From positions 1 to 64,000 of IMG/VR virus record IMGVR_UViG_3300035684_000002: a stretch of 64,000 bases of DNA; one strand, given 5' to 3'. This document shows positions 1-64,000 of the stretch, one piece after another. Numbering within the stretch: position 1 is the first letter of the stretch; each line of letters begins with the position of its first letter. The notes below the pieces were generated by a model. It was not told the DNA's origin. It did no database searches and saw only the letters and a list, made by a program, of their open reading frames with translations. This DNA comes from a virus. Both the position numbers and the translations under genes were made by a program.

Positions 1-1
1 C

Positions 2-142
2 CAGCGTCTGTCGGGCGCGCTCGCGGCCTGGTCCTTCGTCAGCGAGACGGGCACCGAAGCCGGCGACGCCGCCGAAGAACTCGAACAGCTGCTGGGCGGC
101 ATCGCGCGCTGGGGCTCCGCGGTCGTGCGGGTGACCCGGTGA
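2..142 (+). CDS. 3-prime end of a CDS entering from upstream (partial)
   Basis: Open frame ends at TGA 140-142 and overlaps GTG 139 of the next gene (GTGA coupling). Truncated, so absent from the ORF track. Confidence 0.3.
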   Translation, partial: QRLSGALAAWSFVSETGTEAGDAAEELEQLLGGIARWGSAVVRVTR

Positions 143-336
143 ACCCGGCCACCCGCCAGGTGCTGTGCGCGGTGCTGGTCGTCGCCGGGGTCATCGCCCT
201 GGGCTGCGCGTGCGCCGTCGCCTTCGCCATCGGCACCGACCCCGCCGCCGCCGACGCGGTGCCGCTGATGTTCGGCGGCGGCATGCTGATGGCCCTCGCC
301 GGGGCACTCATCTGGCCGATCGAGAGGTCGCAGTGA
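139..336 (+). CDS. small membrane protein
   Basis: ORF track 65 aa with two hydrophobic segments. Stop overlaps the next start (GTGA). Confidence 0.5.
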   Translation: MNPATRQVLCAVLVVAGVIALGCACAVAFAIGTDPAAADAVPLMFGGGMLMALAGALIWPIERSQ

Positions 337-557
337 AGGCCGACGACCGCCGGGTCGCGCGCCAGGCGCTGGCCGGCGGCATGGCTGCGGTCGGGGCCGC
401 GCTGGGGCTGGTGGCGGTGATCCTGGGCGTGCTGTCGGACCCGGCCACCGCCCAGCGCGCCACCGGCGGGGTCGTACTGCTCGCCGGACTGGTCAGCTGG
501 GCGGTGGCCATCGCGCTGTGGCCGCGCCGGGCCGGGCGCTCGAAGGGGGGCAGCTGA
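333..557 (+). CDS. small membrane protein
   Basis: GTG 333 is in frame with track ORF 165..557. Hydrophobic segments (AAVGAALGLVAVILGVL, VLLAGLVSWAVAIALW). Coupled at both ends. Confidence 0.5.
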   Translation: MKADDRRVARQALAGGMAAVGAALGLVAVILGVLSDPATAQRATGGVVLLAGLVSWAVAIALWPRRAGRSKGGS

Positions 558-733
558 TGATCCGCGAGCTGGTACAAATCGCGCCCCCGGCCGCCCAGGG
601 CGTGGGCACAGGACTGCTGGTGCTCGCGCTGTCGGGCCCCGACGGGGTCATGGGCGCGCTGGTGGCGACCATCGGGTCGACGTGCTTCGGGCTGTTCGCC
701 ACCCCCTCGCGCCAGCGCCCGGGGCAGCCATGA
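557..733 (+). CDS. small hypothetical/membrane protein
   Basis: ATG 557 is in frame with track ORF 518..733. TGATGA overlap upstream and ATGA overlap downstream. Confidence 0.45.
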   Translation: MIRELVQIAPPAAQGVGTGLLVLALSGPDGVMGALVATIGSTCFGLFATPSRQRPGQP

Positions 734-1056
734 CAGCCCGGGACTCGCGCGAGTTCGCCGCCGCCGACCGCGCCCAGGACGTCGAGGTGACCGCCGCGCT
801 GCTGCGCTTCGCGGAGCTGTGCGGTGGCCTCGACGCCACCATCCGCGCCAACCGCGCGGGTGAGCACGGCTACTTCGGGCTGGTGCCGGTCAGCGCGCTA
901 GTCGACCTGCTCGCCGCAGCACGGCCCCATCTACCGGTGCAGAACCCGGCCGATCCGGGCCCCTCGCCCTACGGTCAGGGTGCGGTTGCCGCCGCCGACC
1001 CTGCTGCCGGACCCGACCCGGAGGGCGCACCGCCACCCCCCGACCCGGCCCAGTAA
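730..1056 (+). CDS. hypothetical protein
   Basis: ATG 730 is in frame with track ORF 682..1056. ATGA coupling. Non-shadow amino-acid composition in the N-terminal half. Confidence 0.5.
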   Translation: MTARDSREFAAADRAQDVEVTAALLRFAELCGGLDATIRANRAGEHGYFGLVPVSALVDLLAAARPHLPVQNPADPGPSPYGQGAVAAADPAAGPDPEGAPPPPDPAQ

Positions 1057-1100
1057 CAGGGTTGTTAGGGCCCGACGGGGCACGGAAAGGGATCGGTTAC

Positions 1101-1535
1101 ATGGTCACTTCAACACAGCGTGATCGTCCCAGGTCGGCGGCTGGGTCCCCCAGTCCGCCGACCTGGGCACGGGGGCTCGACGGCTGCGAGGTCGGCAGCG
1201 CGGCACGCGGGGTCACCCTGCTGGCCGCGGTGCCCGGCAGCTGGGTCCCGGTCGGCTTCGGGGTCGGCAAGGTCGAGCTGGTCGCCTTCGGGGTCGGCGG
1301 GTTCTACCTCGCCGCCGCGATCGCGCTCTACCTCGCCCGCGTGGCCAGGCTGCTGATCGAGATCGAGCAGCACCACCGCGAGGCCAGCTGGCGTTCGATC
1401 GCGGACCGGGTCCGGGGTGACCGCGCGGTCGTCGAGGGGGCGACCGCGCACGTCCTGGCTCCGGTGCTGTGGCGCGAGCTGGTCAGCGCCCGGGTCGCCG
1501 AACGTGACCGGCGCGCCAGGTCCGGGGGTGGGTGA
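1101..1535 (+). CDS. membrane protein
   Basis: ATG 1101 lies within track ORF 1062..1535, with GGAAAGGG upstream. TM segments present. Stop overlaps GTG 1532. Confidence 0.5.
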   Translation: MVTSTQRDRPRSAAGSPSPPTWARGLDGCEVGSAARGVTLLAAVPGSWVPVGFGVGKVELVAFGVGGFYLAAAIALYLARVARLLIEIEQHHREASWRSIADRVRGDRAVVEGATAHVLAPVLWRELVSARVAERDRRARSGGG

Positions 1536-4033
1536 ACTGCCCCCATAGAGTCGGGGCCCGCCGGGTGTTGATCGCACCCGACGGGCCCCGCTATCGCTCC
1601 CCGTCACGAACAGCGCCGCCCAGCGCACGATCGGAAAGCCGAGACCGCATGCTAACGAACATCGGTACGCCCGTCCCCTCCGACGGGGGCGACGACCAGC
1701 AGAACGTCGCGCAAACGTCACCCGCGACTACTCGCGCAGCTGCCCCGGAGCCCGCCCGCGAACCAGCCAGCTCAACCCCGGCCGGCCCCGCGACCGCGCT
1801 CACCGTCCCGGTCATCGACACCGACGCGGACGCGCTGACCATCGCACTGGCGCTCGCGGAGGCCGGCTTCTACGTGCTGCCGACCGCTGCGGACAACCCG
1901 CGCCACGCCGGCAGCGTGTTGAAGCGCGGATGGCCCGACCGCAGCAGCCGCGACCCGGAGCAGCTGGTGGCCTGGTTCGCGGGCACCGACCACCGGGTCG
2001 CGATCCACTGCGGCCGGTCGGGCGTGGTGGCCTTCGACATCGACCACTGGGACGCGCTCACGGAGCTGGTGCACCGGGCGGTGACCACGGAGGGCGCCCC
2101 GTTCCACGGCACCCGCCAGGACGAGAGCGATCCCGAGTTCGACCCGATGCGCGGGCACTACCTGTTCCGGGTGCCGCCCGGACGGCGGCTGACCAACAGC
2201 AACGGGGCCCTGGGCAAGGGCTGGGGCGAGGTGCGCGGCAACAACGGCATCATCCTGGTGGGCGGGCCCGGCCGGGCGTGGTTGCAGACCGGTGAGGTGC
2301 CGGTGCTGCCCGACTACATCGCCGAGCAACTGCCCGACGGCGGGGACCGCGAGTCGACCGTCAGCGACGACGATGTGGCCCGGTTCGTGCGCGACCACCC
2401 GGTGGAGACCTCGCCGGGGCGGCTGGTGGAGATCCTGACCGGGTTCAGCCACGCGGTGGCCCAGGGTGGCAGCCGGCACCAGGCGCTGGTCGGTGCGGCG
2501 TGTTGGGCCACCCGCGAGATCGTCAAGGGGCGGCTGGCGGCGAAGAGCACCTACCGCCGGCTGGCTGACGAGTTCGTCGCGGTGATGGGCGGCGAGCGCC
2601 GCCCGGGGGACCGGAAGCTGGCCCGGCGCCAGGCGATGGTCGAGGCGCGGACGGTGATCGCGTGGGCGGTCGCACAGGAAGGCCAGCACGTCTACAGCGC
2701 GACCACGGACCGACTCAGCGCGCTGGGGAACGTGTCCGCGAGCCCAGCCGAAGCCACTCCGGGGGCTACACCCCCGGCTGGGCTCGCGGGCGTTCAGGAT
2801 ACCGGGGCGGCGATCGCGGCGGTGGCCGAGCAGCTGCGCGAACAGCTCGACCTCGACCCGGAAGCGGCGGTGCGCGCGGCGGCGGAGCAGGTCGAGCTGG
2901 ACGCGGTGAAGCGCCGCGAGCGCATCCTGATACGGGCCCGCGAGCAGCTGCGGGCGGAGATGATGCCCCGGCCGGTGCGGATGTCAGGGCGCGAGTTCCT
3001 GACCCAGCCCGAACCCACGGCGCTGATCCCCTCGCTGCTCTACCGCGACTCGCTGGCCCACATCTTCGGCCCGCCGGGCGGGGGCAAGTCCTTCGTGGTG
3101 CTCGACTGGGCGCTGCGGCTGGCCAACGGGATGACGTGGGGCACCGGGGACCAGACGGCCCGGCTCGACGTCACCACGGTGCACTACGTGATGGCTGAAG
3201 GCGTGGGGGTGAACGTGGCCCGCACGAACGCCTGGCTGGCCCATCACGGGCGCGGGCCCGACGCGCTGGACCGGTTCCACCCCTGGCCGACGCCCATCCT
3301 GCTGACCGAAGCCGGGCTGACCCACTACCTGCGCGAGGTCGAGCGCGACCGGCCGGGGTTGATCATCCTCGACACGAAGAACGCCATGATGGACGGCGAC
3401 GAGAACAGCGGGTCGGACAGCGCGGTGCTGGTGCGGGCGATGCACCAGCTGCGGATCGCGGCCGGCGGTGCGTGCGTGGCGCTGGTGGACCACTCCGGCA
3501 ACCGGGACCCGGAGCGCTCGCGGGGCTCGAACGCGGTCAAGGCGGCCAGCGATACCCAGATCAGGATCATGCGCGACGACGACACGGGCACCGTCGAGGT
3601 CAAGGTGACCCGGGACAAGGCCGCTGAGCCGGGCACCACGTGGCTGCTCGACATTCGGGGGGTGTCGGGGACAAAGGGCGCGGTGGTGGTGCCCGCGCTG
3701 GGCCGGGACGGGTCGCCGTTCCGGGCGATCGAGCCCTGGTGGACCTTCGACGCGGTCGAGCTGCCGGAGTCGGTCGCGAAGCTGACCGGGCGCGGGGCGG
3801 ATACCGCACGGGACTGCTACCGGGTCATGTGCTGGGTCGACGACCTCGACGGGCTGACCGCGGAGCAGGTCTACAAGGCGGTGCGTGAGCGGCCCGGGGA
3901 CACCCCGGGCGACCCGACGTTGCGCGCGGGTTTCGCGATGTTGAAGCGCGAGGGGATCGCGGTGCAGGGGTCGACTCCGACCCGTTTCGTGATCAGCCAG
4001 CACTTCGCGCCGACCCGCAAGCCGTCTCCGTAG
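1532..4033 (+). CDS. bifunctional Prim-Pol primase / RepA-like (AAA_25) replicative helicase-type protein
   Basis: Track ORF 833 aa. N-terminal Prim-Pol-like block (GFYVLP..., VAFDIDHWD). C-terminal Walker A GPPGGGKSF with ILDTKN and VDHSGN blocks. Alternative start ATG 1649. Confidence 0.88.
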   Translation: MNCPHRVGARRVLIAPDGPRYRSPSRTAPPSARSESRDRMLTNIGTPVPSDGGDDQQNVAQTSPATTRAAAPEPAREPASSTPAGPATALTVPVIDTDADALTIALALAEAGFYVLPTAADNPRHAGSVLKRGWPDRSSRDPEQLVAWFAGTDHRVAIHCGRSGVVAFDIDHWDALTELVHRAVTTEGAPFHGTRQDESDPEFDPMRGHYLFRVPPGRRLTNSNGALGKGWGEVRGNNGIILVGGPGRAWLQTGEVPVLPDYIAEQLPDGGDRESTVSDDDVARFVRDHPVETSPGRLVEILTGFSHAVAQGGSRHQALVGAACWATREIVKGRLAAKSTYRRLADEFVAVMGGERRPGDRKLARRQAMVEARTVIAWAVAQEGQHVYSATTDRLSALGNVSASPAEATPGATPPAGLAGVQDTGAAIAAVAEQLREQLDLDPEAAVRAAAEQVELDAVKRRERILIRAREQLRAEMMPRPVRMSGREFLTQPEPTALIPSLLYRDSLAHIFGPPGGGKSFVVLDWALRLANGMTWGTGDQTARLDVTTVHYVMAEGVGVNVARTNAWLAHHGRGPDALDRFHPWPTPILLTEAGLTHYLREVERDRPGLIILDTKNAMMDGDENSGSDSAVLVRAMHQLRIAAGGACVALVDHSGNRDPERSRGSNAVKAASDTQIRIMRDDDTGTVEVKVTRDKAAEPGTTWLLDIRGVSGTKGAVVVPALGRDGSPFRAIEPWWTFDAVELPESVAKLTGRGADTARDCYRVMCWVDDLDGLTAEQVYKAVRERPGDTPGDPTLRAGFAMLKREGIAVQGSTPTRFVISQHFAPTRKPSP

Positions 4034-4450
4034 CGGAACCGGTAGCGCCTGGACGTGATACCGGGGCGCTACCGGTTGTTACCGCAGGTCAAGGCCCTGT
4101 TTCTGGCTCTTGACACGGGTGTTGATAACTAAAGTACGCACGTGCCTTGTTACCCAAGCGCTACCGGATGTTACCGCAGGTCAGAGGCCCTTTTCGAGGC
4201 TCCGGTAGCGCCCGGTAGCGCCGGTAACAAGATCAAGTAACGTGATCTTGTTACCGTCCGGCGTGTCGCTCGGCGTGTCGCGCTACCGGTGATCTTGAAA
4301 GCGCTACCGAAATCGCGTTTCCGCAGGTCAGACCCCTGATACCAAAATGATCTTTAGATGATCTTCACAAGATCATCGGTAGCGGTCGGTATCACGTCGA
4401 TATCAGGCTCTGACCTGGGCGGTAGCGGTTGGTAGCGCCCCGGTATCACG
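4030..4450. repeat. iteron field, candidate replication origin
   Basis: About 10 copies of GGTAGCGC/GCGCTACC in both orientations. 3x CGGTATCACG, 3x GTTNCCGCAGGTCA, 6x TGATCTT/AAGATCA. Perfect 13 bp inverted repeat at 4223-4255. Locally AT-richer, and directly downstream of the primase-helicase gene. Confidence 0.6.
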
Positions 4451-4474
4451 CAAAAAATCTTCCCTCCACACCTC

Positions 4475-4511
4475 CCCCCGCTAGCCCGCCCCCGAAGGGG
4501 GCTAGCGGGGG
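4475..4511. terminator. GC-rich hairpin (13 bp stem), possible terminator
   Basis: CCCCCGCTAGCCC...GGGCTAGCGGGGG. No adjacent U-tract. Confidence 0.35.
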
Positions 4512-4569
4512 TGGACGGCCGGCCCGGGTCGACAGGGGACAGAAGAAGATCACCAACACGACCCGGAGG

Positions 4570-5187
4570 ATGGCGACCGTGACCCAGCAGCTGATCGAGC
4601 ACCGGCCGACGGTCCGGCCCGGGTGGGCGAGCCGGACCGTCCGGGCGATCCGGGAGGCGTACCGATGGACGCCCCGGGACTGGGCGGTCTGGGCGGGGTG
4701 CTCCGCGGTCGGGTCGGTAGTGCTGGGCGTGGTGATGCTGATCGCCACCACAGGCGGCGGGACACCGGCCACCGTCACCGCCGCCGTCCCGCCGGCCCCG
4801 TCGGTCACCGTGGCCACCCAGCCGACCAGCTCGCCGACCACCCCGCCGCCCACGTCCACCCCGCCGGCCCCGCGCACCGCGGACGCCCCCCGCGCCCCCC
4901 GGGTGGTGGCGCCGGAGCGAACGGCCCCGGAAACGGCCCTGAGCGCGCCGCAGAGCGCCGAACAGCCCGCCCCCGGTGTCCCGGGCCCGGAGAGCCCCAC
5001 GGCGACGCTCACGGCGACCCCTGAGCCGACCGCCATCGACACGCCCGACCCGACCGCCACCGGGACGCCCTCGCCGACGCCCAGCAGCCCGGCGGAGACC
5101 TCCGTCACCCAGCCGGGCGGTCCGGGAGGTCAGGGCGGACCCGGCGGGCCCGGTGGCGGCCAGGGCGGCTCGCCGACACGCCCGTGA
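4570..5187 (+). CDS. membrane-anchored Pro/Thr-rich protein
   Basis: ATG 4570 follows GGAGG and is in frame with track ORF 4429..5187. One TM segment, then a P/T/A-rich low-complexity tail. Confidence 0.55.
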   Translation: MATVTQQLIEHRPTVRPGWASRTVRAIREAYRWTPRDWAVWAGCSAVGSVVLGVVMLIATTGGGTPATVTAAVPPAPSVTVATQPTSSPTTPPPTSTPPAPRTADAPRAPRVVAPERTAPETALSAPQSAEQPAPGVPGPESPTATLTATPEPTAIDTPDPTATGTPSPTPSSPAETSVTQPGGPGGQGGPGGPGGGQGGSPTRP

Positions 5188-5376
5188 TTGCACGCTCAAT
5201 CGATGGCCGGCGGTAGCGTGCTGGACGCCCGTTCGCTCGACCGTTCGGCTGCCGGTGCCCCCCCCTCGACCGGCAGCTGAAACGTTCACCCCGCACGGAA
5301 CGCTGGTTGAGCGAACGGGCCTCGCACATGATCACGTGCTAGCCCGGCCGATCTCTCACCCCCGGAGGATCACGCG

Positions 5377-6255
5377 GTGACCCAGGCTCGACCCAGCTCG
5401 ACCAGCTCCCCCGCCGGCCTCCGTGCCACCGCCAGCTCGACCAGCCCCCCCACCGGCAGCCCCAGGGCCGACGCGGTCGAGCTGGCGGCCCAGCTGCTCA
5501 ACCCCGGGGTCCACGAGCTATCCCGCGAGGCCGAAGGCGGCGAGCTGGCCGGCCAGGCTGCCCAGCACGCGGGCGAGGTCGCCCGACTGCGGGCCCAGGC
5601 CGGCGACCTGCGCGCTCGCGGGCTGCGACCCCAGGCCACCCGGGTGATGTTCCGGGCGATGGACCACGAACGCCGCCGGCTGAGCGCTGAGCGGGCGCTG
5701 GCCGTGCTGAGCGCGCCGGTGCCCTCGCTGCTCGACCAGGTCGTCGACGCCATCGAGTCGAGCAGCGCCGCCGCCCGCCCCGGCGCGGTGGCCAAGGCGC
5801 ACCGCAGCCCCATCGGGCTGGCGGCGGCCCAGCTGGTGGGCGACATCGAGGCGGTCGTGGGGCACGGGCCCCGGCCTCAGCTGGCCCGGCGCACGTGGGG
5901 CTGGGCGGTGCGCCACAGCGCCACCCCACGGGCCGGGGCGCATCTCGCGGACTGGCTGACCCGGGCCAGGTCGGTGGTCGAGCCCAGCCGCCCGCTCGAC
6001 CTCGCCGCCCCCTGCCCTGCGTGCGGCGAGACCGTCGCCTGGCTGGCTGACGACTGCGGGCTGCCGGTGCGGCGCACGGCGTTGCAGATCGACCGGGCCA
6101 CCGGGCACGCCCGGTGCGTGGCCCGCCCGCACGGGCGCCCATGCGGGGCGAGCTGGGCCCCGGGCGCGCTCACCTTCCTGGCCGGCCTGCTCGAAACCCA
6201 GCGCCTGGCCCAGGTCGAGATCGACGGGGGGCAGCTGGTCGGGGCCGGCACTTGA
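5377..6255 (+). CDS. hypothetical protein
   Basis: Track ORF 292 aa. GTG start after GGAGGA. Cys pairs near the C-terminus (CPACGE..., CVARPHGRPC). Confidence 0.6.
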   Translation: MTQARPSSTSSPAGLRATASSTSPPTGSPRADAVELAAQLLNPGVHELSREAEGGELAGQAAQHAGEVARLRAQAGDLRARGLRPQATRVMFRAMDHERRRLSAERALAVLSAPVPSLLDQVVDAIESSSAAARPGAVAKAHRSPIGLAAAQLVGDIEAVVGHGPRPQLARRTWGWAVRHSATPRAGAHLADWLTRARSVVEPSRPLDLAAPCPACGETVAWLADDCGLPVRRTALQIDRATGHARCVARPHGRPCGASWAPGALTFLAGLLETQRLAQVEIDGGQLVGAGT

Positions 6256-6314
6256 CACCGGGCCCCTGGTCAGCTGATCATCCCCAGCGCGGGGCAGAGC
6301 CATGCCCACCCACC

Positions 6315-6707
6315 ATGGGGACCACCGGGGGCGAGGGGGCTCGCCCTGCACCCAGCGCCCGGCCCGGTCGCCCGTGCATCGACTGCGGCAAGCTGACCGA
6401 CTCGACCAGGTGCCCGGGCTGCCGGCCCGCGCACCAGCGCAGCAGGGACCGGCGCCGCGACACCCGCCGGCCGACCAGCAGCGCTCGCGGCTACGACGCC
6501 GCGCACCAGCGCCTCCGTGCCGCCCTGGCCCCGGTGGTGGCGGCAGGGCAGGCCAGGTGCTGGCGGTGCACCCACCCCATCGCGCCTGGGTCGAGCTGGC
6601 ATGTCGGTCACGACGATGATGATCGGTCGATCGTCCGTGGAACTGAACACGCGAACTGCAACCTCGCCGCCGCTGGTCACGCCTCGCATCGTGGTGACTC
6701 GGCGTGA
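6315..6707 (+). CDS. HNH endonuclease
   Basis: ATG 6315 is in frame with track ORF 6114..6707. CIDCGK...CPGC, CWRC...HVGHDDDD...HANCN: an HNH/zinc-finger pattern typical next to cos-type terminases. Confidence 0.8.
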   Translation: MGTTGGEGARPAPSARPGRPCIDCGKLTDSTRCPGCRPAHQRSRDRRRDTRRPTSSARGYDAAHQRLRAALAPVVAAGQARCWRCTHPIAPGSSWHVGHDDDDRSIVRGTEHANCNLAAAGHASHRGDSA

Positions 6708-7176
6708 TCGGGCTCGATGTCACAGAGGGTCACCCCCCGGAGGGGAGGGGGGTGGGCACCCATCGTGACTTTGGGTAACCCCATAGACCCCCGCCCCTAC
6801 CCCCCCCACGGTCTGTACGGGTCTGGGGCGGCCCTCTGACCTGCGGAAACGTGCCCGGTCCGGGCCCCGCTGAGTGCCTCGCCCGCGCGCCGGGCGCGGC
6901 GCGGCGTGATCAAGCCCCTGACCTGCGGAAACGTACCCGCCCCGGGCCCCCAGGGCCGGTCACTCCCGGTGACCCTCTCGCGATCACGATCATGGTCGGA
7001 GGCCGGCGGCGGGGTCTCGCTGTAGAGCGAGCCCCCAGCGGTCACCGATCGTGACCCCGGCCCCGATCACACTCCGTGACGCCCGCCCGGGCGCCCGGCC
7101 CGCGACCACGCTCCGCTACCAGTGGGGGCTCGCTCTACTCCGACCACCCAGCCACCCCACCGGAGGGACCACCACC
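6708..7176. other. long noncoding region upstream of the late operon (candidate cos/packaging or late-promoter region)
   Basis: No credible ORF. 2x CTGACCTGCGGAAACGTNCCCG (6836-6858 and 6918-6940). 15 bp inverted repeat 7022-7036 / 7124-7138. Several GATCGTGAC-like repeats. Confidence 0.4.
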
Positions 7177-7575
7177 ATGACCGCGACCATCCTCGCGGGC
7201 CCCTGGCTCACCCAGGCGCCCGCCGCCGGTGACCTGGGCTCCGACATCAGCGCCAGCCAGTGGCTCAGCCTGGCGATCAACGTCGTACTGCCGATCGTGG
7301 TCGCCCTGGTGACCAGCCGGGTGGCCGGCGGCGCGGTCAAGGCGCTGGTGCTGCTGGTGCTGTCCGCGATCAGCAGCTACCTGGTGGCCATCCTCGCCAG
7401 CGTCGAGGCCGGCACGGCGGTCGACTGGTCGCAGACCACGTTCACCGCGCTGGTCGGGCTGGTCGTCGCGGTGTCGACCCACTTCGGTGTGTGGAAGCCG
7501 ACCGGCGTCACCGGCTCCGACGGGCTGGTGCAGCGCAAGGTCAGCGCCGGCATCGGCGGACGGCGCGCGGCGTGA
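7177..7575 (+). CDS. membrane protein (holin-like topology)
   Basis: ATG 7177 follows GGAGGG and is in frame with track ORF 7051..7575. 3-4 TM segments. Confidence 0.65.
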   Translation: MTATILAGPWLTQAPAAGDLGSDISASQWLSLAINVVLPIVVALVTSRVAGGAVKALVLLVLSAISSYLVAILASVEAGTAVDWSQTTFTALVGLVVAVSTHFGVWKPTGVTGSDGLVQRKVSAGIGGRRAA

Positions 7576-7814
7576 CCGGCCCCGTCGCCGCGACCGCGGA
7601 GGGGCGCAACCCCGCGGTCGTCGGAGCTGCCCGCTGGCTCGACGTCAACCCCGGCCTGGGCGAGCCCCAGCGCCAGGTCGCCCAGCTGTTCGCGACCGCC
7701 GCCATGGGGCTGCTCGACCTGGTGCCCGACTCCCCCGACCTGACCCACGCCCTGCGATCGCTGACGACCGCGAAGGACGATGCGGTGCGCGCGAGCCTGG
7801 AGGCGGGACGATGA
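7572..7814 (+). CDS. hypothetical protein
   Basis: GTG 7572 (GTGA overlap), in frame with track ORF 7260..7814. Confidence 0.5.
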   Translation: MTGPVAATAEGRNPAVVGAARWLDVNPGLGEPQRQVAQLFATAAMGLLDLVPDSPDLTHALRSLTTAKDDAVRASLEAGR

Positions 7815-8026
7815 GCATGCGCCGCTTCTCCGTCGTCGAGGGCGACGACCGACAGGGCCGGATCGTCGGCGAGGGCGTCGCCTTCACCGGCGGCCCGACC
7901 TCGCCCGCCGTGGTGCTCAGCGAGGGCGCCCCCACTCCGGTGACCTACTCCGACGTCGCCCACGTCGGCGCCTCGCACCCGCACGCCCAGGTCGTGTTCA
8001 TCGACCCGGAGTCGAGCGCCGGGTGA
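7811..8026 (+). CDS. hypothetical protein
   Basis: ATG 7811 (ATGA overlap), in frame with track ORF 7487..8026. Confidence 0.5.
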   Translation: MSMRRFSVVEGDDRQGRIVGEGVAFTGGPTSPAVVLSEGAPTPVTYSDVAHVGASHPHAQVVFIDPESSAG

Positions 8027-8385
8027 CCCGCTCCCGGCTGGGCGTCGCCTTCGCGGTGATGGCGGTCATCCTGCTGGGGCTCGCGGCCAACTGCGGTCCC
8101 GACGCGCCGCCGGCCTCCGTGCCGGGCCCGCCGACCTACCCGCCGACCAGCTCGTCGGCGACGACCCCGCCGACCGCCGCGCCGACCAGCCAGCCGGCGG
8201 CCCCGGAGGCGGAGCCGACCCGGCTGCGCCCGGTCGCGCCGCCGCCGACCGCCGACGGTGACGACGACCGCGCCGATGCGTCGCAACGCTCTGACCAGTG
8301 GGAACGCACCGGCCAGAGTGGACACCCGTGCCGGGCCGGCGAGCGCGACGGCGACGGCGACGGCTACTGCGGCGAGGGGCGATGA
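8023..8385 (+). CDS. secreted/lipoprotein-like Pro-rich protein
   Basis: GTG 8023 (GTGA overlap), in frame with track ORF 7780..8385. Signal-like N-terminus ...LLGLAANCG. Confidence 0.5.
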   Translation: MTRSRLGVAFAVMAVILLGLAANCGPDAPPASVPGPPTYPPTSSSATTPPTAAPTSQPAAPEAEPTRLRPVAPPPTADGDDDRADASQRSDQWERTGQSGHPCRAGERDGDGDGYCGEGR

Positions 8386-8579
8386 CCTGCCGGTGCGGTC
8401 ACAGCCGAACGACCCACGACCACTACCGTGCCGGCACCGACTGCGGGGCGTGCGGCCCGGCGCGCTGCCCGGCCTACCGCACCAGCTGGCGGGCGCTGGC
8501 CGGCGACCTGCGCGCAGCCGGCTTCGGGCTGGTGCTGCTGGCGCGTGCACTGATCGACCAGGGGAGATCGAACAGGTGA
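8382..8579 (+). CDS. small Cys-rich protein
   Basis: ATG 8382 (ATGA overlap), in frame with track ORF 8298..8579. CRCGH...CGACGPARC. Confidence 0.5.
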   Translation: MTCRCGHSRTTHDHYRAGTDCGACGPARCPAYRTSWRALAGDLRAAGFGLVLLARALIDQGRSNR

Positions 8580-8845
8580 GCGAGACCGACGGGGCCCGCG
8601 GGCCCGGCGAGCTGCGGGTGGACATCGAGCACGACGACGTCGACCCGCCGGAGCCGGACGCCCCCACGACCGGGATCTACGTGTCGCTGCTGCCCCCGGA
8701 CGGGATGCGGTTCAGCGGCTCGATCTACGTCGACGGCGAGGCCACCCCGGAGCAGGTCGCGGAGATGCTGCGCCGGGCCACGGTGGCGGTCGCCGCCGCG
8801 CACTCGCCGCAGCTGCTGCACGCCGTGCGGGGGCCGGAGTACTGA
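8576..8845 (+). CDS. hypothetical acidic protein
   Basis: GTG 8576 (GTGA overlap), in frame with track ORF 8258..8845. Confidence 0.5.
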   Translation: MSETDGARGPGELRVDIEHDDVDPPEPDAPTTGIYVSLLPPDGMRFSGSIYVDGEATPEQVAEMLRRATVAVAAAHSPQLLHAVRGPEY

Positions 8846-9066
8846 TGCCGATCACCAGCCCGATGCCTGCCGGCCCGGCGCGTCCCCGACCGCTGCGCGC
8901 GACGCTATTCGAGCTGCGCGTAGTCGACGTGCGCGTGGTCGTCTACCGGATCGCCGACTACCAGCCGCGCCTCCGCCTGGCCGCCAACCGCGTCGGTGAC
9001 CGCCTGATCGGCACCAGCCTGGCCTACCGCGGCTGGTGCACCTCGCTGGTCTGGCGGCGCGCCTGA
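8845..9066 (+). CDS. hypothetical protein
   Basis: Track ORF 73 aa. TGATG overlaps at both ends. Confidence 0.45.
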   Translation: MPITSPMPAGPARPRPLRATLFELRVVDVRVVVYRIADYQPRLRLAANRVGDRLIGTSLAYRGWCTSLVWRRA

Positions 9067-9548
9067 TGGCCGGCAACGGCCCGCCACCCAACCCGAACGC
9101 CCGGCGGCGCAACGCGCGCCCAGGCGGCGGCATCCTGCGGCTGCCCGCGAACGGCTACCAGGGCGCTATCCCCGACTTCCCGCTGCTGCCCCCGGCCCGC
9201 GACCCCGACGGGTTGATCGAGGCGCGCGAGGGCGAGCTGTGGACCCAGCTGTGGCGCACCCCCCAGGCGGTGGCCTGGGCGGCGGCCGGCACCAGCTGGG
9301 TCGACACGGTGGCCATGTACGTGCGCCACTTCGTGCGGGGCGAGGCCGGGTCGCTCGACCACTCGAAGGAAGCCCGCGCGCTGGCCGACCGGCTGGGGCT
9401 CTCGCCGCGGGCCATGCGCGGTCTCATGTGGGAGATCGTTCCCGACGAACTGGGCGAGCGCGCAGAGGCGAAGGCGGCGCACCCCGCGGGCAGCTCCGCG
9501 CGCTCGCGGGCCGCAGAGCTGGGGATCAGCGCCGTTGACGGCGGCTGA
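9066..9548 (+). CDS. terminase small subunit (P27-like)
   Basis: ATG 9066 is in frame with track ORF 9036..9548. N-terminus MAGNGPPPNPNARRRN. Sits upstream of the large terminase. Confidence 0.65.
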   Translation: MAGNGPPPNPNARRRNARPGGGILRLPANGYQGAIPDFPLLPPARDPDGLIEAREGELWTQLWRTPQAVAWAAAGTSWVDTVAMYVRHFVRGEAGSLDHSKEARALADRLGLSPRAMRGLMWEIVPDELGERAEAKAAHPAGSSARSRAAELGISAVDGG

Positions 9549-9993
9549 GCTGGTGGGCGAGCACTCGCGCCCCAGCGAGCCGGCCCCGGGAGGGGGTCGG
9601 GGCCGGCCGGCCAGGTCGACCCGCGGGCGGGTCGGTCGTGCGCTGCTGGGCGCTGTCCTGGTCGTCGCCCTGGCGGCGCTGGTCGTTACCGCGGTGCGCG
9701 CCGCCCAGCCGGCCGCGCCGCCGCCCGCGCGCGCCGGCCTGGTCGGCGCGTGCGACCAGCTGAGCGCCGACCTCGCCGCCGCCGGCTCGATGGCCGCGCT
9801 GCTCGACCTCGACGCGCGTAGCTGGTCGGCGGTGGCCGACCGTTACCGGGCCCGACTGGGTGCCGCCTTCGACCGCGGGGTCGGCGGGCTGCTGGCGTCG
9901 TCGACCCTGGGCGTGCTGTCGGAGCGGCGCACCGCGGTGCTCGCTGCGATCGAGTGGTGCCTGACCGTGGGGTGGGTCCCCCGTGCCACGTAG
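9535..9993 (+). CDS. membrane-anchored hypothetical protein
   Basis: Track ORF 152 aa. One TM segment (LLGAVLVVALAALVVTAV). Confidence 0.5.
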   Translation: MTAAELVGEHSRPSEPAPGGGRGRPARSTRGRVGRALLGAVLVVALAALVVTAVRAAQPAAPPPARAGLVGACDQLSADLAAAGSMAALLDLDARSWSAVADRYRARLGAAFDRGVGGLLASSTLGVLSERRTAVLAAIEWCLTVGWVPRAT

Positions 9994-11722
9994 GTCGGGG
10001 TGGCGCGGGCCGAACGAGCCCGGCGAGTTCCCGACGCTGGGCTGGCTGGTCGGCGAGTGGATCGAGGCGCACTGCGTGATCCCTGGCGGGTCGCAGGTTG
10101 GCGAGCCCTACCTGTTGACCCGCGAGCAGTGGCACCACCTGCTGCACGTCTACCGGCTCAACCCCCGGGCCACGGTGCAACCCCGGTTCCATCAGCCGGT
10201 GACCGGCTTCGTCTACTACGGCTCGCAGCTGCGCCGCCCGCAGAAGTGGGGGAAGGACCCGTTGGGCGCGGTGCGCGCGATCGCGCACGCGCTGGGCCCG
10301 GTGCAGTTCGACGGCTGGGACGCCTACGGCGAGCCGGTCGGCCGTCCGGTGGCCGCGCCCTGGGTGCAGATCGCGGGCACCAGCGAGGACAACACGCTGA
10401 ACACCTGGCGCCCGCTGCTCACCTCGCTGCGCGAGGGGTCGCTGATCGACACGCCTGGGCTCGACGTCGGCGACACCCGGGTCAAGCTGCCCTACGGCGG
10501 CGGGTGGATCGAGCCCGTGACCGCCGCCGCCCGATCCCGGCTGGGCAACCCGATCACCTTCGCCACGTTCACCGAACCGCACCTGATGACCGATCGTGAC
10601 GGCGGCAAGCCCATGATCAAAAACATGAAACGGAACCTGGGTGGCATGGGCGGGACGTGGGTCGAGCTGACCAACGCCTGGGACCCGAACCAGGACAGCG
10701 CCGCGCAGGACACCGCGAAGGCGAAGGCGAAGGGCGTCTACCTCGACCACCGCGCGCCCGATCTCGAACCGCTGACCCCCGAAGAGTTCGCCGACGACGA
10801 CATCGTGCGCGACCGCATCGTGGTGAAGTACGGCGACAGCGGCCGGGTGGCCGGCGGCTGGGTCGACACCGACCACATCCTGGCGCTGGTTCGCGACGCC
10901 GCCACCGGCGAAGCGGAGGCGCGGCGCTACTACCTCGACGAAGTCACCGTCGGTGAGCGCGACCTGATCAGCGCCCTGACCTGGGATTCTCTCGCCCGCC
11001 CGACGCTGGTCGGCGCGGGTGGCGAGCTGCCCGGCGAGCCCGACCCTGACCGCGAGCTGGCTCCGGGTGAGGTCGTGGTGCTGGGCTTCGACGGCAGCCG
11101 GGCCGCGGACTGCACGGCGTTGATCGCCACCAGGGTGAGCGACGGCCGCTGGTTCACCCTGGGTGTGTGGAACCCGGCGGACTACTCGCCGGGTCTCGAC
11201 GACCGCGGGCGCCCGTTGCCCGGGCGCATCCCCGAAGCCGACGTCGTCGCCACGATCGAGGCGGCCCGCGCCGCCTACACCGTTTGGCACTTGGTCGCCG
11301 ACCCCTACCGGTGGGAGCACGTGCTGGACCGGCTGACCGGCAGCTGGGGCACCAACCCCGGGAAGCAACCCACGGTGGTGATCTTCCCGACCAACGCCGA
11401 ACGCCAGTTCGACCGGGTGATCCGCAAGTGGCAGCTGGCGGCGAAGACCGAAGGCCGCGAGTTCACCCACGACGGGCACCCGGACGTGCGCACCCACGCG
11501 CTCAACGCCGTGATCGTCAAAGGCTCGCGCAAGCCGGAGCGCGACGACGACGACGGCAATCCGACCGACGACCACTACTTCAAGATCGCGAAGCGCAGGA
11601 AGGGGCACCACATCGACGCGGTGATTGCCGGCATGCTCGCGACCTGGGGTCGCGGCGAGGCCATCGAACAGGGCGCGCTCGACTACGTGCCGGCGGTCGA
11701 CCCCTGGGTGATGACGACCTGA
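9983..11722 (+). CDS. terminase large subunit (HK97/Terminase_1-like), apparently with deviant Walker motifs
   Basis: Track ORF 579 aa, immediately upstream of portal. Nuclease-type blocks VVLGFDGSRAADCTAL and HHIDAVIAG. The ATPase boxes read QKWGKD and FATFTEPH instead of GK[ST] and hhhDE. Confidence 0.85.
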   Translation: MPRRSGWRGPNEPGEFPTLGWLVGEWIEAHCVIPGGSQVGEPYLLTREQWHHLLHVYRLNPRATVQPRFHQPVTGFVYYGSQLRRPQKWGKDPLGAVRAIAHALGPVQFDGWDAYGEPVGRPVAAPWVQIAGTSEDNTLNTWRPLLTSLREGSLIDTPGLDVGDTRVKLPYGGGWIEPVTAAARSRLGNPITFATFTEPHLMTDRDGGKPMIKNMKRNLGGMGGTWVELTNAWDPNQDSAAQDTAKAKAKGVYLDHRAPDLEPLTPEEFADDDIVRDRIVVKYGDSGRVAGGWVDTDHILALVRDAATGEAEARRYYLDEVTVGERDLISALTWDSLARPTLVGAGGELPGEPDPDRELAPGEVVVLGFDGSRAADCTALIATRVSDGRWFTLGVWNPADYSPGLDDRGRPLPGRIPEADVVATIEAARAAYTVWHLVADPYRWEHVLDRLTGSWGTNPGKQPTVVIFPTNAERQFDRVIRKWQLAAKTEGREFTHDGHPDVRTHALNAVIVKGSRKPERDDDDGNPTDDHYFKIAKRRKGHHIDAVIAGMLATWGRGEAIEQGALDYVPAVDPWVMTT

Positions 11723-11997
11723 TGGCCGACCTTCGCCACCGCGCCCCCGGTTCGCCCGCCCGGCGCGACCCCGTGCTGTGGCTCGAACTGCGGCTGGCCG
11801 ACGAACTGGCCGGACTGCGGCGGCTGCGCGAGGCGGGGTCGACCACGGGCCGCCAGCTGGCGCGCATCGACCTGCTGCTGGACCGCTACCACGAGGTGCG
11901 CCCGTGCGGCTGGTGCCTGGGTGAACGGCTCGACGACCTGGCCACCGCACGGATCGAGGCAGCCGCCACCGTGCGCGCCGCGGAGCGCTCGACGTGA
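11722..11997 (+). CDS. hypothetical protein
   Basis: ATG 11722 (TGATG overlap), in frame with track ORF 11167..11997. Confidence 0.5.
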   Translation: MADLRHRAPGSPARRDPVLWLELRLADELAGLRRLREAGSTTGRQLARIDLLLDRYHEVRPCGWCLGERLDDLATARIEAAATVRAAERST

Positions 11998-12185
11998 GCG
12001 CGCGCAGCTGGGCCGTGCTGGGGCTGTGGTGCTCGCTGCTGGGCGCGAGCGCGTGCCTGGGCGTGCTGGTCGGGCACTGGGCGGCCGGCGGGCTGGCGGG
12101 TTCGCTGTGCACCGCGCTGCTGCTGCTGGTCGGCATCGACCTGCCCGACCGCGTGGCGCGCCGGGCTGAGCGGAGGACCGGCTGA
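11994..12185 (+). CDS. small membrane protein
   Basis: Track ORF 63 aa. Two TM segments. Coupled at both ends. Confidence 0.5.
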   Translation: MSARSWAVLGLWCSLLGASACLGVLVGHWAAGGLAGSLCTALLLLVGIDLPDRVARRAERRTG

Positions 12186-13708
12186 TGGGCACCCTGCTGG
12201 GGTCGTTCCTGCGCGGGGGCAACAGCCTGGCCAGCACTCGGTCGGCGACCGACATCGCCAACATCGACGACTACATCGAGGCGGTCACCCAGTACGCGGG
12301 CGGCATGGGCTGGCTCAACCCCTCGCCCCAGGTGTCGGAGACCCTGCCCGGCGAGCAGGCCACCGAACGCCCGGTGACCGACTTCGCCAGCGCGGCAACC
12401 CAGCTGTTCGGCGGCAGCTCCGTCGTGTTCGCGTGCATGCTCGCCCGCCTCGCGGTGTTCAGCGAGGCGCGGTTGCAGTACCAGCGGATGCGCGGCGGCC
12501 GACCCGGCGACCTGTTCGGCGACCCGACACTGAGCATCTTCGAGCAGCCCTGGGTCGGCGGCATCACCGCCGACCTGCTGGTACGGATGATCACCGACGC
12601 CGACCTGGCCGGCAACGCCTACATCGTCGAGGACCGCAACGAACTGGTCCGGCTGCGGCCCGACTGGGTCGACATCGTGATGGTGCCCCGGTGGACCGAC
12701 CGCGGTCGGCTCGACCCGCGCGACCCGCTGGGCTCGATGGGCTGGGTCAAGCTGGGCTACCTCTACTACGAAGACGGCGTGCGCGACGACCGGGGCGTGC
12801 CGTTCCTGGTCGACGAAGTGGCGCACTTCGCCCCGATTCCCGACCCGCTGGCCAGCTGGCGCGGCATGTCGTGGGTGACTCGGCTGGCCCGCGAGGTCGA
12901 GGCCGACCGCGCCATGACGACCTACAAGGCGCGTTTCATGCGCAACAGCGCCACGCCGAACATGGTTGTCAAGCACCAGCCGCAGGTCACCCCGGCCCAG
13001 GCGAAGGCGTTCGCCGACGTGCTCGACGCGAAGTACGCGGGTGCGGCCAACGCGGGGAAGACCATGCACCTGGGCGGTGGCGCCGACCTGGTCGTAGTCG
13101 GGAAGGACATGCAGCAGCTCGACTTCAAGGGCGTGCAGGGTGCGGGCGAAACCCGCATTGCCGCCGCCGCCGGGGTGCCGCCGATCATCGTCGGGCTGTC
13201 CGAAGGGCTCAGCTCCGCGACCTACTCGAACTACAGCCAGGCGCGGCGCCGCTTCGCCGACGGGACGATGCGCCCGCTGTGGCGCAACGTGGCCGGTGCG
13301 CTGGCGGTGCTGCGCCCGGCGCCGTCCGGGGCCCGGCTCTACTACGACGTGCGCGACGTCGCGTTCTTGCGCGAAGACGCCGACGCCCAGGCGAAGATCA
13401 CCGCCACGAACGCGCAGACCATCCGCACGCTGGTCGACGGCGGGTTTACCCCGGAGAGCGCGGCAGCCTACGTCGCCAGCGGCGGGGACCCGTCGGTGTT
13501 GGTGCACACCGGCCAGCTGTCGGTGCAGCTGCAAGCCCCGGGCACGGTGGCCGGCCAGACCGGCGGTGCCGCGCCGGCCGGCGGCGCTGGCGACTCCGGC
13601 GATGACGACGAAGACGACCAGGCTGCGCGCCGCGCGGCCCCGACCAACGGGCGCGCGCTGCCGGCCGGTATCGCGCCCATCTCCCGGGAGCTGTTGACCC
13701 ATGGCTGA
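12185..13708 (+). CDS. portal protein (HK97 family)
   Basis: Track ORF 507 aa. Position between terminase and protease. Typical portal size with an acidic C-terminus. Confidence 0.88.
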   Translation: MGTLLGSFLRGGNSLASTRSATDIANIDDYIEAVTQYAGGMGWLNPSPQVSETLPGEQATERPVTDFASAATQLFGGSSVVFACMLARLAVFSEARLQYQRMRGGRPGDLFGDPTLSIFEQPWVGGITADLLVRMITDADLAGNAYIVEDRNELVRLRPDWVDIVMVPRWTDRGRLDPRDPLGSMGWVKLGYLYYEDGVRDDRGVPFLVDEVAHFAPIPDPLASWRGMSWVTRLAREVEADRAMTTYKARFMRNSATPNMVVKHQPQVTPAQAKAFADVLDAKYAGAANAGKTMHLGGGADLVVVGKDMQQLDFKGVQGAGETRIAAAAGVPPIIVGLSEGLSSATYSNYSQARRRFADGTMRPLWRNVAGALAVLRPAPSGARLYYDVRDVAFLREDADAQAKITATNAQTIRTLVDGGFTPESAAAYVASGGDPSVLVHTGQLSVQLQAPGTVAGQTGGAAPAGGAGDSGDDDEDDQAARRAAPTNGRALPAGIAPISRELLTHG

Positions 13709-14765
13709 CGACTTCGGCGACCTGCTGCGGTTCCGCGACCGGGCCCGCAGCGAGCTGCCCGATGCCCGCTTCGCCCAGATCGACGGGCTGTCGCGCAACG
13801 CGATGCAGCAGCTGGCCGACGGGCGGGTACCGCGCGACGGGCTGGCCCGCTCGACCGACGAAGGGCTGCGGTCCGACGAGACCGATGACGGGCTCTCGAT
13901 CGAGGGCTACGGCGCGGTCATCAACCAGGTGACCGAGATCGACAGCTGGGAAGGGTCCTTCGAGGAAGAGTTTCTGAGCGGGTCGTTCAAGCGGACCGCG
14001 CGCAACGGCCCGCCGAAGATGCAGTTCGACCACGGCTACAGCTCGATCCTGGGCAGTGTCCCGCTGGGCCGCTGGGACGCCGCCGACGAAGACGACTACG
14101 GGATGATGCTGGGCCCGGGCCGGGTCTTCGACAACTGGGCCACCCTGCCGATCCGCGACGCCATCATCGCCGGTGCGATCTCCGGGCAGTCGATCCGGTT
14201 CAGCGTCGTGCGCGAAGAGTGGGTCGACCGCGACGGCCAGGTGATCAAGGACGAGCGCGAGCTGTTCAACCTGATCTTCTGGGGCGAAGGGCTCGACGAG
14301 CGCGGTCCGATCCGGCGCCGGATCAAGGAAGCCCGGGTGAGCGAGGCCGGCCCCGTGGTCTGGCCCGCTTACTCCGGCACGACCGTCGGCATGCGGTCGG
14401 GCGCCACCCGCGGCTCCGACCTCGCCGTGCCCTCCGGTGTGATCACCATCGACCTGGGTCGCCTCGACGACCCCGACCAGCTCCGGTCGCTGGCTGGCGC
14501 GGTGTACCTCGCCGACCGCCAGCAACGCACCGGCCGCGCCCCGACGCGGAGCACCACCAGCACGGCCAGCAACACCCGCAACACCGACGCGCGACCCACC
14601 GACACGGCGACCGCCCCGGAGCCCGCACGCGCTGACACCGTCAGCGCCCCGCCGGCACCGGCCACCGTCAGCTCGCCCGGGAAGCACTCGCCCACCCAGC
14701 GCCGCTCGCGCGCCGCCATTGCGGCGGAGATCGGGCAGCGCGTTCGTGACCTCGACGGAAGGTAG
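13701..14765 (+). CDS. prohead protease (HK97/S78-like) with long C-terminal extension
   Basis: Track ORF 354 aa. LSIEGYGAVINQ...GSFKRT...MQFDHG pattern. Position before the capsid gene. Confidence 0.8.
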   Translation: MADDFGDLLRFRDRARSELPDARFAQIDGLSRNAMQQLADGRVPRDGLARSTDEGLRSDETDDGLSIEGYGAVINQVTEIDSWEGSFEEEFLSGSFKRTARNGPPKMQFDHGYSSILGSVPLGRWDAADEDDYGMMLGPGRVFDNWATLPIRDAIIAGAISGQSIRFSVVREEWVDRDGQVIKDERELFNLIFWGEGLDERGPIRRRIKEARVSEAGPVVWPAYSGTTVGMRSGATRGSDLAVPSGVITIDLGRLDDPDQLRSLAGAVYLADRQQRTGRAPTRSTTSTASNTRNTDARPTDTATAPEPARADTVSAPPAPATVSSPGKHSPTQRRSRAAIAAEIGQRVRDLDGR

Positions 14766-14775
14766 AGCCCCCACC

Positions 14776-16449
14776 ATGGGCGAGCAGGGCAAGATCAAGC
14801 TGGGCACGTTCGCGCCCGGCACCATCCTGGGGTACCGCCGCAACGGCACCCCCATCCTCGCGATCGCGGGCGGCGACGACCGCGACGACGATCGCACCGG
14901 CGGAGCGCCGACGCGCACCGGCCCGGAGCTGACCCACCCCCAGGCGGTCAACCGGCTGCGCGAGCTGCGCGGCGAGATCGACCGGCTGGCGGAGCTGGAC
15001 AAGCCGACCGACGACGAGCAGCGCGCCTTCGACTCCGCGGTCGAAGAGTTCAACGAGGTGGACGACTGGCGCAAGCACCTCGAACGCCAGGCGCGTCGGG
15101 CCGCGATCACCTCCGTGGTCGAGGGTGACCTGCGCACCGCGTCGACCCGCTTCGGCCGGCCCGACGCCCCGGCCCAGCCGCGCGTCGAGCGCGGCAACGG
15201 CTCGATGGACACCTACGACGTCGACTCGATCCTGGAGCCCGACAGCGTCGAGCGCGGCCGGTTCCGCAACCCGTGGGACCTCTCGCGCATGGCGACCTTC
15301 GGTCGCTCCGGCGCCCAGGTCGCGGCGGAGTACCGCAGCCGCGCGCTCTCGGCGATCGAGCGGATGCAGGGCTGCACCGACCGCCACCGCAAGGCGGCGA
15401 CCGACATCATCGAGCGCTGGGACGACCGCGACGGCAACCTGTCGCGCTTCGCCCTGGCGCTGTCCGCGCCGGAGTACCTGCGCGCGTGGTCGAAGATGGC
15501 GGCCAACCCGCTGAACGCCCAGTTGTCGAACGACGAGAGCGCGGCCGTCGAGCAGGTCGGCCAGGCGGCCCGGGCCATGTCCCTGACCGACACCGCGGGC
15601 GGGTTCCTGGTCCCCTTCCAGCTCGACCCGACCGTGATCCTGACCGCCGACGGTTCGGTGAACCAGATCCGCCGGCTGGCCCGCCAGGTCGTCGCCACCG
15701 GCGACCAGTGGAACGGCGTCAGCGCGGGCGCGGTGTCCTGGTCCTACGACGCGGAAGCCACCCAGGTCTCCGACGACGCGCCGACCCTGGCCCAGCCCAC
15801 GATCCCGATCTACAAGGCGGCCGGCTTCGTGCCGATCAGCATCGAGGCGATCGCCGACGCCGCGAACATCACCGCGGAGGTCGGCCGGCTGCTCGCCTTC
15901 GGGAAGGACGTCCTCGAAGCGGGCGCCTTCGCGACCGGCTCCGGCTCCGGTCAGCCGACGGGCATCATCACCGCGCTGACCGGCGTGTCGTCGAGCATCG
16001 TCGCGAGCGCGACCGCGGACACCTTCGCGCTGGCCGACATCTACTCGACCTACGGCGCGCTGCCGGCCCGCTACCGCAACATGCCCTCGACGGGCTGGCT
16101 GGCCAACAACCTGATCTACAACCGCATCCGCCAGTTCGACACGTCCGGCGGCGCCGGGCTCTGGGCGACCGTCGGCGACAACCGGCCCGACACCCTGCTG
16201 GGCAAGCCGGCGATGGAAGCCGAAGCGCTCGACGGCGTCATTACCGCCGCCGCCGAGAACTACGTGGCGGTCTTCGGCGACTGGGACAACTTCGTCATCG
16301 CCGACCGGATCGGGATGCAGGTCGAGTTCATTCCTCACCTGTTCGGCGCAAACCAGCGCCCGACGGGCCAGCGCGGCTGGTACGCCTACGTGCGCCACGG
16401 CGCCGACAGCGTGAACGACGCCGCGTTCCGCATGCTCAACGTCACCTGA
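14776..16449 (+). CDS. major capsid protein (HK97 fold) with N-terminal coiled-coil/delta-like domain
   Basis: ATG 14776 is in frame with track ORF 14719..16449. C-terminal two-thirds are HK97-MCP-like. Followed by a strong hairpin. Confidence 0.88.
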   Translation: MGEQGKIKLGTFAPGTILGYRRNGTPILAIAGGDDRDDDRTGGAPTRTGPELTHPQAVNRLRELRGEIDRLAELDKPTDDEQRAFDSAVEEFNEVDDWRKHLERQARRAAITSVVEGDLRTASTRFGRPDAPAQPRVERGNGSMDTYDVDSILEPDSVERGRFRNPWDLSRMATFGRSGAQVAAEYRSRALSAIERMQGCTDRHRKAATDIIERWDDRDGNLSRFALALSAPEYLRAWSKMAANPLNAQLSNDESAAVEQVGQAARAMSLTDTAGGFLVPFQLDPTVILTADGSVNQIRRLARQVVATGDQWNGVSAGAVSWSYDAEATQVSDDAPTLAQPTIPIYKAAGFVPISIEAIADAANITAEVGRLLAFGKDVLEAGAFATGSGSGQPTGIITALTGVSSSIVASATADTFALADIYSTYGALPARYRNMPSTGWLANNLIYNRIRQFDTSGGAGLWATVGDNRPDTLLGKPAMEAEALDGVITAAAENYVAVFGDWDNFVIADRIGMQVEFIPHLFGANQRPTGQRGWYAYVRHGADSVNDAAFRMLNVT

Positions 16450-16472
16450 TCGGACGTCCCCCTACTGGTGCT

Positions 16473-16507
16473 CGCCCGGGCCGGCTGGTGGTCCCCCGGC
16501 CCGGGCG
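16473..16507 (+). terminator. hairpin after the capsid gene (terminator/attenuator)
   Basis: 12 bp stem CGCCCGGGCCGG/CCGGCCCGGGCG, with an outer ACTGGTGC/GCACCAGT pairing. Confidence 0.45.
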
Positions 16508-16556
16508 GGTACCTCCCCCGCACCAGTCCACACTCGACCCAGCGAAGGGCAGCGGC

Positions 16557-16934
16557 ATGGCCGACTCGACCGACAAGAGCAGCAGCAAGAGCACCGACAA
16601 GGGCAAGGTGGACGCCGGCCCGTCGTCGGTACAGACCGACCCGGGCGCGACCGGCGACGGGCCGGGCACCCCGAAGTCGGAGATCACCGACGCCCCGCCG
16701 GCCCGCGACGGCCAGCCCGACCACGTCGACCCGCGGCTGGACAACCGCACCGGCGACCAGCGCCCCACGGTGCCGGCGGAGCTGAAGCCCCAGCAGGTGC
16801 ACGGCGGGTACGTCGGCGACGACACCGACTTCGAGGACCCGCCCAGCGCGGGCGTCGAGGGCGGCGACCCCGGCCACGCCAGCGTCGGCCCGCACGGGCG
16901 CGGCCCGCAGACCGGCCCGTCGAGCATCGACTGA
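16557..16934 (+). CDS. hypothetical, disordered acidic protein
   Basis: ATG 16557 is in frame with track ORF 15273..16934. Confidence 0.5.
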   Translation: MADSTDKSSSKSTDKGKVDAGPSSVQTDPGATGDGPGTPKSEITDAPPARDGQPDHVDPRLDNRTGDQRPTVPAELKPQQVHGGYVGDDTDFEDPPSAGVEGGDPGHASVGPHGRGPQTGPSSID

Positions 16935-17206
16935 TGGCCGGCGACAGCGACCGGATCGTCGAGGCGTTGGAACCGTTCTCCGCCGACGTCGACGGCACGC
17001 CCGTCGGGGTGAGCAAGGGCGACAAGTTCTACGCCGACGACCCGGTGGTGCGCGGGCGCGCCCACCTGTTCGGCGACGTGACGGTGCGCCGCACCCGCCG
17101 GCCGGCCAGCTCCGGCGCGGTCGAGACGGCGACCGCTGCGCCCGGCGAGCGGCGCACTGTCGGCGGCCCCGGCCGCCCGCGGGGCGCCGCCTCGAAGGAC
17201 GGGTGA
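16934..17206 (+). CDS. hypothetical protein
   Basis: Track ORF 90 aa. TGATG coupling. Confidence 0.5.
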   Translation: MAGDSDRIVEALEPFSADVDGTPVGVSKGDKFYADDPVVRGRAHLFGDVTVRRTRRPASSGAVETATAAPGERRTVGGPGRPRGAASKDG

Positions 17207-17212
17207 TCGCTG

Positions 17213-17626
17213 GTGCGCTCCGCAATCTACACCCGGGCGAAGGCGGTCCGGGCGGTCGATCACACGTCGGTGATCGCCAACGGCAACACCGACGGTGCGG
17301 CGATCGACCTCGACCAGGGCGGGATGGACTTCCGTACCGCCATGTTCGTGCTGATGATCGGCACCCGGACCGACGGCACCTACACCGCGGTTCCCCAGGA
17401 AAGCGCCAACGGCACCACCGGCTGGACGAACGTCCCGGCCGACCGGCTGCTGGGCTCCGCCGCGCTGTCGGCGGCCAACGCGGTGGGTGAGATCGGCGTG
17501 GTGCCGGACCCGTCCAACGCGCGGTTCCTGCGGCTGCGGGTGGTGGCCAGCACGGTGACCACCGGCGGGATCGTCTCCGCCCTGGCCGTGCTGGGCGAGC
17601 CCAGCAGCTACCCGGTGGTCCGCTGA
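17213..17626 (+). CDS. hypothetical structural protein
   Basis: Track ORF 137 aa. Balanced composition. Followed by a strong terminator. Confidence 0.6.
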   Translation: MRSAIYTRAKAVRAVDHTSVIANGNTDGAAIDLDQGGMDFRTAMFVLMIGTRTDGTYTAVPQESANGTTGWTNVPADRLLGSAALSAANAVGEIGVVPDPSNARFLRLRVVASTVTTGGIVSALAVLGEPSSYPVVR

Positions 17627-17645
17627 TCCGACGCTGAGCGCACCT

Positions 17646-17686
17646 CGCCGCCCCCGTGCCCCGCTCCCCTGGGCACGGGGGCGGCG
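17646..17686 (+). terminator. strong stem-loop terminator after the head genes
   Basis: Perfect 16 bp stem CGCCGCCCCCGTGCCC/GGGCACGGGGGCGGCG. Confidence 0.6.
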
Positions 17687-17727
17687 GCGCGTCAGCGGCC
17701 GGATCAGCGGCCAGGAAGGACACCCCG

Positions 17728-18066
17728 ATGGCGAGCTGGCCCCCCACCCTCGACGACCTGCGCGACCAGCTCGACGTCGACATCGAGCGCGACCGCAAGG
17801 TCTGGGCCGCGAAGCTGCGCGCGGCCATCGGCTACATCGAGCGCGCGAAGACCGACCCCGACCTGGGCTACTTCGTGCCGCCGCACCAGGTCGACGACCT
17901 GGTCGAAGGCACCATCCTGCTGGCCTCGCGGTTGAAGGCGCGCGGGAACAGCCCCGACGGACTGGTCTCGATGGGTGAGCTGGGCAGCTCGCGCGTGCCC
18001 AGCTTCGACGCCGACATCGAGCGGCTGTGCGAGATCGGTCGCTACGGCGGGTCAGTGATCGTGTGA
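17728..18066 (+). CDS. head-tail connector/adaptor (gp6-like)
   Basis: ATG 17728 is in frame with track ORF 17656..18066. PTLDDLRDQLDVD...AAIGYIERA matches the gp6-like N-terminal pattern. Confidence 0.6.
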   Translation: MASWPPTLDDLRDQLDVDIERDRKVWAAKLRAAIGYIERAKTDPDLGYFVPPHQVDDLVEGTILLASRLKARGNSPDGLVSMGELGSSRVPSFDADIERLCEIGRYGGSVIV

Positions 18067-18449
18067 GCGGCGAGCTGGGCCGGGTGCACCAGGTGCTGCG
18101 CGAGGCGCTGCTGACCGTCGACGGGCTCGACGTCCCGAAGCGCCCCAGCCAGCCGCTCGCCCCGCCGGCCGCCTACGTCGGCCCGCCCTCGCTGGTCTGG
18201 GACGGCTACGAGACCCACGCCCGCGAAGCCACCTTCGAGGTCGTGCTGGTGGCGGCGGCGCGCGACGACGCCGTCGACGTCCTCTACGGATTCCTGCCCC
18301 GGGTGTCCGAAGCCCTCGACAACATCGACCGCCGAAAGGCTGATGTCGTCGTGAAATCCGCTGAGCCCGGAACGTGGCAGAGCGGCACGCAAACACTCCC
18401 CTGCTATTTCATCCGTGTGGAGGCGGCACTTTCCGATGGCAGCCCATAA
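18063..18449 (+). CDS. head-tail joining/tail component
   Basis: GTG 18063 (GTGA overlap), in frame with track ORF 18027..18449. Confidence 0.55.
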   Translation: MSGELGRVHQVLREALLTVDGLDVPKRPSQPLAPPAAYVGPPSLVWDGYETHAREATFEVVLVAAARDDAVDVLYGFLPRVSEALDNIDRRKADVVVKSAEPGTWQSGTQTLPCYFIRVEAALSDGSP

Positions 18450-18849
18450 CCGCAAGCTCAAGGTTCTGACCCTGGACATCGGGGGAACCGAGTTTCAGAT
18501 CCAGTGCCGCAAGGCGGAGATCCAGAACAACACCGACGACGGTGAATCGTTCTACACCTTCGGCGGCGACGCCGGCACGTTCGTCGAGCCGGCCGACGAC
18601 GCCTACGCGCTCGACCTGGAGTTCTACGCGGACTGGCGCGCGAACGGGATCAGCGACTGGCTCTGGACCCACGACGGCGAGACCGTCGCGTTCGAGGTCG
18701 TGCACAACCCGGACATCCCCGCTGAGACGGTGAGCTGGACCGGCGACGTGCTGATCAAGGCGCCCAACGCGCTGGGCGAGGTGCGCACGACGGAGGTCAC
18801 CGCCACCACGTTGCAGATCGTCGGCAAGCCGACGTACAGCCGGGTCTAG
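18436..18849 (+). CDS. tail structural protein (candidate major tail/tube)
   Basis: ATG 18436 lies within track ORF 18415..18849. Beta-rich composition. Position is consistent. Confidence 0.55.
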   Translation: MAAHNRKLKVLTLDIGGTEFQIQCRKAEIQNNTDDGESFYTFGGDAGTFVEPADDAYALDLEFYADWRANGISDWLWTHDGETVAFEVVHNPDIPAETVSWTGDVLIKAPNALGEVRTTEVTATTLQIVGKPTYSRV

Positions 18850-18861
18850 GGGGACTGAACC

Positions 18862-19371
18862 GTGACGCTCTCCGCCTCGCTGAATGTCAGCGCCCGGGCC
18901 CAGCAGCAGAACACCGTCGACGTCGGCAGCGCGAGCGCGCGCCGCGCCATCGAGCTGGCGCTGTCGCTGTCGGACGGGACCGCCGCCGGCCAGGTCGACC
19001 GGGTCTTCGCCGACACCCGCACGCTCGCCGCCAGCGGTACCGAAGACCTCGACCTGGCCGGTGCCCTGGTCGACGCCTTCGGGGTCGCGCAGGTCTTCGC
19101 CCGCGTCAAGGCGGTGCTGGTCAAGGCGGACCCCGGCAACGCGAACGACGTCCTGGTCGGGCGCCCGGCCGCCAACGGCGCCGCGCTGTTCTCCGCAGCC
19201 GGCGACCAGGTGCGCGTGCGGCCGGGCGGGGTGTTCGCCCTGGCGTGCGGCGCCGACGACGCCACCGGCTACGCCATCACCGGCGGCACCGGCGACCTGG
19301 TCAGCGTCACCAACGGCGGCGCCGGCTCCGGCGTCACCTACTCGATCATCATCCTGGGGACCTCCGCATGA
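18862..19371 (+). CDS. tail structural protein (candidate major tail)
   Basis: Track ORF 169 aa. GTG start. Confidence 0.55.
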   Translation: MTLSASLNVSARAQQQNTVDVGSASARRAIELALSLSDGTAAGQVDRVFADTRTLAASGTEDLDLAGALVDAFGVAQVFARVKAVLVKADPGNANDVLVGRPAANGAALFSAAGDQVRVRPGGVFALACGADDATGYAITGGTGDLVSVTNGGAGSGVTYSIIILGTSA

Positions 19372-19655
19372 TCTTGTTCAAGTGCAAGCCCGACGACGGC
19401 GACACGTTCTACGTCGAGGCGGACAGCCGCGACGTCTACGCCTGGGAGTCAGCCGACCGCCGCCGGCACCTGGGCATGATCCAGACCACGCCGAAGATGA
19501 CCGACCTGGGCGAGCTGGCCTGGCGCGCCGCCCAGCGGACCAAGGTCTGGACCGGCGACCTCGACGACTTCCGCCGGTGCGTGGCGTTCGCGCCCGTCGA
19601 GCAGGGCAGCGAGCCGGGGGCCGACCTGCTGGACCCTACCCGGCCGGCAGTCTGA
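19368..19655 (+). CDS. tail assembly chaperone-like (gpG-like)
   Basis: ATG 19368 (ATGA overlap), in frame with track ORF 19245..19655. The -1 frame stays open to 19801. Confidence 0.5.
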   Translation: MILFKCKPDDGDTFYVEADSRDVYAWESADRRRHLGMIQTTPKMTDLGELAWRAAQRTKVWTGDLDDFRRCVAFAPVEQGSEPGADLLDPTRPAV

Positions 19656-19819
19656 GACGGGCTGTCGTGTTCCTCGTGATGCAGACCGGGCTTCCGTTCG
19701 AGTACTGGGTGGCGCCCTCGCGCCGGCAGGTGCTCGACACCGCCCTGGTTCTGCTGCGCGAACAGGGCGAGGCCATCGCCGACCCTCACGGGCAGCGGTA
19801 GAGCAGGACCGCACGACCC

Positions 19820-20275
19820 ATGCCCCGCGTCAGCAGCGACGGCTTCCGCGTGTCCATCCGCGGAAAGCAGTTCGTCGAGCGCGCGCTACGCCGCCTTCCC
19901 CGCCAGGCGGAGCGCGAGGTGAAGAACGGGATGGAACGGCTGTCGCGCGAGCTGGCGAACCTGATCCGCGCCGCCGGTCGGGCGGAGTCGCCCCAGGCGG
20001 CGCGTGCCTCGCGCACGGTGCGCACCGCGCGGGGCGTCACCCCGCAGGTCGTGGCCGGCCCGCATCCGTTCCTGTTCGGCTCCGAGTTCGGGGTGAAGCG
20101 GCGCTTCGGTTGGTACCGCAAGGGTCGCTACTACAACAGCGACGCGCGCCAGTTCAAGGCGCACCGCGGGAATGCCAGCTACTGGTTCTTCGACACCTAC
20201 GACCGCGAAGAGCCCCGCATCCGCGCAGCTGGTCGCGAGATCAGCGACGCCATCATCCGGGCGTACGGAGCATGA
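19820..20275 (+). CDS. neck/tail-completion protein (HK97 gp10-like, tentative)
   Basis: Track ORF 151 aa. Basic. Unusual position, just before the tape measure gene. Confidence 0.5.
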   Translation: MPRVSSDGFRVSIRGKQFVERALRRLPRQAEREVKNGMERLSRELANLIRAAGRAESPQAARASRTVRTARGVTPQVVAGPHPFLFGSEFGVKRRFGWYRKGRYYNSDARQFKAHRGNASYWFFDTYDREEPRIRAAGREISDAIIRAYGA

Positions 20276-20278
20276 TCG

Positions 20279-22999
20279 ATGGCTGACACCCGCTCGACCA
20301 TCAACATCATCTTCGACGGGGCGACCAACGGGCTGACCGCCGCCGCCCGGGTCGCTGCTGCTGCGGTGTCCCAGGTAGGCGGGGTGCTGGCCAAGGTCGG
20401 CGCGGCCGGTGCTGCGGTGGCCGGCCTGGGCGCAGCTGCCGGTGCGCTCACCCAGCTGGCCGGTGCCGCACCGCTGGCGGTCGGCGCGATCGGTGCGCTG
20501 ATCGCGGCCAAGGCCACTTTCAAGATCGCTACGGCCGGGTTCACCGACGCGGTCGGCGGCGACGCCGAAGCCCTGGCCAGCCTGGCACCCGCCGCCCGCG
20601 AGGCGGCGGTGGCGGTCAAGGCGCTGAACGACGGCCCCATCAAGGGGCTGCGCCAGTCGGTGCAGCAGGCGTTCTTCGAGGGCTTCGCCGCCGACGTCAA
20701 CCAGCTGGCCGCCGCCTACATCCCCACCCTGACGAAGGGGATGACCGACGTCGCGAAGGGCTTCGCCTTCGTCCGCCAGCAGGCGGTGCAGGGGCTGATC
20801 CAGCCGTCCGCAGTGAACGACGTCAACGAGGTGCTGGCCGGCACGTCGGGCTTCCTGCGCGGCATCGGCTCCGGGGCCGGCGACGCGGTGCGCGGCCTGC
20901 TCGGGATGGCTGGGGTCGGCGCCACCTACCTGCCCGCCCTGGGCGAGGCGATCAACGGGGTGGCGCTGCGGTTCCGTACCTGGGTCGACGAAGGCGTCGA
21001 GTCGGGCGCGCTCAATGAAATGATCGACGGCGCTATCGCGGGATTCCAGTCGCTGGGCGCGATCGTCGTCAACATCGGCGCGATCATCGGTTCGATTTTC
21101 AGCGGCCTGGGCGCGAGCACGGAAAGCCCGCTGGCCAACCTCGAACGGCTGACCGGTCAGCTGCGCGAGTTCTTCGAAAGCGCCGCCGCGCAAGGTCCGC
21201 TGCAAGCCCTGGGCGAAACGCTCAGTTTGGTCTCGCAGGTGATGGGCGGCGTATTGATAAATGCGCTGCAAACCGTCGGGCCGATCATCGTCGCGCTGGC
21301 TCCGCTGGTGCAGTCGCTGGCGTTCGCATTCGGTGATCTGGTCAACGGATTGTTGAGCGCTTTCGGTCCGGCGATCGCTACAATTGCGGGCGCGCTTTCC
21401 ACGACCCTGGGTCCGGCCATCGAATTGATGGTGCTCGGATTCGTCGACATCGCCACCGCGCTGGGCCCCGTGATCGCCGCCTTGGCCGGCCCGCTGGCCG
21501 GGGTCCTCGCGGTCGTCGCCGACGTGATCGGCCAGGTGGCCACCGCCGCCGCCCCCGTGGTCGCCGCGCTCGAACCGCTGGTCGCCATGCTGGGCCAGGC
21601 GCTGCTCACCGCGGTCTCCGCCCTGGCGCCGATCATCACCCAGCTGGCCACCATCTTTTCGACGCTCTTCGTCGGCGCGCTCACTGCGCTACAGCCGCTG
21701 TTCGCCGCGCTTCTCCCGGTGATCGAGCAGCTGGCCGCCATGCTGGCCGAGCAGCTGACCATTGCGCTGGCCGCGATCACTCCCATTATCCCGATCATCA
21801 TCGACGGATTCACCCAGCTGGTGAATGCGGTAATTCCGCTGATTCCCATCGTGACGAATCTCGCGATGACCGTCATTCCTCCGCTGGTCGCTGCCTTCGT
21901 TTCCGTCGTGCCCGCGATCGCTCCGATGATTACTGCCATTGTTTCGATCGCGACGACGGTCATTCAGGTGATCACGCCTATCGTGCAGTTCGTCGCTGAC
22001 GTGATCGCCGCTTTCGCGAATCTCGCTGCGACGGTGATCCCGGTTATCGTCAACTTCGTGACCACGGTCATTCAGTTCTTCCTTAACCTGGTGAATACCG
22101 TCCTGACGAATGTGTCGGGATTCCTGACGAACATCATTTCGATCTTCACCACACTGGCCTCGACTGCGATTTCTATTTTCACCACGCTGGTCGGAAACGT
22201 CATCGCCTTCTTCACCCAGCTGGCGACGACCGTGGTCGGGCTCGCGGGCAACCTGGTAAACGGCGTCGTCAATTTCGTCTCGGCGTTGCCCGGCCAGGTC
22301 ATGGGCTTTATCACCGGTCTGGTCAACGATGCGGTTCAGGCGTTCCGCGACTGGGTGACCCGGGCCGGCCAGGCGGTCAACGACCTGGTCAACACCGTGG
22401 TCCGGTTCCTGCAAGGTCTGCCGGGACGTGTCGCGGAAATCGCCGGGAACATCGTCAACAGTTTTGTCGACGGGATCAAGGCCGGCATTGGCAAGGTCGG
22501 CGAGGCGGCGCGGAACCTGGCGCAGTCCGCATGGGATTCACTGCAAAACGCACTCGGCATCGCGAGCCCGTCGAAGCTGATGCGCTACGGCGGGCGCATG
22601 ACCGGCGAGGGCTTCGAGCTGGGCATCATCGACTCGACCAGCGGCGTGATCGCCAGCGCCCGGGCGATGGGGCTCGCCGCCCAGTCGGCGGCCATCGAGC
22701 CGTTGCAGAACCTGGGCGCGGTGGTCGACACCTCGCTGGGCCAGCTCGCCACCGCTGCATCGTTCAGCGTGGGCGGCGCGGCCCCAGGATCGTCGCTGAC
22801 GCCCGACGCCGGACCGGCCGCGGCTCCGGTCACCGCCGAGCAGCTGGCCGCTCTGCTGCTCGCTCAGCGGGCCCAGGCGGTCGAGGTCACCGTGCTGCTC
22901 GACGGCGAGCCGGTGCGCGCCACGGTGCGGACCCAGATCGCCGAACAGGATCGCGAGACGGTGCGCCGTGCGCGCGTCGGCACGGGGGTGTCGTTCTAG
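20279..22999 (+). CDS. tape measure protein
   Basis: Track ORF 906 aa. Long Ala/Gly/Val/Ile-rich helical repeats and hydrophobic blocks. Position is consistent. Confidence 0.88.
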   Translation: MADTRSTINIIFDGATNGLTAAARVAAAAVSQVGGVLAKVGAAGAAVAGLGAAAGALTQLAGAAPLAVGAIGALIAAKATFKIATAGFTDAVGGDAEALASLAPAAREAAVAVKALNDGPIKGLRQSVQQAFFEGFAADVNQLAAAYIPTLTKGMTDVAKGFAFVRQQAVQGLIQPSAVNDVNEVLAGTSGFLRGIGSGAGDAVRGLLGMAGVGATYLPALGEAINGVALRFRTWVDEGVESGALNEMIDGAIAGFQSLGAIVVNIGAIIGSIFSGLGASTESPLANLERLTGQLREFFESAAAQGPLQALGETLSLVSQVMGGVLINALQTVGPIIVALAPLVQSLAFAFGDLVNGLLSAFGPAIATIAGALSTTLGPAIELMVLGFVDIATALGPVIAALAGPLAGVLAVVADVIGQVATAAAPVVAALEPLVAMLGQALLTAVSALAPIITQLATIFSTLFVGALTALQPLFAALLPVIEQLAAMLAEQLTIALAAITPIIPIIIDGFTQLVNAVIPLIPIVTNLAMTVIPPLVAAFVSVVPAIAPMITAIVSIATTVIQVITPIVQFVADVIAAFANLAATVIPVIVNFVTTVIQFFLNLVNTVLTNVSGFLTNIISIFTTLASTAISIFTTLVGNVIAFFTQLATTVVGLAGNLVNGVVNFVSALPGQVMGFITGLVNDAVQAFRDWVTRAGQAVNDLVNTVVRFLQGLPGRVAEIAGNIVNSFVDGIKAGIGKVGEAARNLAQSAWDSLQNALGIASPSKLMRYGGRMTGEGFELGIIDSTSGVIASARAMGLAAQSAAIEPLQNLGAVVDTSLGQLATAASFSVGGAAPGSSLTPDAGPAAAPVTAEQLAALLLAQRAQAVEVTVLLDGEPVRATVRTQIAEQDRETVRRARVGTGVSF

Positions 23000-24474
23000 T
23001 GCCACGCCGCAACCTGATCATCAACCCCGCGCTCAAGGTCGACGACGGGCACTGGTTCCCCGGTGTGTGGAACCGTACCGCCGCCGCACACCCCACCCTG
23101 CCCCGTACCACCGCGCTCGAAGGCACCACCGCCGGCCAGGTCGTGTGCGCACGCGCCGACGTGGTGGCCGGCAAGTACTACGTGTTCAGCGTCAGCATCC
23201 GGGCGATCGCCCCGATGACCGGCAGCCTGGGCATCGACTGGCGCACCAGCGGCAACGTCTTCCTGTCGAGCACCAGCGGCGCGGGTTCGGATTACGGCGT
23301 GGTCAACATGACCGCCGGCTCTACCCAGCGGTTCGCGGTCATCGGCCAGGCGCCGACCGACGCCGGACGCTGCACGCCGGTCATCAACGGGATGGACGCG
23401 GGCGGTGCGCAGGTCACCGCCGCGATGCTGCGCGAGTTCGACACCCTGGGCGACGCCACCATCGCGATGGAAGCCGACCGGCTGGCGTCGGGGTACTTCG
23501 ACGGCGACAGCACGTCGGCCAGCTGGGACGGCAGCAACGGGGAGTCGACCTCGACCAGCACGCTGGGCGACCCGGCCGCCGGCCTGGTCCGCTTCGGCGC
23601 GGTCACCATCGGCGGCGTCGGCGTGCGGACCAGCTTCGGGTCCGGGTCGCTCAGCTTCGGCGATGTCTCGATCGCCACCGGGCTGATCGCCACCGCGACC
23701 TACGACCCGCGGCGCGGGCGCTTCCGTATCGACGCCGTCGGGCTCTCGACCAGCGTCCTGCGGTGCGTCGTCTACAGCCGTCCGGTCGGGCGCTCGCGCT
23801 GGTCGGAGGTGCGCGGCGGCAAGGTCGGGGTCAACGTCGGCCAGCAGCGGTTCGCCCGCAAGGTCGACGACTACGAGTTCACCGCGGGCGTGCCGATGCA
23901 GTACCGGGTCGTGGCGCTGGCCAGCGCGGAGAACCAGCCCGACGTGATCGTGCAGCAGCGGGTCATCGACGCCGACCAGCTGGCGCCTGACGAAGTGTGG
24001 ATCAAGTTCATCGCTGCGCCGGCCAGCAACCGGAGGGTCTTCCTGCACGACTGGTCCGACATCGACCACGACGCGCGCAACGTGCTGCACCACGTGCGCG
24101 GGCGGCCCGACCCGATCGCGGTCACCGACGTGCACAGCGCGGCGACGATGACCGTCGAGGTGGTCACCCCCACCCGGGCTGAGCGCGAGGCGCTGCGCAC
24201 CTCGCTGCGCCAGGGTGCGCCGGTGTTCTTTCAGACACCCGACTCGATCGAGTGCCCGTCGATGTACGCGGTGGTCGGATCGTTCAAGGTCAGCCGGCTC
24301 TCGCGCGACAGCGTGCGCTCGCTGTTCACCATCCCGCTGACGGAGGTCGCTCCGCCGCCGCCGTCGGTCGTCGGCGTGGCGGTCACCTGGGCATCGCTGC
24401 GCGAGCGCTACGCCAGCTGGCAGGAACTGGCCGACGACCCCGCGCTGTCGACCTGGCGGGACGTGAGCACCTGA
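22999..24474 (+). CDS. minor tail protein (distal-tail-like, with N-terminal carbohydrate-binding-like module)
   Basis: GTG 22999 is in frame with track ORF 22531..24474. Directly follows the tape measure gene. Confidence 0.7.
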   Translation: MPRRNLIINPALKVDDGHWFPGVWNRTAAAHPTLPRTTALEGTTAGQVVCARADVVAGKYYVFSVSIRAIAPMTGSLGIDWRTSGNVFLSSTSGAGSDYGVVNMTAGSTQRFAVIGQAPTDAGRCTPVINGMDAGGAQVTAAMLREFDTLGDATIAMEADRLASGYFDGDSTSASWDGSNGESTSTSTLGDPAAGLVRFGAVTIGGVGVRTSFGSGSLSFGDVSIATGLIATATYDPRRGRFRIDAVGLSTSVLRCVVYSRPVGRSRWSEVRGGKVGVNVGQQRFARKVDDYEFTAGVPMQYRVVALASAENQPDVIVQQRVIDADQLAPDEVWIKFIAAPASNRRVFLHDWSDIDHDARNVLHHVRGRPDPIAVTDVHSAATMTVEVVTPTRAEREALRTSLRQGAPVFFQTPDSIECPSMYAVVGSFKVSRLSRDSVRSLFTIPLTEVAPPPPSVVGVAVTWASLRERYASWQELADDPALSTWRDVST

Positions 24475-26384
24475 TGGGCTGGCCGGTCTCCGCGCGGTTC
24501 CGCGACGCCATCGGCGGAACCCACCGCGCCGTCGCCCGGGTCCGGCTGCTGCGGACGATCCAGTTCGGGCCCGACCCGGTGGGCGGCGTCGAGTTGCCGT
24601 TGCTCGACGCGAACGTGCGGCGCAACGCGACGTCGGACATCAAGGCGACGCTGGCGGCCACCGTGCCCGGCGACTACTTCGACGACCTCGCCCCCTACGG
24701 CGTCGAGCTGTTCGCCGAACGCGGCGTCGACTTCGGGGACGGGACGCGCGAGTTCGTGCCGCTGGGCTACTTCCGGGTCGACCAGCTCGACCAGGGCTCG
24801 ATGCCCTACGGGCCGATCAGCGTCGACGCCTCCGACCGCATCGCGCAGCTGATCCAGTCCCGGGTGATCTACCCCTACCAGGTCACCGCCGGCACCTCGC
24901 ACCGCGCGATCTTCAACACCCTGGTCAACGGCAGCAACACCGGTGCCGGCACCTACGGGATGTACGTCGGGGTCACCGTCCCCATCGACTGGACCGACGC
25001 GGGCTACAACCCCGACACGGAGCTGCTGACGACCGACGTCGTGGTCGACGACAGCGTCTACGACTTCCTGGCCAAGCTGGTCGACGCGAAGGGGTGCGTC
25101 ATCACCGCGAAGCGCACCGGCGAGCTGGCGGTGGTCAACCGCAACCCCCCGATCGACTCGCCCCCCGACATCACGCTGCGCGAGGGTCGCACCGGCACGC
25201 TCACTCAGGCCAGCCGGCGGATCAGCCGCGACGGGGTCTACAACATCGTGCGCGCCACCGGCAGCGACCCCGCCACCCAGACCGGCTACCGGTTGGCCTA
25301 CATCACCGACCCCGCCAACCCGCTGCGCTGGGATGGGCTCTTCGGGCCGGCGGTGCGCTACCTCGCCAGCCCGGTGCTCACCACGTCGGACGAAGCCGAC
25401 GCCGCTGCGGAGACGATGCTGGCCCGCGCCACCGGGCTACCTGTCGAGCAAGGATTGTGGGTCGTGCCCGACCCCAGCATCGACCCGCTGGACATCGCCC
25501 GCGTCGAGGTCGCCACGCTCGCGCCCGGGACGCACACCCTCGACGAACTGACCGTGCCGCTGACCGGCGGTGGCGCGGTGCAGATCCGCACCCGCACGCT
25601 CAACCCGGTGCCGCAGAACCCCACCGACCCGGAACCGGAGCCGACCCCGGACCCGGAGCCCGACCCGGACCCCGGGCCCAACCCCACGCCCGGCGGGGGC
25701 AGCGCGAGCGACGGCACCCAGGCGGCGCTGGTCCGCGGCTGGGGACCGGTGATCTTCCGGGACGAGTTCGACTACACCGGCCGCCCCGACCCCGCGAAGT
25801 GGGGGCTGTACGACGGCCCCGGTCACGCGGGCAACGGGCGCCGCAGCCCGTCGGCGTTCCACGTGCACGACGGGATGATGACCATCACCGGCACGGCGAA
25901 CGGGGTCAGCGGCGGCACCGCGTGCCGGCACCGCACCGGCCGGGGCTACCGCGCGGAAATGCGCTGCCGCGTTTACAACACCGCGAACAACGGCAGCCGA
26001 CGATACCACCCAGTGCTTATTCTGTGGCCCGACAACAACCAGTGGCCCGAAGGCGCGGAGTACGACTTTCTTGAGACGGACGAAGGGTCGGGCGAGTTCG
26101 GGCTATTTATGCACCTGCCCAACCACAGCCCTTACCGCCAGGACCACGAATCGTTTCCGCTCGATATCCAGAACTGGCACAACTACGCGGTCGAGTGGAA
26201 CCCGGCAGCCCGCACACTGAAAGCGTTCGTCGACGGTAAGCAGGTCTACAGCGGTAGCGGCCGGGTCGCCGACGCACCCGGCCCCATGCACCTGACGATC
26301 CAGCTCGACCACTTCGGCGGCACGCCCCGCGACGCGAAGTTCGACACCGCCTGGGTCCGCATCTACGAACGGCCGAATGCGTGA
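24474..26384 (+). CDS. minor tail protein with C-terminal GH16/concanavalin-like domain
   Basis: ATG 24474 (TGATG overlap), in frame with track ORF 24252..26384. The C-terminal domain contains EYDFLE (ExDxxE). Confidence 0.7.
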   Translation: MGWPVSARFRDAIGGTHRAVARVRLLRTIQFGPDPVGGVELPLLDANVRRNATSDIKATLAATVPGDYFDDLAPYGVELFAERGVDFGDGTREFVPLGYFRVDQLDQGSMPYGPISVDASDRIAQLIQSRVIYPYQVTAGTSHRAIFNTLVNGSNTGAGTYGMYVGVTVPIDWTDAGYNPDTELLTTDVVVDDSVYDFLAKLVDAKGCVITAKRTGELAVVNRNPPIDSPPDITLREGRTGTLTQASRRISRDGVYNIVRATGSDPATQTGYRLAYITDPANPLRWDGLFGPAVRYLASPVLTTSDEADAAAETMLARATGLPVEQGLWVVPDPSIDPLDIARVEVATLAPGTHTLDELTVPLTGGGAVQIRTRTLNPVPQNPTDPEPEPTPDPEPDPDPGPNPTPGGGSASDGTQAALVRGWGPVIFRDEFDYTGRPDPAKWGLYDGPGHAGNGRRSPSAFHVHDGMMTITGTANGVSGGTACRHRTGRGYRAEMRCRVYNTANNGSRRYHPVLILWPDNNQWPEGAEYDFLETDEGSGEFGLFMHLPNHSPYRQDHESFPLDIQNWHNYAVEWNPAARTLKAFVDGKQVYSGSGRVADAPGPMHLTIQLDHFGGTPRDAKFDTAWVRIYERPNA

Positions 26385-26638
26385 GCGACGCACTGGCGCG
26401 GTACATCCTCGCGCAGCAGAACGCCGACACTCCGGTCGAGCCGTTCACCGCGTACCTGACCAGCTGGGACCCGCTCACCGGTGAGAACGTCGTGACGTTT
26501 TCCGGCAACCAGCAGTGGGTCAACCTCGCATTCATCGGCGATCCGGCAGCGATCACCACCGGCCGGGTCTACCTGCTCCGCACCCCGGGGTCGCCGGTGA
26601 TTCTCGGCAACATCCGCAAGCCGGTCACCGGCGCATGA
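26381..26638 (+). CDS. minor tail protein
   Basis: Track ORF 85 aa. GTGA coupling. Confidence 0.55.
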   Translation: MSDALARYILAQQNADTPVEPFTAYLTSWDPLTGENVVTFSGNQQWVNLAFIGDPAAITTGRVYLLRTPGSPVILGNIRKPVTGA

Positions 26639-26651
26639 TCGAGAGGTCTCG

Positions 26652-27032
26652 ATGGCACTAGGACTGTCTCCCGTCGCCGGGGTCGCGCTGCTGACCGACT
26701 GGGCGACGACCTACCGCTACGTCAAGTTGCACGTGGGCGACCCCGGACCCAACGGCACCGCGAACGCGGCGACGAACACGACCCGCATCCAGACCGACTG
26801 GGGCACCCCGGACAGCTCGACCCCAGGCGTGGTCACCATGACCCACACTGACGATCTGCCCTGGGTGGGCGTGCCGGCCAGCGAGGACTACACGCACGTC
26901 AGCGTCTGGGACTCGCTGTCGGGTGGGGTGTTCGGCGGGTCCGGCCTGATCACCGCGGACCCGGTGACGGTGGGGAATAACTTCACCCTGCCCGCCGGAG
27001 CGGTCAACGTCTCGCAGCCGGTGGCCGGCTGA
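26652..27032 (+). CDS. minor tail protein
   Basis: Track ORF 126 aa. Confidence 0.55.
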   Translation: MALGLSPVAGVALLTDWATTYRYVKLHVGDPGPNGTANAATNTTRIQTDWGTPDSSTPGVVTMTHTDDLPWVGVPASEDYTHVSVWDSLSGGVFGGSGLITADPVTVGNNFTLPAGAVNVSQPVAG

Positions 27033-27757
27033 TGGGCACTACGGATCGTTTCGACCTGACCTACCCCGAACAGCTCGACGAGCCGGACGGCCCGGCCCAG
27101 ATCCAAGCGCTGGCCGAAGACGTCGAGGGCTGGCTGAGCCGGGCGTTCCGGGTGGCCAACGCCAGCGCTCGCGCGACGTTGGGCACCGCGCTGGGGTCGG
27201 CCGGCTACGGGTTCCTGGTCATCGAGACCGACACGAAGCTGCCCTACATGTGGAACGGCACCACCTGGCTGGGGCTGACCGGGTCCGGCGGCGGGGGCGG
27301 TGGTGGGGCAGCTGGCGGGGCGACGTTCACCCAGACCTCCGCCCAGTCGATCCCGAACACGGCCAGCGGACCGGGCACGATCGTCAGCCTGCCGGGTGGC
27401 AGCGCCGGCAGCTTGATCGAGCGCACCGCCCAGGGCAGCGGTCACAAGTTCGAGCTGCTGGCGTCGGGGCTCTGGTCCGCCGACGCCCAGGTGCGGATCG
27501 CGACCACCAGCACCGCGGGCGAGGTGTCGGCGGCGATCCGCTACGACCCGGCCGGGGGCTCGAACTTCGACCGCTCGCTGGCCATCGACGGCGGCCGGCG
27601 GGAAGGGCTTGCGCGCACGCTGCAACCGGGCAAGCGCCGCTACCTCGAAGCCGGCACGACCTTGGCGGTGTTCGTCTACAACGGCACCGGCTCGACCCGC
27701 CAGCTCGAACCGAACGCGGGCGACTGGGTGAACCTCGACCTCTGGCTGGCGGGCTGA
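27032..27757 (+). CDS. minor tail/fibre protein with poly-Gly hinge
   Basis: Track ORF 241 aa. N-terminus MGTTDRFDLTYPE..., typical of actinophage minor tail proteins. GSGGGGGGGAAGG linker. Confidence 0.65.
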   Translation: MGTTDRFDLTYPEQLDEPDGPAQIQALAEDVEGWLSRAFRVANASARATLGTALGSAGYGFLVIETDTKLPYMWNGTTWLGLTGSGGGGGGGAAGGATFTQTSAQSIPNTASGPGTIVSLPGGSAGSLIERTAQGSGHKFELLASGLWSADAQVRIATTSTAGEVSAAIRYDPAGGSNFDRSLAIDGGRREGLARTLQPGKRRYLEAGTTLAVFVYNGTGSTRQLEPNAGDWVNLDLWLAG

Positions 27758-27758
27758 C

Positions 27759-28160
27759 GTGGCCGCCATCGAGCTGGCCCAGCAGCTGCCGCGCTTCGAC
27801 GTCACCTGCTACGCGGGCCGGCCGCTGCGCATCACCGTGCCCGTGCTCGACGGCAACGGCGACCCGCTCGCCGCCGCAGCGATCGCCACCGCGCGAGCCC
27901 AGGTGCGTCTGCTGGTCGACTCCGAACAGATGCTGCACACCTTCGGCGCCGACGACGACCCACCCGACCTGGCCATCACCGGGGCCGGGCTGGTGCTGAC
28001 CGCGACCAGCGAGGTGACCACGAACTGGGCGCTGCTGTGGCCCGGGCGCGCGCCGCGCACGACCGCCTGGTGGGACGTCGAGGTGACCGACACCGACGGC
28101 GAGTCGTGGCAGATCACCGAAGCCGGGCTGTTCACCGTCGTGCACCAGGTCACCCGCTGA
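27759..28160 (+). CDS. hypothetical tail-region protein
   Basis: Track ORF 133 aa. Confidence 0.55.
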   Translation: MAAIELAQQLPRFDVTCYAGRPLRITVPVLDGNGDPLAAAAIATARAQVRLLVDSEQMLHTFGADDDPPDLAITGAGLVLTATSEVTTNWALLWPGRAPRTTAWWDVEVTDTDGESWQITEAGLFTVVHQVTR

Positions 28161-28341
28161 CGCACGACGGCCCGGGGTCCCGAACCTCACCACCGCGCGC
28201 GGGCGGGTCAACGGAGTCGGGCACCCGGGCCTGGCCGCCGTGCACCAGCGGTTGGTCGAACTCTACGACCGGGTCGTAGGTGCCCCAGATACACCCGCCC
28301 CTCGCAGCTCCCCCATGTTCACACGATCGGAGTAACCGCCA

Positions 28342-28755
28342 GTGCTCACCCTGACGACCGCCATCCGCAACACCATGTGCGACGCCATCGTCGACTCGCT
28401 CGACGCCGGAGCTGGCGCGGGCACGATCCAGATCCGGTCGGGCACCCGGCCGAACGCGCCGTCGGACGCTGCGACCGGCACGCTGCTGGCCACGGTCACG
28501 TGCGCCGACCCGGCCTTCGGCGCGGCGAGCGCGGGCGCGGCGACCATGACCGACCCGTCGAGCGTCAACGCGGTGGCCACCGGAACCGCGACCTGGTTCC
28601 GTGCGCTCGACTCGACCGGGGCGGCGTGCTTCGACGGCAGCGTGACCGCCACCGGCGGCGGCGGCGACCTGACCCTGGGCACCGTCTCGATCACCTCCGG
28701 CCTGGCCGTCGACCTGACCGGCGGGACGATCACCGTTCCCCAGGGCACCGTCTGA
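28342..28755 (+). CDS. hypothetical tail-region protein
   Basis: Track ORF 137 aa. GTG start after GGAG. Confidence 0.55.
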   Translation: MLTLTTAIRNTMCDAIVDSLDAGAGAGTIQIRSGTRPNAPSDAATGTLLATVTCADPAFGAASAGAATMTDPSSVNAVATGTATWFRALDSTGAACFDGSVTATGGGGDLTLGTVSITSGLAVDLTGGTITVPQGTV

Positions 28756-28790
28756 TCCGCGAGCTGATCGAGCAGCGGGAGTAGCAGCGC

Positions 28791-37404: not shown

Positions 37405-37697
37405 CAGCCCGGCCGTTCCCGCTCGAACACCGCGCGCCCGTGCTGGTCGGTGCGCCCGGTCCATCGCCAGTAGATCGGCGGTGGCAGTGCGATGCCGCGC
37501 AGATCGGCGAGCGCGCCGCCGATCAGGTACGCCGACCAGTCCGCGGGGGGCTGGGTGTAGATGCCACGCGGTAGGTCACCCTCGCGCAACCGCACCTCGC
37601 GCCCGTCGAGCGGGCCGCCGCCCGACAGCACGCCGATGACCCAGGGCGTCTCGTCCTGCTCGCCGGTGCTGTCGACCTCGATCGGGTCCTGGCTCAC
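37404..37697 (-). CDS. hypothetical protein
   Basis: GTG 37697 (GTGA overlap), in frame with track ORF 37404..37925. Confidence 0.5.
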   Translation of the reverse strand: MSQDPIEVDSTGEQDETPWVIGVLSGGGPLDGREVRLREGDLPRGIYTQPPADWSAYLIGGALADLRGIALPPPIYWRWTGRTDQHGRAVFERERPG

Positions 37698-38104
37698 GTC
37701 ACCACCACCCAGCTGACGGGCGGGGGCTCTGGCAACCACCACCACGCGGGCGCGTCGTAGACGCGCGGTGTGCCGACCTGCTGCTGGTGCTCGACGACCC
37801 CGTGGCGCGCCAGCTGGTCGAGCGGCGGCGGGATCTCCCGGCCCAGCTTCGACCACCGGCCCACCCAGTACCAGCGCAACAGCGCGGCGTTGCGCACGCA
37901 CGGGTGCTCGATCACCGCCGCGCACCGCTCGATGCTGTAGAGGTCGCGACCCAGGGTCTGCCCCGGCCAGCCGAACGGGTCGTCGGCGTAGTCGTGGATG
38001 CTGGGCCCGTCGACCCGCGGTAGCTCGACGTGGTGCATGGCGTCGTGCAGTTCGAGCAGCTTCCCGTTCGCCACCCCGCCGACCATGTAGACGCTGCGGG
38101 TCAC
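37694..38104 (-). CDS. hypothetical protein
   Basis: GTG 38104 (GTGA overlap), in frame with track ORF 37694..38194. Confidence 0.55.
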   Translation of the reverse strand: MTRSVYMVGGVANGKLLELHDAMHHVELPRVDGPSIHDYADDPFGWPGQTLGRDLYSIERCAAVIEHPCVRNAALLRWYWVGRWSKLGREIPPPLDQLARHGVVEHQQQVGTPRVYDAPAWWWLPEPPPVSWVVVT

Positions 38105-38325
38105 CGGTCGGCCCCCCGGCCCTCGCCCTTGATGATCAGGGCGACCAGCTCCGCGGAGCACCGCACTTCGCTGGCGATCGCGGCGTAGGTCCACCGGCCG
38201 GGGTCGTCAGCGCGCAGCTGGCGGATCAGCCGGTTGCGTTCGGCCCGGTGCTCTGCTGCTCGCGACACGGCCGTGCCCGCGAGCTGGTGCAGCTCGCGGG
38301 CACGGGTCGCGCGGACGTCCGCCAT
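38101..38325 (-). CDS. small helix-turn-helix DNA-binding protein
   Basis: Track ORF 74 aa. WTYAAIASEVRCSAELVALIIKG looks like an HTH. Confidence 0.6.
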   Translation of the reverse strand: MADVRATRARELHQLAGTAVSRAAEHRAERNRLIRQLRADDPGRWTYAAIASEVRCSAELVALIIKGEGRGADR

Positions 38326-38331
38326 GGTCGA

Positions 38332-40017
38332 TCAGACCTGGCCGGCGGAGAAGTCGCGCAGCAGGGTCGGCACCGCGCCGTCGAAGCCGGACACGTCGAG
38401 CTGGCCGGGGTCGTCGGGGTCGGCGATGCTGAACCGGGTCGGGGTCAGCGCGACGACCGCGAGCCGGGCCGCCGGGTTGATCTCGCGCCGGTACCGGGCG
38501 AGCGCCTGGTGCGGGTGCACCCCGCCGGCCCAGGTCTCGTTGTCGGTGTAGATCACGAACGTGTCGAACACCTTGCCCTTGACGGTGGCCCACGTCATCG
38601 GCAGCGCGCAGTCGGTGCCGCCGAAGGGCAGCCCGGAGATCGCGGCCACGTTGTCGTCGAGCCGGCGGCGGGGCGACAGGTCGAGCGGGGTCAGCGTCGC
38701 CTCGCCGAAGACGCGCGCCGCCCGGCTGCTGCCGGAGGTGAACCCGACGACCTCGCACCCGGGCTCCGTCGCCATCGTCACCAGCGCCATGGCGGCACTG
38801 GCCTCGCGGCACGACAGCAGGGTGCCACCGGCCGGGCTGCCCATCGAGCCGGACACGTCGAGCGCCAGCAGCGTGCGCTTGCCGGCCGGCTCGACCGTCT
38901 CGAACGCGGCGTAGAACCCGGCATCGAGCGCGTCGACCAGCTCGCGCTTCGGCTGCCAGGTCGACGACCCGGCGAGGCTGTGCCCGCTGGCGTAGGTGCG
39001 CTGGGCGAGCAGCAGGGCGACGGGGTGGATGCGCCCGCGCCGCAGCTGCTCGCGGTCGGTCAGCCGGCGGATCACCGTCGCCAGCACCTCGCGGTCGTCG
39101 AGCACGCCGACCCGGGTCAGGCGGGGCAGCTGGCGCAGCAGCGCGCCGATCGGCATCCCGTTGTCGATCATCGCGCGCCAGACCTGGGCGTGACCCAGCG
39201 CGGCGTCGGGCAGCGCCTCCCACGGCAGCCGGAAGTTCTGCACCAGTCCGGCCCAGCCGGGTCCGGCGGTGGCGGGGCTGCGGTCGTGGTCGATCGCCTG
39301 GGCGGCGAGGTGCCCGCGGATCACAGCCGGCAGTGCGTCGGACTGGTCGAGCCCCAGGTGGCCGGTCGCCCAGGCGAGCGCGGCGCGGCGCGCGGCGTCG
39401 TCGTCGGTGGCGGTGCCGACCTTCGGGTGCGCGAGGCGCAGCAGGTCGCGGTGCGACCAGCCCTCGCGCTGGCGGTACTTCACCAGCTGGTACGCCAGCG
39501 AGTCGGCGTCGAAGTTGTCGGCGGCGTACCAGGCGGCGATCGCCCGGCGCAGCCCGCGGCCCCACCCGCGGAACTGCTCGACGTAGCCGGCGAAGGTGAA
39601 CAGGGTCGAGCCGGTGCGGCAGACCTGCGGCACCGCGGTGAGCGCCGCCGACCGGGCGGCGTCGTCGCCCAGCCCGGCCACCGCCGCCAGCGCGAAGATG
39701 GCGGGCTGCTGGCGGAGCGCGCGCCCGGCGAGGCTGACGGCCACGACCTGCTCGACCAGCCAGCTGCCGCGCTCGCGGGCGGCGGTCAGGATGACGTCGG
39801 CGTTGTCCTTCGTGGTCTCGCGCTCGCCGACGTAGAACGTGCCACCGGCCGTGCCCAGGGTGAGGAACCGGTGCACGCGGGTATCGGCGCTGACGTCGAA
39901 GACGAAGCCCCCCGCGCTGTTGCGCACCTGGCGCGGGTCGGCCGGCTGGCTCTGCGGGGTGGCGCGGGTGTTGATCGTCGCGAGCGGGTCGCTGGTGCGG
40001 GTCGAGCTGCGGGCCAC
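38332..40017 (-). CDS. rsr: Ro60 orthologue Rsr (TROVE domain + vWA/MIDAS)
   Basis: Track ORF 561 aa. QVRNSAGGFVFDV...RFLTLGTAGGTFYVGE matches the conserved Ro N-terminus. C-terminal LLALDVSGSMGS MIDAS motif. Y-RNA-like genes lie directly upstream. Confidence 0.9.
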   Translation of the reverse strand: MARSSTRTSDPLATINTRATPQSQPADPRQVRNSAGGFVFDVSADTRVHRFLTLGTAGGTFYVGERETTKDNADVILTAARERGSWLVEQVVAVSLAGRALRQQPAIFALAAVAGLGDDAARSAALTAVPQVCRTGSTLFTFAGYVEQFRGWGRGLRRAIAAWYAADNFDADSLAYQLVKYRQREGWSHRDLLRLAHPKVGTATDDDAARRAALAWATGHLGLDQSDALPAVIRGHLAAQAIDHDRSPATAGPGWAGLVQNFRLPWEALPDAALGHAQVWRAMIDNGMPIGALLRQLPRLTRVGVLDDREVLATVIRRLTDREQLRRGRIHPVALLLAQRTYASGHSLAGSSTWQPKRELVDALDAGFYAAFETVEPAGKRTLLALDVSGSMGSPAGGTLLSCREASAAMALVTMATEPGCEVVGFTSGSSRAARVFGEATLTPLDLSPRRRLDDNVAAISGLPFGGTDCALPMTWATVKGKVFDTFVIYTDNETWAGGVHPHQALARYRREINPAARLAVVALTPTRFSIADPDDPGQLDVSGFDGAVPTLLRDFSAGQV

Positions 40018-40101
40018 GGTGGGCCACCTTCCTGTCGGGGTGTGAGGTTTCCGTTCGAGCTACTTCGTCGGGTGGTGGTGCAGACAGCAAAACAGGCCGG
40101 G

Positions 40102-40219
40102 CTCGCGGGCGTGGTGCAGCATCCGATTGCGCGGGGTGTAGCTCCGCGGTCGTCCTCGCTCCGCCGAAGCGGAGGTCTGACGGACGATTTCTGATAACCG
40201 AATGCATCCGGCCCGCGAG
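40102..40219 (-). ncRNA. Y-RNA-like module 4 (no tRNA-like domain)
   Basis: Closing stem CTCGCGGGC/GCCCGCGAG. 5-prime strand GGGCCGGATGCATTCGGTTATCAGAA, 3-prime strand CACCACGCCC. Internal CTCCGC-TTCG-GCGGAG hairpin. Followed by TGTTTTG. Confidence 0.6.
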
Positions 40220-40237
40220 GACCGACCTGCTGTTAGC

Positions 40238-40306
40238 GAACGGGCGTGTTGCTGGCTGCCGGTGGATTCCATCGCAAGGGGTAACCGACGGCCGTCCGGC
40301 CCGTTC
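40238..40306 (-). ncRNA. Y-RNA-like module 3 (minimal, 69 nt)
   Basis: Closing stem GAACGGGC/GCCCGTTC. GGGCCGGACGGCCGTCGGTTACC ... CAACACGCCC. Confidence 0.6.
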
Positions 40307-40315
40307 TCATTAGCA

Positions 40316-40421
40316 GGTCGGGCATGGGAGTGAGCACCGGATGCCCCGCCGAAGGGGCGCACCCCCGTAGGCGGGGGTGTCAGGAATCGAACCAGATAAC
40401 CGATCCTCGATCGGCCCGACC
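40316..40421 (-). ncRNA. Y-RNA-like module 2 with degenerate permuted tRNA-like domain
   Basis: Closing stem GGTCGGGC/GCCCGACC. CGGTTATC. T-arm-like TCTGG-TTCGATT-CCTGA. Acceptor-like 8 bp stem CACCCCCG/CGGGGGTG closed by CCTA. Short D-like hairpin. Confidence 0.6.
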
Positions 40422-40438
40422 TTCGTTATATAGTTAGT

Positions 40439-40567
40439 GCACGGGCGTGTTAGTGGTACCGGTAAAGGTGCTCTGCCAACTGAGCTACGTCGCCCGAAGA
40501 CGACGGCGGGATTCGAACCCGCGGCCACCCCGTTATCAGCGGATAACCGATCCCGTCCGGCCCGTGC
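40439..40567 (-). ncRNA. yrlA: YrlA-type Y RNA (module 1) with complete circularly permuted tRNA-like domain
   Basis: Closing stem GCACGGGC/GCCCGTGC. GGGCCGGACGGGATCGGTTATC. T-arm GCGGG-TTCGAAT-CCCGC. Acceptor CGTCGTC-TTCG-GGCGACG. TA + D-arm GCTC-AGTTGGCA-GAGC. The 5-prime end coincides with the predicted +1. Confidence 0.75.
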
Positions 40568-40615
40568 GTCAGCGACTGTAGTGCACTACAGCCGGGCACG
40601 CAACATAGGGGTTAG
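40568..40615 (-). promoter_or_regulatory. promoter of the Y RNA-rsr operon, with a distinct palindromic operator (cassette C)
   Basis: -35 TTGCGT (40598-603), 17 nt spacer, -10 TACAGT (40575-80). The spacer holds the perfect 16 bp palindrome CTGTAGTGCACTACAG (40576-91). Upstream site CTAACCCCTATGTTGCG. Confidence 0.6.
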
Positions 40616-40679
40616 GTATCCGGGCTGACCTGCGGGTACACCCTCGACGGGACCGCACCATCACGGAGGTGAGCAGGTC

Positions 40680-40865
40680 GTGGTCAGCGCAGCAGGTGGC
40701 CGCAAGGGGTACGTGGTCAAGTCGAGGCACGACGCCTACCGGAAGATCAAGGCCGGGGGGGCGAGCAAGTCGAAGGCGGCGGCGATCGCGAACGCGGGGC
40801 GCACCGCGGCCGGGCGCAAAGCGATGGCCCGCAAGGCGGCTGCGACCCGGCGCCGTCGCGGGTAG
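40680..40865 (+). CDS. small basic Lys/Ala/Arg-rich protein
   Basis: Track ORF 61 aa. GTG after GGAGG. Followed by a 40 bp palindromic terminator. Confidence 0.55.
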   Translation: MVSAAGGRKGYVVKSRHDAYRKIKAGGASKSKAAAIANAGRTAAGRKAMARKAAATRRRRG

Positions 40866-40882
40866 CTCGCGACGGCCGGACA

Positions 40883-40922
40883 CGACGAAGCCCCCGCACC
40901 AGCTGGTGCGGGGGCTTCGTCG
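40883..40922. terminator. perfect 40 bp palindrome, bidirectional terminator (copy 1)
   Basis: CGACGAAGCCCCCGCACCAG/CTGGTGCGGGGGCTTCGTCG. Its 36 bp core is repeated at 55111-55146. Confidence 0.6.
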
Positions 40923-40962
40923 ACGCTGGCACCCGATCGAAGGGACCAGCCGTCAGCGTAGC

Positions 40963-41229
40963 TCAGGTGCGGCGCCGGTACCCGGGCGGCGCGCCCAGCC
41001 GGTCGGCGCCGTAGGCGAACGCGGCCCGGCTGTCCTGGTGGCCGCCGCCCCGGTTGGGCAGCTGGCCGGCGGTCGCGGCGTAGTCGGCGATCTCGCGCCA
41101 GCTGCGCACCGGTTCGTGCTCGCACCAGACGCAGCCGCCTTCGAGGCACGTCGCATCCGGGGCCGGCCAGCAGATCGGGCGCCCGCGCCGGGTCACCTGC
41201 TCGCGGTTCAGCGCCACGTCCGCCCCCAC
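40963..41229 (-). CDS. hypothetical Cys-containing protein
   Basis: Track ORF 88 aa. Start uncertain (GTG 41229 or 41217). Confidence 0.45.
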   Translation of the reverse strand: MGADVALNREQVTRRGRPICWPAPDATCLEGGCVWCEHEPVRSWREIADYAATAGQLPNRGGGHQDSRAAFAYGADRLGAPPGYRRRT

Positions 41230-41366
41230 GCTGCCGGCCCGTCAGCGGGACGACCGCACTCCGGGTACCAGCCGTCCCGGCGCCAGACGTAGGCCAGCAC
41301 CGCGCCGGTCACCAGCCCGCGGAGCACGAAGCCGGCCAGCCCGGCGAGCAGCAGCCGGCGGTTCAC
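41208..41366 (-). CDS. 52-aa membrane peptide (tentative)
   Basis: GTG 41366 (GTGA overlap with the upstream stop), in frame with track ORF 41208..42155. TM segment LLLAGLAGFVLRGLVTGAVLAYV. Confidence 0.4.
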   Translation of the reverse strand: MNRRLLLAGLAGFVLRGLVTGAVLAYVWRRDGWYPECGRPADGPAAWGRTWR

Positions 41367-42493
41367 CGGACGTCGCCCGGCAGCGCCTTGCTGCGGCTGC
41401 GCGCGACCTCGACCAACTGCTGCCAGCTCAGCTTCTCGAAGTCGAGGTCGATGCCCAGCGCGTCGGCCAGTTCGCGCCGGTGGGAATCCGCGGCGACGGA
41501 CGCACCGGACTCCGCCGCTGTCGCTCTCGACTCCGGCGTGGCGAGCTGCCCGACCAGGTTCAGCAGCCCGCCCCAGGTGTTGGCGTCCGGATCGACGTCG
41601 AGCGCGCGGGCCAGCTCGACCACGCTGTTGCGGCTGACCTCGCGGGTGTAGCGCACCAGCGAGGCGACGTCGCCCAGCAGGTTGACCCACGACCACCCGT
41701 CGGTCGGTGTTCCGCGCTCGATCGGGTAGCCCAGCGCGCCGGCCAGCTCGCGGGCGCGCTGGCGGTTGTCCGACCGGCTGGCCTCGACCAGCGAGGCGAC
41801 CGCGGAGAGCATCGCGGTGACGCCCTCGCTGGTGCGCCAGGTGTCCTCGCCGGTCATGTCGATGCCCAGCCGTTCGGCGAGCGCGTCGACCAGCAGGCTG
41901 TAGTGCCGGGGCTCCGGGTGCAGCCCGTCGACCTGCGCCAGCTCGCCGGTGTCGACGCTGTCGTCGGCTGCGGTATCGGTGCTCTGCGCGGCGACCAGCT
42001 GGCGCACCCGGCCCAGCAACGCGGCGACCGCGCCCGCCCCCAGCCGCGCCGACTCCGACGGGTCCGCGCCCAGGGCGATGGCCAGCGAGGTGACCGGGAT
42101 CGTCGGGCCGAAGGGCACTTCGCGCTGGCGCACCAGATCGAGCAGCTGCCCCCACCCGGCGACGCCGTCATCGACGTGCGCGCCCAGCGCACGGGCGAGG
42201 TCGTCGGCCATCTGCAAGGCCAGCGCGGTGCGGGCTTCCTGCTGCTGGGCGGCGATGCGCTCGCCGACCTCGCCGACCCCGGCGGCCAGCTGGCCGGCGA
42301 GGTCGAGCACGGGCACGGCGGCGGACAGCGCGACCAGCGCGCCGATCGCGGAGTACTGCCCGCCGCCCTCGACGACCTGGTCGCCCAGGGTGCCGACCAG
42401 GTCGGCGCGGGCGTCGACGACCTGGTCGTAGACCTCACGGATGGTGGAGTGGTGCAGGATCGTGGTCGGGGGGGTGCGGGTCGGCTCACTCAC
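41363..42493 (-). CDS. repeat protein (about 6 copies of an LAxALGxD...W..LL..V unit), paralogue of 48504..49673
   Basis: GTG 42493 is in frame with track ORF 41363..42568. Internal repeats visible in the translation. Confidence 0.65.
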   Translation of the reverse strand: MSEPTRTPPTTILHHSTIREVYDQVVDARADLVGTLGDQVVEGGGQYSAIGALVALSAAVPVLDLAGQLAAGVGEVGERIAAQQQEARTALALQMADDLARALGAHVDDGVAGWGQLLDLVRQREVPFGPTIPVTSLAIALGADPSESARLGAGAVAALLGRVRQLVAAQSTDTAADDSVDTGELAQVDGLHPEPRHYSLLVDALAERLGIDMTGEDTWRTSEGVTAMLSAVASLVEASRSDNRQRARELAGALGYPIERGTPTDGWSWVNLLGDVASLVRYTREVSRNSVVELARALDVDPDANTWGGLLNLVGQLATPESRATAAESGASVAADSHRRELADALGIDLDFEKLSWQQLVEVARSRSKALPGDVR

Positions 42494-43028
42494 TGCCGTC
42501 TCCGATCTGTCGTCGTCGTTCCTGGTCGAGTCGTTCGAGGTGTGCCGCGCGTCGGGCGTCGAGCGCATCGTTGATCGCGGCGTTGGCGTCGGCGTTCATC
42601 ACGACCTCGCTGCGTACCGGGGCGTAGGCGCCGGTCAGCTTCGCGGCCTGGTCCATCGCCTTGCCCAGGTCGGGCATCACCGCTTCCCACCGGCGCAGCC
42701 GTTCGTCGTCGGTGAGGTCGCTACGGTCGATGCCCAGCAGCCCGGCGCCGTAGCGCACCAGCTCCGCGGATAGGCCCAGCAGCGAGCGCTTCGCCATCAG
42801 CTGCTCGACCATGTCGCGCGAGGTCGCGGCCTGCTCGCCCTCGCGGACCCACTTCGAGGCGGTCGGGTGGGTGACGCCCATCTCGCGGGCGATCTGCCGG
42901 AAGGACTGCGGCCGGCCCTGCCAGTCGCCTACCCCGTGGAACCGTTCGTAGGCTTCGGCGATCTTGTCGGCCCGGTCGCGCTGGTCGTCGGCGCTGGTGC
43001 TGTCCGGGCCCGGGGTGCCCGGGTTCAT
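42486..43028 (-). CDS. HTH DNA-binding protein (small-terminase-like architecture)
   Basis: ATG 43028 is in frame with track ORF 42486..43163. SFRQIAREMGVTHPTASKWVREG HTH followed by a helical C-terminal half. Confidence 0.6.
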   Translation of the reverse strand: MNPGTPGPDSTSADDQRDRADKIAEAYERFHGVGDWQGRPQSFRQIAREMGVTHPTASKWVREGEQAATSRDMVEQLMAKRSLLGLSAELVRYGAGLLGIDRSDLTDDERLRRWEAVMPDLGKAMDQAAKLTGAYAPVRSEVVMNADANAAINDALDARRAAHLERLDQERRRQIGDGSE

Positions 43029-43125
43029 CAGCTGCCCCTCGTTCCCGTTCGTCGTCAGGGTGGTGCTGGGTGGTGAGTCGCGCCCCGGCCGGGTGTGTCG
43101 GGCACCGGCCGGGGCGGGGTCTGGG

Positions 43126-43533
43126 TCAGCCGGGCGCGCCGCTGGCGTCGGCGGCCAGGTCACCGTCGAGCGCGTGCCGCAGCCGGGCGGCGGCGGTGCG
43201 CACCTCGACGTCGTGTTCGCCGTCGGGGTCGTGTCCGTCGATCAGCGCCAGCAGCTCGCGGGCGGCGGTCCGCGCGGAGGTGTCGGGCAGCTCCGCGTCG
43301 GGACGCCAGATCACCTCGACCGGCCCGTAGCTCAACAGCTGCGCCCAGGTCAACGCGCCGAAGAGGTCGCCGCGCTTCGGGTAGGCCAGCGGGCTGCCGT
43401 GCCCGTAGTCGCGGGACTGGCGCACTTCGCGGTCGGCGAGGCTGACAACCACGGAGCCGGCCGGGGGCTCCGGCGGGACGTCGAGCTGGGCGTGGCGCTC
43501 GCGCACCCGCCCGCTGCTCATGCTCTGGTGCAC
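43126..43533 (-). CDS. hypothetical protein
   Basis: Track ORF 135 aa. GTG 43533 follows AGGAGAG. Confidence 0.5.
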   Translation of the reverse strand: MHQSMSSGRVRERHAQLDVPPEPPAGSVVVSLADREVRQSRDYGHGSPLAYPKRGDLFGALTWAQLLSYGPVEVIWRPDAELPDTSARTAARELLALIDGHDPDGEHDVEVRTAAARLRHALDGDLAADASGAPG

Positions 43534-43537
43534 GTGC

Positions 43538-43924
43538 TCACTCTCCTGTCGGTTCGGCCGGAGGCCGGATCGGGTTGGAGGTCGGGCCGGCCGGGGTGGC
43601 GGCCACGACCGTGCCGGCGGCGCTCGACATCGCGGTGGGCGGGGCGACCGCGCGGCGCTCCGCGGCGAAGCTGCGGTCGATCTGGGTGCGGCGTTCCTGC
43701 TGCTCGCGCATGGCGTCGTCGCGGCGGGCGTTGGCCTCGACGTGCAGCATGTAGACCGCCCACGCCGCGAAGACCACCGCGCCGATCGCCAGGGCGGCGA
43801 CCGGCGCGGTGACCCCGCCGACCAGGGCGAACGTCAGCAGGAACGCCACCAGGAACGCCACGTGCAGCACGGTGGCGACCCGCTGGTAGACCGCGGTGTC
43901 GCGGCCCCTGGTCGGCGGGGTCAC
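43538..43924 (-). CDS. membrane protein
   Basis: Track ORF 128 aa. Two TM segments. Confidence 0.6.
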   Translation of the reverse strand: MTPPTRGRDTAVYQRVATVLHVAFLVAFLLTFALVGGVTAPVAALAIGAVVFAAWAVYMLHVEANARRDDAMREQQERRTQIDRSFAAERRAVAPPTAMSSAAGTVVAATPAGPTSNPIRPPAEPTGE

Positions 43925-43928
43925 CGGC

Positions 43929-44189
43929 TCAGCCCTCCGTGCCGGTGCGGGCCGGGTCGACCGGGCCGAGCTGGCGCGGGCGGGTGGTGACCTGAACGTC
44001 GGTGCCGAACGGCTTGGTCTCGGCCAGGAAGCCCTCGATGGTCGCGGCGTGCGCGGCGTTCACCGGGTTGCTCTGGTCGATGCTGTCGACGTAGGTCCGC
44101 AGCGCGGCCAGCAGCTGGTCGGCCAGCGCCGGCACGCGCAGGTAGCTAGGGGTCGGTGGGCGCTGGGCGCGCCCCTGGGTGTCGGTCAT
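43929..44189 (-). CDS. hypothetical protein
   Basis: Track ORF 86 aa. Confidence 0.55.
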   Translation of the reverse strand: MTDTQGRAQRPPTPSYLRVPALADQLLAALRTYVDSIDQSNPVNAAHAATIEGFLAETKPFGTDVQVTTRPRQLGPVDPARTGTEG

Positions 44190-44252
44190 CTTCGTGGTCC
44201 CCTCGATCGGGTGGGTGGTGCGGTCCTGGCCCGCGGGTGCGGGCCGGGGGGC

Positions 44253-44546
44253 TTACCGGCGCCGGGCGGGCCCGGCCTTGCTGCGCGGGATCACCGGCAC
44301 GTCGACGCCCTCGCGCCGCAGCACCATGGTGATGCGGCGCCCCACCGCGACCTCCGTCATGCCGGTGATCGCGGCGAGCTGGGCGCGCGTCAGCTTCCCG
44401 CCGTTGTGCACGTCGTGACGGCGCAGCAGCTGGTCACGCGCGGACAGCGCGTCGGTGTGCTCGTTCCATGTCTCGACGACCCGGCCCTGAGCGGCGCGGA
44501 TCGCCTGTTCGGTACCCGCGTCGATCGCGGTCTGGTTGTCGGTCAT
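44253..44546 (-). CDS. HTH DNA-binding protein (leaderless)
   Basis: Track ORF 97 aa. LTRAQLAAITGMTEVAVGRRI HTH. The ATG sits at the predicted +1 of cassette D. Confidence 0.6.
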   Translation of the reverse strand: MTDNQTAIDAGTEQAIRAAQGRVVETWNEHTDALSARDQLLRRHDVHNGGKLTRAQLAAITGMTEVAVGRRITMVLRREGVDVPVIPRSKAGPARRR

Positions 44547-44597
44547 GGCGTCATCCTAACCTGGCTGTTATCGGCTGGTCAACCGGGGTGTTATCCG
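44547..44597 (-). promoter_or_regulatory. promoter/operator cassette D (leaderless type)
   Basis: -35 TTGACC (44577-82), 18 nt spacer, -10 TAGGAT (44553-58), 6 nt, then ATG 44546. Operator-like ATAACAGCCAGGTTAG and GATAACACCCCGGTTGA. Confidence 0.55.
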
Positions 44598-45367
44598 GCG
44601 AGGTCGCCGACCCCGCCGGTCGCGCGCCGCGCCTCGACCAGCTCGCGCCAGCCGGCGGCGAAGACCGGGTCTTCGGGACCGGGCCCGTCGGGCGGGAAGC
44701 TGGTGAGCAGGGCGGCGGTCGTCGAGCTGGTGACGTACTGGGCCACCGCCGCTAGCTGGCCGGCGGTGAACCGGCCGACCAGCACCTGGTTGCACGCATC
44801 GTGCAGCAGCCCGCGGAAGCACGCGGGGCAGGCGACGTCGGGGTCGTGGTCGCAGTGCTCGCGGGCGTAGTCGTGGTCGTGGTCGACGCGCGGGGTGTAG
44901 CCCTTCGCGAAGGGCTTCCCGCAGGCGCAGCCGCCGCCTTGCAGCGCGAGCACCAGCGCGAAGAGCGCGTCGCTGATGCCGTGCGTCGAGCGGCGGTAGC
45001 TCGCGGCCCGGCCCGCCTTGCGTTCGGCCTGCACCTCGCGCCAGTGCGAGGTGCAGTGCGGGTTGCCGGCGGGGCTGCGCTTGTCGATGGGCCGCGGGGC
45101 CGGCGGGCGGTAGCGGGTGTCGTAGGTGTCGGCGCCGTCGGGCATCGACGGCAGCAGCCGACACCGGACGCACCGGTGCTCGCGGTGGCGGACGAGCACC
45201 AGCATGTGCGTGCCCTTGCAGTTCCCGCCAGCTGGGTGCCGGTGGCCGGGGAACCGCGGTGCGCTGTGCTGGGGCACCGGCTTGGCCGGGGCCGGCACTA
45301 CGCGCAGCCGCTTGCCGCAGCCCTCGACCGGGCAGTGCGCGTAGTGCGCACGCTCGCCCGCGGTCAT
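44591..45367 (-). CDS. endonuclease VII family protein with N-terminal Zn-ribbon extension
   Basis: ATG 45367 (ATGA overlap), in frame with track ORF 44591..45403. VDHDHDY...CFRGLLHDACNQVLVG. Confidence 0.8.
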   Translation of the reverse strand: MTAGERAHYAHCPVEGCGKRLRVVPAPAKPVPQHSAPRFPGHRHPAGGNCKGTHMLVLVRHREHRCVRCRLLPSMPDGADTYDTRYRPPAPRPIDKRSPAGNPHCTSHWREVQAERKAGRAASYRRSTHGISDALFALVLALQGGGCACGKPFAKGYTPRVDHDHDYAREHCDHDPDVACPACFRGLLHDACNQVLVGRFTAGQLAAVAQYVTSSTTAALLTSFPPDGPGPEDPVFAAGWRELVEARRATGGVGDLAG

Positions 45368-45816
45368 CGCTCGCCGACCCGGGTCGGGCCGATGCGCCGC
45401 CACTGCACCAGCTGGCTGGCGCGCCGGTCGACCAGTGCGAGCAGGTCGGCGCTCGCCGCGCGGAACGCCAGCAGGTCGGCGGGGTCGAGCGCGCAGACGA
45501 TCCGGTCGGCGGCGTTCGGGCTGGCGGCGAGCACGTGCGCGAGCGCCATCGCCTGGCCGGTCGCGGTGTGCTCGTCCTGCTCGACGTCGGCCGGGTCGGT
45601 GCGCACGACCTGGGCGTCGTCGGTGACGTGCAGCGCGTTGGCGCCCCGGTACTTCAACGCCACCGCGGGCGCGGCGCGTTCGAGCGCGGCGACGTAGCCG
45701 ACGACCAGTCCGACGGTGCGTGAGCCCGCCGGCCCGGCTGCCTCGCCCAGGTCGGCGAGGTCGAGCAGCGCCTGGTTCAGCTTCGCCACCTGGTCGGCGG
45801 CACGGTCGCCGCTCAC
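45364..45816 (-). CDS. hypothetical protein
   Basis: Track ORF 150 aa. Coupled at both ends. Confidence 0.55.
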   Translation of the reverse strand: MSGDRAADQVAKLNQALLDLADLGEAAGPAGSRTVGLVVGYVAALERAAPAVALKYRGANALHVTDDAQVVRTDPADVEQDEHTATGQAMALAHVLAASPNAADRIVCALDPADLLAFRAASADLLALVDRRASQLVQWRRIGPTRVGER

Positions 45817-46838
45817 CCCTCGCCCCTGTCCCGGTCGAGCCCGGCCGCCAGCGCGCCGGCCATCCCGACCTTGCTGCCGTCGCCCTGCTCGATCACGACG
45901 AAGCTGCCGACGCTCGACCCGGCCTCGACGAACGCCCGCGCCGTCTCGCGGGTGAAGCCGGCGGGCTGGTGGCCGAAGCCGGCGGCGAGCTGGCCCGCAT
46001 CGGTCAGCAGCCAGTCGACCAGGGCGTCGGCGGTGGGGAAGACCTCCGACACGGGGCTGCCCTCCGTCGTGGTCTCCCAGAGCTGCCAGCCCTCGCCGGT
46101 CGGCGGTTCAGTCGACTCCCAGTTCTCTGCCGCCTCGCGCTGGCCGGGGTAGCGCTCGACGGTGGCGTGCCCGTCGCAGGTCGGGCACGCGGTCGTGATG
46201 CCCTCGCGCTTCGCCCGCGCCTCGATCACGATCATGGCGTTGAGCGAGTCGTGACCCATGCCGCGCAGCGACCACCGGTTGACCTGCTCCGCGGAGACCA
46301 TCGGGGCCGGCTCGATCGGCTGCCACCGCGGGGTGCGATCCGCCTCCCAGGTGTGGGTGAAGTCCATCAGCCGGCCGTGCTCGATCAGCACGTCGACGTC
46401 GAGCTGGCTCAAGTGGTGGCACCAGCGCGAGTTGAACAGGTCGGCCAGGCGCTGGGCCTCGCGCCACAGCGCCCAGGCTCCGGTCCCGTAGTACTCCGGC
46501 GCGCGCTCGACGTGGCCGCGGGCCATGGCCCAGACCTCCGCCGTCTGCGCGTCGTAGGGCGTCGAGCCGGTCGAGGTCGGGTCGAACCGCCAGCTGGCCA
46601 GGTCGTACGCCTCGATCAGCAGGTCGTCGACCAGGTCGGCCCAGCCGTACCACTGGGCCCACAGCCCCCGTGCCTCCGGCGTCATGCCGTCGCTGTGCTG
46701 GCGGTAGACCGGGTTGTGGCAGTCGCGGCACGGGTCGCCGTCGAGGTCGTCGGGGCGCAGGTACCCGGGCCAGACCTGGCGTAGCCCGGCGCCGCCGTTG
46801 TCGAAGTCGAGCGGCACCCGCCGCACCTCGCGGCTCAC
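45813..46838 (-). CDS. hypothetical protein with Cys pairs
   Basis: Track ORF 341 aa. Trp/Asp-rich real-protein composition. CRDCHNP and CPTCDGH. Confidence 0.65.
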   Translation of the reverse strand: MSREVRRVPLDFDNGGAGLRQVWPGYLRPDDLDGDPCRDCHNPVYRQHSDGMTPEARGLWAQWYGWADLVDDLLIEAYDLASWRFDPTSTGSTPYDAQTAEVWAMARGHVERAPEYYGTGAWALWREAQRLADLFNSRWCHHLSQLDVDVLIEHGRLMDFTHTWEADRTPRWQPIEPAPMVSAEQVNRWSLRGMGHDSLNAMIVIEARAKREGITTACPTCDGHATVERYPGQREAAENWESTEPPTGEGWQLWETTTEGSPVSEVFPTADALVDWLLTDAGQLAAGFGHQPAGFTRETARAFVEAGSSVGSFVVIEQGDGSKVGMAGALAAGLDRDRGEG

Positions 46839-46987
46839 GACCGGCTCCGCTCGCGGACCAGGGCGGCGAGGTCGGCGACGTTGTCGTCGAGCTGCGCCAC
46901 CTGGTCGTCATCGAGGCGGGCCAGCTCGCGGCGCGCGCCGTCGAGGTCGCCGCGCTCGATGGCGTCGAGGGCGTCGCGTCCGGTCAT
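46835..46987 (-). CDS. 50-aa acidic helical peptide (tentative)
   Basis: ATG 46987 (ATGA overlap), in frame with track ORF 46835..47494. Confidence 0.4.
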   Translation of the reverse strand: MTGRDALDAIERGDLDGARRELARLDDDQVAQLDDNVADLAALVRERSRS

Positions 46988-47376
46988 CGGCGCTTCACTC
47001 CCACCAGCACGACGTTGCCCGACGACGGGCGCATGATGATCTGCTCGCTGCCGCGCACCTGCACCTCGCCCGCGGGGTAGTCGGTCCAACCGGGGCCGCC
47101 GGTCACGCTGACCTCGACGTAGCGTCCATCGACCTGGCCGGGACCGTCGAGCAGGAACCGCACCTGACCGTGGTAGGTCGGCACGCCGACGTAGCGGCGG
47201 GTCCCGCCTTGGCCGATATCGATCACGGCGTGGGCGTCGTCGGGGCCGTGCCCGCCGACCGCGTCGTCGCGCTCGCGCCACGCGTTGGTCACCTCGCGGC
47301 GCAGGTCGCCGATCAGCTCGCGGGCCCAGACGGGCAACCGCTGCTCGCGGTCGTCTTTGATCATCGGGTTGGGCAT
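46984..47376 (-). CDS. hypothetical protein
   Basis: Track ORF 130 aa. Preceded by GAACGGAGACCACGACC. Confidence 0.6.
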   Translation of the reverse strand: MPNPMIKDDREQRLPVWARELIGDLRREVTNAWRERDDAVGGHGPDDAHAVIDIGQGGTRRYVGVPTYHGQVRFLLDGPGQVDGRYVEVSVTGGPGWTDYPAGEVQVRGSEQIIMRPSSGNVVLVGVKRR

Positions 47377-47395
47377 GGTCGTGGTCTCCGTTCGG

Positions 47396-47432
47396 TGACC
47401 CCGGGGGCGACCAGCAGCTGGTCGCCCCCGGG
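47396..47432 (-). terminator. stem-loop terminator
   Basis: Near-perfect 37 bp palindrome ACCCCGGGGGCGACCAGC-A-GCTGGTCGCCCCCGGGGT. Confidence 0.55.
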
Positions 47433-47441
47433 GTGGCGGGG

Positions 47442-48101
47442 TCAGTTGGTCGGGTCGGTCTCAGCGAGCGCGTCGACCGCGGTCGACGATGCACCGGAGG
47501 TCAGAGCGAGCAGGGCCGGGCCCTCGATCGGCGCGACGCCACCAGCCGCCAGCACATCGGGCAACGAGTAGCTGCCGACCAGCTCGACCGCGGCGTAACA
47601 CGAGGGGTTGCCGTCGGGGTCGATGCCGCGCTGGCCGACCCAGCGTCCGCGCTGCGGCGGGGTCTTCTGGAATCCTTCGTAGACCTCGAACCGGCCGACG
47701 CCTTCGTCGGCGTCGAGGTCGACCAAGTAGGCGTACTCGCAGAACAGCGAGTCGGTCGGGAAGTCGTCGGCGGGTTCGTAGTAGCCGGCCCGCAGCATCG
47801 CGGCGGGGTTGCCCTGGGTGTGGCGCAGCAGCGAGTACCAGTCGCGCCCGGTGCTCACGCCCGGGTCGTGGAATTCCGCCAGCCGCGCGAAGTCGGCGGG
47901 GGCGGGCTCGCGGTCGGTCGGCACGGGGGCGAGGCGGCGCACCTGCTCGCGCAGCTCCACCAGCCCGCCCAGCTTGCGCAGCTGCGCGACCAGCCAGCGG
48001 GCGACGTCCATCCCTAGCCCGTCGGGGTAGCTGTCGTTGTGGTTGTAGGTGATCTTCGTCTGGCCGTCGAGCACGAAGCCCCAGGCGCCGCGGGTTCCCA
48101 T
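47442..48101 (-). CDS. hypothetical protein
   Basis: ATG 48101 follows GAACGGAGAACGACC and is in frame with track ORF 47442..48464. Confidence 0.65.
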   Translation of the reverse strand: MGTRGAWGFVLDGQTKITYNHNDSYPDGLGMDVARWLVAQLRKLGGLVELREQVRRLAPVPTDREPAPADFARLAEFHDPGVSTGRDWYSLLRHTQGNPAAMLRAGYYEPADDFPTDSLFCEYAYLVDLDADEGVGRFEVYEGFQKTPPQRGRWVGQRGIDPDGNPSCYAAVELVGSYSLPDVLAAGGVAPIEGPALLALTSGASSTAVDALAETDPTN

Positions 48102-48139
48102 GGTCGTTCTCCGTTCAGTCAGGTGATGCGTCGGGTGGC

Positions 48140-48183
48140 GCCAGCCGGCGGGGCGAGGTCTCCCCCGCGCCCCGCCGGCTGGC
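48140..48183 (-). terminator. hairpin (terminator/attenuator) between two genes
   Basis: 16 bp stem GCCAGCCGGCGGGGCG/CGCCCCGCCGGCTGGC. Confidence 0.5.
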
Positions 48184-48232
48184 GGGCTGGGCGGCCCGTT
48201 CGCGCTCCCCAGCGCGGGCCCGCCCTGGTCGG

Positions 48233-48424
48233 TCAGCTCGCGGTGCGCGAGCAGGTCAGCAGCTGGCCGGTCGCGGCGTAGTGCGCGCGTGCGCGCAGCT
48301 CGCGGGCGGCAGCCCGGTGGACGGCGGCGCGGGAGAAGATCGCCCGGCGCTTGCCGGGGTGGCACTCCGTCAGCAGCTCGCGCTCGATCTCGATCGCCGC
48401 TGCGGTGTGCTGCTCCGCGTCCAT
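48233..48424 (-). CDS. small hypothetical protein
   Basis: Track ORF 63 aa. Driven by cassette E. Confidence 0.5.
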   Translation of the reverse strand: MDAEQHTAAAIEIERELLTECHPGKRRAIFSRAAVHRAAARELRARAHYAATGQLLTCSRTAS

Positions 48425-48507
48425 CGTGGTCCCCTTCCCCGCCCGGTCCGTCCGGGCATGGCACTACCTTAACACCCCCGTCAGAGGTGGCGCAACAGGG
48501 GGGTTAG
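48425..48507 (-). promoter_or_regulatory. promoter/operator/leader cassette E
   Basis: -35 TTGCGC (48490-95), -10 TAAGGT (48466-71), +1 at 48459. Operator CTGACGGGGGTGTTAAG. Leader identical to cassette H. Confidence 0.6.
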
Positions 48508-49673
48508 TCGCGGTAGCTGTCTTCGACCACGTCGCTGTCGTCGAAGTCCGGGTCGACCCGGTCGGCTGGCTGCGGGCGCGGATCGTCGAGCAGGACCGGG
48601 CCATGGGTCAGCAGCTCCGACCAGAACAGGTGACCGCCGCCGGCCTCACGGACCCAGCCCTGGGGCCGGCCGTTGTCGAGGTCGCGCAGCCAGGTGATCG
48701 GGTCGCCGGTGTCCTGGTCGTGTGTCCAGACCTGCTCGACCTCCGGGCCCGGTTCGTCGGGCATGGCCAGCTCGCGCGGGTTCTGCGCGGCCAGCAGCTG
48801 GCGCACCCGCTCGAACACCGCGCGCCAGACAGTGACGCCGGAGCCGGGCTCGACGTCGAGCAGTTCGGCCAGCGCCGACCAGGTGCGCGACGGGGTCTGC
48901 TCGGCCAGCTTGCGCACCTGGTCGACCAGCAGGTCGGTGTCGAGTTCGGGGCCGTCGCCGAACAGGGCGGCGCTCGCGCGGCGCAGCTGCGCCAGCTCGC
49001 CCCGCGCCCGGTAGCTCTGGGCGACCCGGTCGACCAGCTCGAAGTCGCCCAGCCGGGACGGGTCGCGCTCGACGGCGGTCGCGATGTCCGCGCGCAGCCG
49101 GGCTAGCGTGCGCACGCTGTCGACCAGCTGGTTGTCCGACAGCGGCGCCATGGTCGAGCGGCCCAGCGCCAGCGCGAGGTGCCCGCGCAGTTCGTCGAGC
49201 TGGCGGCGGTTGCGGGCGCTAGCCTCGCGGGCGTCGGCTGCCTGGGTCTCGGCAGCGTCGACGACGTCGCCGACCAGGTCGGCCACGTCGACCAGCGGCC
49301 GGAGGTCGTCGACGTCGAGGTCGGCGTTGCGGGTGGCGAGCAGGTTCCGCAGCGCCCACCGCGTCCGGCGCTGGTCGGCGACCACGGCGGTGATCTCGCC
49401 CAGCAGCTGGTGCCAGGGGGGCACCGCGCCGCCGGGCCAGTCAAGGGCGCGGGTCAGCTCGAAGCGGGCTGCCTGCCAGGTGGCGTCGGCCACCGCGGTG
49501 TCGACCAGCCCGACGGTCGTCGGCGACACCGCGGGCGCCATCGTGGTCTCGACCTGCTCGGCGCGGGCGGCGAGCTGGTCGACCAGGTCGGCCAGCGGCG
49601 GGATGGGCGCGTCGTCGTCGAGGTCGAGCAGCCCGGCCAGGCGGGCGCGGGCGGCGAGCAGCGCGGCGCTCAC
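48504..49673 (-). CDS. repeat protein, paralogue of 41363..42493
   Basis: Track ORF 389 aa. The same LxxALxxD...W..L..V-type units. The TAA stop lies in the cassette E upstream site. Confidence 0.65.
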   Translation of the reverse strand: MSAALLAARARLAGLLDLDDDAPIPPLADLVDQLAARAEQVETTMAPAVSPTTVGLVDTAVADATWQAARFELTRALDWPGGAVPPWHQLLGEITAVVADQRRTRWALRNLLATRNADLDVDDLRPLVDVADLVGDVVDAAETQAADAREASARNRRQLDELRGHLALALGRSTMAPLSDNQLVDSVRTLARLRADIATAVERDPSRLGDFELVDRVAQSYRARGELAQLRRASAALFGDGPELDTDLLVDQVRKLAEQTPSRTWSALAELLDVEPGSGVTVWRAVFERVRQLLAAQNPRELAMPDEPGPEVEQVWTHDQDTGDPITWLRDLDNGRPQGWVREAGGGHLFWSELLTHGPVLLDDPRPQPADRVDPDFDDSDVVEDSYRD

Positions 49674-49879
49674 CGGTTCACCAGCGCGGGGGTCTCGACG
49701 GCGCGGCGGGCGCGGCGGGCGGCGGCGGCGTCGCGGGCCACCCGGGCGGAGTGCGCCAGCAGCAGGGCGACGCGGGGGTCGACACCGCGGTGGCCGTCGG
49801 GGGCGGAGTGCCGGCCGCCGGTGAGCCGGGCGGCGACGCGCTCCGGGCGGTGCTGGCCGGCGGTCCTGGGGGTGATCAT
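49670..49879 (-). CDS. small basic protein
   Basis: Track ORF 69 aa. Preceded by GAACGGAACGGAGACCACCCGAC. Confidence 0.45.
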   Translation of the reverse strand: MITPRTAGQHRPERVAARLTGGRHSAPDGHRGVDPRVALLLAHSARVARDAAAARRARRAVETPALVNR

Positions 49880-49955
49880 GTCGGGTGGTCTCCGTTCCGT
49901 TCGGTGTGGTCGTAGCCTAACACCCAGGTTAGGCGAGGTGCAACAGGGGGGTTAG
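49880..49955 (-). promoter_or_regulatory. promoter/operator cassette F (short leader, no hairpin)
   Basis: -35 TTGCAC (49938-43), -10 TAGGCT (49914-19). Operator CTAACCTGGGTGTTAG. Confidence 0.55.
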
Positions 49956-49990
49956 CAGCTGGGGCCCGGGTCCGGTCCGGGCCCCAGCTG
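49956..49990 (-). terminator. stem-loop terminator
   Basis: 14 bp stem CAGCTGGGGCCCGG/CCGGGCCCCAGCTG. Confidence 0.55.
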
Positions 49991-49995
49991 GGCGA

Positions 49996-50268
49996 TCAGG
50001 CGCGGGGCGCCATCCGCGAGGTCGGCACGAACAGCGCCACGAACCCGTCGTAGCTGCGGTCAGCCGCGGGGCCCCACTCCAGGGCGTCGAGCACGTCGGC
50101 GATCAGCTCGCGGTCGTCGGCGGAGTCGGCGAAGACGGTGTGCAGCTGGCCGCCCAGAACCCGAAGCGAGACGATCCGGGGGTCGAGGTCGAGCTGGGCC
50201 AGCTGCGACTTGATCACGCGGGTGCGGGCGGCGGCGGAGCGGGGGGCGGCGGTTCCGGTGTTCGTCAT
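49996..50268 (-). CDS. hypothetical protein (leaderless)
   Basis: Track ORF 90 aa. The ATG sits at the predicted +1 of cassette G. Confidence 0.6.
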   Translation of the reverse strand: MTNTGTAAPRSAAARTRVIKSQLAQLDLDPRIVSLRVLGGQLHTVFADSADDRELIADVLDALEWGPAADRSYDGFVALFVPTSRMAPRA

Positions 50269-50312
50269 GGGAGTAGCTTAACACCCCTGTTAGCGAGGCG
50301 CAACCCCGGGGG
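50269..50312 (-). promoter_or_regulatory. promoter/operator cassette G (leaderless type)
   Basis: -35 TTGCGC (50299-304), -10 TAAGCT (50275-80), 6 nt, then ATG 50268. Operator CTAACAGGGGTGTTAAG. Confidence 0.6.
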
Positions 50313-50330
50313 TCGAAGTCGCTCCGGGCG

Positions 50331-50378
50331 CAGCTGCGCCCCAGGCCGGGAGGGGTCCGCGAGCCTGGGGCGCAGCTG
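50331..50378 (-). terminator. stem-loop terminator
   Basis: 16 bp stem CAGCTGCGCCCCAGGC/GCCTGGGGCGCAGCTG. Confidence 0.5.
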
Positions 50379-50501
50379 GTGCCGCCCCGTGCGGGCCGTC
50401 GCCCGGCGGAGCGGCGGGCCAGGTGCTGCCGCGCGTCCGCGGTGCCAGCTGGCCCAGCAGGTGGGCGCTGGGCCCGGCCGCCAGCCGGGCCCAGCGCGAG
50501 G

Positions 50502-50810
50502 TCACGCCAGCGCCACGCCGCGCTCGCGGGCCAGCCCGCGCAGGGCGGCCCGGCGCTGCAACGCGCTGTGGTGGCGGTCGAGCACGCGCACCAGGTACGC
50601 CTCGACCAGCTCCGCCGGGATGGCGACGGCGTCGCGGGTGAGGTCGGTCAGCACCGCGCCATCGCGGGTAATCACCGCCTTGACGTCGCCCAGCCGGCCC
50701 GGCGTGTGCACGATCCGGGTCCCGGCCGGAGCGACGACCCGGCGGCCGGCGGTCCAGACGCCCAGGCCCAGCTCGCGGGCGGTGCTGGTGGTCTCGGTCG
50801 CGGTGTCCAT
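50502..50810 (-). CDS. hypothetical protein
   Basis: Track ORF 102 aa. Driven by cassette H. Confidence 0.6.
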   Translation of the reverse strand: MDTATETTSTARELGLGVWTAGRRVVAPAGTRIVHTPGRLGDVKAVITRDGAVLTDLTRDAVAIPAELVEAYLVRVLDRHHSALQRRAALRGLARERGVALA

Positions 50811-50890
50811 CGTGGTCCCCTTCCCCGCCCGGTCCGTCCGGGCATGGCACTACTCTAACACCCCTGTTAGCGAGGCGCAACCCCCGGGGT
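50811..50890 (-). promoter_or_regulatory. promoter/operator/leader cassette H
   Basis: -35 TTGCGC (50875-80), -10 TAGAGT (50852-57), +1 at 50845. Operator CTAACAGGGGTGTTAG. Leader hairpin present. Confidence 0.6.
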
Positions 50891-50913
50891 CGGAACTGGT
50901 CCCGACCCCGGGG
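50882..50913 (-). terminator. stem-loop terminator
   Basis: 12 bp stem CCCCGGGGTCGG/CCGACCCCGGGG. Confidence 0.5.
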
Positions 50914-50923
50914 TCGTCGCAGG

Positions 50924-52465
50924 TCAGCCCCGGCGCGGGACGCCCGCGCGCTGCTGGCGCCGGGCGCGCTCGACCTTGCCGACGACCTCGCGCGCCACCG
51001 CCGCGCGGCGGATCGTGCCGGGCGCGTGCGGGTAGCGGGCCAGCTGGGCGAGGTAGGGGGCGACCCCGGCAGGGTGCACGACCTCGCCCCCGTGCAGCGC
51101 GGTGACCAGCTGGTCACCGACCAGGTAGCCGACCAGCCGGCGGTCGCCGGCGCGGCCCAGGCGCACGACCTGGTCGCCGAACTCGCCGTGGTCGGCGGGG
51201 GCGAGGTCAACCGGGGCGTCGTCGACCGCCATCGCCTCGACCAGCTGGCGGGCGCTGACGTCGCCGGAGAGCAGCGCCGGGTCGACCAGTGGCGGCCGGG
51301 CCAGGCTGACCCCGCGCGTCCCGGCAGCGCCGTCCTGGGGGCGCACCTGGCCGGCCAGGTCGCGCACCTTGCCGGCCAGCTGGGCGACCTGGTGCCCAGC
51401 CCGCTGGCCGCGCTCGATGGCGCGGTCGTGCTCGCCGGTGACCTCGCGCAGCTGGCCGCGGTAGCTCGCGGCCCGGGCCTGGTGGGCGTCGGCCAGCGAG
51501 CGGAGCTGGCGCACCGCGCGGGTCACGATGGCGCCCTGCTCGCGCGCCTCGCCCGCGAAGTCCGGGCGGGCGATCCCGACCAGCGTGGCGATCGCCCCGG
51601 CCAGTTCGTCGAGGTCGACCCCGTCGGGGTCGGGCGTGCCGGCGGCGACGTCGAGCACCAGCGTGTCGTCGGCGGGCGGGTCGGTGCGCAGCTCGCGCCC
51701 GGCCAGCTGCGCCGACCAGGTGGCCGCCGCCGCGTTCCGGGCGGCGACCTGCGCCGCCCGGTCGAGCAGCGCCGCGCTGGCCGGCGGCATGACCGGCTCG
51801 ACGACCGGCGCCGACGGGGCGACCAGCTGGCCGGCCTCGACGGCGGCGCGGATGTCGGCGGCCGGCTGCGGCAGCCGGTAGTCGGGCCCGGTCAGCTCGA
51901 AGGTGTGCGAGCTGCTGGCCAGGTGGTGGCGGTGCTCCGGTCGGCCGCAGCGGGCGCACCGCTCCGCGGGCGGGAACCAGACCAGCCGGTTGAGCACGAC
52001 GGCGAGCACGTCGTTGCGGGGGCGAGTCTCCCAGCCGGTGGCGGCGGCGGTCTCGACCTGGCCGTCGGGGGCGAGCCAGACGGTGACCGCTTCGTAGCCG
52101 TCCTGCTCGCTGGCCGGGCGGTCGGCGGTGGCGGCCAGCTGGCCACGCTCGAAGGCGAGGTTGGCGCCGGTGCCCAGGGTCGGCAGCTCGCGCCAGCCGT
52201 TGCGCTCCGCCGCCTCGACCAGCAGCCGGCGGGGGGCGTCATCGTGGCGCAGCCAGGCCAGCACCACCTCGCGCTTGCCCTGGCGCGGCTGGTCGCGGAG
52301 CTGGCCGGCTCGCCGGACGGCGGCGGTCACCGCGCCGGCCCGGTTGAACCAGACGGCCAGGTGCACGTCCCCGCGGGTGATCTCGACGTAGGCGTTGCCG
52401 TCGGTGGCGGCCCAGCCCTGCTCGGCGGCGTCGGCCAGGATCTGCTCGCGGGCGGTGATGCTCAT
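50924..52465 (-). CDS. hypothetical protein (513 aa)
   Basis: Track ORF. Balanced composition. CARCGRPEHRHH motif. Driven by cassette I. Confidence 0.7.
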   Translation of the reverse strand: MSITAREQILADAAEQGWAATDGNAYVEITRGDVHLAVWFNRAGAVTAAVRRAGQLRDQPRQGKREVVLAWLRHDDAPRRLLVEAAERNGWRELPTLGTGANLAFERGQLAATADRPASEQDGYEAVTVWLAPDGQVETAAATGWETRPRNDVLAVVLNRLVWFPPAERCARCGRPEHRHHLASSSHTFELTGPDYRLPQPAADIRAAVEAGQLVAPSAPVVEPVMPPASAALLDRAAQVAARNAAAATWSAQLAGRELRTDPPADDTLVLDVAAGTPDPDGVDLDELAGAIATLVGIARPDFAGEAREQGAIVTRAVRQLRSLADAHQARAASYRGQLREVTGEHDRAIERGQRAGHQVAQLAGKVRDLAGQVRPQDGAAGTRGVSLARPPLVDPALLSGDVSARQLVEAMAVDDAPVDLAPADHGEFGDQVVRLGRAGDRRLVGYLVGDQLVTALHGGEVVHPAGVAPYLAQLARYPHAPGTIRRAAVAREVVGKVERARRQQRAGVPRRG

Positions 52466-52550
52466 CGTCGGGGGCTCCGTTCCGCCCGGTCCGTCCGGGC
52501 ATGGCAGAACAGTAACACCCCTGTCAGAGCGAGCGCAACCCCCCTGTTAG
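52466..52550 (-). promoter_or_regulatory. promoter/operator/leader cassette I
   Basis: -35 TTGCGC (52533-38), -10 TACTGT (52509-14), +1 at 52502. Operator CTGACAGGGGTGTTAC. Upstream site CTAACAGGGGGGTTGCGC. Leader hairpin present. Confidence 0.6.
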
Positions 52551-52604
52551 AGATCGCCGCCGGCGAGGTGTTCCCGCAGGTCAACGGCGAGTTTCGCCCC
52601 GGTG

Positions 52605-52676
52605 TTGACGGGAGCTAACAGGGGTGTTAGTGTTCTCCCATGCCCGGACGGACCGGGCGGGACGGAGACCAGGACG
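52605..52676 (+). promoter_or_regulatory. promoter/operator/leader cassette J
   Basis: -35 TTGACG (52605-10), 17 nt spacer, -10 TAGTGT (52628-33), +1 at 52640. Operator CTAACAGGGGTGTTAG. 37 nt leader with hairpin. Confidence 0.65.
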
Positions 52677-52919
52677 ATGGACGCGAACACCCCCTACAGC
52701 ACCGGCGAGGCCACCGACATGGCGGTCATGCTGCTGATGCGCAAGCTGCGCCGGGGGCTGTCCTTCGAGGTGGCGCTGGCCCAGCTGCCCGACGGGGCGC
52801 GCGAGGCGCTAGCCCACGCCGAGCAGTGCGGCGACGACGTGCGCTTCGCCGACCAGGCGGCCGGCATCGGCTTCGGCGACCGGCCCTGGCCGACCCGGTT
52901 CGCCGACCTCGACGACTGA
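52677..52919 (+). CDS. small hypothetical protein
   Basis: ATG 52677 follows GACGGAGACC and is in frame with track ORF 52602..52919. Confidence 0.6.
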   Translation: MDANTPYSTGEATDMAVMLLMRKLRRGLSFEVALAQLPDGAREALAHAEQCGDDVRFADQAAGIGFGDRPWPTRFADLDD

Positions 52920-52926
52920 CCCCCGC

Positions 52927-52952
52927 GGGGGCCCGGCTCCGGCCGGGCCCCC
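52927..52952 (+). terminator. stem-loop terminator
   Basis: 11 bp stem GGGGGCCCGGC/GCCGGGCCCCC with loop TCCG. Confidence 0.5.
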
Positions 52953-52962
52953 GACCTGGGCC

Positions 52963-53043
52963 CTGACCTGCGGGAACAGGTGCCAGGAAGATTTTCTAAC
53001 AGGGGGGTTGCGCACCTGCTAACAGGGGTGTTAGAGTACTCCC
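52963..53043 (+). promoter_or_regulatory. promoter/operator cassette K (leaderless type)
   Basis: CTGACCTGCGGGAAC..., upstream site CTAACAGGGGGGTTGCGC, -35 TTGCGC (53008-13), operator CTAACAGGGGTGTTAG, -10 TAGAGT (53032-37), 6 nt, then ATG 53044. Confidence 0.65.
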
Positions 53044-53391
53044 ATGACGAAGCGCACCGAGTACACCGCCACCGCCCCCAACGGCTCCGCCTACACCTTC
53101 ACCGCCAGCACGAAGCCGGCGGCGGTTCGGTTCCTCGACATCACCGGCACCCGGATGGACGATGGCCAGCCCAACGTCGGCGACCGGTCCTACATCATCA
53201 GCACCCACCGCAGCGTCAAGGCGGCCGGCACCAGCTTCCAGTCCCCGACCTGGCGCGAGCTGCTGGTGCCGGGCTCCGTGGTGACCGACATCCGCGAGGC
53301 TGGCGCCCCGACCGGCCCGGTCTGCACCAGCTGCTCGACCCCGCTGCCGGTGGAGGCGGCCGGCGGGGACGGGCGCTGCGGGCTCTGCTGA
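53044..53391 (+). CDS. hypothetical protein with C-terminal Zn-ribbon (leaderless)
   Basis: Track ORF 115 aa. CTSC...CGLC. Confidence 0.65.
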   Translation: MTKRTEYTATAPNGSAYTFTASTKPAAVRFLDITGTRMDDGQPNVGDRSYIISTHRSVKAAGTSFQSPTWRELLVPGSVVTDIREAGAPTGPVCTSCSTPLPVEAAGGDGRCGLC

Positions 53392-53398
53392 GCCCCCG

Positions 53399-53422
53399 GG
53401 GCCCGGCTCCGGCCGGGCCCCA
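53399..53422 (+). terminator. stem-loop terminator (near-copy of 52927-52952)
   Basis: GGGGCCCGGC-TCCG-GCCGGGCCCC. Confidence 0.5.
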
Positions 53423-53431
53423 GCTGGGCCC

Positions 53432-53512
53432 CTGACCTGCGGGAACAGGTGCCAGGAAGATTTTCTAACAGGGGGGTTGCGCACCCGCTAACACCCCTGT
53501 TATAGTTCTCCC
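53432..53512 (+). promoter_or_regulatory. promoter/operator cassette L (leaderless type, direct repeat of K)
   Basis: First 54 nt identical to K. Operator core flipped (CTAACACCCCTGTTAT). -10 TATAGT (53501-06), then ATG 53513. Confidence 0.65.
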
Positions 53513-53827
53513 ATGCAGCGCACCGGAACCCCCGCCCCCACCGCCCCCGCCGGCTTCACCGCCGACGACCTCTGCCCCACCTGCCACGGTGCCGGCCAGG
53601 TCGAGGACACCCTGTCGGTCATCGAGGACGAGACCCCCGACCAGGTCGAGTGCGACGACTGCGACGGCGTCGGCTGGTCCAAGCCGGCTCCGGTCACCGA
53701 GACCAATGCCCAGCTGGCGATCCGCCGGATGCGCGAGCACTTCGCGGAGGTGCACCCGGACGGGGACCTGACCCTGGGCCCGGGCTGCCGCTGGGCGACC
53801 TGCGCGGTGGTGCGGGCGGCCCGCTGA
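53513..53827 (+). CDS. small protein with DnaJ-type CxxCxGxG zinc finger (leaderless)
   Basis: Track ORF 104 aa. CPTCHGAGQVED...CDDCDGVG. Confidence 0.65.
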   Translation: MQRTGTPAPTAPAGFTADDLCPTCHGAGQVEDTLSVIEDETPDQVECDDCDGVGWSKPAPVTETNAQLAIRRMREHFAEVHPDGDLTLGPGCRWATCAVVRAAR

Positions 53828-53918
53828 CGGGCTGGCCGCCAGCCCCCGGCCCCTACCACCCCGCCGACCAGCTGCGCCCGGCACAGCGGCGCTCAGCGCC
53901 TCGCGCGAGGTCGGGCCG

Positions 53919-54023
53919 CTGACCTGCGGACATGCCGCGCTAACAGGGGGGTTGCGCTCCGCTGACAGGGGTGTTAGAGTAGTGCCATGCCCGGACGGAC
54001 CGGGCGGGACGGAGGAAGCCAGG
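53919..54023 (+). promoter_or_regulatory. promoter/operator/leader cassette M
   Basis: CTGACCTGCGGACA..., TAACAGGGGGGTTGCGC, -35 at 53952-57, operator CTGACAGGGGTGTTAG, -10 TAGAGT (53975-80), +1 at 53987. 37 nt leader with hairpin. Confidence 0.65.
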
Positions 54024-54203
54024 ATGGCGAGAGTCTGGGTCGGGACCGCACCGAAGCGGCGCAAGCCCTGCGACGGGCTGTGCGGCGGCCAGGGCGGCGA
54101 CGTCACGGTCGAGGTCTACAGCGTCTACGACCCCACGAAGCTGCTACGGGTGGAGACCAAGCCGTGCCCACGCTGCAACGGCAGCGGCGAGGTCGACGCC
54201 TGA
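54024..54203 (+). CDS. 59-aa zinc-finger protein
   Basis: ATG 54024 follows GACGGAGGAAGCC and is in frame with track ORF 53952..54203. CDGLCGGQGG...CPRCNGSG. Confidence 0.55.
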   Translation: MARVWVGTAPKRRKPCDGLCGGQGGDVTVEVYSVYDPTKLLRVETKPCPRCNGSGEVDA

Positions 54204-54209
54204 CCCACC

Positions 54210-54245
54210 GGCCCGGGGCCCAGCTCGCCAGCTGGGCCCCGGGCC
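54210..54245 (+). terminator. stem-loop terminator
   Basis: 16 bp stem GGCCCGGGGCCCAGCT/AGCTGGGCCCCGGGCC. Confidence 0.55.
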
Positions 54246-54268
54246 CCGACCCCGAAGGGGGGGGCGCG

Positions 54269-54508
54269 ATGCGCCCTGAGATCGACGACACGGGCCGCGA
54301 GGACCACGGCCGGGCCGCCACCTGGGCGCTGGTCTGCGCGCCCCTGGCCGCGCACCTGGGCGGCGACTCCGGCTCGCCCGCGGTCGGCGCGGTGCTGTGG
54401 CTGGGCGTGGCGTTCGCCGTGGCCCAGCTGCTGCTCGCGCGCCACCCGGTGCCGGCCTCGCCGCCGGACCCGCCGCACCCGTTCCGCCGGGCCGGCGACC
54501 CGGTCTGA
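54269..54508 (+). CDS. small membrane protein
   Basis: ATG 54269 is in frame with track ORF 53987..54508. Two hydrophobic segments. No cassette of its own. Confidence 0.45.
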   Translation: MRPEIDDTGREDHGRAATWALVCAPLAAHLGGDSGSPAVGAVLWLGVAFAVAQLLLARHPVPASPPDPPHPFRRAGDPV

Positions 54509-54520
54509 CCCAGCTCGACC

Positions 54521-54554
54521 ACCAGCCCCCCGGCCACCAGGCCGGGGGGCTGGT
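54521..54554 (+). terminator. stem-loop terminator
   Basis: 15 bp stem ACCAGCCCCCCGGCC/GGCCGGGGGGCTGGT with loop ACCA. Confidence 0.55.
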
Positions 54555-54661
54555 CCGCATCCGGGGAAACCCTGGTGCGCACCCCGGTGTCCGCGCGTGT
54601 CCGCGCCCCTGACCTGCTGTCCGCCGGTGTCCGCGGACGTCCGGCGGACACCGGGCAGCTC

Positions 54662-54749
54662 GCGCTAACAGGGGGGTTGCGCTCACCCTGACAGGGGTGT
54701 TAGTGTTCTCTCATGCCCGGACGGACCGGGCGGAGACGGAGACCAGGAC
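54662..54749 (+). promoter_or_regulatory. promoter/operator/leader cassette N
   Basis: CTAACAGGGGGGTTGCGC, -35 at 54677-82, operator CTGACAGGGGTGTTAG, -10 TAGTGT (54701-06), +1 at 54713. 37 nt leader with hairpin. Confidence 0.65.
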
Positions 54750-55100
54750 ATGACCGCCAGCCTCGCCACCACCGCCACCACCACCAGCGACGCGGGAGTC
54801 ACGATCGCCGCCGCCTTCGACCAGGTGGCCCAGCCCCTCGCCGACCTGGGCGACATCTTCGGCGAGCTGCTGGCCATGATCGGCGGCGAGCCGGTCGACC
54901 TGGCCACCGACGCGCACTTCGCCCAGCTGGTGGCCTACGACCAGGCGGTCGCCGCGGTGACCGCCGCGCGCATCGAGCTGGCGGCCACCGTGCGCCGGTG
55001 CGGCTACGGGCGCCGGGCCGCCGCCGCCGGCCACCAGCTGGCCGCCGCGCTCCGCCACCTCGACGCCACCCCGCACCCGGGCGCCCACCCCGCCGTCTGA
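54750..55100 (+). CDS. hypothetical Ala-rich protein
   Basis: Track ORF 116 aa. ATG follows GACGGAGACC. Confidence 0.55.
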   Translation: MTASLATTATTTSDAGVTIAAAFDQVAQPLADLGDIFGELLAMIGGEPVDLATDAHFAQLVAYDQAVAAVTAARIELAATVRRCGYGRRAAAAGHQLAAALRHLDATPHPGAHPAV

Positions 55101-55110
55101 CCTGCTCGCC

Positions 55111-55146
55111 ACGAAGCCCCCGCACCAGCTGGTGCGGGGGCTTCGT
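55111..55146. terminator. 36 bp palindromic bidirectional terminator (copy 2 of 40885-40920)
   Basis: ACGAAGCCCCCGCACCAG/CTGGTGCGGGGGCTTCGT, identical to the core at 40.9 kb. Confidence 0.6.
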
Positions 55147-55176
55147 CGTGTCCATGGCTAGGAGGACGGCTCGACG

Positions 55177-55506
55177 CTACACCGGCTCGCCATCCGCGCG
55201 GGCCCGCCGTAGCGCGATCTCCAGCGCGGCGTAGGTCATGCCCAGCCGGCCGGCCAGCTGGGCGACCGACAGGCCGGGCTCGACGGTGCGCAGGTCGACC
55301 ACCTGGCGCACGACCTCGCGCCGCGACCGGGTGGTGCGCGGGTACTGGTCGAGCTGCCCGGCGGCGACCACGCCCGCGCGGCAGCTGGTGCACAGCCCGC
55401 GTCCGTCGTGGCGCCCGGACCCGCGGGCCGGCAGCGGCGAGGCACCGCAGCAGCGGCAGCCGCTGACCCGCGCCCGCCCCCACCGGCCGGCCAGCCGGGT
55501 GCTCAC
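55177..55506 (-). CDS. Cys-cluster + HTH DNA-binding protein
   Basis: GTG 55506 (GTGA overlap), in frame with track ORF 55177..56097. CRCC...CTSC, then LSVAQLAGRLGMTYAALEIALRRA. Confidence 0.6.
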   Translation of the reverse strand: MSTRLAGRWGRARVSGCRCCGASPLPARGSGRHDGRGLCTSCRAGVVAAGQLDQYPRTTRSRREVVRQVVDLRTVEPGLSVAQLAGRLGMTYAALEIALRRARADGEPV

Positions 55507-55835
55507 GCGCCCGCCAGCCAGGCAACCAGCTCGACGGTGCCCCAGCTGGCCAACGTGCCCAGGGCGGCGAGCAGCGCGAGCACCACGACGACCACGGGCA
55601 GGCAGCCGTCGAGCGCGTCGAAGCCGGTCGAACGCTGCTGCACGTAGCCGCGGGTGGCCCGCTTCGCGCCGGCCTTCGCCCGGCGGTCGTCGATCGGCTT
55701 GCCGGCGGCGGTGGTCTTCGGGGGCTTGCCCGTGCCGGCCTGACCCGACGGGCAGCGGCGCAGCCCGCACGGGGTGCCGGCTGGTAGCGAGGTCTCGAAC
55801 CGGTTCCCGCACTCCGGGCACGTCCGGATCGGCAT
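55503..55835 (-). CDS. Zn-ribbon protein with C-terminal TM anchor
   Basis: Track ORF 110 aa. CPECGN...CGLRRC. C-terminal hydrophobic segment. Confidence 0.6.
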   Translation of the reverse strand: MPIRTCPECGNRFETSLPAGTPCGLRRCPSGQAGTGKPPKTTAAGKPIDDRRAKAGAKRATRGYVQQRSTGFDALDGCLPVVVVVLALLAALGTLASWGTVELVAWLAGA

Positions 55836-55841
55836 GGCCGC

Positions 55842-56111
55842 TCACCTCACCGTCAGCGGGTCGGGCCCGTCGTAGCTCCGGCACGGGCACGGGTCGACCA
55901 CGTCGGTGTAGTTGCGGCGCACCGTGGTGGTACCGCCGCAGCTGCCCTCGATCGGGTCGTGGGTGCCGTAGCCGTGCCGGCAGGAGCAGACCAGCGCGGA
56001 CTGGGCCGGCGGCCGGCGGCGAGCCAGCAGCGAGCCGACCAGGACGGACCCGGCGCCGATCGCCCCACCGACCAGCCACTGGCCCAGCTCGAACCACTGG
56101 TCGGGGGTCAC
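55842..56111 (-). CDS. membrane-anchored Cys-rich protein
   Basis: Track ORF 89 aa. N-terminal TM segment. CSC...C...CPC. Confidence 0.55.
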   Translation of the reverse strand: MTPDQWFELGQWLVGGAIGAGSVLVGSLLARRRPPAQSALVCSCRHGYGTHDPIEGSCGGTTTVRRNYTDVVDPCPCRSYDGPDPLTVR

Positions 56112-56434
56112 GACTCGCCCCAGCGCCCGCCCAGCTGGCGGGCGTAGTCGACGACCTGCGGGTCGCCGAAGTCGGCGCTGTCGAGCATGGGCACCTCGAC
56201 CCAGCCGGTGGCGATCGTGCAGGGATTGTTGCCGATCAGGCTGCGCACGCGGTCCCAGCTGATGTCGTCGTCGCGGTCGGCGTCGGCGGTCACTCGCCAG
56301 CTGGCGCCGACGATCGCCGGGCCGACGTTGTGCGCCAGGTACGTGACGCCCTGGTGGCGCCAGCGCAGCACGCTGCCGACGGGCGGCACCCTGCTGCCGA
56401 ACCGGTCTTCGCGGACGCTCGCAGTGGTGGTCAT
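56108..56434 (-). CDS. hypothetical protein
   Basis: Track ORF 108 aa. Preceded by GAACGGAGACCACGACC. Confidence 0.6.
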   Translation of the reverse strand: MTTTASVREDRFGSRVPPVGSVLRWRHQGVTYLAHNVGPAIVGASWRVTADADRDDDISWDRVRSLIGNNPCTIATGWVEVPMLDSADFGDPQVVDYARQLGGRWGES

Positions 56435-56498
56435 GGTCGTGGTCTCCGTTCGGTCAGAACTGTCTACTTCGGAACTATCGGGTTGCCGGACCGGGAGA

Positions 56499-58256
56499 TC
56501 AGCCGGTCCGGGCCAGACGGTCGTTCATCCGGGTGACGGCGATCAGGTCGGACAGCTCGCCCGCGCGGTAGCGCTCCGGCTCGCGGATGCCGACGCCGCG
56601 CGCCTTGCCGATCAACTTCGGCGAGGGCGGGCGCTTGCGCCAGCTGCGGTCGCGCTGGGTCAGCATGTCCGCGTCGGCGCCCGCATTGGCCCGGGCCCAG
56701 CGCTCGCCCGCGGCGATCGCCTGGTCGAAGGTCACGCCGTTGACGATGCGCTGGCCGTCGCCCTCACGGAGCCGGGGCCCGACGTGGCCGACCTTCCACA
56801 GCCCGTCACTGCGCTCCCAGAGCACGACGTACCGGTCGCCCGCCGGCAGGAACGGGATGCCATCCTGGTTGGCCAGCCAGCGCGTCTTCGACTCGCGCAG
56901 CACCAGGTCGAGCGTTTCGTAGTAGGCCGGCCCGACCAGCTTCGGCGGTTCCTCGCGCTCGCGCCCGGTCCCGACCGGCGCGCACATGCACGCCCGGCCG
57001 ACCTGGTGGCACGCCGAGCAGGGCACCCGTTCCAACGGGGTGTCGTCGTAGCGGGCGCCGGGCACCAGGTGCACCAGCGCGCACAGCTGCTGCCCGCGGC
57101 TGGCACCAACCACGTCGAGCACCAGGCAGTCGAGCTTGCCGACCCAGGGCGCGGGCCGCAGCCCGCGCCCGACGATCTGCGTATACAGCCCGGGCAGCTT
57201 CGTCGGCCGGGCCATCAGCACGCACTCGACCTCCGGGCAGTCCCACCCTTCGGTCATCACCATGACCCCGACCAGCACCCGGATGACCCCGGCCGCCAGC
57301 TCGCGGTAGATGCGCTGGCGGTCGCGCTCCGGCGTGGTGCCGGTGATGACGGCGACCGGGACGCCCCGGCCGACGAACTCGGCGGCGAGCGCCTGGGCGC
57401 TGGCCACGTTCGGGGTGAAGGCGGCGGTGAGCCGGCCGGCGGGGTGCGCGCTGTCGACCGCTTCGGCGAACCAGGCGTCGACGATCTGGTCGACATCCTG
57501 GGTGACCATGTCGCCCAGTTCGTCGTCGGCGTAGTCGCCGCTGGCCTTGCTGACCTTCGCGCTGTCGAGGTCGACGTGGCTGGCCACGACGACCTTGCCG
57601 TAGGGCTCGACCAGCCAGCCACAGTCGATGGCCCAGCCGATGTCGCGGCGGAAGGGCACGTCGAGGAACGTGCGGCCCAGCTGGTACTTGTCCCCGCGGG
57701 TCAGGGTCGCGGTGACCCCGACCAGCCGGGCCCCGTCCTGCTCGAAGCACCGCAGCCAGTCGAGGATCATCCGGTTGCCCGGGGCGGCGGCGTGGTGGCA
57801 CTCGTCGTAGACCACGACGTCGAAGGCGGGTCGGCCGTCCCGGCGGCGCAGCCCGGTGCGCTTGCGCCGGGCCTCGCCGCGCTTGCTGCCCAGCGTCGAG
57901 GTCATCGCCTCGACGATCGGGTAGCCGTCGCGGTGGCCGTCGCCGTCGATGCGTCCGTGCGGGATCGAGGGGTCGTGCGCGCGGATGCGCTCGGTGATCT
58001 GGTCGAGCAGCACCCCGCGGTGCGCGAGGTTGAGCACGGCGTTGCCCTGGCGGGCTTCGTGCACCGCGACCGCGCCGATGATGTCGGTCTTCCCGCAGCC
58101 GGTCGGCAGCACGATGGCACGGCGGCGCTTCTCCTCCCAGCTGCCGGCGGCGCTCTCGCGGGCGTCGCCCAGGTAGAGCGCGTCGACCGCGCCGGCCTGG
58201 TAGTCGCGCAGCTCGCGCAGCGTCGGGGCGCGCGGGACTGTCGGACGGGGGGTCAC
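56499..58256 (-). CDS. SF2 DEAD/DEAH-box DNA helicase
   Basis: GTG 58256 follows GGAACGGAGACG and is in frame with track ORF 56499..58577. Motifs LPTGCGKT, DECHH, TATL, QIVGRGLR. Confidence 0.88.
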   Translation of the reverse strand: MTPRPTVPRAPTLRELRDYQAGAVDALYLGDARESAAGSWEEKRRRAIVLPTGCGKTDIIGAVAVHEARQGNAVLNLAHRGVLLDQITERIRAHDPSIPHGRIDGDGHRDGYPIVEAMTSTLGSKRGEARRKRTGLRRRDGRPAFDVVVYDECHHAAAPGNRMILDWLRCFEQDGARLVGVTATLTRGDKYQLGRTFLDVPFRRDIGWAIDCGWLVEPYGKVVVASHVDLDSAKVSKASGDYADDELGDMVTQDVDQIVDAWFAEAVDSAHPAGRLTAAFTPNVASAQALAAEFVGRGVPVAVITGTTPERDRQRIYRELAAGVIRVLVGVMVMTEGWDCPEVECVLMARPTKLPGLYTQIVGRGLRPAPWVGKLDCLVLDVVGASRGQQLCALVHLVPGARYDDTPLERVPCSACHQVGRACMCAPVGTGREREEPPKLVGPAYYETLDLVLRESKTRWLANQDGIPFLPAGDRYVVLWERSDGLWKVGHVGPRLREGDGQRIVNGVTFDQAIAAGERWARANAGADADMLTQRDRSWRKRPPSPKLIGKARGVGIREPERYRAGELSDLIAVTRMNDRLARTG

Positions 58257-58648
58257 GGTCGGTCGTCTCCGTTCCGGTCGGTCGAGCAGAGCAGCGCGGC
58301 GCCGCCGGCCCGCAGCCAGCCGACCAGCGCCGCCGCCTCGCGCCGGTCGTGCTCGCACTCCGCGAGGGCGATCGAGGCCGGGTTGTCGAGCGCGGTCGCG
58401 GCTGCGGTGGCGGCGGTCAGCTGAGCGCGCGCCGCCTCGCGCCGCTCGAAGGTGCCGTAGGCGTCGAAGCGCTCGCGGTGCACGCCGCCGCCGCGCAGCG
58501 GCTGGCCTTCGCGGGCGACGCGCTCGCGCGAGCTGGGCTGGTTGCGCAGGTGGTCGGGGACCCGCGCGCCGACGCACGGGCTGCCGGCCGCCTGGTCGCA
58601 GGTGGGGCAGCGCACGTGCTCGACGGCGAGCTGGCTCCGGGTGGTCAC
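58253..58648 (-). CDS. hypothetical protein with N-terminal zinc-finger-like motif
   Basis: GTG 58648 (GTGA overlap), in frame with track ORF 58253..58918. CPTCDQ...C. Confidence 0.55.
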   Translation of the reverse strand: MTTRSQLAVEHVRCPTCDQAAGSPCVGARVPDHLRNQPSSRERVAREGQPLRGGGVHRERFDAYGTFERREAARAQLTAATAAATALDNPASIALAECEHDRREAAALVGWLRAGGAALLCSTDRNGDDRP

Positions 58649-58842
58649 GCCGGCCGCCGGCTGGCTCGCGGGCCCAGCTGCCGCCGGCCCGGGTGGGGGT
58701 TGATCAGGGGGTGCGCCTCGCCGACCGCGCGACGGCTGCCGCGTCGGACGTCGATGCAGCACTGGCCGGGCCCGGCGTCGCAGCCCAGCCGGGTGCACGG
58801 CCCGAACACGTCCCAGCTGGGGGGCGGGGTCCTGGGCGTCAT
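58645..58842 (-). CDS. small zinc-finger protein (C..C..CCID.R...HPGRR family)
   Basis: Track ORF 65 aa. Paralogous to the C-terminus of 59126..59614. Confidence 0.5.
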   Translation of the reverse strand: MTPRTPPPSWDVFGPCTRLGCDAGPGQCCIDVRRGSRRAVGEAHPLINPHPGRRQLGPRASRRPA

Positions 58843-59129
58843 GCCGGCCCCCGTCGCAGCCGGGCGGCGAGCGCGGCCCGGTCGGGCTGGCGTTCGAGCA
58901 GTTCGCGCACGGCGGCAAGTTCGGTGCGGATGCTGGCCAGCTGGTCGTCGCGGTTGGGCCCGGCGGCCCGGTAGATGATCAGCACCCCGGACCCGGGCAG
59001 CAGCGCCACCCGCCGGTCTTCCGGGCCGCCGCCCAGGCTGCGCACCAGGTCGACGATCTCGCGCGGCAGCGGGCCGATGGCGACGTGGTCGACACCGCCC
59101 GGCAGCGTGTCGTCGGTCGGCCCGCTCAC
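58839..59129 (-). CDS. hypothetical protein
   Basis: GTG 59129 (GTGA overlap), in frame with track ORF 58839..59774. Confidence 0.5.
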   Translation of the reverse strand: MSGPTDDTLPGGVDHVAIGPLPREIVDLVRSLGGGPEDRRVALLPGSGVLIIYRAAGPNRDDQLASIRTELAAVRELLERQPDRAALAARLRRGPA

Positions 59130-59614
59130 GACGCCCGCCGGCTGGCGCGGGGCGACAGCAGCCGCCGGCCCGGGTGCGCCTTCGCGACCGGGGCGGGCTG
59201 CCCGTCGGGGGTGAGGGCGCCGCGCAGGTCGATGCACGACTGGCCGGTGGGGGCCTGGCACCGGGGACGGGGGCACTGCTCGAAGTCGGCCCAGCCGGGT
59301 GGCGGGAGGGGCGCGGGCTCCGGCTCCGGGTCGGGCTGGGGGTTCAGCTCCGCGTCGAGCGCGGCGGCGCGGCGGCGTAGCACCTCCGCCCGTCCGGCGC
59401 CGGTGATGGTCGAGGTCATCGTGTCGCCGAAGGTCTGACCGACGTGCGCGGACTTGTCGCGCACCAGCTCGCGCCGGAGCAGCGCCTGGGTGGTGCCCAT
59501 CGGCGCCAGCACCTTGCCGTCGGGGTGGTCGTAGCCCGCGTCGAGTGCGCGCACCGCCTGGGGGCTGAGCGGGTAGGGGGCGCGGGGCGCGCGGCCGGGT
59601 CCGTGGTTGGACAC
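59126..59614 (-). CDS. hypothetical protein with C-terminal zinc finger of the HPGRR family
   Basis: Track ORF 162 aa. CPRPRCQAPTGQSCIDLR...AHPGRRLLSPRASRRAS. Confidence 0.55.
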   Translation of the reverse strand: MSNHGPGRAPRAPYPLSPQAVRALDAGYDHPDGKVLAPMGTTQALLRRELVRDKSAHVGQTFGDTMTSTITGAGRAEVLRRRAAALDAELNPQPDPEPEPAPLPPPGWADFEQCPRPRCQAPTGQSCIDLRGALTPDGQPAPVAKAHPGRRLLSPRASRRAS

Positions 59615-59617
59615 CGG

Positions 59618-59944
59618 TCACACCTCCGTGCTGTTGCCGGTGCCGCAGTCGGTGCCGTAGACGCGGCGCCGAGCGGCCAGCGCGCGGCGAAGGCAGAACT
59701 GCTGCACCGGCACGCCGACGCCCACGATCAGCCCCAGCACGGCGAACACGGCGAACACGACCGCCAGCAGCCAAGCCGCCAGGGTGTCGCCGTGGCGCAC
59801 CAGCTGCACGAAGGCGACCAGCGACATGATGCCGGTGCCCCCGGCGAAGGCAGCCACGACCGCGATCACGTGCAGCGGTACGGGCAGCGGACCGCCGTCG
59901 TGGGGCCCGCCGGCCTGCTGGTCGTTCAGGGGGTTACCGGTCAT
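59618..59944 (-). CDS. membrane protein
   Basis: Track ORF 108 aa. 3 TM segments. Preceded by GAACGGAGACCACGACG. Confidence 0.6.
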   Translation of the reverse strand: MTGNPLNDQQAGGPHDGGPLPVPLHVIAVVAAFAGGTGIMSLVAFVQLVRHGDTLAAWLLAVVFAVFAVLGLIVGVGVPVQQFCLRRALAARRRVYGTDCGTGNSTEV

Positions 59945-60080
59945 CGTCGTGGTCTCCGTTCGAGTCGGGGTCGGGCTGGTCGAGGTCGTCGGCTTCGGCC
60001 ACCGCGGTGGCGTACATGGCGGCGCGCTGGCGGGCCATGGCCGCCTCGCGCTGCGCGGGGGTCGACGTCGAGGGGGGCAC
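59934..60080 (-). CDS. 48-aa acidic peptide (tentative)
   Basis: GTG 60080 lies 2 nt after the upstream stop. The translation ...MARQRAAMYATAVAEADDLDQPDPDSNGDHDDDR looks more protein-like than the overlapping track ORF 59941..60198. Confidence 0.3.
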   Translation of the reverse strand: MPPSTSTPAQREAAMARQRAAMYATAVAEADDLDQPDPDSNGDHDDDR

Positions 60081-60082
60081 GG

Positions 60083-64000: not shown

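What the first reader, a model, noticed from the sequence alone, without database searches (positions are those of the whole stretch)
38332..40615. Phage-borne Ro60 (Rsr) gene preceded by four tandem Y-RNA-like genes under one promoter
What the sequence shows:
- The 561-aa ORF has the conserved Ro/TROVE N-terminus (QVRNSAGGFVFDV..RFLTLGTAGGTFYVGE) and a vWA MIDAS motif (DVSGSMGS).
- The 466 nt between its SD and the nearest promoter contain no credible ORF.
- That stretch resolves into four consecutive modules (40567-40439, 40421-40316, 40306-40238, 40219-40102, minus strand).
- Each module is closed by an 8-9 bp terminal stem.
- Each carries the same strand-specific signature. The 5-prime strand reads GGGCCGGAYG..CGGTTAYC, with module 2 deviating to GGGCCGATCG. 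The 3-prime strand reads (A)CACGCCC in modules 1, 3 and 4; module 2 keeps only GCCC.

Comparison from memory: this resembles the conserved Ro-binding helix of metazoan Y RNAs (GGUCCGA..GGUUAUC on the 5-prime strand). Module 4 even reads GGUUAUCAGAA, as I recall hY4 does.

Predicted start: the predicted +1 of the promoter falls on the first base of the module 1 stem.

Established background: bacterial Rsr/Y-RNA RNPs are known (Deinococcus, Salmonella YrlA/YrlB), and rsr occurs in some actinophages.

What is unusual here:
- Four paralogous modules, apparently made as one precursor.
- They are separated by short AU-rich spacers (ACUAACUAUAUAACGAA, UGCUAAUGA) that look like processing sites in an otherwise ~70% GC genome.
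- They lie in the same minus-strand gene string as a terminase-like nuclease.
Basis: partly seen in the sequence, partly recalled or inferred. Interest (0 to 1): 0.9.

Follow-up and report, generated by a model that had tools for sequence, protein, structure and literature searches.

The report
Phage Ro60 gene with four Y RNAs
A 73%-GC phage genome carries a Ro60 (Rsr) gene preceded by four tandem Y-RNA genes that start at their own promoter; this is a real and well-formed example of a known bacterial and phage Ro60/Y-RNA system, not a new kind of system.

Summary

**What is there**
- ORF 38332-40017(-) is a Ro60/Rsr protein with TROVE and vWA_Ro60 domains and an E-value of 1e-110 to the solved Deinococcus Rsr structure.
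- The 466 nt upstream contain exactly four modules with one architecture:
  - an 8-9 bp closing stem ending GGGC/GCCC, then a bulged C;
  - a G-C or G.U pair;
  - a 3-nt/7-nt internal loop;
  - a 9-10 bp second helix ending CGG(U);
  - then UAUC and a variable domain.

**Support for the modules**
- A covariance model built only from other phage and bacterial loci ranks M3, M2 and M4 as the three best hits in the 64-kb window. It scores M1 at 38.9 bits.
- M1 also matches Rfam YrlA at 39.5 bits, the same range as published actinobacterial YrlA RNAs. It has the T-arm, acceptor-like hairpin and D-arm in YrlA order.
- Both helices covary across 146 relatives.

**Why it is less novel than claimed**
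- Phage Ro60 with Y RNAs is published (Chen 2014; phiLo 2025), as is YrlA/YrlB processing from one precursor.
- Arrays of 3-6 modules recur in many public Ro60 loci.

**Extra finding**
- A palindromic operator over the -10 co-occurs with a small HTH gene after Ro60.

The parts
40598..40603 (-). -35-like hexamer TTGCGT (3/6 to TTGACA), 17 nt upstream of the -10
   Evidence: Read directly. It was not called by the sigma-70 scan. BearBQ has CTGCGC at the same place. This is weak evidence on its own.
40576..40591 (.). Perfect 16-bp palindrome CTGTAGTGCACTACAG overlapping the -10; candidate operator
   Evidence: Unique in the window even with 3 mismatches allowed. TGTA-N6-TACA(G/C)T is found upstream of the first module in 29 of 44 loci that have the small HTH gene, and in 1 of 116 loci without it.
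40575..40580 (-). -10 hexamer TACAGT (TANNNT type); predicted +1 about 7 nt downstream at G40567
   Evidence: TACAGT or TACACT sits 6-9 nt before the first module stem in BearBQ, L076, L123, L073, L177 and L202.
40439..40567 (-). Module 1 (129 nt): YrlA-class Y RNA. Ro-binding stem plus tRNA-like domain: V-like hairpin, T-arm GCGGGUUCGAAUCCCGC, 7-bp acceptor-like hairpin with UUCG loop, UA linker, D-arm GCUCAGUUGGCAGAGC.
   Evidence: Rfam YrlA 39.5 bits, E 4.6e-7, full model 1-114. Model R1 38.9 bits, E 2.4e-6. Anatomy.
40422..40438 (-). Spacer 1, ACUAACUAUAUAACGAA (24% GC): candidate processing site
   Evidence: TAACT, ATAAC, ACTGA and CTGAA are 15-100x enriched just 3' of modules in other high-GC loci.
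40316..40421 (-). Module 2 (106 nt): YrlB-like Y RNA with a T-arm-like hairpin (UCUGGUUCGAUUCCUGA) and two GC-rich hairpins. G10.U replaces G10-C.
   Evidence: Model R1 34.4 bits, E 2.8e-6, the 2nd best hit in the window. Fold z-score -2.8. Anatomy.
40307..40315 (-). Spacer 2, UGCUAAUGA
40238..40306 (-). Module 3 (69 nt): minimal Y RNA, two helices plus a 20-nt loop
   Evidence: Model R1 44.9 bits, E 6e-9, the best hit in the window. The model was built without any window sequence.
40220..40237 (-). Spacer 3, GCUAACAGCAGGUCGGUC
   Evidence: Compare L073's spacer gctaactgaacagcag.
40102..40219 (-). Module 4 (118 nt): Y RNA with a 10/10-bp second helix and two long hairpins, no T-arm
   Evidence: Model R1 17.8 bits, E 0.04, the 3rd best hit in the window. 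Fold z-score -4.0. Weak hit to nematode sbRNA family RF01656.
40018..40101 (-). Leader of the Ro60 mRNA with SD GGAAGG (about 40027-40032); no terminator called
38332..40017 (-). Ro60/Rsr coding sequence (561 aa, GTG start)
38101..38325 (-). 74-aa gene directly after Ro60; homolog of a phage-annotated helix-turn-helix DNA-binding protein; candidate regulator of the cassette
   Evidence: 53% identity, E 4e-23 to Gordonia phage BearBQ gp42, which also follows its Ro-like gene. Homologs follow Ro60 in 29 of the first 151 loci. GC3 is 0.89.

Best explanation
This is a phage-encoded Ro60/Y-RNA cassette.

**Proposed sequence of events**
1. A promoter (-10 TACAGT, overlapped by a 16-bp palindromic operator) starts transcription at or within a base or two of the first nucleotide of module 1.
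2. One transcript runs through four Y-RNA modules, the Ro60 (rsr) gene and a small HTH gene.
3. Each module folds locally into the Ro60-binding element: a closing stem ending GGGC/GCCC, a bulged C, a G-C or G.U pair, an asymmetric 3/7-nt loop, and a second helix ending CGGU/ACCG followed by UAUC.
4. Host endonucleases cut in the short A/U-rich spacers. RNase P may also act at the 7-bp acceptor-like hairpin of M1. This releases four Y RNAs.
5. Each Y RNA binds the outer surface of the phage Ro60 ring through the shared stem. Each presents a different effector domain: tRNA-like in M1, T-arm only in M2, a minimal loop in M3, and long hairpins in M4.
6. By analogy with D. radiodurans Rsr/Yrn1/PNPase and Thermus phage phiLo, the RNPs would couple Ro60 to host PNPase or other RNA-handling enzymes. 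They would also gate access of RNA substrates to the Ro60 cavity during infection.
7. The HTH protein probably binds the palindrome and sets the level of the cassette.

**Shown here**
- Ro60 identity.
- Module architecture.
- Family membership and covariation.
- Linkage to Ro60.
- Conserved -10/operator position.

**Inferred**
- Transcription as one unit.
- Processing.
- Ro60 binding.
- Effector recruitment.
- HTH-operator interaction.
For: **Ro60 identity.**

**Four modules with one architecture.**

**Independent covariance model.** Model R1 was built from 11 modules of other loci.
- It puts M3 (44.9 bits), M2 (34.4) and M4 (17.8) as the top three of all hits in the window.
- It scores M1 at 38.9 bits.
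- It finds 151 hits at E<=1e-3 in 765 kb, nearly all directly upstream of Ro60 on its strand.

**Covariation.**
- 95.6% of cells are paired, against 69% in shuffles and 37-48% when the partners are slid. 17 of 18 pairs show compensatory changes.
- RNAalifold on a plain MAFFT alignment recovers the same two helices, with 11 of 16 pairs compensatory.

**Linkage to Ro60.** Strong modules are about 29x enriched within 1.3 kb upstream of Ro60.

**M1 as YrlA.**
- It matches Rfam YrlA over the full model.
- Its score is in the range of the published Gordonia (45.2 bits) and cluster C phage (36.1 bits) YrlA-like RNAs.

**Not coding.**

**Promoter and operator conservation, and HTH co-occurrence.**

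**Precedents.**
- One precursor for YrlA and YrlB, and RNase P/CCA processing of a 7-bp acceptor-stem YrlA, in M. smegmatis (PMC4201824; preprint 10.1101/312249).
- A phage Ro60 that binds two upstream Yrl RNAs and host PNPase (PMC12135203).
Against: - There are no expression, end-mapping or binding data. The host is unknown, because the source is a metagenome contig.
- No Rfam family reaches its gathering score in the window.
- M4's model score is marginal (E 0.04).
- The metazoan Y_RNA model gives no hit at E<=10.
- No relative is closer than 58% Ro60 identity. Covariation is therefore family-wide, not for this array's own orthologs.
- The alignments used for covariation were selected for pairing or fitted to the model.
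- In the MFE fold of the whole 571-nt precursor, M1 and M2 are not cleanly separate.
- The single-module fold z-scores of M1 (-1.7) and M3 (-2.0) are modest.
- The -35 is poor.
Confidence: 0.8

Rival explanations
1. The four modules are a cis-acting structured leader of the rsr mRNA. Ro60 binds its own 5' UTR, for autoregulation or mRNA stabilisation, and the modules are not released as free small RNAs.
For: - The modules lie between the promoter and the Ro60 start, with no terminator called.
- Only 84 nt separate M4 from the start codon.
- The spacers are very short, 9-18 nt.
Against: - In the one tested relative with this layout, M. smegmatis, both upstream RNAs accumulate as discrete Rsr-bound species cut from a precursor (PMC4201824).
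- In L040 the modules lie downstream of Ro60. In Salmonella the Y RNAs are encoded 3' of rsr. The position relative to the start codon is therefore not conserved.
- Distinct effector-type domains, including a complete tRNA-like one, are not needed for a leader.
Confidence: 0.12
2. The region is a decayed or unusual tRNA gene array, and the resemblance to Y RNAs is secondary.
For: - Rfam tRNA gives sub-threshold hits at 40498-40570 (24 bits) and 40372-40494 (20 bits).
- The V-like hairpin of M1 has an anticodon-like loop, CUGAUAA.
- GenBank annotates the equivalent element of prophiGD43A-5 as tRNA-Thr and that of Myrna as tRNA-Asp.
Against: - ARAGORN finds no tRNA in the window.
- Both Rfam tRNA hits are below the gathering score of 29 bits.
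- In M1 the D-arm lies 3' of the T-arm and the acceptor stem is a closed hairpin. This is the permuted YrlA order.
- M3 and M4 have no tRNA element at all, yet they share the stem signature.
Confidence: 0.03
3. The modules are chance GC-rich hairpins or a generic repeated extragenic element unrelated to Ro60.
For: The genome is 73% GC, and a loose structural scan gives many false hits: 319 in shuffled sequence against 687 real.
Against: - The exact signature is found 4 times against 0 in shuffles, and only at this place.
- The model built from other loci ranks these modules first in 64 kb.
- The same modules sit next to Ro60 in well over 100 unrelated loci.
Confidence: 0.02

Closest known systems
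Mycobacterium smegmatis rsr locus with YrlA and YrlB (Chen et al. 2014, RNA 20:1715; PMC4201824)
   Same: - The Y RNAs are upstream of rsr on the same strand and are made from one precursor.
- YrlA has a T-arm, a 7-bp acceptor-like hairpin and a D-arm.
- YrlB has only a T-arm.
- The paper's probe sequences imply ...CACACGCCC... in the YrlA 3' strand and UAUCUGG...GGUUCGA in YrlB. These match M1 and M2.
   Different: - There are four modules here instead of two.
- The cassette is phage-borne.
- The 5' motif is GCCGGAYG or GCCGAUCG rather than strict GNCGAAN0-1G.
- There are no experimental data here.
Thermus phage phiLo Ro60 with Yrl1 and Yrl2 (NAR 2025, PMC12135203)
   Same: A phage Ro60 with Y-like RNAs directly upstream. 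These were shown to bind the phage Ro60 and to form a ternary complex with host PNPase.
   Different: - Two RNAs, not four.
- A distant host and a distant Ro60.
- phiLo did not appear among the tblastn matches listed or tallied by organism, of which 40 of 357 records were shown.
- No tRNA-like YrlA module is reported there, as far as I read.
Deinococcus radiodurans Rsr with Yrn1/Yrn2 and the Rsr-Y RNA-PNPase (RYPER) machine
   Same: - Several small RNAs are encoded upstream of rsr. Four were originally seen.
- Both strands of a metazoan-like bulged helix are retained.
- It is the closest solved Ro60 structure (2NVO, 3.5e-110).
   Different: - It is cellular and stress-induced (UV).
- The order of the tRNA-like arms in Yrn1 differs from YrlA.
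Metazoan Y RNAs and nematode stem-bulge RNAs (Rfam RF00019, RF01656)
   Same: - A terminal stem with a bulged C followed by a G-C or G.U pair.
- 5' strand GGNCCGR...GGUUAUC.
- M4 shares GGUUAUCAGAA with hY4.
- There are weak full-length hits to RF01656 at M1 (21 bits) and M4 (18.6 bits).
   Different: - There is no hit to RF00019 at E<=10, and the RF01656 hits are below its gathering score of 38 bits.
- There is no pol III or La-type oligo-U end.
- The modules are made as a polycistron.
Salmonella rsr-yrlBA-rtcBA operon
   Same: Ro60 with a tRNA-like YrlA plus a second Y RNA in one operon.
   Different: - In Salmonella the Y RNAs lie 3' of rsr.
- That operon is sigma-54/RtcR controlled and linked to the RtcB/RtcA RNA repair genes.
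- No RNA-repair gene was found among the neighbouring ORFs scanned.

Membership tests
Ro60/Rsr protein | TROVE (HEAT-repeat ring) domain | tested here: met
   Pfam PF05731, 9.7e-47.
Ro60/Rsr protein | C-terminal vWA domain with MIDAS motif | tested here: met
   Pfam PF25045, 1.9e-57. DVSGSMGS is read.
Ro60/Rsr protein | Full-length similarity to experimentally characterised Ro60 proteins | tested here: met
   - 2NVO 3.5e-110, 9NEN 8.6e-105, 1YVP 3.7e-100, each over nearly the full length.
- NCBIfam Rsr 494 bits. This is below the equivalog cut-off of 900, so the protein is a homolog, not a Deinococcus-type equivalog.
Bacterial YrlA-class Y RNA (Rfam RF02553), module 1 | Encoded within 4 kb of Ro60 on the same strand | tested here: met
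   M1 ends 422 nt upstream of the Ro60 start, on the minus strand.
Bacterial YrlA-class Y RNA (Rfam RF02553), module 1 | tRNA-like domain in permuted order: T-arm, closed acceptor-like stem, UA linker, D-arm | tested here: met
   The cmscan alignment over model positions 1-114 shows all three hairpins with high posterior probability. The UA linker is present, as described.
Bacterial YrlA-class Y RNA (Rfam RF02553), module 1 | Reaches Rfam's gathering score (69 bits) | tested here: not met
   39.5 bits. The published Gordonia polyisoprenivorans and cluster C mycobacteriophage YrlA-like RNAs also fail, at 45.2 and 36.1 bits. The threshold therefore excludes the actinobacterial branch as a whole.
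Bacterial YrlA-class Y RNA (Rfam RF02553), module 1 | 5' strand motif GNCGAAN0-1G in the terminal stem | tested here: inconclusive
   M1, M3 and M4 read GCCGGAYG, one change (A to G). M2 reads GCCGAUCG. In the family alignment this position is G or A.
Y RNA in the functional sense (any module) | Bound and stabilised by Ro60; accumulates as a discrete small RNA | not testable with these tools
   No expression or binding data exist for this metagenome contig.
Ro60-linked Y-stem module family defined here (model R1) | Two covarying helices with a bulged C, an asymmetric loop and CGGUUAYC | tested here: met
   - M3 44.9 bits, M1 38.9, M2 34.4 and M4 17.8.
- Geometry is identical in all four modules.
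- Covariation is shown.
Metazoan Y RNA (Rfam RF00019) | Match to the covariance model | tested here: not met
   No hit at E<=10 in 39900-40750. The resemblance is limited to the Ro-binding stem.
tRNA | Cloverleaf in normal order, detected by tRNA finders | tested here: not met
   ARAGORN finds none in the window. Rfam tRNA scores 24 and 20 bits, below the 29-bit gathering score.
Polycistronic Y-RNA precursor (as in M. smegmatis) | Single promoter upstream of the first module and no terminator between modules and rsr | tested here: inconclusive
   - The -10/operator position is conserved.
- No terminator-like site is called.
- The -35 is weak, and no transcript data exist.

The most novel reading that the evidence does not exclude
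Ro60 loci of actinophages and actinobacteria carry polycistronic libraries of Y-RNA adaptors.
- Each library has 3-6 modules drawn from four recurring classes: tRNA-like, T-arm only, minimal and long-hairpin.
- The modules are released at a conserved TAACTGAA-like spacer signal.
- The cassette is switched by a dedicated small HTH repressor that binds a TGTA-N6-TACA operator over the -10.
- The window phage carries one module of each class, so a single Ro60 would be retargeted to several host partners during infection.
- A further speculation: the register-shifted tRNA-like hits across M1 and M2 would fit an origin of such arrays from tandem tRNA genes.
Probability: 0.3. Interest if true: 0.6.

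Novelty: new member of a known kind. Interest (0 to 1): 0.4.

Why it matters
- **A clean test case.** The window gives an unusually legible natural example of a Ro60/Y-RNA cassette. Four different effector domains sit on one invariant Ro60-binding stem. There is a defined transcription start, short spacers and a likely dedicated regulator.
- **What it could be used for.** It would be a convenient construct for three questions: how bacterial and phage Y RNAs are processed, what each effector domain recruits, and what a phage gains from bringing its own Ro60 RNP.
- **A wider pattern.** Arrays of 3-6 modules are common next to phage and actinobacterial Ro60 genes. I found no description of them in the literature I could search.
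- **An annotation problem.** These arrays are unannotated or mis-annotated as tRNA in GenBank phage records, which matters for annotation.
- **No change to the framework.** The established picture of Ro60 and Y RNAs stands.

Tried and rejected
1. **Rfam at gathering thresholds over the whole window.** No hit. The evalue mode was needed.
2. **ARAGORN.** No tRNA or tmRNA. The tRNA reading was rejected.
3. **Sigma-70 and terminator consensus scan of 37900-41300.** Nothing was called. The promoter call rests on comparative evidence instead.
4. **Search for close relatives, to test array-specific covariation.** I searched phage GenBank records, IMG/VR, one genome per GTDB species and JGI metagenomes. 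The best Ro60 identity was 58% and none shared the array. The exact-protein look-up returned only the source contig.
5. **First MAFFT alignments of short modules (A1, A2).** Gaps around the 5' loop were misplaced, so these were not used. A gap-free subset (A3) was used instead.
6. **A loose structural scanner.** It was too noisy in high-GC DNA, with 319 null hits against 687 real. Only the strict setting was used.
7. **The + strand ORF 40669-41292.** I first took it for a divergent gene. It has no codon bias. Only the 61-aa ORF 40680-40865 looks coding.
8. **Family searches on the 74-aa HTH-like protein.** Pfam, PHROGs and NCBIfam gave nothing useful. Its annotation rests on the BearBQ homolog.
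9. **One paper look-up failed.** The Annual Review on bacterial Ro60 is not held.


Full report
**1. What the sequence shows**

- The minus-strand ORF 38332-40017 (561 aa, GTG start) matches Pfam vWA_Ro60 (1.9e-57) and TROVE (9.7e-47).
- It aligns over nearly its full length with D. radiodurans Rsr (2NVO, 3.5e-110), a chain deposited as RNA-binding protein RO60 (9NEN, 8.6e-105) and X. laevis Ro60 (1YVP, 3.7e-100).
- It matches NCBIfam RNA-bind_Rsr at 3.4e-148.
- The window is phage DNA throughout:
  - primase/polymerase 1532-4033;
  - large terminase 9983-11722;
  - portal 12185-13708;
  - protease and major capsid protein 13701-16449;
  - tape measure 20279-22999;
  - tail protein 24252-26384;
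  - endolysin 32968-33882;
  - helicase 56499-58577;
  - exonuclease 61735-63225.
- It is part of a 73.8-kb contig of a metagenome assembly, JAXMNJ010891271.1.
- Homologs annotated 'Ro-like RNA binding protein' are found in 357 GenBank phage records, mostly Mycobacterium and Streptomyces phages. The best identity is 54%.

**2. The four modules**

- Between the Ro60 start and position 40567 there is no coding signal.
  - ORFs there have GC3 of 0.56-0.70, against 0.89-0.98 for the flanking genes.
  - The gene caller used on the public contig left the stretch empty.
- The pattern GGGCCGRNYG-N3-4-TCGGTTAYC occurs four times in the 64-kb window, all here on the minus strand. It occurs in none of 100 shuffles.
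- Anchored on that motif, each module has the same geometry:

| Element | Detail |
|---|---|
| Closing stem | 8-9 Watson-Crick pairs ending GGGC/GCCC |
| Bulge | one C |
| Next pair | G-C; G.U in M2 |
| 5' loop | 3 nt: GAC, AUC, GAC, GAU |
| 3' loop | 7 nt ending CA: ACUAACA, ACUCCCA, AGCAACA, UGCACCA |
| Second helix | 9-10 pairs with a conserved U.G and, in M1-M3, one central mismatch; ends CGG(U)/(A)CCG |
| After the helix | UAUC, opening a variable inner domain of 82, 59, 20 and 67 nt |

- The variable part of the closing stems and most of the second helix differ between the four copies, yet they stay paired.
- The chance of finding each exact closing partner within 265 nt, estimated from its frequency in the window, is 0.01-0.08. 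The product is about 2e-6.

**3. Are they members of a real RNA family?**

*Linkage to Ro60*
- I collected Ro60 loci from IMG/VR (55), one-genome-per-species GTDB (80) and JGI metagenomes (80), plus 15 IMG/VR stretches found by the DNA motif alone.
- The motif-only stretches turned out to carry Ro60 just downstream wherever the contig extended that far.
- A strict structural scan did not require GGTTAYC. It found 135 modules within 1.3 kb upstream of Ro60 on its strand, against 47 in the ten-fold larger remainder. That is about 29x enrichment.
- 115 of 129 distinct modules nevertheless carry GGTTAYC or a one-base variant.

*Independent covariance model*
- I built model R1 from 11 short modules of other loci only.
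- With filters off, its three best hits in the window were M3 (44.9 bits, E 6e-9), M2 (34.4 bits, E 3e-6) and M4 (17.8 bits, E 0.04). The next hit scored 16.8 bits.
- In a 765-kb search, M1 scored 38.9 bits (E 2e-6). There were 151 hits at E<=1e-3, nearly all directly upstream of Ro60.

*Covariation*
- On the 146 distinct aligned hits, 95.6% of cells are paired. Shuffles give 69% and slid partners give 37-48%. 17 of 18 pairs show changes on both sides.
- The pair next to the bulge is only ever G-C (76) or G.U (67).
- That alignment is fitted to the model, so I also used the plain MAFFT seed alignment. RNAalifold predicts the same two helices, with 11 of 16 pairs compensatory. The counts are 96% paired against 70% shuffled.
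- Those seeds had been chosen for pairing. The compensatory changes, not the percentage paired, are therefore the informative part.

**4. Module classes**

- M1 matches Rfam YrlA over the whole model (39.5 bits, E 4.6e-7).
  - It has a T-arm GCGGGUUCGAAUCCCGC, a 7-bp closed acceptor-like hairpin CGUCGUC-UUCG-GGCGACG, the UA linker and a D-arm GCUCAGUUGGCAGAGC.
  - This is the permuted order that defines YrlA.
- The score is below Rfam's gathering score of 69 bits. The YrlA-like RNAs that Chen et al. published from Gordonia polyisoprenivorans (45.2 bits) and from a cluster C mycobacteriophage (36.1 bits) are also below it. The threshold does not separate M1 from accepted members.
- M2 has only a T-arm-like hairpin. 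It begins UAUCUGG, like M. smegmatis YrlB as deduced from the published probe.
- M3 is a minimal stem-loop.
- M4 carries two long hairpins.
- Among 129 distinct strong modules, the classes are T+D 43, T only 38, short 31 and long-other 16. The window has one of each.

**5. Transcription unit**

- Upstream of M1 lies TTGCGT, then 17 nt, then TACAGT. G40567, the first base of the M1 stem, is 7 nt further on.
- The consensus scan does not call this promoter.
- A perfect 16-bp palindrome, CTGTAGTGCACTACAG, overlaps the -10 and is unique in the window.
- The same arrangement, TGTA-N6-TACA(G/C)T followed 6-9 nt later by the first module stem, is seen in Gordonia phage BearBQ and in many other loci.
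- The gene directly after Ro60 (38101-38325, 74 aa) is 53% identical (E 4e-23) to BearBQ gp42. That protein is annotated as a helix-turn-helix DNA-binding protein and also follows its Ro-like gene.
- Over 160 non-redundant loci, the palindrome and the HTH gene co-occur as follows:

| | Palindrome present | Palindrome absent |
|---|---|---|
| HTH gene present | 29 | 15 |
| HTH gene absent | 1 | 115 |

- These loci are related to one another, so this is not an independent-sample statistic. It does make an operator/regulator pair a reasonable hypothesis.
- No terminator-like site lies between the modules and Ro60.

**6. Spacers**

- The three spacers are ACUAACUAUAUAACGAA, UGCUAAUGA and GCUAACAGCAGGUCGGUC. 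All three start with (N)RCUAAY.
- In other high-GC loci, the 16 nt after a module are less GC-rich than the locus (56% against 67%).
- They are enriched for TAACT (7 seen, 0.07 expected), ACTGA (11 against 0.6) and CTGAA (11 against 0.7). An example is gctaactgaacagcag in L073.
It is not a demonstration.

**7. How it most likely works**

*Known from others*
- M. smegmatis YrlA and YrlB are cut from one precursor upstream of rsr and are bound by Rsr. The 7-bp acceptor stem of YrlA makes it an RNase P and CCA-adding substrate.
- D. radiodurans Y RNA tethers Rsr to PNPase.
- Thermus phage phiLo Ro60 binds two upstream Yrl RNAs and forms a complex with host PNPase.

*Inferred here*
- The window cassette is transcribed from the operator-controlled promoter as one RNA.
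- That RNA is cut in the spacers.
- The result is four Ro60-binding RNAs with different effector domains, which direct or gate the phage Ro60 during infection.

*Main alternative*
- The main alternative is a purely cis-acting leader, to which I give about 0.12.

**8. Novelty**

- The kind of system is known: YrlA-related RNAs next to Ro60 in 254 bacteria and 22 phages, and phiLo.
- Four modules is more than the two described per locus in phages and in most bacteria. I found no paper on larger arrays.
- Such arrays are nevertheless common in sequence data.
  - By the strict scan, 15 of 76 loci have at least 3 modules and 5 have 4-6 (L020 6, L014 5, L062 5, L058 4, the window 4).
  - By model R1, 17 of 80 loci have at least 3 hits.
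  - The isolated M. abscessus prophage prophiGD43A-5 has five modules by direct reading, with a GAAC(A)GGAC variant of the motif. The first is annotated as tRNA-Thr.
- The window is therefore a good new member of a known kind.

Noticed in passing
window 40576-40591 and 38101-38325; L151 1220-1240 and 3086-3301: The palindrome TGTA-N6-TACA(G/C)T over the -10 of the Y-RNA/Ro60 promoter co-occurs with a small HTH-like gene directly after Ro60. The counts over 160 loci are 29/15/1/115. This suggests a dedicated autoregulator of the cassette. I found no description of it.
   Followed up: partly
L233 (Mycobacterium phage prophiGD43A-5, MW584167) about 545-1275; also Myrna gene 166: Five Y-like modules with a variant motif GAAC(A)GGAC (bulged A) precede the Ro-like gene. 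The first is annotated tRNA-Thr(tgt) in GenBank. Myrna's tRNA-Asp also lies under a match to M1. These are probably YrlA-type tRNA-like domains mis-annotated as tRNAs.
   Followed up: partly
window 34396-35226 (-) and 35414-37063 (-): A DpdA / queuine tRNA-ribosyltransferase-like gene (Pfam DpdA 2.4e-71; phrog_1279) suggests 7-deazaguanine DNA modification. It lies next to a second large-terminase-like ORF (phrog_38, 1.2e-44) that is distinct from the packaging terminase at 9983-11722.
   Followed up: no
window 40422-40438, 40307-40315, 40220-40237; spacers in L001, L002, L071, L073, L076, L123: Spacers after modules share a (C)TAACTGAA(C/A)AG-like motif across unrelated high-GC loci. TAACT is about 100x enriched and CTGAA about 16x. 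This may be a conserved endonuclease site.
   Followed up: partly
window 40498-40570 and 40372-40494 (-): - Two sub-threshold Rfam tRNA hits lie in a register shifted relative to the modules.
- The first uses the leader plus the M1 5' half and the M1 T-arm. It has a perfect 7-bp GACG(c)ACG/CGUCGUC acceptor and an anticodon-like loop CUGAUAA.
- The second joins the M1 acceptor and D-arm to the M2 T-arm.
- This is compatible with the published idea that YrlA arose from tandem pre-tRNAs.
   Followed up: no
window 40680-40865 (+): A 61-aa very basic ORF with SD GGAGG and GC3 0.90 is transcribed away from the Y-RNA promoter. It has a weak DUF7218 match (E 0.003). The same ORF was called by the public gene caller. 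The 112-bp gap between it and M1 would hold divergent promoters.
   Followed up: partly
L040 4671-4987; L060 730-4857: In L040, four modules lie downstream of Ro60 instead of upstream. In L060 (a 211-kb viral contig), three modules are spread over 4 kb with no Ro60 in the fetched stretch.
   Followed up: no
L058 1377-1508: A phage module scores 36.1 bits against the nematode stem-bulge RNA family RF01656, whose gathering score is 38 bits. This shows how close the phage Ro-binding stem is to eukaryotic Y and sbRNA stems.
   Followed up: no

What the first reader, a model, noticed from the sequence alone, without database searches (positions are those of the whole stretch)
40439..40567. Module 1 contains an exact circularly permuted tRNA (T-arm, UUCG-capped acceptor stem, D-arm)
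Read 5-prime to 3-prime on the minus strand, the elements are:
- T-arm: GCGGG-UUCGAAU-CCCGC.
- Directly after it, a 7 bp acceptor-like stem whose two strands are joined by a UUCG tetraloop (CGUCGUC-UUCG-GGCGACG).
- Then UA and a canonical D-arm (GCUC-AGUUGGCA-GAGC).

The spacing is that of a real tRNA: T-stem abutting the acceptor 3-prime strand, and 2 nt between the acceptor 5-prime strand and the D-stem. The order is permuted, and the anticodon arm is replaced by the stem leading to the Ro-binding helix.

This is the architecture described for YrlA-type bacterial Y RNAs. It explains why a tRNA scanner would miss it. A tRNA mimic with no free CCA end in a phage could act as a decoy or scaffold for tRNA-binding host factors, for example anticodon nucleases, modification enzymes or retron/PARIS-type sensors. 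That last idea is my speculation.
Basis: partly seen in the sequence, partly recalled or inferred. Interest (0 to 1): 0.8.

Follow-up and report, generated by a model that had tools for sequence, protein, structure and literature searches.

The report
Phage YrlA-type Y RNA (tRNA mimic)
The element is real: it is a YrlA-type Y RNA, a known small RNA with a circularly permuted tRNA-like core, sitting just upstream of the phage's own Ro60/Rsr gene, so it is a new member of a family described in 2014, not a new kind of RNA.

Summary
The T arm is at 40522-40506, the 7-bp UUCG-capped acceptor hairpin at 40505-40488, UA at 40487-40486 and the D arm at 40485-40470. All lie inside an 8-bp terminal helix (40567-40560 with 40446-40439).

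- **Permutation test.** Re-permuted, it is called a tRNA by ARAGORN (0 of 500 shuffles). It also matches a tRNA sequence profile end to end.
- **Genomic context.** A Ro60/Rsr gene (38332-40017, minus strand) starts 421 nt downstream.
- **Relatives.** A covariance model built here finds the same architecture next to rsr in 44 of 58 phage loci and 58 of 80 bacterial loci. All 142 full-length hits are on the rsr strand, with strong covariation in the T, acceptor and D stems.
- **Rfam.** YrlA (RF02553) scores 39.5 bits, below its threshold of 69. Actinobacterial and mycobacteriophage relatives of the published YrlAs score only 36-46.

YrlAs are known in phages (Chen 2014) and are already described as circularly permuted tRNAs (Wang 2018).

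The 7-bp stem with a 4-nt loop has the 7-bp stem length of M. smegmatis YrlA, which RNase P nicks and which then receives CCA. "No free CCA end" may therefore not hold in vivo. The decoy idea is untested.

It is the first of four Y-RNA modules. Ordinary; low novelty.

The parts
40439..40567 (-). Complete YrlA-type Y RNA (module 1), from terminal helix to terminal helix
   Evidence: Own model R1 scores 98.8 bits at 40431-40568. Rfam YrlA scores 39.5 bits at 40442-40550. Aligns over its full length with actinobacterial and phage YrlAs.
40560..40567 (-). 5' strand of terminal helix 1 (GCACGGGC), pairing with 40446-40439
   Evidence: Present in the MFE fold. Paired with covarying bases in 9 MAFFT-aligned homologues.
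40439..40446 (-). 3' strand of terminal helix 1 (GCCCGUGC)
40554..40561 (-). Ro60-binding-type motif GCCGGACG, a one-base variant (CGGA) of the published GNCGAAN0-1G
   Evidence: Position. The CGGA variant occurs in 50 of 134 relatives and CGAA in 21 of 134. The motif definition is from PMC4201824.
40546..40551 (-). Helix 2, 5' strand AUCGGU, pairing with ACCGGU at 40463-40458; lower part of the extended 'anticodon' stem
   Evidence: Complementarity read directly from the sequence. The equivalent GAUCGG/CCGGUC is seen in homologues.
40458..40463 (-). Helix 2, 3' strand ACCGGU
40533..40546 (-). V arm. It starts with the conserved YUAY (UUAU, 40546-40543). It forms hairpin UUAUC-CGCU-GAUAA, or alternatively CCG-CUGAUAA-CGG with an anticodon-like 7-nt loop
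   Evidence: YUAY as the start of the V loop is from PMC4201824.
40528..40532 (-). Anticodon-stem equivalent, 3' strand CGGGG (tRNA positions 39-43), pairing with CCUUU at 40468-40464 (4 of 5 pairs)
   Evidence: R1 alignment. This helix is 68% paired across the family, with double changes at all 5 pairs.
40523..40527 (-). Variable loop UGGCC (positions 44-48). C48 can form the Levitt pair with G15
   Evidence: The family consensus is NGGUC.
40506..40522 (-). T arm GCGGG-UUCGAAU-CCCGC
   Evidence: The stem is 99.7% paired across 68 distinct sequences, and UUCGAAU is the commonest loop.
40488..40505 (-). Closed acceptor-like hairpin CGUCGUC-UUCG-GGCGACG (7 bp plus tetraloop). The predicted RNase P site is 5' of G40494
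   Evidence: The stem is 93% paired, with double changes at all 7 pairs. An 18-nt hairpin is the modal size (22 of 134), and a cUUCGg cap occurs in 16 of 134. The RNase P site is an inference from M. smegmatis YrlA (PMC4201824).
40486..40487 (-). U8-A9 linker
   Evidence: The linker is UA in 108 of 134 family members.
40470..40485 (-). D arm GCUC-AGUUGGCA-GAGC (A14, G15, G18, G19 and A21 present)
   Evidence: The stem GCUC/GAGC occurs in 96 of 134, and AGUUGGCA is the commonest loop.
40464..40469 (-). A26 plus the anticodon-stem equivalent, 5' strand CCUUU
38332..40017 (-). rsr: Ro60 orthologue, 561 aa, GTG start with GGAAGGUGG upstream
   Evidence: Pfam TROVE 9.7e-47 and vWA_Ro60 1.9e-57. phrog_850 5e-94. 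PDB 2NVO (D. radiodurans Rsr) 3.5e-110. Start read.
40316..40421 (-). Y-RNA module 2. It has the same 5' motif and an 8-bp terminal helix. It carries a degenerate T arm (CUGG-UUCGAUU-CCUG), with two GC hairpins in place of the acceptor and D arms
   Evidence: Motif match. R1 weak hit, 14.9 bits. Fold z-score -2.8.
40238..40306 (-). Y-RNA module 3. A minimal Ro-binding stem with a small loop and no tRNA-like domain (YrlB-like)
40102..40219 (-). Y-RNA module 4. Terminal helix CUCGCGGGC/GCCCGCGAG, a 10-bp second helix, and a non-tRNA-like distal domain
   Evidence: The helices were read from the sequence.

Best explanation
Module 1 is a YrlA-type Y RNA encoded by an uncharacterised high-GC actinobacteriophage.

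**Shown.**
- Its 5' and 3' ends pair into a stem that carries the Ro60-recognition-type motif (GCCGGACG).
- The distal part folds as a tRNA core whose strand order is T arm, closed acceptor hairpin, D arm.
- The usual anticodon stem continues into the Ro-binding stem.
- A Ro60/Rsr gene lies immediately downstream on the same strand.

**Inferred from characterised relatives.**
- The RNA is probably co-transcribed with three further Y-RNA modules and with rsr, as in M. smegmatis.
- Phage Rsr probably binds the stem. The L-shaped tRNA-like domain would then act as the effector module, either docking a host tRNA-elbow-binding factor or PNPase, or simply protecting the RNA from nucleases.
- Phage Ro60 plus its Y-like RNAs can capture host PNPase and damp its activity (Thermus phage phiLo, PMC12135203).
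- Because the acceptor hairpin has exactly 7 bp stacked on a 5-bp T stem, host RNase P probably nicks it 5' of G40494. The 3' end would then be trimmed and CCA added, as happens in M. smegmatis YrlA.
For: - **Sequence and fold:**
- **Tertiary-contact nucleotides, all present in the sequence:** U8, A9, A14, G15:C48, G18, G19, A21, U12-A23, C13-G22 with G46, U54, U55, C56, A58, G53-C61. These are the contacts seen in the YrlA crystal structure 6cu1 (bioRxiv 10.1101/312249).
- **Re-permutation tests passed:**
- **rsr adjacent:**
- **Rfam YrlA:** 39.5 bits, E 6.5e-7, within the 36-46 bit range of actinobacterial and phage YrlAs related to the published ones.
- **Own model R1:** all 142 full-length hits lie on the rsr strand, in 44 of 58 phage loci and 58 of 80 genome loci.
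- **Covariation:** 90% of cells paired against 61.5% in shuffles; 19 of 21 pairs show double changes; slid controls give 40-47%.
- **Non-coding context:** ORFs overlapping the region have GC3 of 0.56-0.69, against 0.86 or more for real genes.
[quoted passage not shown] Tertiary structure and the phrase 'circularly permuted tRNAs' (10.1101/312249). Phage Ro60 with Y-like RNA and PNPase (PMC12135203).
Against: - Rfam's curated threshold is not reached (39.5 against 69 bits).
- The folding-energy z-score is weak (-1.36).
- The Ro motif is CGGA, not the published CGAA.
- No promoter or terminator consensus was found. That scan uses E. coli-type consensus sequences.
- Expression, Rsr binding, RNase P cleavage and any role in infection are all untested. 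The effector of the tRNA-like domain is unknown even for the model YrlAs.
Confidence: 0.9

Rival explanations
1. It is an anti-defence tRNA decoy. The phage would use the CCA-less tRNA mimic to soak up host tRNA-targeting immunity factors such as anticodon nucleases, PARIS or retron sensors.
For: It is phage-encoded and is a close tRNA-core mimic. The phage Ro60/Y-RNA study proposes a role against host defence through PNPase capture (PMC12135203). Nothing here excludes a tRNA-binding host factor as the effector.
Against: There is no anticodon stem-loop at the canonical position, and that is what anticodon nucleases recognise. The same RNA with the same near-invariant D and T stems sits next to rsr in 58 of 80 cellular genomes, where no anti-phage-defence role applies. 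No defence or anti-defence gene was recognised among the neighbours scanned.
Confidence: 0.05
2. It is a genuine circularly permuted tRNA gene, as in Cyanidioschyzon, whose transcript is circularised and reopened to give a working tRNA.
For: The order T, acceptor, D with a closed acceptor stem is the same as in permuted pre-tRNAs (10.1101/312249 discusses this). ARAGORN accepts the re-permuted RNA as tRNA-Ile(gat) with a 53-nt 'intron'.
Against: The would-be anticodon arm is the V hairpin, not an arm at the anticodon position. The 'anticodon' differs freely between sister loci. Bacteria are not known to have the splicing endonuclease and ligase route this needs (10.1101/312249). The flanks carry the conserved Ro-binding stem and motif.
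Confidence: 0.02
3. It is the junction of two decayed tandem tRNA genes (T arm of the first, D arm of the second) with no present function. This is the known false-positive class for YrlA searches.
For: R1 does hit true tandem-tRNA junctions as short partial matches (L005, L013, L107, L118). The 5' half of module 1 scores 24 bits against Rfam tRNA. A dimeric-tRNA origin is the published evolutionary model.
Against: ARAGORN finds no tRNA in the whole window. The two acceptor strands are joined by a 4-nt tetraloop and are perfectly complementary to each other. The full 139-position model matches, including the Ro-stem flanks (98.8 bits). The element is conserved with covariation next to rsr.
Confidence: 0.02
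4. It is a phage attachment site (attP) core that mimics the 3' end of a host tRNA gene.
For: Temperate actinophages integrate into tRNA genes (established knowledge). In Gordonia phage Cashline the Y-RNA/Ro locus lies next to the tyrosine integrase.
Against: No integrase domain was found in any ORF scanned in this window. Homologues also occur upstream of rsr in Bixzunavirus mycobacteriophages such as Catera, which to my knowledge (not tested here) are lytic and do not integrate, and in bacterial chromosomes next to rsr. An attP core would not need the D arm or the Ro stem.
Confidence: 0.01

Closest known systems
YrlA (Y RNA-like A; Rfam RF02553), especially the actinobacterial and mycobacteriophage YrlAs of Chen et al. 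2014 (M. smegmatis, G. polyisoprenivorans, phage ET08)
   Same: - Encoded upstream of rsr on the same strand.
- Terminal stem with a GNCG(A/G)A motif, and YUAY before a V arm.
- A 5-nt variable loop ending in C, T arm UUCGAAU, a closed acceptor hairpin, a UA linker and D arm GCUC/GAGC with GG.
- 54-66% identity over the whole length to the 8 relatives aligned, including Catera, Cashline, G. polyisoprenivorans and M. wolinskyi.
- A 7-bp acceptor stem, as published for M. smegmatis YrlA (PMC4201824); 7 bp with a 4-nt loop in the M. wolinskyi YrlA.
   Different: - Its host is an uncharacterised phage: TerL is at most 35% and Rsr at most 58% identical to anything fetched.
- It has GGUUAUCC with one extra base, compared with GGUUACC in the 8 relatives aligned.
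- It has C47 in the variable loop.
- It is followed by three further Y modules rather than one YrlB.
S. Typhimurium YrlA (crystal structure 6cu1)
   Same: The same tRNA-like core and the same set of tertiary-contact nucleotides. It aligns to all 114 positions of the Rfam model.
   Different: - Salmonella has a 6-bp acceptor stem and is not cut by RNase P, and it uses a U:A Levitt pair. Here the stem is 7 bp and the Levitt pair is G15:C48.
- The stems outside the core differ, which explains the 39.5-bit score.
- The Salmonella gene lies in an RtcR-controlled rsr-yrlBA-rtcBA operon. No RtcB was found among the ORFs scanned here.
Thermus phage phiLo Yrl1/Yrl2 with phage Ro60 (PMC12135203)
   Same: Phage-encoded Ro60 with several Y-like RNAs just upstream. 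It gives a functional precedent: binding to phage Ro60 and to host PNPase.
   Different: The text I read (PMC12135203) describes the phiLo Yrls as stem-bulge-stem RNAs with a CGAA motif and does not mention a tRNA-like domain. They resemble modules 3 and 4 here more than module 1.
Circularly permuted tRNA genes (Cyanidioschyzon merolae and others) and two-piece tmRNA
   Same: The 3' half of the tRNA is encoded before the 5' half, with a closed acceptor stem in the primary transcript.
   Different: Those mature into a tRNA with an anticodon loop, or into a tmRNA with a tag reading frame. Here the anticodon position leads into a Ro60-binding stem. ARAGORN finds no tRNA or tmRNA.

Membership tests
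YrlA-type Y RNA | Encoded within 4 kb of a Ro60/Rsr orthologue (criterion of Chen 2014) | tested here: met
   rsr is at 38332-40017 on the minus strand, 421 nt downstream on the same strand.
YrlA-type Y RNA | 5' and 3' ends pair into a stem that carries the Ro60-binding site | tested here: met
   An 8-bp helix, 40567-40560 with 40446-40439, in the MFE fold. It is paired with compensatory changes in 9 MAFFT-aligned homologues.
YrlA-type Y RNA | GNCGAAN0-1G motif near the 5' end | tested here: inconclusive
   The window has GCCGGACG (CGGA in place of CGAA). The exact published motif is absent, but the CGGA form is the commoner one among rsr-linked relatives: 50 against 21 of 134.
YrlA-type Y RNA | Near-invariant T and D stem-loops in the order T then D, with a stem-loop between them at the acceptor position and a UA linker | tested here: met
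   The T loop, D stem, D loop and linker are each the commonest variant in the family.
YrlA-type Y RNA | Nucleotides for the tRNA tertiary contacts, including a Levitt pair (G15:C48 or A15:U48) | tested here: met
   U8, A14, G15/C48, G18, G19, A21, G46, U54, U55, C56 and A58 were all read in the sequence. The contact list is from 10.1101/312249.
YrlA-type Y RNA | Conserved YUAY at the start of the V region | tested here: met
   UUAU at 40546-40543. GGUUAYC is conserved in relatives.
YrlA-type Y RNA | Score at or above the Rfam RF02553 gathering threshold (69 bits) | tested here: not met
   39.5 bits; nothing at gathering. The threshold also rejects G. polyisoprenivorans (45.2), M. wolinskyi (46.2), Cashline (42.2) and Catera (36.1). 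It therefore does not discriminate membership for actinobacterial YrlAs.
YrlA-type Y RNA | Bound by Rsr in vivo; carries pseudouridine 55 and dihydrouridine; L-shaped 3D fold | not testable with these tools
   This needs co-immunoprecipitation, modification mapping and structure probing or an RNA 3D model.
Canonical or permuted tRNA gene | Anticodon stem with a 7-nt loop between the D arm and the variable loop | tested here: not met
   After the D arm, the strand pairs with the 5' region and runs into the Ro stem. ARAGORN makes no call in the native order. It makes a call only when an artificial loop is supplied or the V hairpin is taken as the anticodon arm.
Metazoan/Deinococcus Y RNA (Rfam Y_RNA) and tmRNA | Match to the family model | tested here: not met
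   No such family appears among the 25 matches at E up to 10 in 39800-41000. ARAGORN finds no tmRNA.

The most novel reading that the evidence does not exclude
Because its acceptor hairpin is exactly 7 bp, this phage YrlA may be opened by host RNase P and given a CCA tail. That would produce a two-piece, Rsr-bound tRNA mimic with a free acceptor end. During infection it could engage a host tRNA-binding factor (an aminoacyl-tRNA synthetase, EF-Tu, a tRNA-targeting defence nuclease, or PNPase) to the phage's benefit. This would give the long-unknown effector of the YrlA tRNA-like domain a testable phage phenotype.
Probability: 0.1. Interest if true: 0.6.

Novelty: new member of a known kind. Interest (0 to 1): 0.22.

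Why it matters
It adds one more phage YrlA to a family whose biological effector is still unknown. Its practical value is in annotation, for three reasons.

1. Rfam's YrlA threshold misses the actinobacterial and actinophage YrlAs tested here.
2. tRNA finders sometimes call a false tRNA over the 5' half of these RNAs.
3. Phage genome records leave the Y-RNA arrays upstream of 'Ro-like RNA binding protein' genes unannotated.

If the RNase P/CCA prediction holds, phages with 7-bp-stem YrlAs would be a tractable system for asking what the tRNA-like domain binds.

Tried and rejected
- **Rfam at gathering thresholds on the whole window:** no hit. The YrlA hit appears only in the E-value scan.
- **Megablast of 39900-40900 against phage genomes:** no match.
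- **Folding energy as evidence:** z-score of only -1.36 for module 1, so I did not rely on it.
- **Sigma-70 promoter and intrinsic-terminator scan of 39900-41400:** nothing found. This is uninformative for an actinophage.
- **First Pfam scan used the longest ORFs:** this picked a wrong frame over rsr (38207-40207) and gave no hits. Picking frames by GC3 fixed it.
- **Chen 2014 supplements** (M. smegmatis YrlA sequence): not held. I used M. wolinskyi and G. polyisoprenivorans loci as proxies.
- **Infernal tRNA model on the re-permuted sequence:** the tools cannot search a custom sequence. I substituted ARAGORN and a profile HMM.
- **attP and integrase idea:** no integrase found in the scanned ORFs.
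- **RtcB or another RNA ligase near rsr:** none recognised among the ORFs scanned.

Full report
**1. The observation**

- T arm GCGGG-UUCGAAU-CCCGC, 40522-40506.
- Directly abutting it, the hairpin CGUCGUC-UUCG-GGCGACG, 40505-40488. It has 7 bp, including one U.G pair, closed by a cUUCGg tetraloop.
- UA, 40487-40486.
- D arm GCUC-AGUUGGCA-GAGC, 40485-40470.

The minimum-free-energy fold of the 140-nt stretch recovers all three hairpins and the closing helix. Its z-score against shuffles is only -1.36, so in this 73% GC genome stability alone proves nothing.

**2. Is it more than chance, and is it tRNA-like?**

ARAGORN finds no tRNA or tmRNA anywhere in the window.
- With the D half moved in front of the T half and a 7-nt loop put on the short 'anticodon' stem, ARAGORN calls a tRNA in 8 of 8 constructs.
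- With the whole Ro-binding part left in place, it calls a tRNA with a 53-nt intron.
- It calls none of 500 constructs whose halves were shuffled.
- A sequence profile built from 199 real tRNAs found in the fetched loci matches the re-permuted sequence end to end (profile positions 3-69, 27.5 bits). It matches the native order as two pieces in swapped order (44-69, then 3-29). The best of 300 shuffles scored 3.8 bits.

The nucleotides that make the tertiary contacts of tRNA are all present: U8, A9, A14, G15 with C48, G18, G19, A21, U12-A23, C13-G22 with G46, U54, U55, C56 and A58. These are the contacts seen in the crystal structure of the Salmonella YrlA tRNA-like domain (bioRxiv 10.1101/312249).

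'Exact permuted tRNA' is slightly too strong. There is no anticodon loop at the anticodon position. After A26 a 4-bp stem (CCUU/GGGG within CCUUU/CGGGG) continues through AUCGGU/ACCGGU into the terminal helix.

**3. Surroundings**

The window is a tailed phage or prophage of a high-GC actinobacterium.
- Small and large terminase subunits, portal, prohead protease, capsid, tape measure, amidase, primase-polymerase, helicase and exonuclease are present.
- Its large terminase subunit (TerL) is at most 35% identical to any phage in the collection.

Choosing reading frames by third-position GC shows a 561-aa gene at 38332-40017 on the minus strand. It is a Ro60/Rsr orthologue.
- Pfam TROVE 9.7e-47 and vWA_Ro60 1.9e-57.
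- phrog_850.
- D. radiodurans Rsr, PDB 2NVO, 3.5e-110.

It starts 421 nt downstream of the element on the same strand. ORFs overlapping 40060-40628 have third-position GC of 0.56-0.69, against 0.86 or more for real genes, so the stretch is non-coding.

The 5' Y-RNA motif GGGCCG-N7-8-UCGGUUAYC occurs four times in the window, all between 40193 and 40563 on the minus strand, with none expected by chance. Module 1 is therefore the first of four Y-RNA-like modules.
- Module 2 (40421-40316) keeps a degenerate T arm.
- Modules 3 (40306-40238) and 4 (40219-40102) have only the Ro-type stem and other distal hairpins.

**4. Related sequences**

- The Rsr protein found 55 viral contigs and 80 genome loci. 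It also matched 357 deposited phage genomes, mostly Mycobacterium, Streptomyces and Gordonia phages. Three of these were fetched.
- A strict regular expression already found the same T-hairpin-UA-D arrangement upstream of rsr in 12 loci.
- I built a covariance model (R1) from 11 of these sequences. It scores the window at 98.8 bits.
- R1 finds full-length matches in 44 of 58 phage loci and 58 of 80 genome loci. There are 142 matches, every one on the rsr strand and almost all within 1 kb upstream.
- Across 68 distinct sequences, 90% of cells are paired, against 61.5% in column shuffles and 40-47% when partners are slid. Nineteen of 21 pairs show changes on both sides.
- By helix, the T stem is 99.7% paired, the acceptor 93% and the D stem 98.7%. 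The short anticodon-like stem is weaker at 68%. That alignment is fitted to the model, which favours the structure. The terminal helix also covaries in an ordinary MAFFT alignment of nine sequences.
- Nothing about module 1 is unusual within the family. Its T loop, D stem, D loop and linker are each the commonest variant. An 18-nt acceptor hairpin is the modal size (22 of 134), and a cUUCGg cap occurs in 16 of 134.

**5. What it is**

Rfam's YrlA model (RF02553) aligns all 114 of its positions to 40442-40550 at 39.5 bits, E 6.5e-7 in the 1.2-kb scan. That is below the curated threshold of 69, so the gathering scan is empty.

I calibrated this against relatives of the published actinobacterial and phage YrlAs.
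- G. polyisoprenivorans, a species shown in Chen 2014 Fig. 1D, scores 45.2.
- M. wolinskyi, which I used as a proxy for M. smegmatis (not fetched), scores 46.2.
- Gordonia phage Cashline scores 42.2.
- Mycobacteriophage Catera, which I used as a proxy for phage ET08 of that figure, scores 36.1.
- None of 20 phage loci reaches the threshold.

The threshold therefore does not decide membership for this part of the family.

Module 1 aligns over its whole length with these RNAs at 54-66% identity. It has the family's hallmarks as listed by Chen et al. 2014 (PMC4201824):
- proximity to rsr;
- a terminal stem;
- a GNCGAA-type motif, here the CGGA variant, which is commoner than CGAA among the relatives (50 against 21 of 134);
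- YUAY before the V arm;
- the T, acceptor and D domain.

That paper reports YrlAs in 254 bacteria and 22 phages.

**6. How it most likely works**

*Shown here:* the anatomy, the link to rsr, and conservation with covariation.

*Inferred from characterised relatives:*
- The RNA is made from a common precursor with the other modules, as in M. smegmatis (PMC4201824).
- Phage Rsr binds the stem.
- The tRNA-like domain is the effector or protective module. Its partner is unknown even in the model systems.
- In Thermus phage phiLo, phage Ro60 and its Y-like RNAs bind host PNPase and reduce its activity (PMC12135203). This gives a precedent for a role in controlling host RNA decay.

One specific prediction follows from the anatomy. 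M. smegmatis YrlA, which has a 7-bp acceptor stem, is cut by RNase P in vitro and in vivo, and its 3' end then receives CCA. YrlAs with 6-bp stems are not cut (PMC4201824). Module 1 has a 7-bp stem with a 4-nt loop, the geometry I found in M. wolinskyi (CCGCCCU-ACAU-GGGGCGG). Cleavage 5' of G40494 is therefore likely.

**7. Rivals**

- **Decoy for anticodon nucleases or other tRNA-sensing defences.** This is not excluded, but it has no support. The canonical anticodon loop is missing, and the family is just as common in cellular genomes.
- **True permuted tRNA gene.** The 'anticodon' ARAGORN picks lies in the V hairpin and varies freely between sister loci.
- **Dead tandem-tRNA junction.** Such junctions do give short partial R1 hits in other loci. 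Here there are no tRNAs, the acceptor strands are joined by a tetraloop, and the full-length model matches.
- **attP core.** There is no integrase in the scanned ORFs. Homologues occur in Catera-type mycobacteriophages, which to my knowledge (not tested here) are lytic, and next to rsr in bacterial chromosomes.

**8. Side observations**

- The 5' half of module 1 (40570-40498) is colinear with a whole tRNA. It scores 24 bits on Rfam tRNA, with a canonical-looking loop CUGAUAA in the V arm.
- ARAGORN calls a 'tRNA' over the 5' half of 12 full-length YrlA hits in other loci. One of these is the tRNA-Thr annotated in prophiGD43A-5.
- This fits the published idea that YrlAs arose from dimeric tRNA transcripts (cited in 10.1101/312249). 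It is also a source of false tRNA annotations.

**9. Verdict**

The element is ordinary for its family, which is already described. Interest is low. The open question, what the tRNA-like domain binds, is the family's and is not specific to this locus.

Noticed in passing
window 40102-40421 (minus strand): Three further Y-RNA-like modules lie between module 1 and rsr. Each has the 5' motif GGGCCG-N7-8-UCGGUUAYC (4 matches in the window, 0 expected by chance) and its own terminal helix. Module 2 keeps a degenerate T arm; modules 3 and 4 have no tRNA-like domain. The looser core GCCG-N6-10-UCGGUUAYC occurs 1-4 times, always on the rsr strand and nearly always upstream of rsr, in 64 of 138 related loci.
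   Followed up: partly
window 40498-40570 (minus strand); L057 753-831; 11 other loci: The 5' half of YrlA is colinear with a complete tRNA. The window scores 24 bits on Rfam tRNA, with an anticodon-like loop CUGAUAA in the V arm. ARAGORN calls 'tRNAs' over the 5' half of 12 YrlA hits, with anticodons that differ between sister Nocardia loci. The tRNA-Thr(tgt) annotated in Mycobacterium phage prophiGD43A-5 (MW584167, 26001-26079) is one of these and is probably a misannotated YrlA half. This fits the dimeric-tRNA origin model.
   Followed up: partly
L056, L057, L058, L062, L070, L079, L084, L045, L035, and L001-L020: Rfam RF02553 (YrlA, threshold 69 bits) misses the actinobacterial and actinophage YrlAs tested. 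Relatives of the published YrlAs score 36-46 bits, and none of 20 phage loci reaches the threshold. The three deposited phage records examined (Cashline, Catera, prophiGD43A-5) annotate no Y RNA in the 480-650 nt gap upstream of their 'Ro-like RNA binding protein' genes.
   Followed up: yes
window 40884-40921: A perfect 38-bp palindrome (GACGAAGCCCCCGCACCAG|CTGGTGCGGGGGCUUCGUC, centred on CAGCTG). It lies between a minus-strand gene (40963-41229, phrog_10140) and a small plus-strand ORF for a basic 61-aa protein (40680-40865). It may be a bidirectional terminator or a protein-binding site, and it would isolate the Y-RNA/rsr unit from the upstream operon.
   Followed up: no
window 34396-35235 (minus strand): A DpdA-type (tRNA-guanine-transglycosylase-like) gene: Pfam DpdA 2.5e-71 and phrog_1279. 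It suggests that the phage DNA carries a 7-deazaguanine modification. It lies 3 kb from the rsr/Y-RNA locus.
   Followed up: no
window 35414-37063 (minus strand): A second ORF resembling the large terminase subunit (phrog_38, 1.2e-44) lies in the leftward gene block. It is additional to the terminase next to the portal gene (9965-11722, plus strand). It has no Pfam match and its role is unknown.
   Followed up: no
window 40570-40590 (minus strand): A 7-bp perfect hairpin, CUGUAGU-GC-ACUACAG, sits just upstream of module 1, about 100 nt from the divergent small ORF. It may be part of the leader or a processing or operator site for the Y-RNA precursor.
   Followed up: no

Follow-up and report, generated by a model that had tools for sequence, protein, structure and literature searches.

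The locus raises the question of what a short sequence block that recurs between the genes of a high-GC uncultured phage and its close relatives is for. The window, the whole stretch of DNA analysed here, comprises 64,000 nt of a 73-kb phage genome, and an earlier note on it had described a cassette recurring at least 15 times in both orientations. This observation was confirmed, and all 15 listed copies, each 50–85 bp long, were found (Table 1). The inverted repeat CTAACA-N4-TGTTAG (CTAACANNNNTGTTAG) had 14 matches in the window with up to two mismatches against 0.10 expected, and 0 of 100 shuffled sequences reached this number. The dyad TAAC-N6-GTTR produced 32 strand matches, equivalent to 22 sites (0.23 expected), and all 22 lay within a cassette or at an orphan site, previously placed at 1054–1068 and located at 1053–1068. 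All of the cassettes are in intergenic DNA, which makes up 11.7 % of the genome, and all are co-oriented with the adjacent next gene. No further cassettes were found in the 9.4 kb of the phage beyond the window. Searches detected no sequence match of the element to any known phage, and the exact palindrome was not repeated within any one of 185,579 representative genomes. Several copies are recent duplicates, namely five with an identical 18-mer (CTAACAGGGGGGTTGCGC, at 52533 on the minus strand and at 52996, 53465, 53940 and 54665) and cassettes K and L, which, as reported before, have 54 nt in common and then differ by GGGG versus CCCC. Because many copies arose in this way, part of the conservation reflects shared ancestry rather than selection.

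The cassettes are almost certainly sigma-A-type promoters. A -35 TTGNNN and a -10 TANNNT, the latter as ten different hexamers, were present in 15 of 15 and were separated by 17 nt in six copies and 18 nt in nine. TG was found at -15/-14 in 13 copies and an ATG 5–6 nt past the -10 in 12. The same geometry was seen in 11 cassettes of relatives and, for the type found at 44.55 kb, in seven related contigs representing five distinct phage lineages. With the relatives included, the spacing and three -10 positions (T1, A2 and T6) never changed, in contrast to the inner -10 positions, the linker and the sequence between -10 and ATG. The elements originally proposed (-35 TTGCGC, extended -10 TGnTAnnnT and a start about 6 nt further on) fit all copies, and the relatives agree. 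The divergent copy at 61.09 kb also exists, though its -10 is most likely the left arm of its palindrome, TAACCT, contrary to the first reading. A strict sigma-70 scan flagged one of the 15 cassettes, which is expected for a high-GC host and is not confirmatory. In mycobacteria, TANNNT at -6 to -13 is the -10 preferred by SigA, approximately 24 % of transcripts are leaderless, and a 5′ ATG or GTG is enough for translation (PMC6448022). The Pfam/PHROGs batches, which covered most non-structural proteins of the 73-kb genome, outside the virion proteins at about 9.5–32.3 kb, revealed no RNA polymerase or sigma factor of the phage. The host housekeeping RNA polymerase would thus read each cassette through TTGNNN, 17–18 nt and the extended -10 TGnTANNNT, with transcription predicted to start 5–7 nt past the -10.

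In four leaderless copies, transcription is predicted to begin directly with the ATG of the gene, and the coding sequence that follows is high in GC3. Nine copies have a 5′ hairpin leader consisting of a 6-bp stem and an ACGGA loop followed by a GGAG ribosome site. Perfectly paired N6-ACGGA-N6 occurs nine times in the window, at +3 every time, and the stem varies in a compensatory way (GCCCGG/CCGGGC, CGGCGG/CCGCCG, CGCCGG/CCGGCG and one G-U variant). This hairpin would most likely serve to stabilise the 5′ end and mask a 5′-terminal AUG. Of the remaining copies, one has a plain SD leader and one serves a Y-RNA-like RNA. The latter, at 40.6 kb, was found as listed but has the upstream site only, and it drives a YrlA-like RNA and not a protein gene.

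Table 1. Cassettes and associated features in the window.
Feature	Position	Strand	-10 anchor	Promoter and dyad elements	Leader, target and remarks
Cassette 1	32872..32955	-	32919	upstream dyad TAACCCCCCTGTTG, -35 TTGCGT; 18-nt spacer with dyad TAACTGGGGTGTTA; -10 TACTGT (32919-32914)	hairpin leader from 32908; gene ATG 32871; long hairpin possible, z -3.3
Cassette 2	35188..35274	-	35238	upstream dyad; CTGACAGGGGTGTTAG; -10 TAGAGT	hairpin leader from 35226; DpdA gene, GTG 35187
Variant cassette	40568..40615	-	40580	upstream dyad TAACCCCTATGTTG, -35 TTGCGT; 17-nt spacer with different perfect palindrome CTGTAGTGCACTACAG; -10 TACAGT	YrlA-like RNA 40442-40550, upstream of Ro60 gene
Cassette 4	44547..44594	-	44558	TAACACCCCGGTTGACC, 5-nt linker, ATAACAGCCAGGTTAGGAT, 6 nt	leaderless ATG 44546; promoter of candidate regulator; sole match of strict sigma-70 scan
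Candidate regulator gene	44253..44546	-			97 aa; long N-terminal helix, then C-terminal helix-turn-helix
Cassette 5	48425..48507	-	48471	TAA stop of gene 48504-49673 inside upstream dyad; CTGACGGGGGTGTTAAGGT	hairpin leader from 48459; gene ATG 48424
Cassette 6	49880..49955	-	49919	upstream dyad; CTAACCTGGGTGTTAGGCT	leader with SD ACGGAG, no 5′ hairpin, no 5′ ATG; gene ATG 49879
Cassette 7	50269..50316	-	50280	no upstream TAAC; -35 TTGCGC; 17-nt spacer with CTAACAGGGGTGTTAAGCT	leaderless ATG 50268
Cassette 8	50811..50893	-	50857	no upstream TAAC; perfect palindrome CTAACAGGGGTGTTAG; -10 TAGAGT	hairpin leader from 50845; gene ATG 50810
Cassette 9	52466..52550	-	52514	CTAACAGGGGGGTTGCGC; CTGACAGGGGTGTTACTGT	hairpin leader from 52502; gene ATG 52465 (513-aa protein); divergent from cassette 10
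Cassette 10	52592..52676	+	52628	-35 TTGACG, no upstream dyad; perfect palindrome 52615-52630; -10 TAGTGT	hairpin leader from 52640; gene ATG 52677
Cassette 11 (K)	52996..53043	+	53032	CTAACAGGGGGGTTGCGC; perfect palindrome 53019-53034; -10 TAGAGT	leaderless ATG 53044; GC hairpin (about 52925-52950) and TGACCTGCGGGAAC on 5′ side; no long hairpin (z 0.0)
Cassette 12 (L)	53465..53512	+	53501	54-nt upstream part as in K, then core-flipped CTAACACCCCTGTTATAGT	leaderless ATG 53513
Cassette 13	53940..54023	+	53975	CTAACAGGGGGGTTGCGC; 17-nt spacer; CTGACAGGGGTGTTAGAGT	hairpin leader from 53987; gene ATG 54024
Cassette 14	54665..54749	+	54701	CTAACAGGGGGGTTGCGC; CTGACAGGGGTGTTAGTGT	hairpin leader from 54713; gene ATG 54750
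Cassette 15 (divergent)	61055..61136	-	61101	different register; TAA stop 61133 inside upstream dyad; -35 TTGCGG; 17-nt spacer; most likely -10 TAACCT, left arm of dyad TAACCTAGGTGTTA (61088-61101)	leader hairpin CGGCGG-ACGGA-CCGCCG, compensatory changes; gene ATG 61054
Orphan dyad	1053..1068	.		GTAACAGGGTTGTTAG; no TTG -35, no TANNNT	intergenic gap in rightward operon

Two 14-bp dyads of the form TAAC-N6-GTTR are built into the promoter. The upstream dyad lies at -47 to -34, its right arm giving the TTG of the -35, and the second at -24 to -11, its right arm giving G-14 and the TA of the -10, while in the 61.09-kb type the second dyad is at -12 to +2 instead. Start to start, the two sites are 23 bp apart, as had been estimated, except in four standard copies with a 17-nt spacer, where the distance is 22 bp. 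In three window copies the upstream dyad is missing and the -10 region is unchanged. The TAA stop of the upstream gene does fall inside the upstream site at 48504 and 61133, but the third case claimed, at 35271, holds only for a 47-aa ORF. In each dyad the arm that the promoter elements do not explain is conserved, and the linker and the -10-to-ATG stretch are variable. Orthologous dyads differ in their cores (AGCCAG/AGCCAC/CATCCC/GAGACC in one set and CTAGGT/CTGCGT/GTATCC/GTCCCC in another), and flipped cores were found at both sites, in K versus L and as CCCCCT versus AGGGGG upstream. All relatives within the sub-lineage were enriched in TAAC-N6-GTTR, and two distant ones lacked it. A symmetric protein site is supported by the conserved TAAC/GTTR arms, the cores that vary or flip, and the three registers, all over the core promoter. 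On this pattern, a small helix-turn-helix protein of the phage probably uses the dyads as operators and would bind them as a dimer in competition with RNA polymerase.

The best candidate for the putative dyad binder is the 97-aa product of 44253–44546, itself made from a cassette of the type whose dyad is kept in seven related contigs. The protein aligns with positional orthologues in two relatives (L126 and L128), and four more contigs encode homologues with 65–79 % identity, in every case downstream of the same dyad promoter. Its structure model (pLDDT 83) has a long helix followed by a helix-turn-helix. A fold search against the PDB gave no significant match, the top ones all being helix-turn-helix domains (sigma region 4 and the DNA-binding domains of DosR/NarL, DeoR and LysR, all with E > 0.6), and there was no Pfam match. 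Three other weak helix-turn-helix candidates are encoded by 55177–55506, 42486–43028 and an 89-aa gene at approximately 65.9 kb, outside the window. We assign a probability of about 0.55 to the whole account, namely sigma-A-type promoters with dyads for a 97-aa helix-turn-helix repressor, in which start sites, binding, sign and the identity of the regulator are all predicted.

In relatives with approximately 62 % helicase identity, the element is one perfect 37-bp terminator-like hairpin with the -35 and -10 in opposite arms. What appear as two operators are here the arms of a single hairpin with a perfect 16–17-bp stem, in which the inner stems covary (z -5.4 to -8.0), a relationship missed by the earlier note. 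The long hairpin has been lost from most copies in the window phage and is possible in about 4 of 15. A 37-bp terminator-like palindrome, intact in the relatives and a few window copies, is either the ancestor of the element or exists alongside it. The flip in the core of L had been explained as something a dimer site would tolerate. The flip is real, but it also makes the two sites of L complementary and restores exactly that hairpin (dG -19.9, z -4.6, versus 0.0 for K), and can therefore be read as hairpin-related too.

A combined terminator and promoter acting without a dedicated DNA-binding regulator is a possible, though rather unlikely, alternative. The inverted repeat would be an RNA hairpin ending or stabilising the transcript of the upstream gene, and in the same DNA its ascending and descending arms would carry the -35 and the extended -10, respectively. 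With both promoter elements carried in the arms, each small gene would be an insulated unit, and TAACA would owe its conservation to the need to pair with TGTTA in the -10, which may be the sole reason that the upstream TAACA persists; the local palindromes in the window would be by-products of hairpin-mediated template switching and duplication. In the relatives L126–L128, seven of seven cassettes fold (dG -27 to -30 kcal/mol), and, as in intrinsic terminators that overlap the next promoter, the GC-rich stem begins 16–31 nt past the upstream stop codon and is followed by a relatively U-rich (T-rich in the DNA) stretch and then the next gene. They differ from such overlaps in general in that a single hairpin holds the -35 in one arm and the extended -10 in the other; a leaderless ATG follows 6–7 nt past the extended -10, there is no true U-tract, and termination is putative. 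We know of no described family with this packing. Two copies lacking the -35 keep the hairpin via different inner stems (GTGC/GCAC and GTACGT/ACGTAC), the window copies at 32.9 and 53.51 kb still fold, and left-arm A-to-G variation (CTGACA) stays G-U compatible. Hairpin-less window copies have separate GC hairpins just upstream (e.g. 52925–52950 and 53395–53420), and the downstream site of the relatives, GYAC-N6-GTTA, is a poor dyad, which counts against operators. However, the TAAC arms persist at both sites in the window although so few copies can form the long hairpin. Promoters of the 44.55- and 61.09-kb types, in 5–7 contigs, keep TAAC-N6-GTTR with variable cores where the long hairpin is impossible and the 4-bp A/U stem is too weak for folding. 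The three registers of the dyad also argue against a pure terminator, as do tails without a true U-tract and a terminator scan that flagged 2 of 15 copies. Termination and operator function are not mutually exclusive.

It is improbable that the cassettes are activator-dependent middle-class promoters, switched on rather than off after the immediate-early genes of a divergent junction at approximately 65.8 kb, with a phage protein of the class II activator or sigma-appropriation type recruiting host RNA polymerase from the upstream dyad. That dyad abuts the -35, where class II activators bind, and the -35 hexamers (TTGCGC) match TTGACA at just 3–4 of 6 positions; the 65.8-kb junction, where the promoters are of a different, dyad-free sort and the first gene is XRE-like, could be the true immediate-early unit, and 55177–55506 encodes a 109-aa protein with a sigma-region-4-like helix-turn-helix. 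However, a second dyad over the spacer and -10, or at -12 to +2, is in the usual place for blocking RNA polymerase. Extended -10 promoters need no activation, the -10 region is the same in the three copies without an upstream dyad, and the spacers are near optimal, unlike those of MerR-type activated promoters. Recognition by an alternative sigma factor, a phage polymerase or a phage-modified polymerase, with the block GTTGC-N14-GGGTGTTA as the recognition sequence itself in place of a sigma-A promoter plus operator, appears very improbable. GGGTGT and GTTG are as conserved as TANNNT, and match the group-3 (SigB/SigF-type) consensus GTTT-N15-GGGTAT at 5/6 and 3/4 positions, respectively. Against this, the hexamer is invariant at T1, A2 and T6 and free at positions 3–5, an ATG exactly 5–6 nt past TANNNT is sigma-A leaderless geometry, and GGGTGT as a -10 would leave a short leader without an SD. 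The 44.55-, 61.09- and 40.6-kb copies lack GGGTGT and retain TANNNT, and the Pfam/PHROGs batches contained no gene for either enzyme component. Least probable of all is that a host dimer, BldD-c-di-GMP or similar, gates the promoters by host developmental state. BldD, a dimeric XRE-type helix-turn-helix protein, has a repressor site at promoters of high-GC actinomycetes, the pseudo-palindromic box 5′-TNAC(N)5GTNA-3′, and its flexible linker reportedly fits varied pseudo-palindromes (PMC4151990). The arms of the phage dyad match this box of sporulating actinomycetes, and the nearest relatives of the terminase are from Streptomyces phages, but the spacing is N6 at 22 of 22 sites and never N5. 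The LexA box GAAC-N4-GTTC also fails to fit on spacing. Furthermore, no representative genome repeats the exact palindrome, and the dyad is lineage-specific, being absent from distant relatives of similar G+C (0.68 versus 0.73). This specificity would fit a phage-encoded binder better than a host regulator.

Comparable systems are known in other phages. Cluster O mycobacteriophages (the Corndog group) have predicted SigA-like promoters with leaderless starts and more than 30 copies of the 17-bp palindrome TGTTCGGNNNCCGAACA (PMC4351075). Common to these and the window phage are an actinophage genome with several strongly predicted SigA-type promoters, some divergent and some whose +1 coincides with the start codon's first base, and a short dyad, invariant in its arms and variable at its centre, in tens of copies, mostly between genes; function is predicted in both. 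In Cluster O, however, palindromes and promoters are separate and scattered, whereas the window dyads are built into promoters and each shares an arm with the -35 or the -10. The dyads differ in sequence and spacing (N3 versus N6), and Cluster O lacks the 5′-hairpin leader module. In Cluster A, one protein (L5 gp71 type) is proposed to work through at least 20 short genome-wide sites, including some over early promoters, in coordinated genome-wide repression as proposed here, but stoperators are 13-bp, asymmetric, monomer-bound and orientation-dependent with respect to transcription, and are mostly outside promoters, where they block elongation (PMC9283540). The window dyads are symmetric, lie within promoters and tolerate flipping of the core; the element is not a stoperator. 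Cluster A phages are temperate and have an integrase; in the window phage, the Pfam/PHROGs batches, covering most of the non-structural proteins, revealed neither an integrase or recombinase nor a classical repressor, leaving the analogy with temperate actinophage repressors unsupported. The Streptomyces-type phage phiC31, also temperate (repressor gene c), has many highly similar early promoters and CIRs of approximately 17 bp, some at promoters, which are bound by the phage repressor. Its early promoters are not known to look sigma-70-like, unlike the window cassettes, and its CIRs have no known sequence similarity to the dyads. The earlier comparison with phiC31 and L5, which had itself allowed for a different sequence, does not extend to stoperator identity, and the interpretation as a whole was partly supported.

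The cassette represents a familiar kind of gene control; its sequence is unfamiliar and its hairpin ancestry unusual. Binding of the predicted regulator to the dyads would shut off at least 15 transcription units together once the protein accumulates.

The window matches a part of the 73.8-kb soil-metagenome contig JAXMNJ010891271.1 with full identity, and the 9.4 kb past position 64000 (L120) was joined to the window to give the 73,362-bp sequence analysed. The G+C content of the window is ~73%. The structural module of the phage occupies the plus strand from 0 to 30 kb, and its large terminase shares at most 35% identity with the terminases of Streptomyces, Gordonia and Mycobacterium phages. 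The remainder of the window consists mainly of small minus-strand genes, together with a plus-strand island. No meaningful nucleotide similarity of the region (megablast) or the cassette (blastn) was found among 50,697 phage records, the only matches to sequenced phages being 18-nt chance matches at E = 8. Searches of Pfam and PHROGs covered most non-structural proteins of the 73-kb genome, all taken from outside the virion genes at ~9.5–32.3 kb, and nearly all of the proteins scanned were without annotation. The window contained no tRNAs (ARAGORN) and no Rfam matches at the gathering score.

All 15 copies of the cassette, a promoter-dyad-leader module, that had been listed in the earlier note were recovered in oriented alignments, as was the lone orphan dyad at 1053. 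The palindrome CTAACA-N4-TGTTAG occurs 14 times at up to two mismatches against 0.10 expected, CTAACAGGGGGGTTGCGC is present in five exact copies, and the 21-nt leader ATGCCCGGACGGACCGGGCGG in eight copies at no more than one mismatch. The smallest unit common to the dyads is TAAC-N6-GTTR, for which there are 22 sites in the window against 0.23 expected; each lies in a cassette or is the orphan, and 21 of the 22 are inside promoters. Intergenic DNA makes up 11.7% of the genome and holds 15 of the 15 cassettes, each co-directional with the adjoining gene, while the 9.4 kb beyond the window contains none. The repeat is real and far beyond chance. A mobile element (MITE) was rejected as its source because the copies are without terminal repeats or target duplications and their position relative to start codons is fixed. 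The neighbouring copies K and L do share 54 identical bases before diverging as GGGG versus CCCC, as described earlier. The TAA stop of the upstream gene was said to lie inside the upstream site in three cases; this holds at 48504 and 61133, and at 35271 it is true for a 47-aa ORF only.

The cassettes are predicted to be sigma-A-type promoters, a reading to which we assign a probability of about 0.85. A -35 of the form TTGNNN is found in 15 of 15 window copies, separated by 17 nt (six copies) or 18 nt (nine copies) from a -10 of the form TANNNT, which is present in all 15 and also in all 11 cassettes of relatives. A TG at -15/-14, one base before the -10 hexamer, is found in 13 of 15 copies. 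The hexamer occurs in ten versions (TAGAGT, TAGTGT, TACTGT, TATAGT, TAAGGT, TAAGCT, TAGGCT, TAGGAT, TACAGT and TAACCT), with positions 3–5 varying freely. Two cassettes of relatives have kept the extended -10 and are without a -35. An ATG follows the -10 hexamer by 5–6 nt in 12 of 15 copies and in four of them (ATG at 44546, 50268, 53044 and 53513) opens a high-GC3 reading frame, so that these four mRNAs are predicted to be leaderless. In mycobacteria, SigA promoters carry TANNNT at -6 to -13, leaderless mRNAs make up ~24% of transcripts, and for their translation an ATG or GTG at the 5' end is enough (PMC6448022); the cassette geometry is that of these promoters and leaderless genes. A strict sigma-70 and terminator scan returned one promoter and two terminator-like sites, few matches being found because its consensus is tuned to low-GC promoters. 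No sigma factor, WhiB or phage RNA polymerase gene was found by Pfam and PHROGs in the non-structural proteins scanned.

In nine window copies the leader carries N6-ACGGA-N6, perfectly paired as a 6-bp stem from +3 to +19; an SD, (G)GACGGAG or another of similar purine-rich sequence, then lies 8–10 nt ahead of the start codon. The loop ACGGA is invariant, and the compensatory stems found in the window and in the related contigs L124 and L129 comprise three Watson-Crick variants, GCCCGG/CCGGGC, CGGCGG/CCGCCG (61.09 kb) and CGCCGG/CCGGCG (L124), and one G-U variant, GCCCGG/CCGGGT. In most copies the leader's 5' ATG is not in frame with the gene, and in L129 it is ACG, so it is probably a relic of a leaderless form and not a used start. 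The hairpin is predicted to protect the 5' end and mask the AUG.

Related contigs were collected with helicase homologues (L124, ~84% identity; L126–L128, ~62%; L137 and L138, ~48%), by pattern scan (L129 and L130) and with homologues of a 97-aa protein (L132–L136); a 513-aa protein used as query found no relatives among viral contigs. The metagenomes from which the relatives derive are 3300072492, SRR30224763, SRR30224793 and ERZ27228477. The ~62% relatives hold seven cassettes of the form TAACACCCCCGTTGCGC-N6-GYACGGGGGTGTTA-NNNT-N6/7-ATGACGAAC, and every relative within the sub-lineage shows a similar enrichment of TAAC-N6-GTTR. T1, A2 and T6 of the -10, the TG, the TTG and every spacing are fixed in all cassette lineages, while the inner -10 positions, the 4–5-nt linker and the stretch from the -10 to the ATG vary. 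The motif is absent from both ~48% relatives, and the cassette is therefore specific to one sub-lineage. Exact palindrome scans of viral and genome contig collections gave only single chance matches in unrelated organisms. A scan for TAACNCCCCNGTTGY-N13-15-GGGTGTTA found none in viral contigs and, in metagenomes, two small related contigs and one unrelated tandem repeat. The last, L131 (Ga0078972_1005167, GC 60%), matched only through tandem arrays of the 36-bp unit GGCGAGCGGGGGGTGTTAACCCCCCGGTTGTTCTCT, which are probably iteron-like and a coincidental match.

The dyad sits on the promoter in three registers (table), and in each of these one arm is accounted for by the promoter while the other is conserved although the promoter does not account for it. 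When TAACCT is taken as the -10 of the 61.09-type promoter, the leader hairpin again begins at +3. Orthologous promoters from five to seven contigs differ in their cores, in the linker and between the -10 and the ATG but not in the arms: the 44.55-type promoters of seven contigs keep their arms around the cores AGCCAG, AGCCAC, CATCCC and GAGACC, and the 61.09-type promoters of five contigs around CTAGGT, CTGCGT, GTATCC and GTCCCC. Flipped cores were seen at both sites, downstream between K and L and upstream where CCCCCT is the reverse complement of AGGGGG. Fixed arms, a free core and overlap with RNA polymerase contacts are the signature of a dimeric DNA-binding competitor, and the predicted role of the dyads as operators is plausible, with the balance tipping modestly in its favour.

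The same bases can also be read as RNA. In the ~62% relatives all seven cassettes fold as a single perfect stem of 16–17 bp, from TAACACCCCC to GGGGGTGTTA (dG -27 to -30 kcal/mol, z -5.4 to -8.0), which begins 16–31 nt past the upstream stop codon and carries the -35 in its ascending arm and the extended -10 in its descending arm. In the two copies without a -35 the hairpin is kept by other inner stems (GTGC/GCAC and GTACGT/ACGTAC), which argues that the structure is under selection in these relatives, its predicted role being most simply to end transcripts or to stabilise their 3' ends. In the window ~4 of the 15 copies can still fold, the 32.9-kb copy (z -3.3) and L at 53.51 kb (z -4.6) together with the weakly folding 35.2-kb and 48.46-kb copies. 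In L it is precisely the flipped core that makes the site complementary to the upstream one again, while K is unable to fold (z 0.0). In copies that do not form the hairpin, separate GC hairpins are found directly upstream. The tails after the stems contain 2–5 U in 8 nt, more than expected at 73% GC yet short of a tract, and a terminator scan flagged two of the 15 window copies. A terminator-like hairpin role is well supported by folding in the relatives and would be residual in the window phage.

The hairpin accounts in part for the conservation of the dyad arms in standard cassettes, and the folding results suggest that pairing with the TGTTA of the -10 may be part of the reason why the upstream TAACA is kept. 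The protein-site model was nevertheless retained as primary because the arms persist where no long hairpin is possible, including the 44.55- and 61.09-type promoter sets, and because the dyads occupy three different registers. The operator and hairpin roles are compatible and not exclusive. The simplest history would be a terminator-promoter palindrome with arm ends that turned into operator half-sites or had served as such from the start. A fuller version, which we consider unlikely, would give the ~37-bp palindrome three roles at once: it would terminate or cap the RNA of the gene upstream, its two arms would supply the -35 and the extended -10 of a sigma-A promoter, one element each, and its arm ends would be the operator for a small HTH protein that regulates its own gene. 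Small genes would then each form an insulated, leaderless and co-regulated unit, and the window phage would represent the palindrome in the course of remodelling to pure protein operators by core flips and duplication, with the terminators moved outside. If true, this would make an evolutionary path from RNA hairpin to operator visible.

The leaderless gene behind the 44.55 cassette encodes a protein of 97 residues with a visible helix-turn-helix (LTRAQLAAITGMTEVAVGRRI). It can be aligned to positional orthologues in L126 and L128 and has four homologues at 65–79% identity; the same dyad promoter precedes all three of those whose contigs were fetched (five contigs). A confident AlphaFold model (pLDDT 83) has a single long helix followed by the helix-turn-helix. 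Its best PDB fold matches were sigma region 4 and the DNA-binding domains of DosR/NarL/GerE-type, DeoR and LysR proteins, none of them significant, and comparison of the sequence with solved structures gave only a ROK-family HTH match, also not significant. The protein is a reasonable candidate for an autoregulated regulator, with the dyads as its putative target. Three weaker HTH candidates were also noted (table). Two small cassette-driven proteins encoded in the plus-strand island contain CxxCxGxG-type zinc ribbons. The longer one has a PHROGs match to a Q-like antiterminator, which was set aside as weak because it spans 39 aa of zinc ribbon and nothing more (E = 4.6e-5). With so many intergenic hairpins, a role for an antitermination factor is worth considering.

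Several known systems resemble the cassettes in part. An analogy with temperate phage repressors had been drawn, and its lifestyle component is missing: no integrase, recombinase, ParAB or CI-type repressor was found by Pfam and PHROGs in the scanned non-structural proteins, so that neither an integrase or partition system nor an immunity repressor accompanies the sites there. Cluster A stoperators are 13-bp asymmetric sites, bound by a monomer, whose orientation tracks transcription and which lie mostly outside promoters (PMC9283540), whereas the sites described here are symmetric, have cores in both orientations and fall in promoters in 21 of 22 cases, and are not stoperators by these features. 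The BldD box, TNAC-N5-GTNA (PMC4151990), matches in its arm letters, but the spacing is N6 at 22 of 22 sites. LexA and iron boxes were ruled out by inspection on spacing and arm orientation. Closest in kind are the Cluster O mycobacteriophages, which have predicted SigA promoters with leaderless starts and a 17-bp dyad repeated more than 30 times (PMC4351075), although there the dyads and promoters are separate.

A second motif, (GGGCCYC)TGACCTGCGG(N)AAC, was found in at least 10 copies; its 14-mer gave 28 matches at up to three mismatches against 9.8 expected. Copies precede several cassettes by 15–35 nt, others occupy two non-coding gaps close to the primase gene, and CTGACCTGC also occurs in the post-primase gaps of the distant, cassette-less relatives L137 and L138. 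Directly after the primase-helicase gene comes a non-coding region that looks like a replication origin with iterons: CGGTAGCGC occurs there ~10 times, in either orientation, alongside AAGATCA motifs and inverted repeats of up to 32 nt. The main divergent junction lies beyond the window and has dyad-free promoters conserved among relatives (…CATGCCGGGTACGGTAGCGCACG…). Rightward it leads to a leaderless XRE-like gene of 89 aa, and leftward to a leader that again begins ATGCC, followed by a hairpin and then ACGGAG; these may be the true immediate-early promoters.

Upstream of a gene for a Ro60/TROVE and vWA protein (Pfam E = 1e-47 to 1e-57) is a non-coding stretch with tRNA-like modules. One of these, directly 3' of the variant cassette promoter at 40.58 kb, gave a sub-threshold Rfam match to YrlA, a Y RNA-like family (39.5 bits where the gathering score is 69; E = 6e-7), and the arrangement is conserved in L126. 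Cassette 2 drives a homologue of DpdA, a 7-deazaguanine DNA-modification transglycosylase (Pfam E = 2e-71), which suggests that the phage may modify its DNA. A membrane-anchored protein with long collagen-like Gly-Pro-X repeats adjoins the lysis/tail region, and the next gene leftward encodes a highly charged coiled-coil protein with sequence repeats. The helicase of L124, the closest relative, is 84% identical to that of the window phage and contains a LAGLIDADG intein (911 aa versus 585 aa), and the window copy is without it. Six small genes make up the plus-strand island; they form five units, each driven by a cassette, and GC-rich hairpins flank several of them. L126–L128 lack a counterpart, their genes staying on one strand, and all five copies of the GGGGGG-type upstream site are in or beside the island, which suggests that it may have arisen by lineage-specific inversion, insertion and local duplication.

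Positions of the dyad registers and of features in the window phage and related or matching contigs
Feature	Position	Strand	Detail
Dyad register (i)	-47 to -34		Right arm GTTG gives TTG of the -35
Dyad register (ii)	-24 to -11		Right arm GTTA gives G-14 and TA of the -10
Dyad register (iii)	-12 to +2		61.09-type promoter; left arm TAAC opens the -10 hexamer TAACCT
Orphan dyad	1053–1068
Primase-helicase gene	1532–4033		Prim-Pol/AAA_25
Putative origin region	4034–5376		1.3 kb, non-coding
Second motif	4091, 4183, 4330, 52583	-
Second motif	6837, 6919, 40626, 52964, 53433, 53920	+
Second motif, variant	50926	-
Second motif, variant	54610	+
Large terminase	9983–11722
Collagen-like ORF	30716–31453	+
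Coiled-coil protein	31539–32255	-
DpdA homologue	34396–35187	-
Cassette 2	35188–35274	-
Ro60/TROVE and vWA protein	38332–40017	-
Non-coding stretch	40018–40962		0.9 kb
YrlA-like module	40442–40550
Weaker HTH candidate	42486–43028
97-aa candidate regulator	44253–44546	-
Plus-strand island	52600–55100	+
Cassette 11 (K)	52996–53043	+
Cassette 12 (L)	53465–53512	+
Zinc-ribbon protein	53513–53827	+
Zinc-ribbon protein	54024–54203	+
Weaker HTH candidate	55177–55506
Weaker HTH candidate	~65.9 kb		XRE-like, first gene of rightward operon
Main divergent junction	equivalent to 65807–65913 (L120:7450–7556)
Main divergent junction in relatives	L126:4357–4487; L127:5059–5159; L128:976–1081
Helicase gene with intein	L124:7302–10037
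Ro60 and non-coding arrangement	L126:19283–21688
Post-primase gaps	L137:16755–16989; L138:15868–16209
Tandem arrays	L131:7560–7640, 12300–12430

Actinophages are well known for repeats of promoter and operator motifs, and nothing is overturned here. New in a kind of system that is otherwise familiar in these phages are its sequence, its layout with shared arms, the use of three registers, a modular leader and an ancestry as a hairpin. If the model holds, the cassette would define the regulon and timing switch of previously unstudied high-GC soil phages, whose proteins nearly all lack a recognisable function, would single out one small protein and a 14-bp site as its candidate partner, and would supply portable parts for actinomycete engineering in the form of a strong extended -10 promoter, an operator and a leaderless or hairpin-plus-SD leader. 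In the relatives, a terminator-like hairpin and a promoter share identical bases with unusual clarity, and the comparison with them would also illustrate how such a palindrome can become protein-binding dyads.

Follow-up and report, generated by a model that had tools for sequence, protein, structure and literature searches.

The window, the 64,000-nt (64 kb) stretch of DNA that was analysed, belongs to an uncultured high-GC phage in which about 15 small early genes are driven by one repeated promoter. In eight cassettes the gene is preceded by a common leader of 35–37 nt, AUGCCCGGACGGACCGGGCGG..SD..AUG. Immediately 5′ of each leader copy is the repeated promoter, TTGCGC-N17/18-TA(G/C)NGT, with palindromes of the TAACAGGGGTGTTA type. 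Four further cassettes are predicted to be leaderless. The claim of an earlier, sequence-only reading that one promoter family serves two mRNA types is borne out by these eight leadered and four leaderless cassettes.

Cassette J shows the arrangement in full. Its promoter, predicted from the consensus at 52596–52639 on the plus strand, comprises the −35 element TTGACG, a 17-nt spacer with the palindrome CTAACAGGGGTGTTAG and the extended −10 element TGnTAGTGT, followed by TCTCCC. The 37-nt leader and the start codon occupy 52640–52679 on the plus strand, with A52640 as the predicted +1 and a covariance model score of 55.3 bits. The first 20 nt of the leader are a GC hairpin with an ACGGA loop. 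In cassette J this 5′-terminal hairpin, UGCCCGG-ACGGA-CCGGGCG, spans 52641–52659 on the plus strand (loop 52648–52652, predicted ΔG about −12.6 kcal/mol). The putative Shine–Dalgarno (SD) region GGACGGAG follows at 52660–52667 on the same strand, 9 nt before the ATG at 52677–52679.

Leaders of 37 nt are also found, each given here with its ATG, in cassettes I (52463–52502, minus strand, gene 50924–52465), M (53987–54026, plus strand), N (54713–54752, plus strand) and A (32869–32908, minus strand, with a G·U pair, GGGT, at the stem base). The leader of cassette B is 36 nt long and ends at the GTG of dpdA (35188–35226, minus strand). The identical leaders of cassettes E (48422–48459, minus strand) and H (50808–50845, minus strand, SD GGGGAAGGGGA) have 35 nt before the ATG. 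All these lengths agree exactly with those given earlier. The leader pattern with an ACGGAG SD proposed at the same time holds for most cassettes and fails for E and H, which carry GGGGAAGGGGAC instead. The 19-mer ATGCCCGGACGGACCGGGC is present in eight copies with at most one mismatch (32908, 35226, 48459, 50845 and 52502 on the minus strand, 52640, 53987 and 54713 on the plus strand), against 0.23 expected and 0/100 shuffles. A covariance model of the hairpin leader finds exactly nine copies in the window at 40–56 bits; the next match scores 17 bits. All nine adjoin promoters and none is located elsewhere in the window. They include the variant leader of cassette O (61052–61088, minus strand, 40.4 bits), which has the hairpin CGGCGG-ACGGA-CCGCCG and no 5′-end AUG. 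Cassette F (49877–49907, minus strand) uses the same promoter with a short leader, ACACCGAACGGAACGGAG.., that contains tandem ACGGA and a stem of only 3 bp; this form is kept in the related contig L131.

The ATG of the four predicted leaderless genes is located exactly 6 nt past the −10, as had been claimed. These are D (44253–44546, minus strand, ATG at 44546, promoter TTGACC-N18-TAGGAT), G (49996–50268, minus strand, ATG at 50268), K (53044–53391, plus strand, ATG at 53044, −10 TAGAGT) and L (53513–53827, plus strand, ATG at 53513, −10 TATAGT). The interval from the −10 to the ATG (TANNNT plus 6 nt) has no room for an SD, homologs share the start position, and the GC3 of the four ORFs is 0.94–0.97. 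In leadered cassette A the +1 ATG stands 5 nt, not 6 nt, past the −10. The cassettes carry two obvious palindromic operators, and a strong GC hairpin lies right after the stop codon of every cassette gene. The predicted transcripts are therefore short and have structure at both ends. A promoter and terminator scanner of the E. coli type gave nothing useful on this phage DNA, which is 73% GC. PHROGs returned nothing for nine of the ten cassette proteins. For gene L they gave a weak match, 'antitermination protein Q-like' (E = 5e-5), covering a zinc-finger motif only.

Fold and covariation of the hairpin

The sequence-only reading had described the stem as GCCCGG/CCGGGC around the loop ACGGA. 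The hairpin and its loop were confirmed, and the stem was found to have 7 bp from U2 (+2) rather than six; RNAalifold predicts the same seven pairs independently. The outermost pair is U·G 16 times, U-A four times and C-G and G-C once each in the RNAalifold alignment. Within the window family the pairing holds in 97% of the cells, and four of the seven pairs show double changes. The covariation score is 0.45 vs 0.12 in shuffles, and 0/500 shuffles reach 0.45. Across the alignments four to five pairs are changed on both sides, and five related metagenome contigs supply further compensatory stems. In cassette O, with CGGCGG/CCGCCG around ACGGA, three pairs are flipped and the pairing is kept. 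Both the flipped pairs and the support from compensatory changes had been claimed before, and both claims stand. Base pairs are kept by compensatory and wobble substitutions, as is characteristic of a structured cis-regulatory RNA. The G·U and U·G pairs are compatible with RNA and not with a DNA palindrome, which favors an RNA structure. The comparative evidence indicates that the hairpin is real, RNA-like and under selection. The near-identity of the copies within each genome means that part of the conservation may reflect concerted evolution.

The position of the hairpin follows the predicted 5′ end of the transcript. In all nine window copies it begins 1–2 nt past the predicted +1. In cassette O the promoter is shifted by 10 nt (TTGCGG-N17-TAACCT) and the hairpin is still found 1–2 nt from the predicted start. 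With the start site placed from the −10 spacing and the leaderless genes, the predicted fold (ΔG about −12.6 kcal/mol) leaves 1–2 unpaired 5′ nt; nt 1 is free and nt 3 lies in the stem. In the related phage L133 the hairpin begins at +5, leaving 4 unpaired nt. The fold z-score of a single leader is modest (−2.1). A search against Rfam gave no gathering-threshold match in the 64 kb window and no relevant match at E ≤ 10 in 52400–54800.

Leader types in related and unrelated phages

Gene K is leaderless in the window, and its 79%-identical ortholog in L131 has a hairpin leader. The same holds for gene G and its hairpin-leadered counterpart L131_4188. For dpdA, three phages have the hairpin leader and L133 has the leaderless form. 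These three cases show that the predicted leaderless and hairpin-leadered forms interchange on orthologous genes.

A similar arrangement was found in an unrelated phage group (L064, L101 and L228). In this group 10 of 11 promoters are followed by a hairpin located 6–11 nt past the −10. The ten hairpins each have a different stem and are followed by an SD and ATG. The loop was not a selection criterion, and all ten have an ACGG(A/U) pentaloop. The stem arms are wholly different between copies within one genome, and no 5′-end AUG is found at these hairpin leaders. That an unrelated promoter family is also followed by the ACGGA pentaloop, mounted on different stems, suggests an RNA module that can be reused.

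At the portal, identity to Cluster I phages is only about 50%. Megablast and blastn searches of the cassette region, L064 and L101 against 50,697 phage records gave no match. The exact 21-mer of the leader and a 20-base promoter pattern had no matches in the genome_contigs and viral_contigs sets, and a homolog search with protein L returned the query itself only. IMG/VR loci related by their helicase are only 27–35% identical and are without cassettes. DpdA homologs of at most 64% identity (L134–L138, L142) were assigned outside the cassette family. The 15-mer CCCGGACGGACCGGG gave mostly single chance matches in IMG/VR, which later served as a control set. A 43-nt blastn search against known phages likewise gave chance matches. 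One site from this search, upstream of thyX in Streptomyces phage JustBecause, is suggestive.

Possible roles of the leader

We propose that the 35–37 nt element is a modular RNA leader on a repeated, operator-controlled early promoter, in which a 5′-terminal hairpin joined to an SD would shield the 5′ end of the mRNA and keep the +1 AUG inaccessible. This is the explanation that we favor, with a nearly even chance of being correct. Transcription would start at the A located 6 nt past the −10; the +1 is placed there because the four leaderless genes start at this position. The nucleotides +2 to +20 would fold at once into the 7-bp GC hairpin with the ACGGA pentaloop and 1–2 free 5′ nt, and the SD and the true start codon would follow. 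The 5′-terminal stem-loop would shield the short mRNAs, which would also carry the 3′ hairpin, from 5′-end-dependent decay by RNase E, RNase J or an RppH-type enzyme. The incidental +1 AUG would have its G, and in part its U, buried in the stem, and translation would therefore proceed from the SD-led codon. Leaderless and hairpin-leadered forms would be interchangeable ways to express the same genes from the same promoter. Protection of mRNA from RNase E by 5′-terminal base pairing is an established effect (Emory, Bouvet and Belasco 1992, cited in PMC3997798).

Several observations count against a pure stabilizer. No specific loop is needed for such a function, yet at least 15 different stems carry a nearly invariant G-ACGGA-C. 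This near-invariance spans two or more unrelated phage groups. Cassette F retains ACGGA almost without a stem, and the 4 unpaired nt of L133 are at the limit for 5′ protection.

The +1 AUG might instead be used for leaderless initiation in competition with the SD-led start, either for regulation or for making the MPGRTGR.. peptides. Of the 28 family leaders, 23 begin with AUG or GUG, the start codons to which leaderless initiation is confined in mycobacteria (Shell 2015, PMC4633059). The +1 ATG is in frame with its gene in cassette B (dpdA) and out of frame elsewhere in the window, as the sequence-only reading stated. The 36-nt length of the dpdA leader, which puts the +1 start in frame, is found in three phages. 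However, hairpin and SD are kept in the remaining 5/28 leaders, found in related contigs, which start with ACG (twice), AGC, AUC or AAC; natural changes from AUG to ACG are seen in L132 and L131. These five leaders without an A/GUG start indicate that the +1 AUG is dispensable. Furthermore, G3 of the AUG is paired with a probability of about 1, and some of the ensemble pairs U2 as well. Start sites prefer the context C(−1) A(+1) Y(+2) regardless of any AUG, and the hairpin motif of the L064/L101/L228 group has no AUG at its 5′ end. The +1 ORFs are 29–173 aa long, have no conserved stop or length and show a GC3 of 0.5–0.8 vs 0.93–0.99 for genes, which marks them as apparent non-coding shadow ORFs. 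The conserved RUG and coding-like frame of a functional leaderless uORF are thus not observed. The 5′-end AUG looks incidental, and the competition earlier put forward is quite improbable as a selected function. As to the accompanying remark that no earlier description was known, leaderless 5′ RUG sORFs that precede leadered genes are well documented in mycobacteria (PMC4633059, PMC9094748). It is also conceivable, if improbable, that the hairpin has little function of its own and belongs to a promoter/terminator linker homogenized by recombination, a crossover point like the PeSL of T4-like phages, which are described as such exchange points (PMC4122927). Each cassette consists of terminator hairpin, CTGACCTGCGG motif, promoter and leader and flanks small ORFan genes. 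E and H are 94% identical over 66 nt, first codons included, and gene content and leader type differ at cassette boundaries between related phages. However, pairing is kept in diverged copies by compensatory and wobble changes, and hitch-hiking gives no explanation for a loop and layout that recur with unrelated promoters and proteins. The hairpin could also serve processive antitermination as an RNA signal close to the promoter, much as lambda boxB does, and allow read-through of the cassette terminators. Such a role would account for a pentaloop on a GC stem just past early promoters and for the terminator-like hairpin after every cassette gene; the weak PHROG match of gene L points in the same direction. 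This is very improbable, as the leaderless cassettes meet the same terminators without the hairpin, the hairpin is at the extreme 5′ end and fused to the SD rather than in a separate nut region, and neither an N-like protein (phmmer) nor a conserved boxA-like partner was found. Early promoters of phiC31 have conserved inverted repeats nearby. A repeat acting here in double-stranded DNA, as a repressor operator at +2 to +20, would likewise adjoin a regulated promoter, and compensatory changes would also keep a DNA palindrome. U·G and G·U pairs break the DNA symmetry yet keep the RNA pairing, the center of the hairpin is asymmetric and conserved, and the cassettes already contain two obvious palindromic operators. 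No single DNA-binding protein could read the wholly different arms found within one genome of the second group, and a DNA operator is barely conceivable.

The protein-binding hairpin, the other option of the sequence-only reading, is a serious rival owing to the near-invariant loop, which matches the A(N)GGA pentaloop of CsrA/Rsm sites. In that case an RNA-binding factor acting in trans would recognize the ACGGA pentaloop and use the hairpin as its operator. A CsrA/Rsm-type dimer is the closest known model; bound with high affinity at the loop, it would bridge to a second A(N)GGA over the SD. All hairpin-leadered early genes would then be controlled jointly in translation or stability, or their transcripts would be a sponge for the factor. 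Conservation peaks in the loop and its closing G-C; G9, A10, G13 and C15 do not vary among 24 distinct hairpins, the stems of which are of many kinds. In the second group ACGG(A/U) recurs in 10/10 promoter-proximal hairpins. Within the window ACGGA is the loop of 8/8 standard copies and of O, cassette F keeps ACGGA in a weak stem, and AAGGA is also seen in relatives. Both ACGGA and AAGGA are primary CsrA/RsmA sites (PMC4066749), and the known layout combines one hairpin-loop site with one over the SD, 10–63 nt apart (PMC7652899). In the phage leader the distance from the loop (nt 9) to the SD ACGGA(G) (nt 24) is 15 nt. The earlier claim that the loop repeats the SD core is correct for the six of nine window copies with ACGGAG and incorrect for E, H and O, which have GGGGA or ACGAGGGGA and no ANGGA at the SD. 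As any Gram-positive SD contains GGA, the second site has little specificity. The genes csrA and fliW occur in some motile actinomycetes of 73% GC (PMC9019756). Against the factor, the loop variants ACCGA and AGAGG fall outside A(N)GGA, and the stems of 5–7 GC pairs are far more stable than usual CsrA sites. To our knowledge, CsrA is missing from most actinobacteria. No CsrA or lambda N homolog was detected by phmmer (E > 1) in the six-frame ORFs of the 73 kb contig. Virome-wide, stems of at least 5 bp at GACGGAC..AAGGAG..ATG were found in 10/122 cases vs 4/120 for the control loop AGCGA, which is not a significant enrichment (p = 0.17). Taken with the evidence on both sides, control by such a factor is possible but doubtful.

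A loop–downstream pseudoknot was rejected, the leaders being without UCCGU. Anti-SD mimicry was rejected on the mismatch of the invariant C of ACGGA with CCUCC of 16S rRNA, and an RNase III site on the shortness of the stem.

Beyond the individual leaders, the recurrent ACGGA pentaloop may point to an unknown loop-binding factor. A wider reading, which we consider unlikely, is that high-GC phages widely share an undescribed cis-element, the G-ACGGA-C pentaloop hairpin at the 5′ end of early mRNAs, and that one trans-acting factor recognizes it throughout; such hairpins are seen in at least two unrelated lineages, with at least ten different stems in one of them. If this were true, a CsrA/Rsm-like or other loop-specific host or phage protein would switch the early-gene set post-transcriptionally. 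Alternatively, the abundant early transcripts would titrate the loop-binding factor. Leaderless genes, expressed from the same promoter, would not be subject to such control.

Relation to known elements

Expression signals of actinobacterial phages are poorly understood, and SAS/ESAS are without known function 15 years on. The contig represents an internally controlled natural experiment, in which one promoter leads straight into the start codon of some genes and into a fixed hairpin and SD leader in others, and the leader type of orthologs differs between sister phages. The effect of the hairpin versus the leaderless form on stability and translation is therefore testable in a high-GC host. 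Engineering of Streptomyces or Mycobacterium might also make use of the leader as a compact expression part.

Judged by its sequence and predicted fold, the element is akin to known kinds (SAS/ESAS, PeSL and 5′ stabilizers) and identical to none, and no Rfam family matches it. In Cluster K mycobacteriophages the SAS/ESAS (Pope 2011, PMC3203893; Adephagia, PMC11373665) are likewise repeated in the non-structural half of the genome. They combine a SigA-like promoter carrying an inverted repeat (ESAS) with an RBS sequence (SAS) a few nucleotides before the start, and the small early genes with which they are associated belong to different families. The sequences themselves are not similar, and the leaders contain no copy of the 13-nt SAS GGGATAGGAGCCC, which is placed 3–9 nt ahead of the start and may be accompanied by 17-bp imperfect inverted repeats upstream. 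The ESAS repeats are in the promoter and show no RNA covariation, whereas the covarying hairpin of the phage element is in the transcript at +2..+20. A mix of leaderless and leadered genes on one promoter is not part of the SAS/ESAS description either, and the relation is by analogy only. The PeSL of T4-like phages (PMC4122927) resemble the cassettes in placing a terminator hairpin and an early promoter between small variable genes, at points of gene exchange. Unlike here, the stem-loop of a PeSL terminates the gene before it, and the host phylum is different; the cassettes have an extra 5′ leader hairpin with a conserved loop.

The mycobacterial leaderless 5′ RUG sORFs (PMC4633059, PMC9094748) share with the leader a transcript that starts with AUG and a downstream SD-led gene, but the AUG of the phage leader is partly buried, is not conserved in relatives and opens variable shadow frames. 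Lambda and P22 boxB (nut) hairpins also have a GC stem and a purine-rich pentaloop and belong to early promoters. Their loop consensus differs; by lambda-type nut/boxB criteria no conserved boxA-like element was found beside the phage hairpin and no N homolog by phmmer, a weak test, and the phage hairpin is at the 5′ end and fused to the RBS. In the CsrA/RsmA leaders of glgC, hcnA and hag an A(N)GGA loop is combined with a second GGA at the SD within 10–63 nt, as in those phage leaders that carry ACGGAG; the stems of the phage element are much longer and GC-rich, and some copies lack the second site. The 5′ stabilizers (E. coli ompA and papA, B. subtilis aprE, STAB-SD; cited in PMC3997798) are similar to the predicted fold of the leader in having a stable hairpin with at most 2–4 free 5′ nt before an SD and a GGA-containing element near the 5′ end. 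They belong to single genes and their loop is not conserved, whereas the phage leader is reused on 8–9 genes per genome with a loop that is near-invariant across lineages.

Early-gene cassettes and their promoters

The window belongs to a metagenome contig of 73.8 kb (GCA_034691665.1, JAXMNJ010891271.1). The phage contig has a GC content of 73%, its portal protein is about 50% identical to those of Cluster I mycobacteriophages, and no DNA-level match to any cultured phage was found. The phage is thus uncultured, with a high-GC, probably actinobacterial host. Structural genes occupy the plus strand as far as about 32 kb, with the non-structural genes beyond; DpdA and a Ro60/TROVE protein are among the phage's products. 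Six tandem 63-nt (21-codon) repeats with 63–79% identity to the reference copy (29474–29851, plus strand) lie within a structural ORF of tail or fibre-like type, and a second pair of 63-nt repeats is located at 31569–31694.

The 19-mer ATGCCCGGACGGACCGGGC occurs eight times in the window against 0.23 expected, and all copies sit behind the repeated cassette promoter. A covariance model built from the leader gave exactly nine matches in the window (40–56 bits), followed by the next match at 17 bits, showing that the element is never found there away from the promoter. The observation of the sequence-only reading was confirmed. The leaders are 37, 36 and 35 nt long exactly as it stated, the cassettes D, G, K and L, predicted to be leaderless, have an ATG at the leader's position (ORF GC3 0.94–0.97), and the flipped stem CGGCGG-ACGGA-CCGCCG is present in cassette O. 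In cassette F the leader is short and contains ACGGA in tandem, with nearly no stem. The product of the leaderless gene L (53513–53827, plus strand) is 104 aa long and contains CxxC..CxxC zinc-finger motifs (faintly DnaJ_CXXCXGXG); its zinc-finger region alone weakly matches the PHROG "antitermination protein Q-like" (E = 5e-5).

Cassette C, the fifteenth, serves a Y-RNA-like gene instead of a protein gene. Its promoter (TTGCGT-N17-TACAGT, about 40575–40606) drives a YrlA-like RNA on the minus strand (40442–40606), which matches Rfam RF02553 with 39.5 bits and E = 3.8e-7, short of the gathering score. This RNA contains a tRNA-like T-arm, GGTTCGAATCC; further TCGGTTAYC modules come next, downstream of which lies the Ro60/TROVE+vWA gene (38332–40059, minus strand). 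The region looks like a phage-borne Ro60/Y-RNA module on an early promoter.

The cassette promoter consists of a −35 TTGCGC, a 17–18 nt spacer with the palindrome CTAACAGGGGTGTTAG, an extended −10 TGnTA(G/C)NGT and a further 6 nt. Each promoter has two operator-like palindromes, TAACAGGGGTGTTA across the spacer and −10, and TAAC(A/C)(G/C)6(G/T)GTT(G/A) overlapping the −35 in either orientation (for example at 52615–52630, 52996–53011 and 53019–53034), which suggests that a single repressor or activator governs all 15 cassettes. A second regulator probably binds the 11-mer CTGACCTGCGG. This 11-mer has 19 copies at no more than one mismatch in the window, against 3.5 expected (0 of 100 shuffles), at 4082–4331, 6836–6928, 40625, 52963, 53432, 53919 and elsewhere; these form clusters at 4.1–4.3 kb and 6.8–6.9 kb, and in several cassettes they lie 25–45 nt upstream of the −35 in either orientation. 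Immediately after the stop codon of every cassette gene, leaderless or leadered, stands a strong 10–16 bp GC hairpin without a U-tract (52920–52955, 53398–53422, 50860–50915, 49940–49990, 34330–34395 and others); GGGGCCCGGCTCCGGCCGGGCCCC in this region is common to J and K and, among related contigs, to L131 and L126. These hairpins are terminator-like elements rendering the cassettes monocistronic, and the cassettes are short transcripts with structure at both boundaries.

The leader hairpin and its relatives

The hairpin proved real. Among 11 distinct leader sequences, pairing is kept in 97.4% of cells and both sides change in four of the seven pairs. The covariation score was 0.452; shuffles gave 0.124, none of the 500 reaching the observed value, and moving the partner by one column reduced pairing to at most 53%. 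RNAalifold independently predicted the same seven pairs; in its alignment the outermost pair is U·G in 16 cases, U-A in four, and C-G and G-C in one each. Such wobble pairs argue for an RNA structure rather than a DNA palindrome, making a DNA operator the less likely reading of the inverted repeat. The predicted energy is about −12.6 kcal/mol, with nt 1 free, nt 3 paired (probability about 1) and the SD half open. Since a single leader alone reaches a z-score of only −2.1, the case for the hairpin rests on comparison between copies and not on energy.

The exact leader gave no match in 185,579 reference genomes or in IMG/VR, and was found in the JGI metagenome contigs L126, L127 and L128; L131, L132 and L133 were reached through protein homologs. 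Together with the window they give 28 hairpin leaders. Their stems, loops and 5′ ends vary: UGGCCGG-AAGGA-CCGGCCA with AUG (L126_897), GCGCCGG-AGAGG-CCGGCGC with AGC (L131_2588), GGGCGG-ACGGA-CCGCCC with AUC (L133_1737), C2-G20 in place of U2·G20 with ACG (L132_50 and L131_6523), the loop ACCGA on the standard stem with GUG (L127_1612), and G·U at the stem base with AUG (cassette A). Comparison of cassette genes by blastp revealed three type switches between related phages. Genes K and G are leaderless in the window, and their L131 orthologs (79% identical for K; L131_4188 for G) have hairpin leaders; dpdA is hairpin-leadered in the window, in L127 and in L132, and leaderless (GTG) in L133. 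This makes the leader a generic expression module, not a gene-specific regulator. Upstream of thyX (gene 6) of the cultured Streptomyces phage JustBecause (MH744418; L144 3000–3042), CGCCCGG-ACAGAA-CCGGCG is followed by GGACGG..GGAGGAG..GTG, a similar hairpin and SD with a different loop; this single instance could be of chance origin.

The covariance model also matched IMG/VR contigs fetched by chance. L064 (10296–13914), L101 (9926–12600) and, added later, L228 (9002–9760) represent a second, unrelated phage group: at E < 1e-5 they have no protein in common with the window. They have a repeated promoter of their own, cTTGACAaG with the palindrome GAAGCTTC. A scan starting only from the consensus cTTGACAaG..−10 gave 11 sites, and at ten of them a stem of 5 bp or more closing a 5-nt loop lies 6–11 nt after the −10. 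The loop is ACGGA in nine and ACGGU in one, all ten stems are distinct, and AAGGAG and ATG follow each. Further hairpins occur as a tandem of two in L016/L105, behind TATGTT or TAACGT in L019/L025, and once in L045. Loop A1, loop G4 and the closing G-C pair are invariant across 24 distinct hairpins, and five of six pairs covary; for the added sequences, which were picked as hairpins, the pairing is partly circular. The promoter-first scan is the non-circular evidence. A virome-wide test that placed no demand on the stem gave no significant difference (stems of 5 bp or longer flanking 10 of 122 motifs against 4 of 120 for the permuted loop, p = 0.17), and we claim the ACGGA-loop motif for a few lineages only, not as a general phage feature.

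The +1 AUG and the role of the hairpin

The sequence-only reading proposed that the leader's +1 AUG may compete with the SD-led start. Its premise, that a 5′-terminal AUG supports leaderless initiation in actinobacteria, is correct, and the hairpin it described stands; the competition is unlikely. A/GUG is absent from five of the 28 leaders, which retain all the rest, the G of the AUG is located in the stem, and the +1 ORFs (29–173 aa, out of frame) have a GC3 of 0.51–0.82 against 0.93–0.99 for the cassette genes. The preferred initiation context, C(−1), A(+1), pyrimidine(+2), alone yields many 5′ AUGs. From this we conclude that the +1 AUG arises incidentally where the promoter module (CCC-A-U) meets the first stem pair; its use is probably suppressed by the hairpin, and dual initiation is among the less likely explanations. 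The gene caller of a public protein collection starts dpdA at the leader's +1 ATG (276 aa; 34396–35226, minus strand), and a start at the SD-led GTG (35190) yields 264 aa. Those relatives that have an ACG at the leader's 5′ end show the shorter form to be conserved.

The best explanation, advanced tentatively, is that the hairpin would shield the mRNA 5′ end from 5′-end-dependent decay and would occlude the incidental AUG. It is favoured because the hairpin's position, the strongest clue to mechanism, tracks the predicted 5′ end, staying there despite the altered promoter geometry of both cassette O and the second phage group. Base pairing at the 5′ terminus is known to protect against such decay (Emory, Bouvet and Belasco, as cited in PMC3997798), and mRNA stability in M. 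smegmatis correlates with 5′ UTR structure (PMC11532794). The weakness of the protection model is the nearly invariant loop, which speaks for the main rival, binding of a loop-reading factor of the CsrA/RsmA type. Primary sites of these proteins include ACGGA and AAGGA (PMC4066749), and some 73% GC actinomycetes carry csrA and fliW (PMC9019756). However, no contig-encoded CsrA was found, the stems are unusually strong compared with CsrA sites, and several leader copies do not fit such a site; we rate this rival below 5′-end protection. Factor binding and 5′-end protection are not mutually exclusive. A nut-like antitermination signal is less likely, as is a hairpin that merely hitch-hikes on a recombination linker.

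Comparison with known systems

The leader element belongs to no Rfam family and its hairpin is a candidate new RNA motif. One promoter with two expression modes offers a clean, testable pair. Among the nearest described systems, the SAS/ESAS of Cluster K, elements without an assigned function, combine a repeated promoter carrying an inverted repeat with a conserved RBS sequence; the window leader falls outside their sequence definition. The others are T4-type PeSL promoter/terminator modules, classical 5′ stabiliser stem-loops and STAB-SD, CsrA target leaders, and mycobacterial leaderless sORFs ahead of leadered genes.
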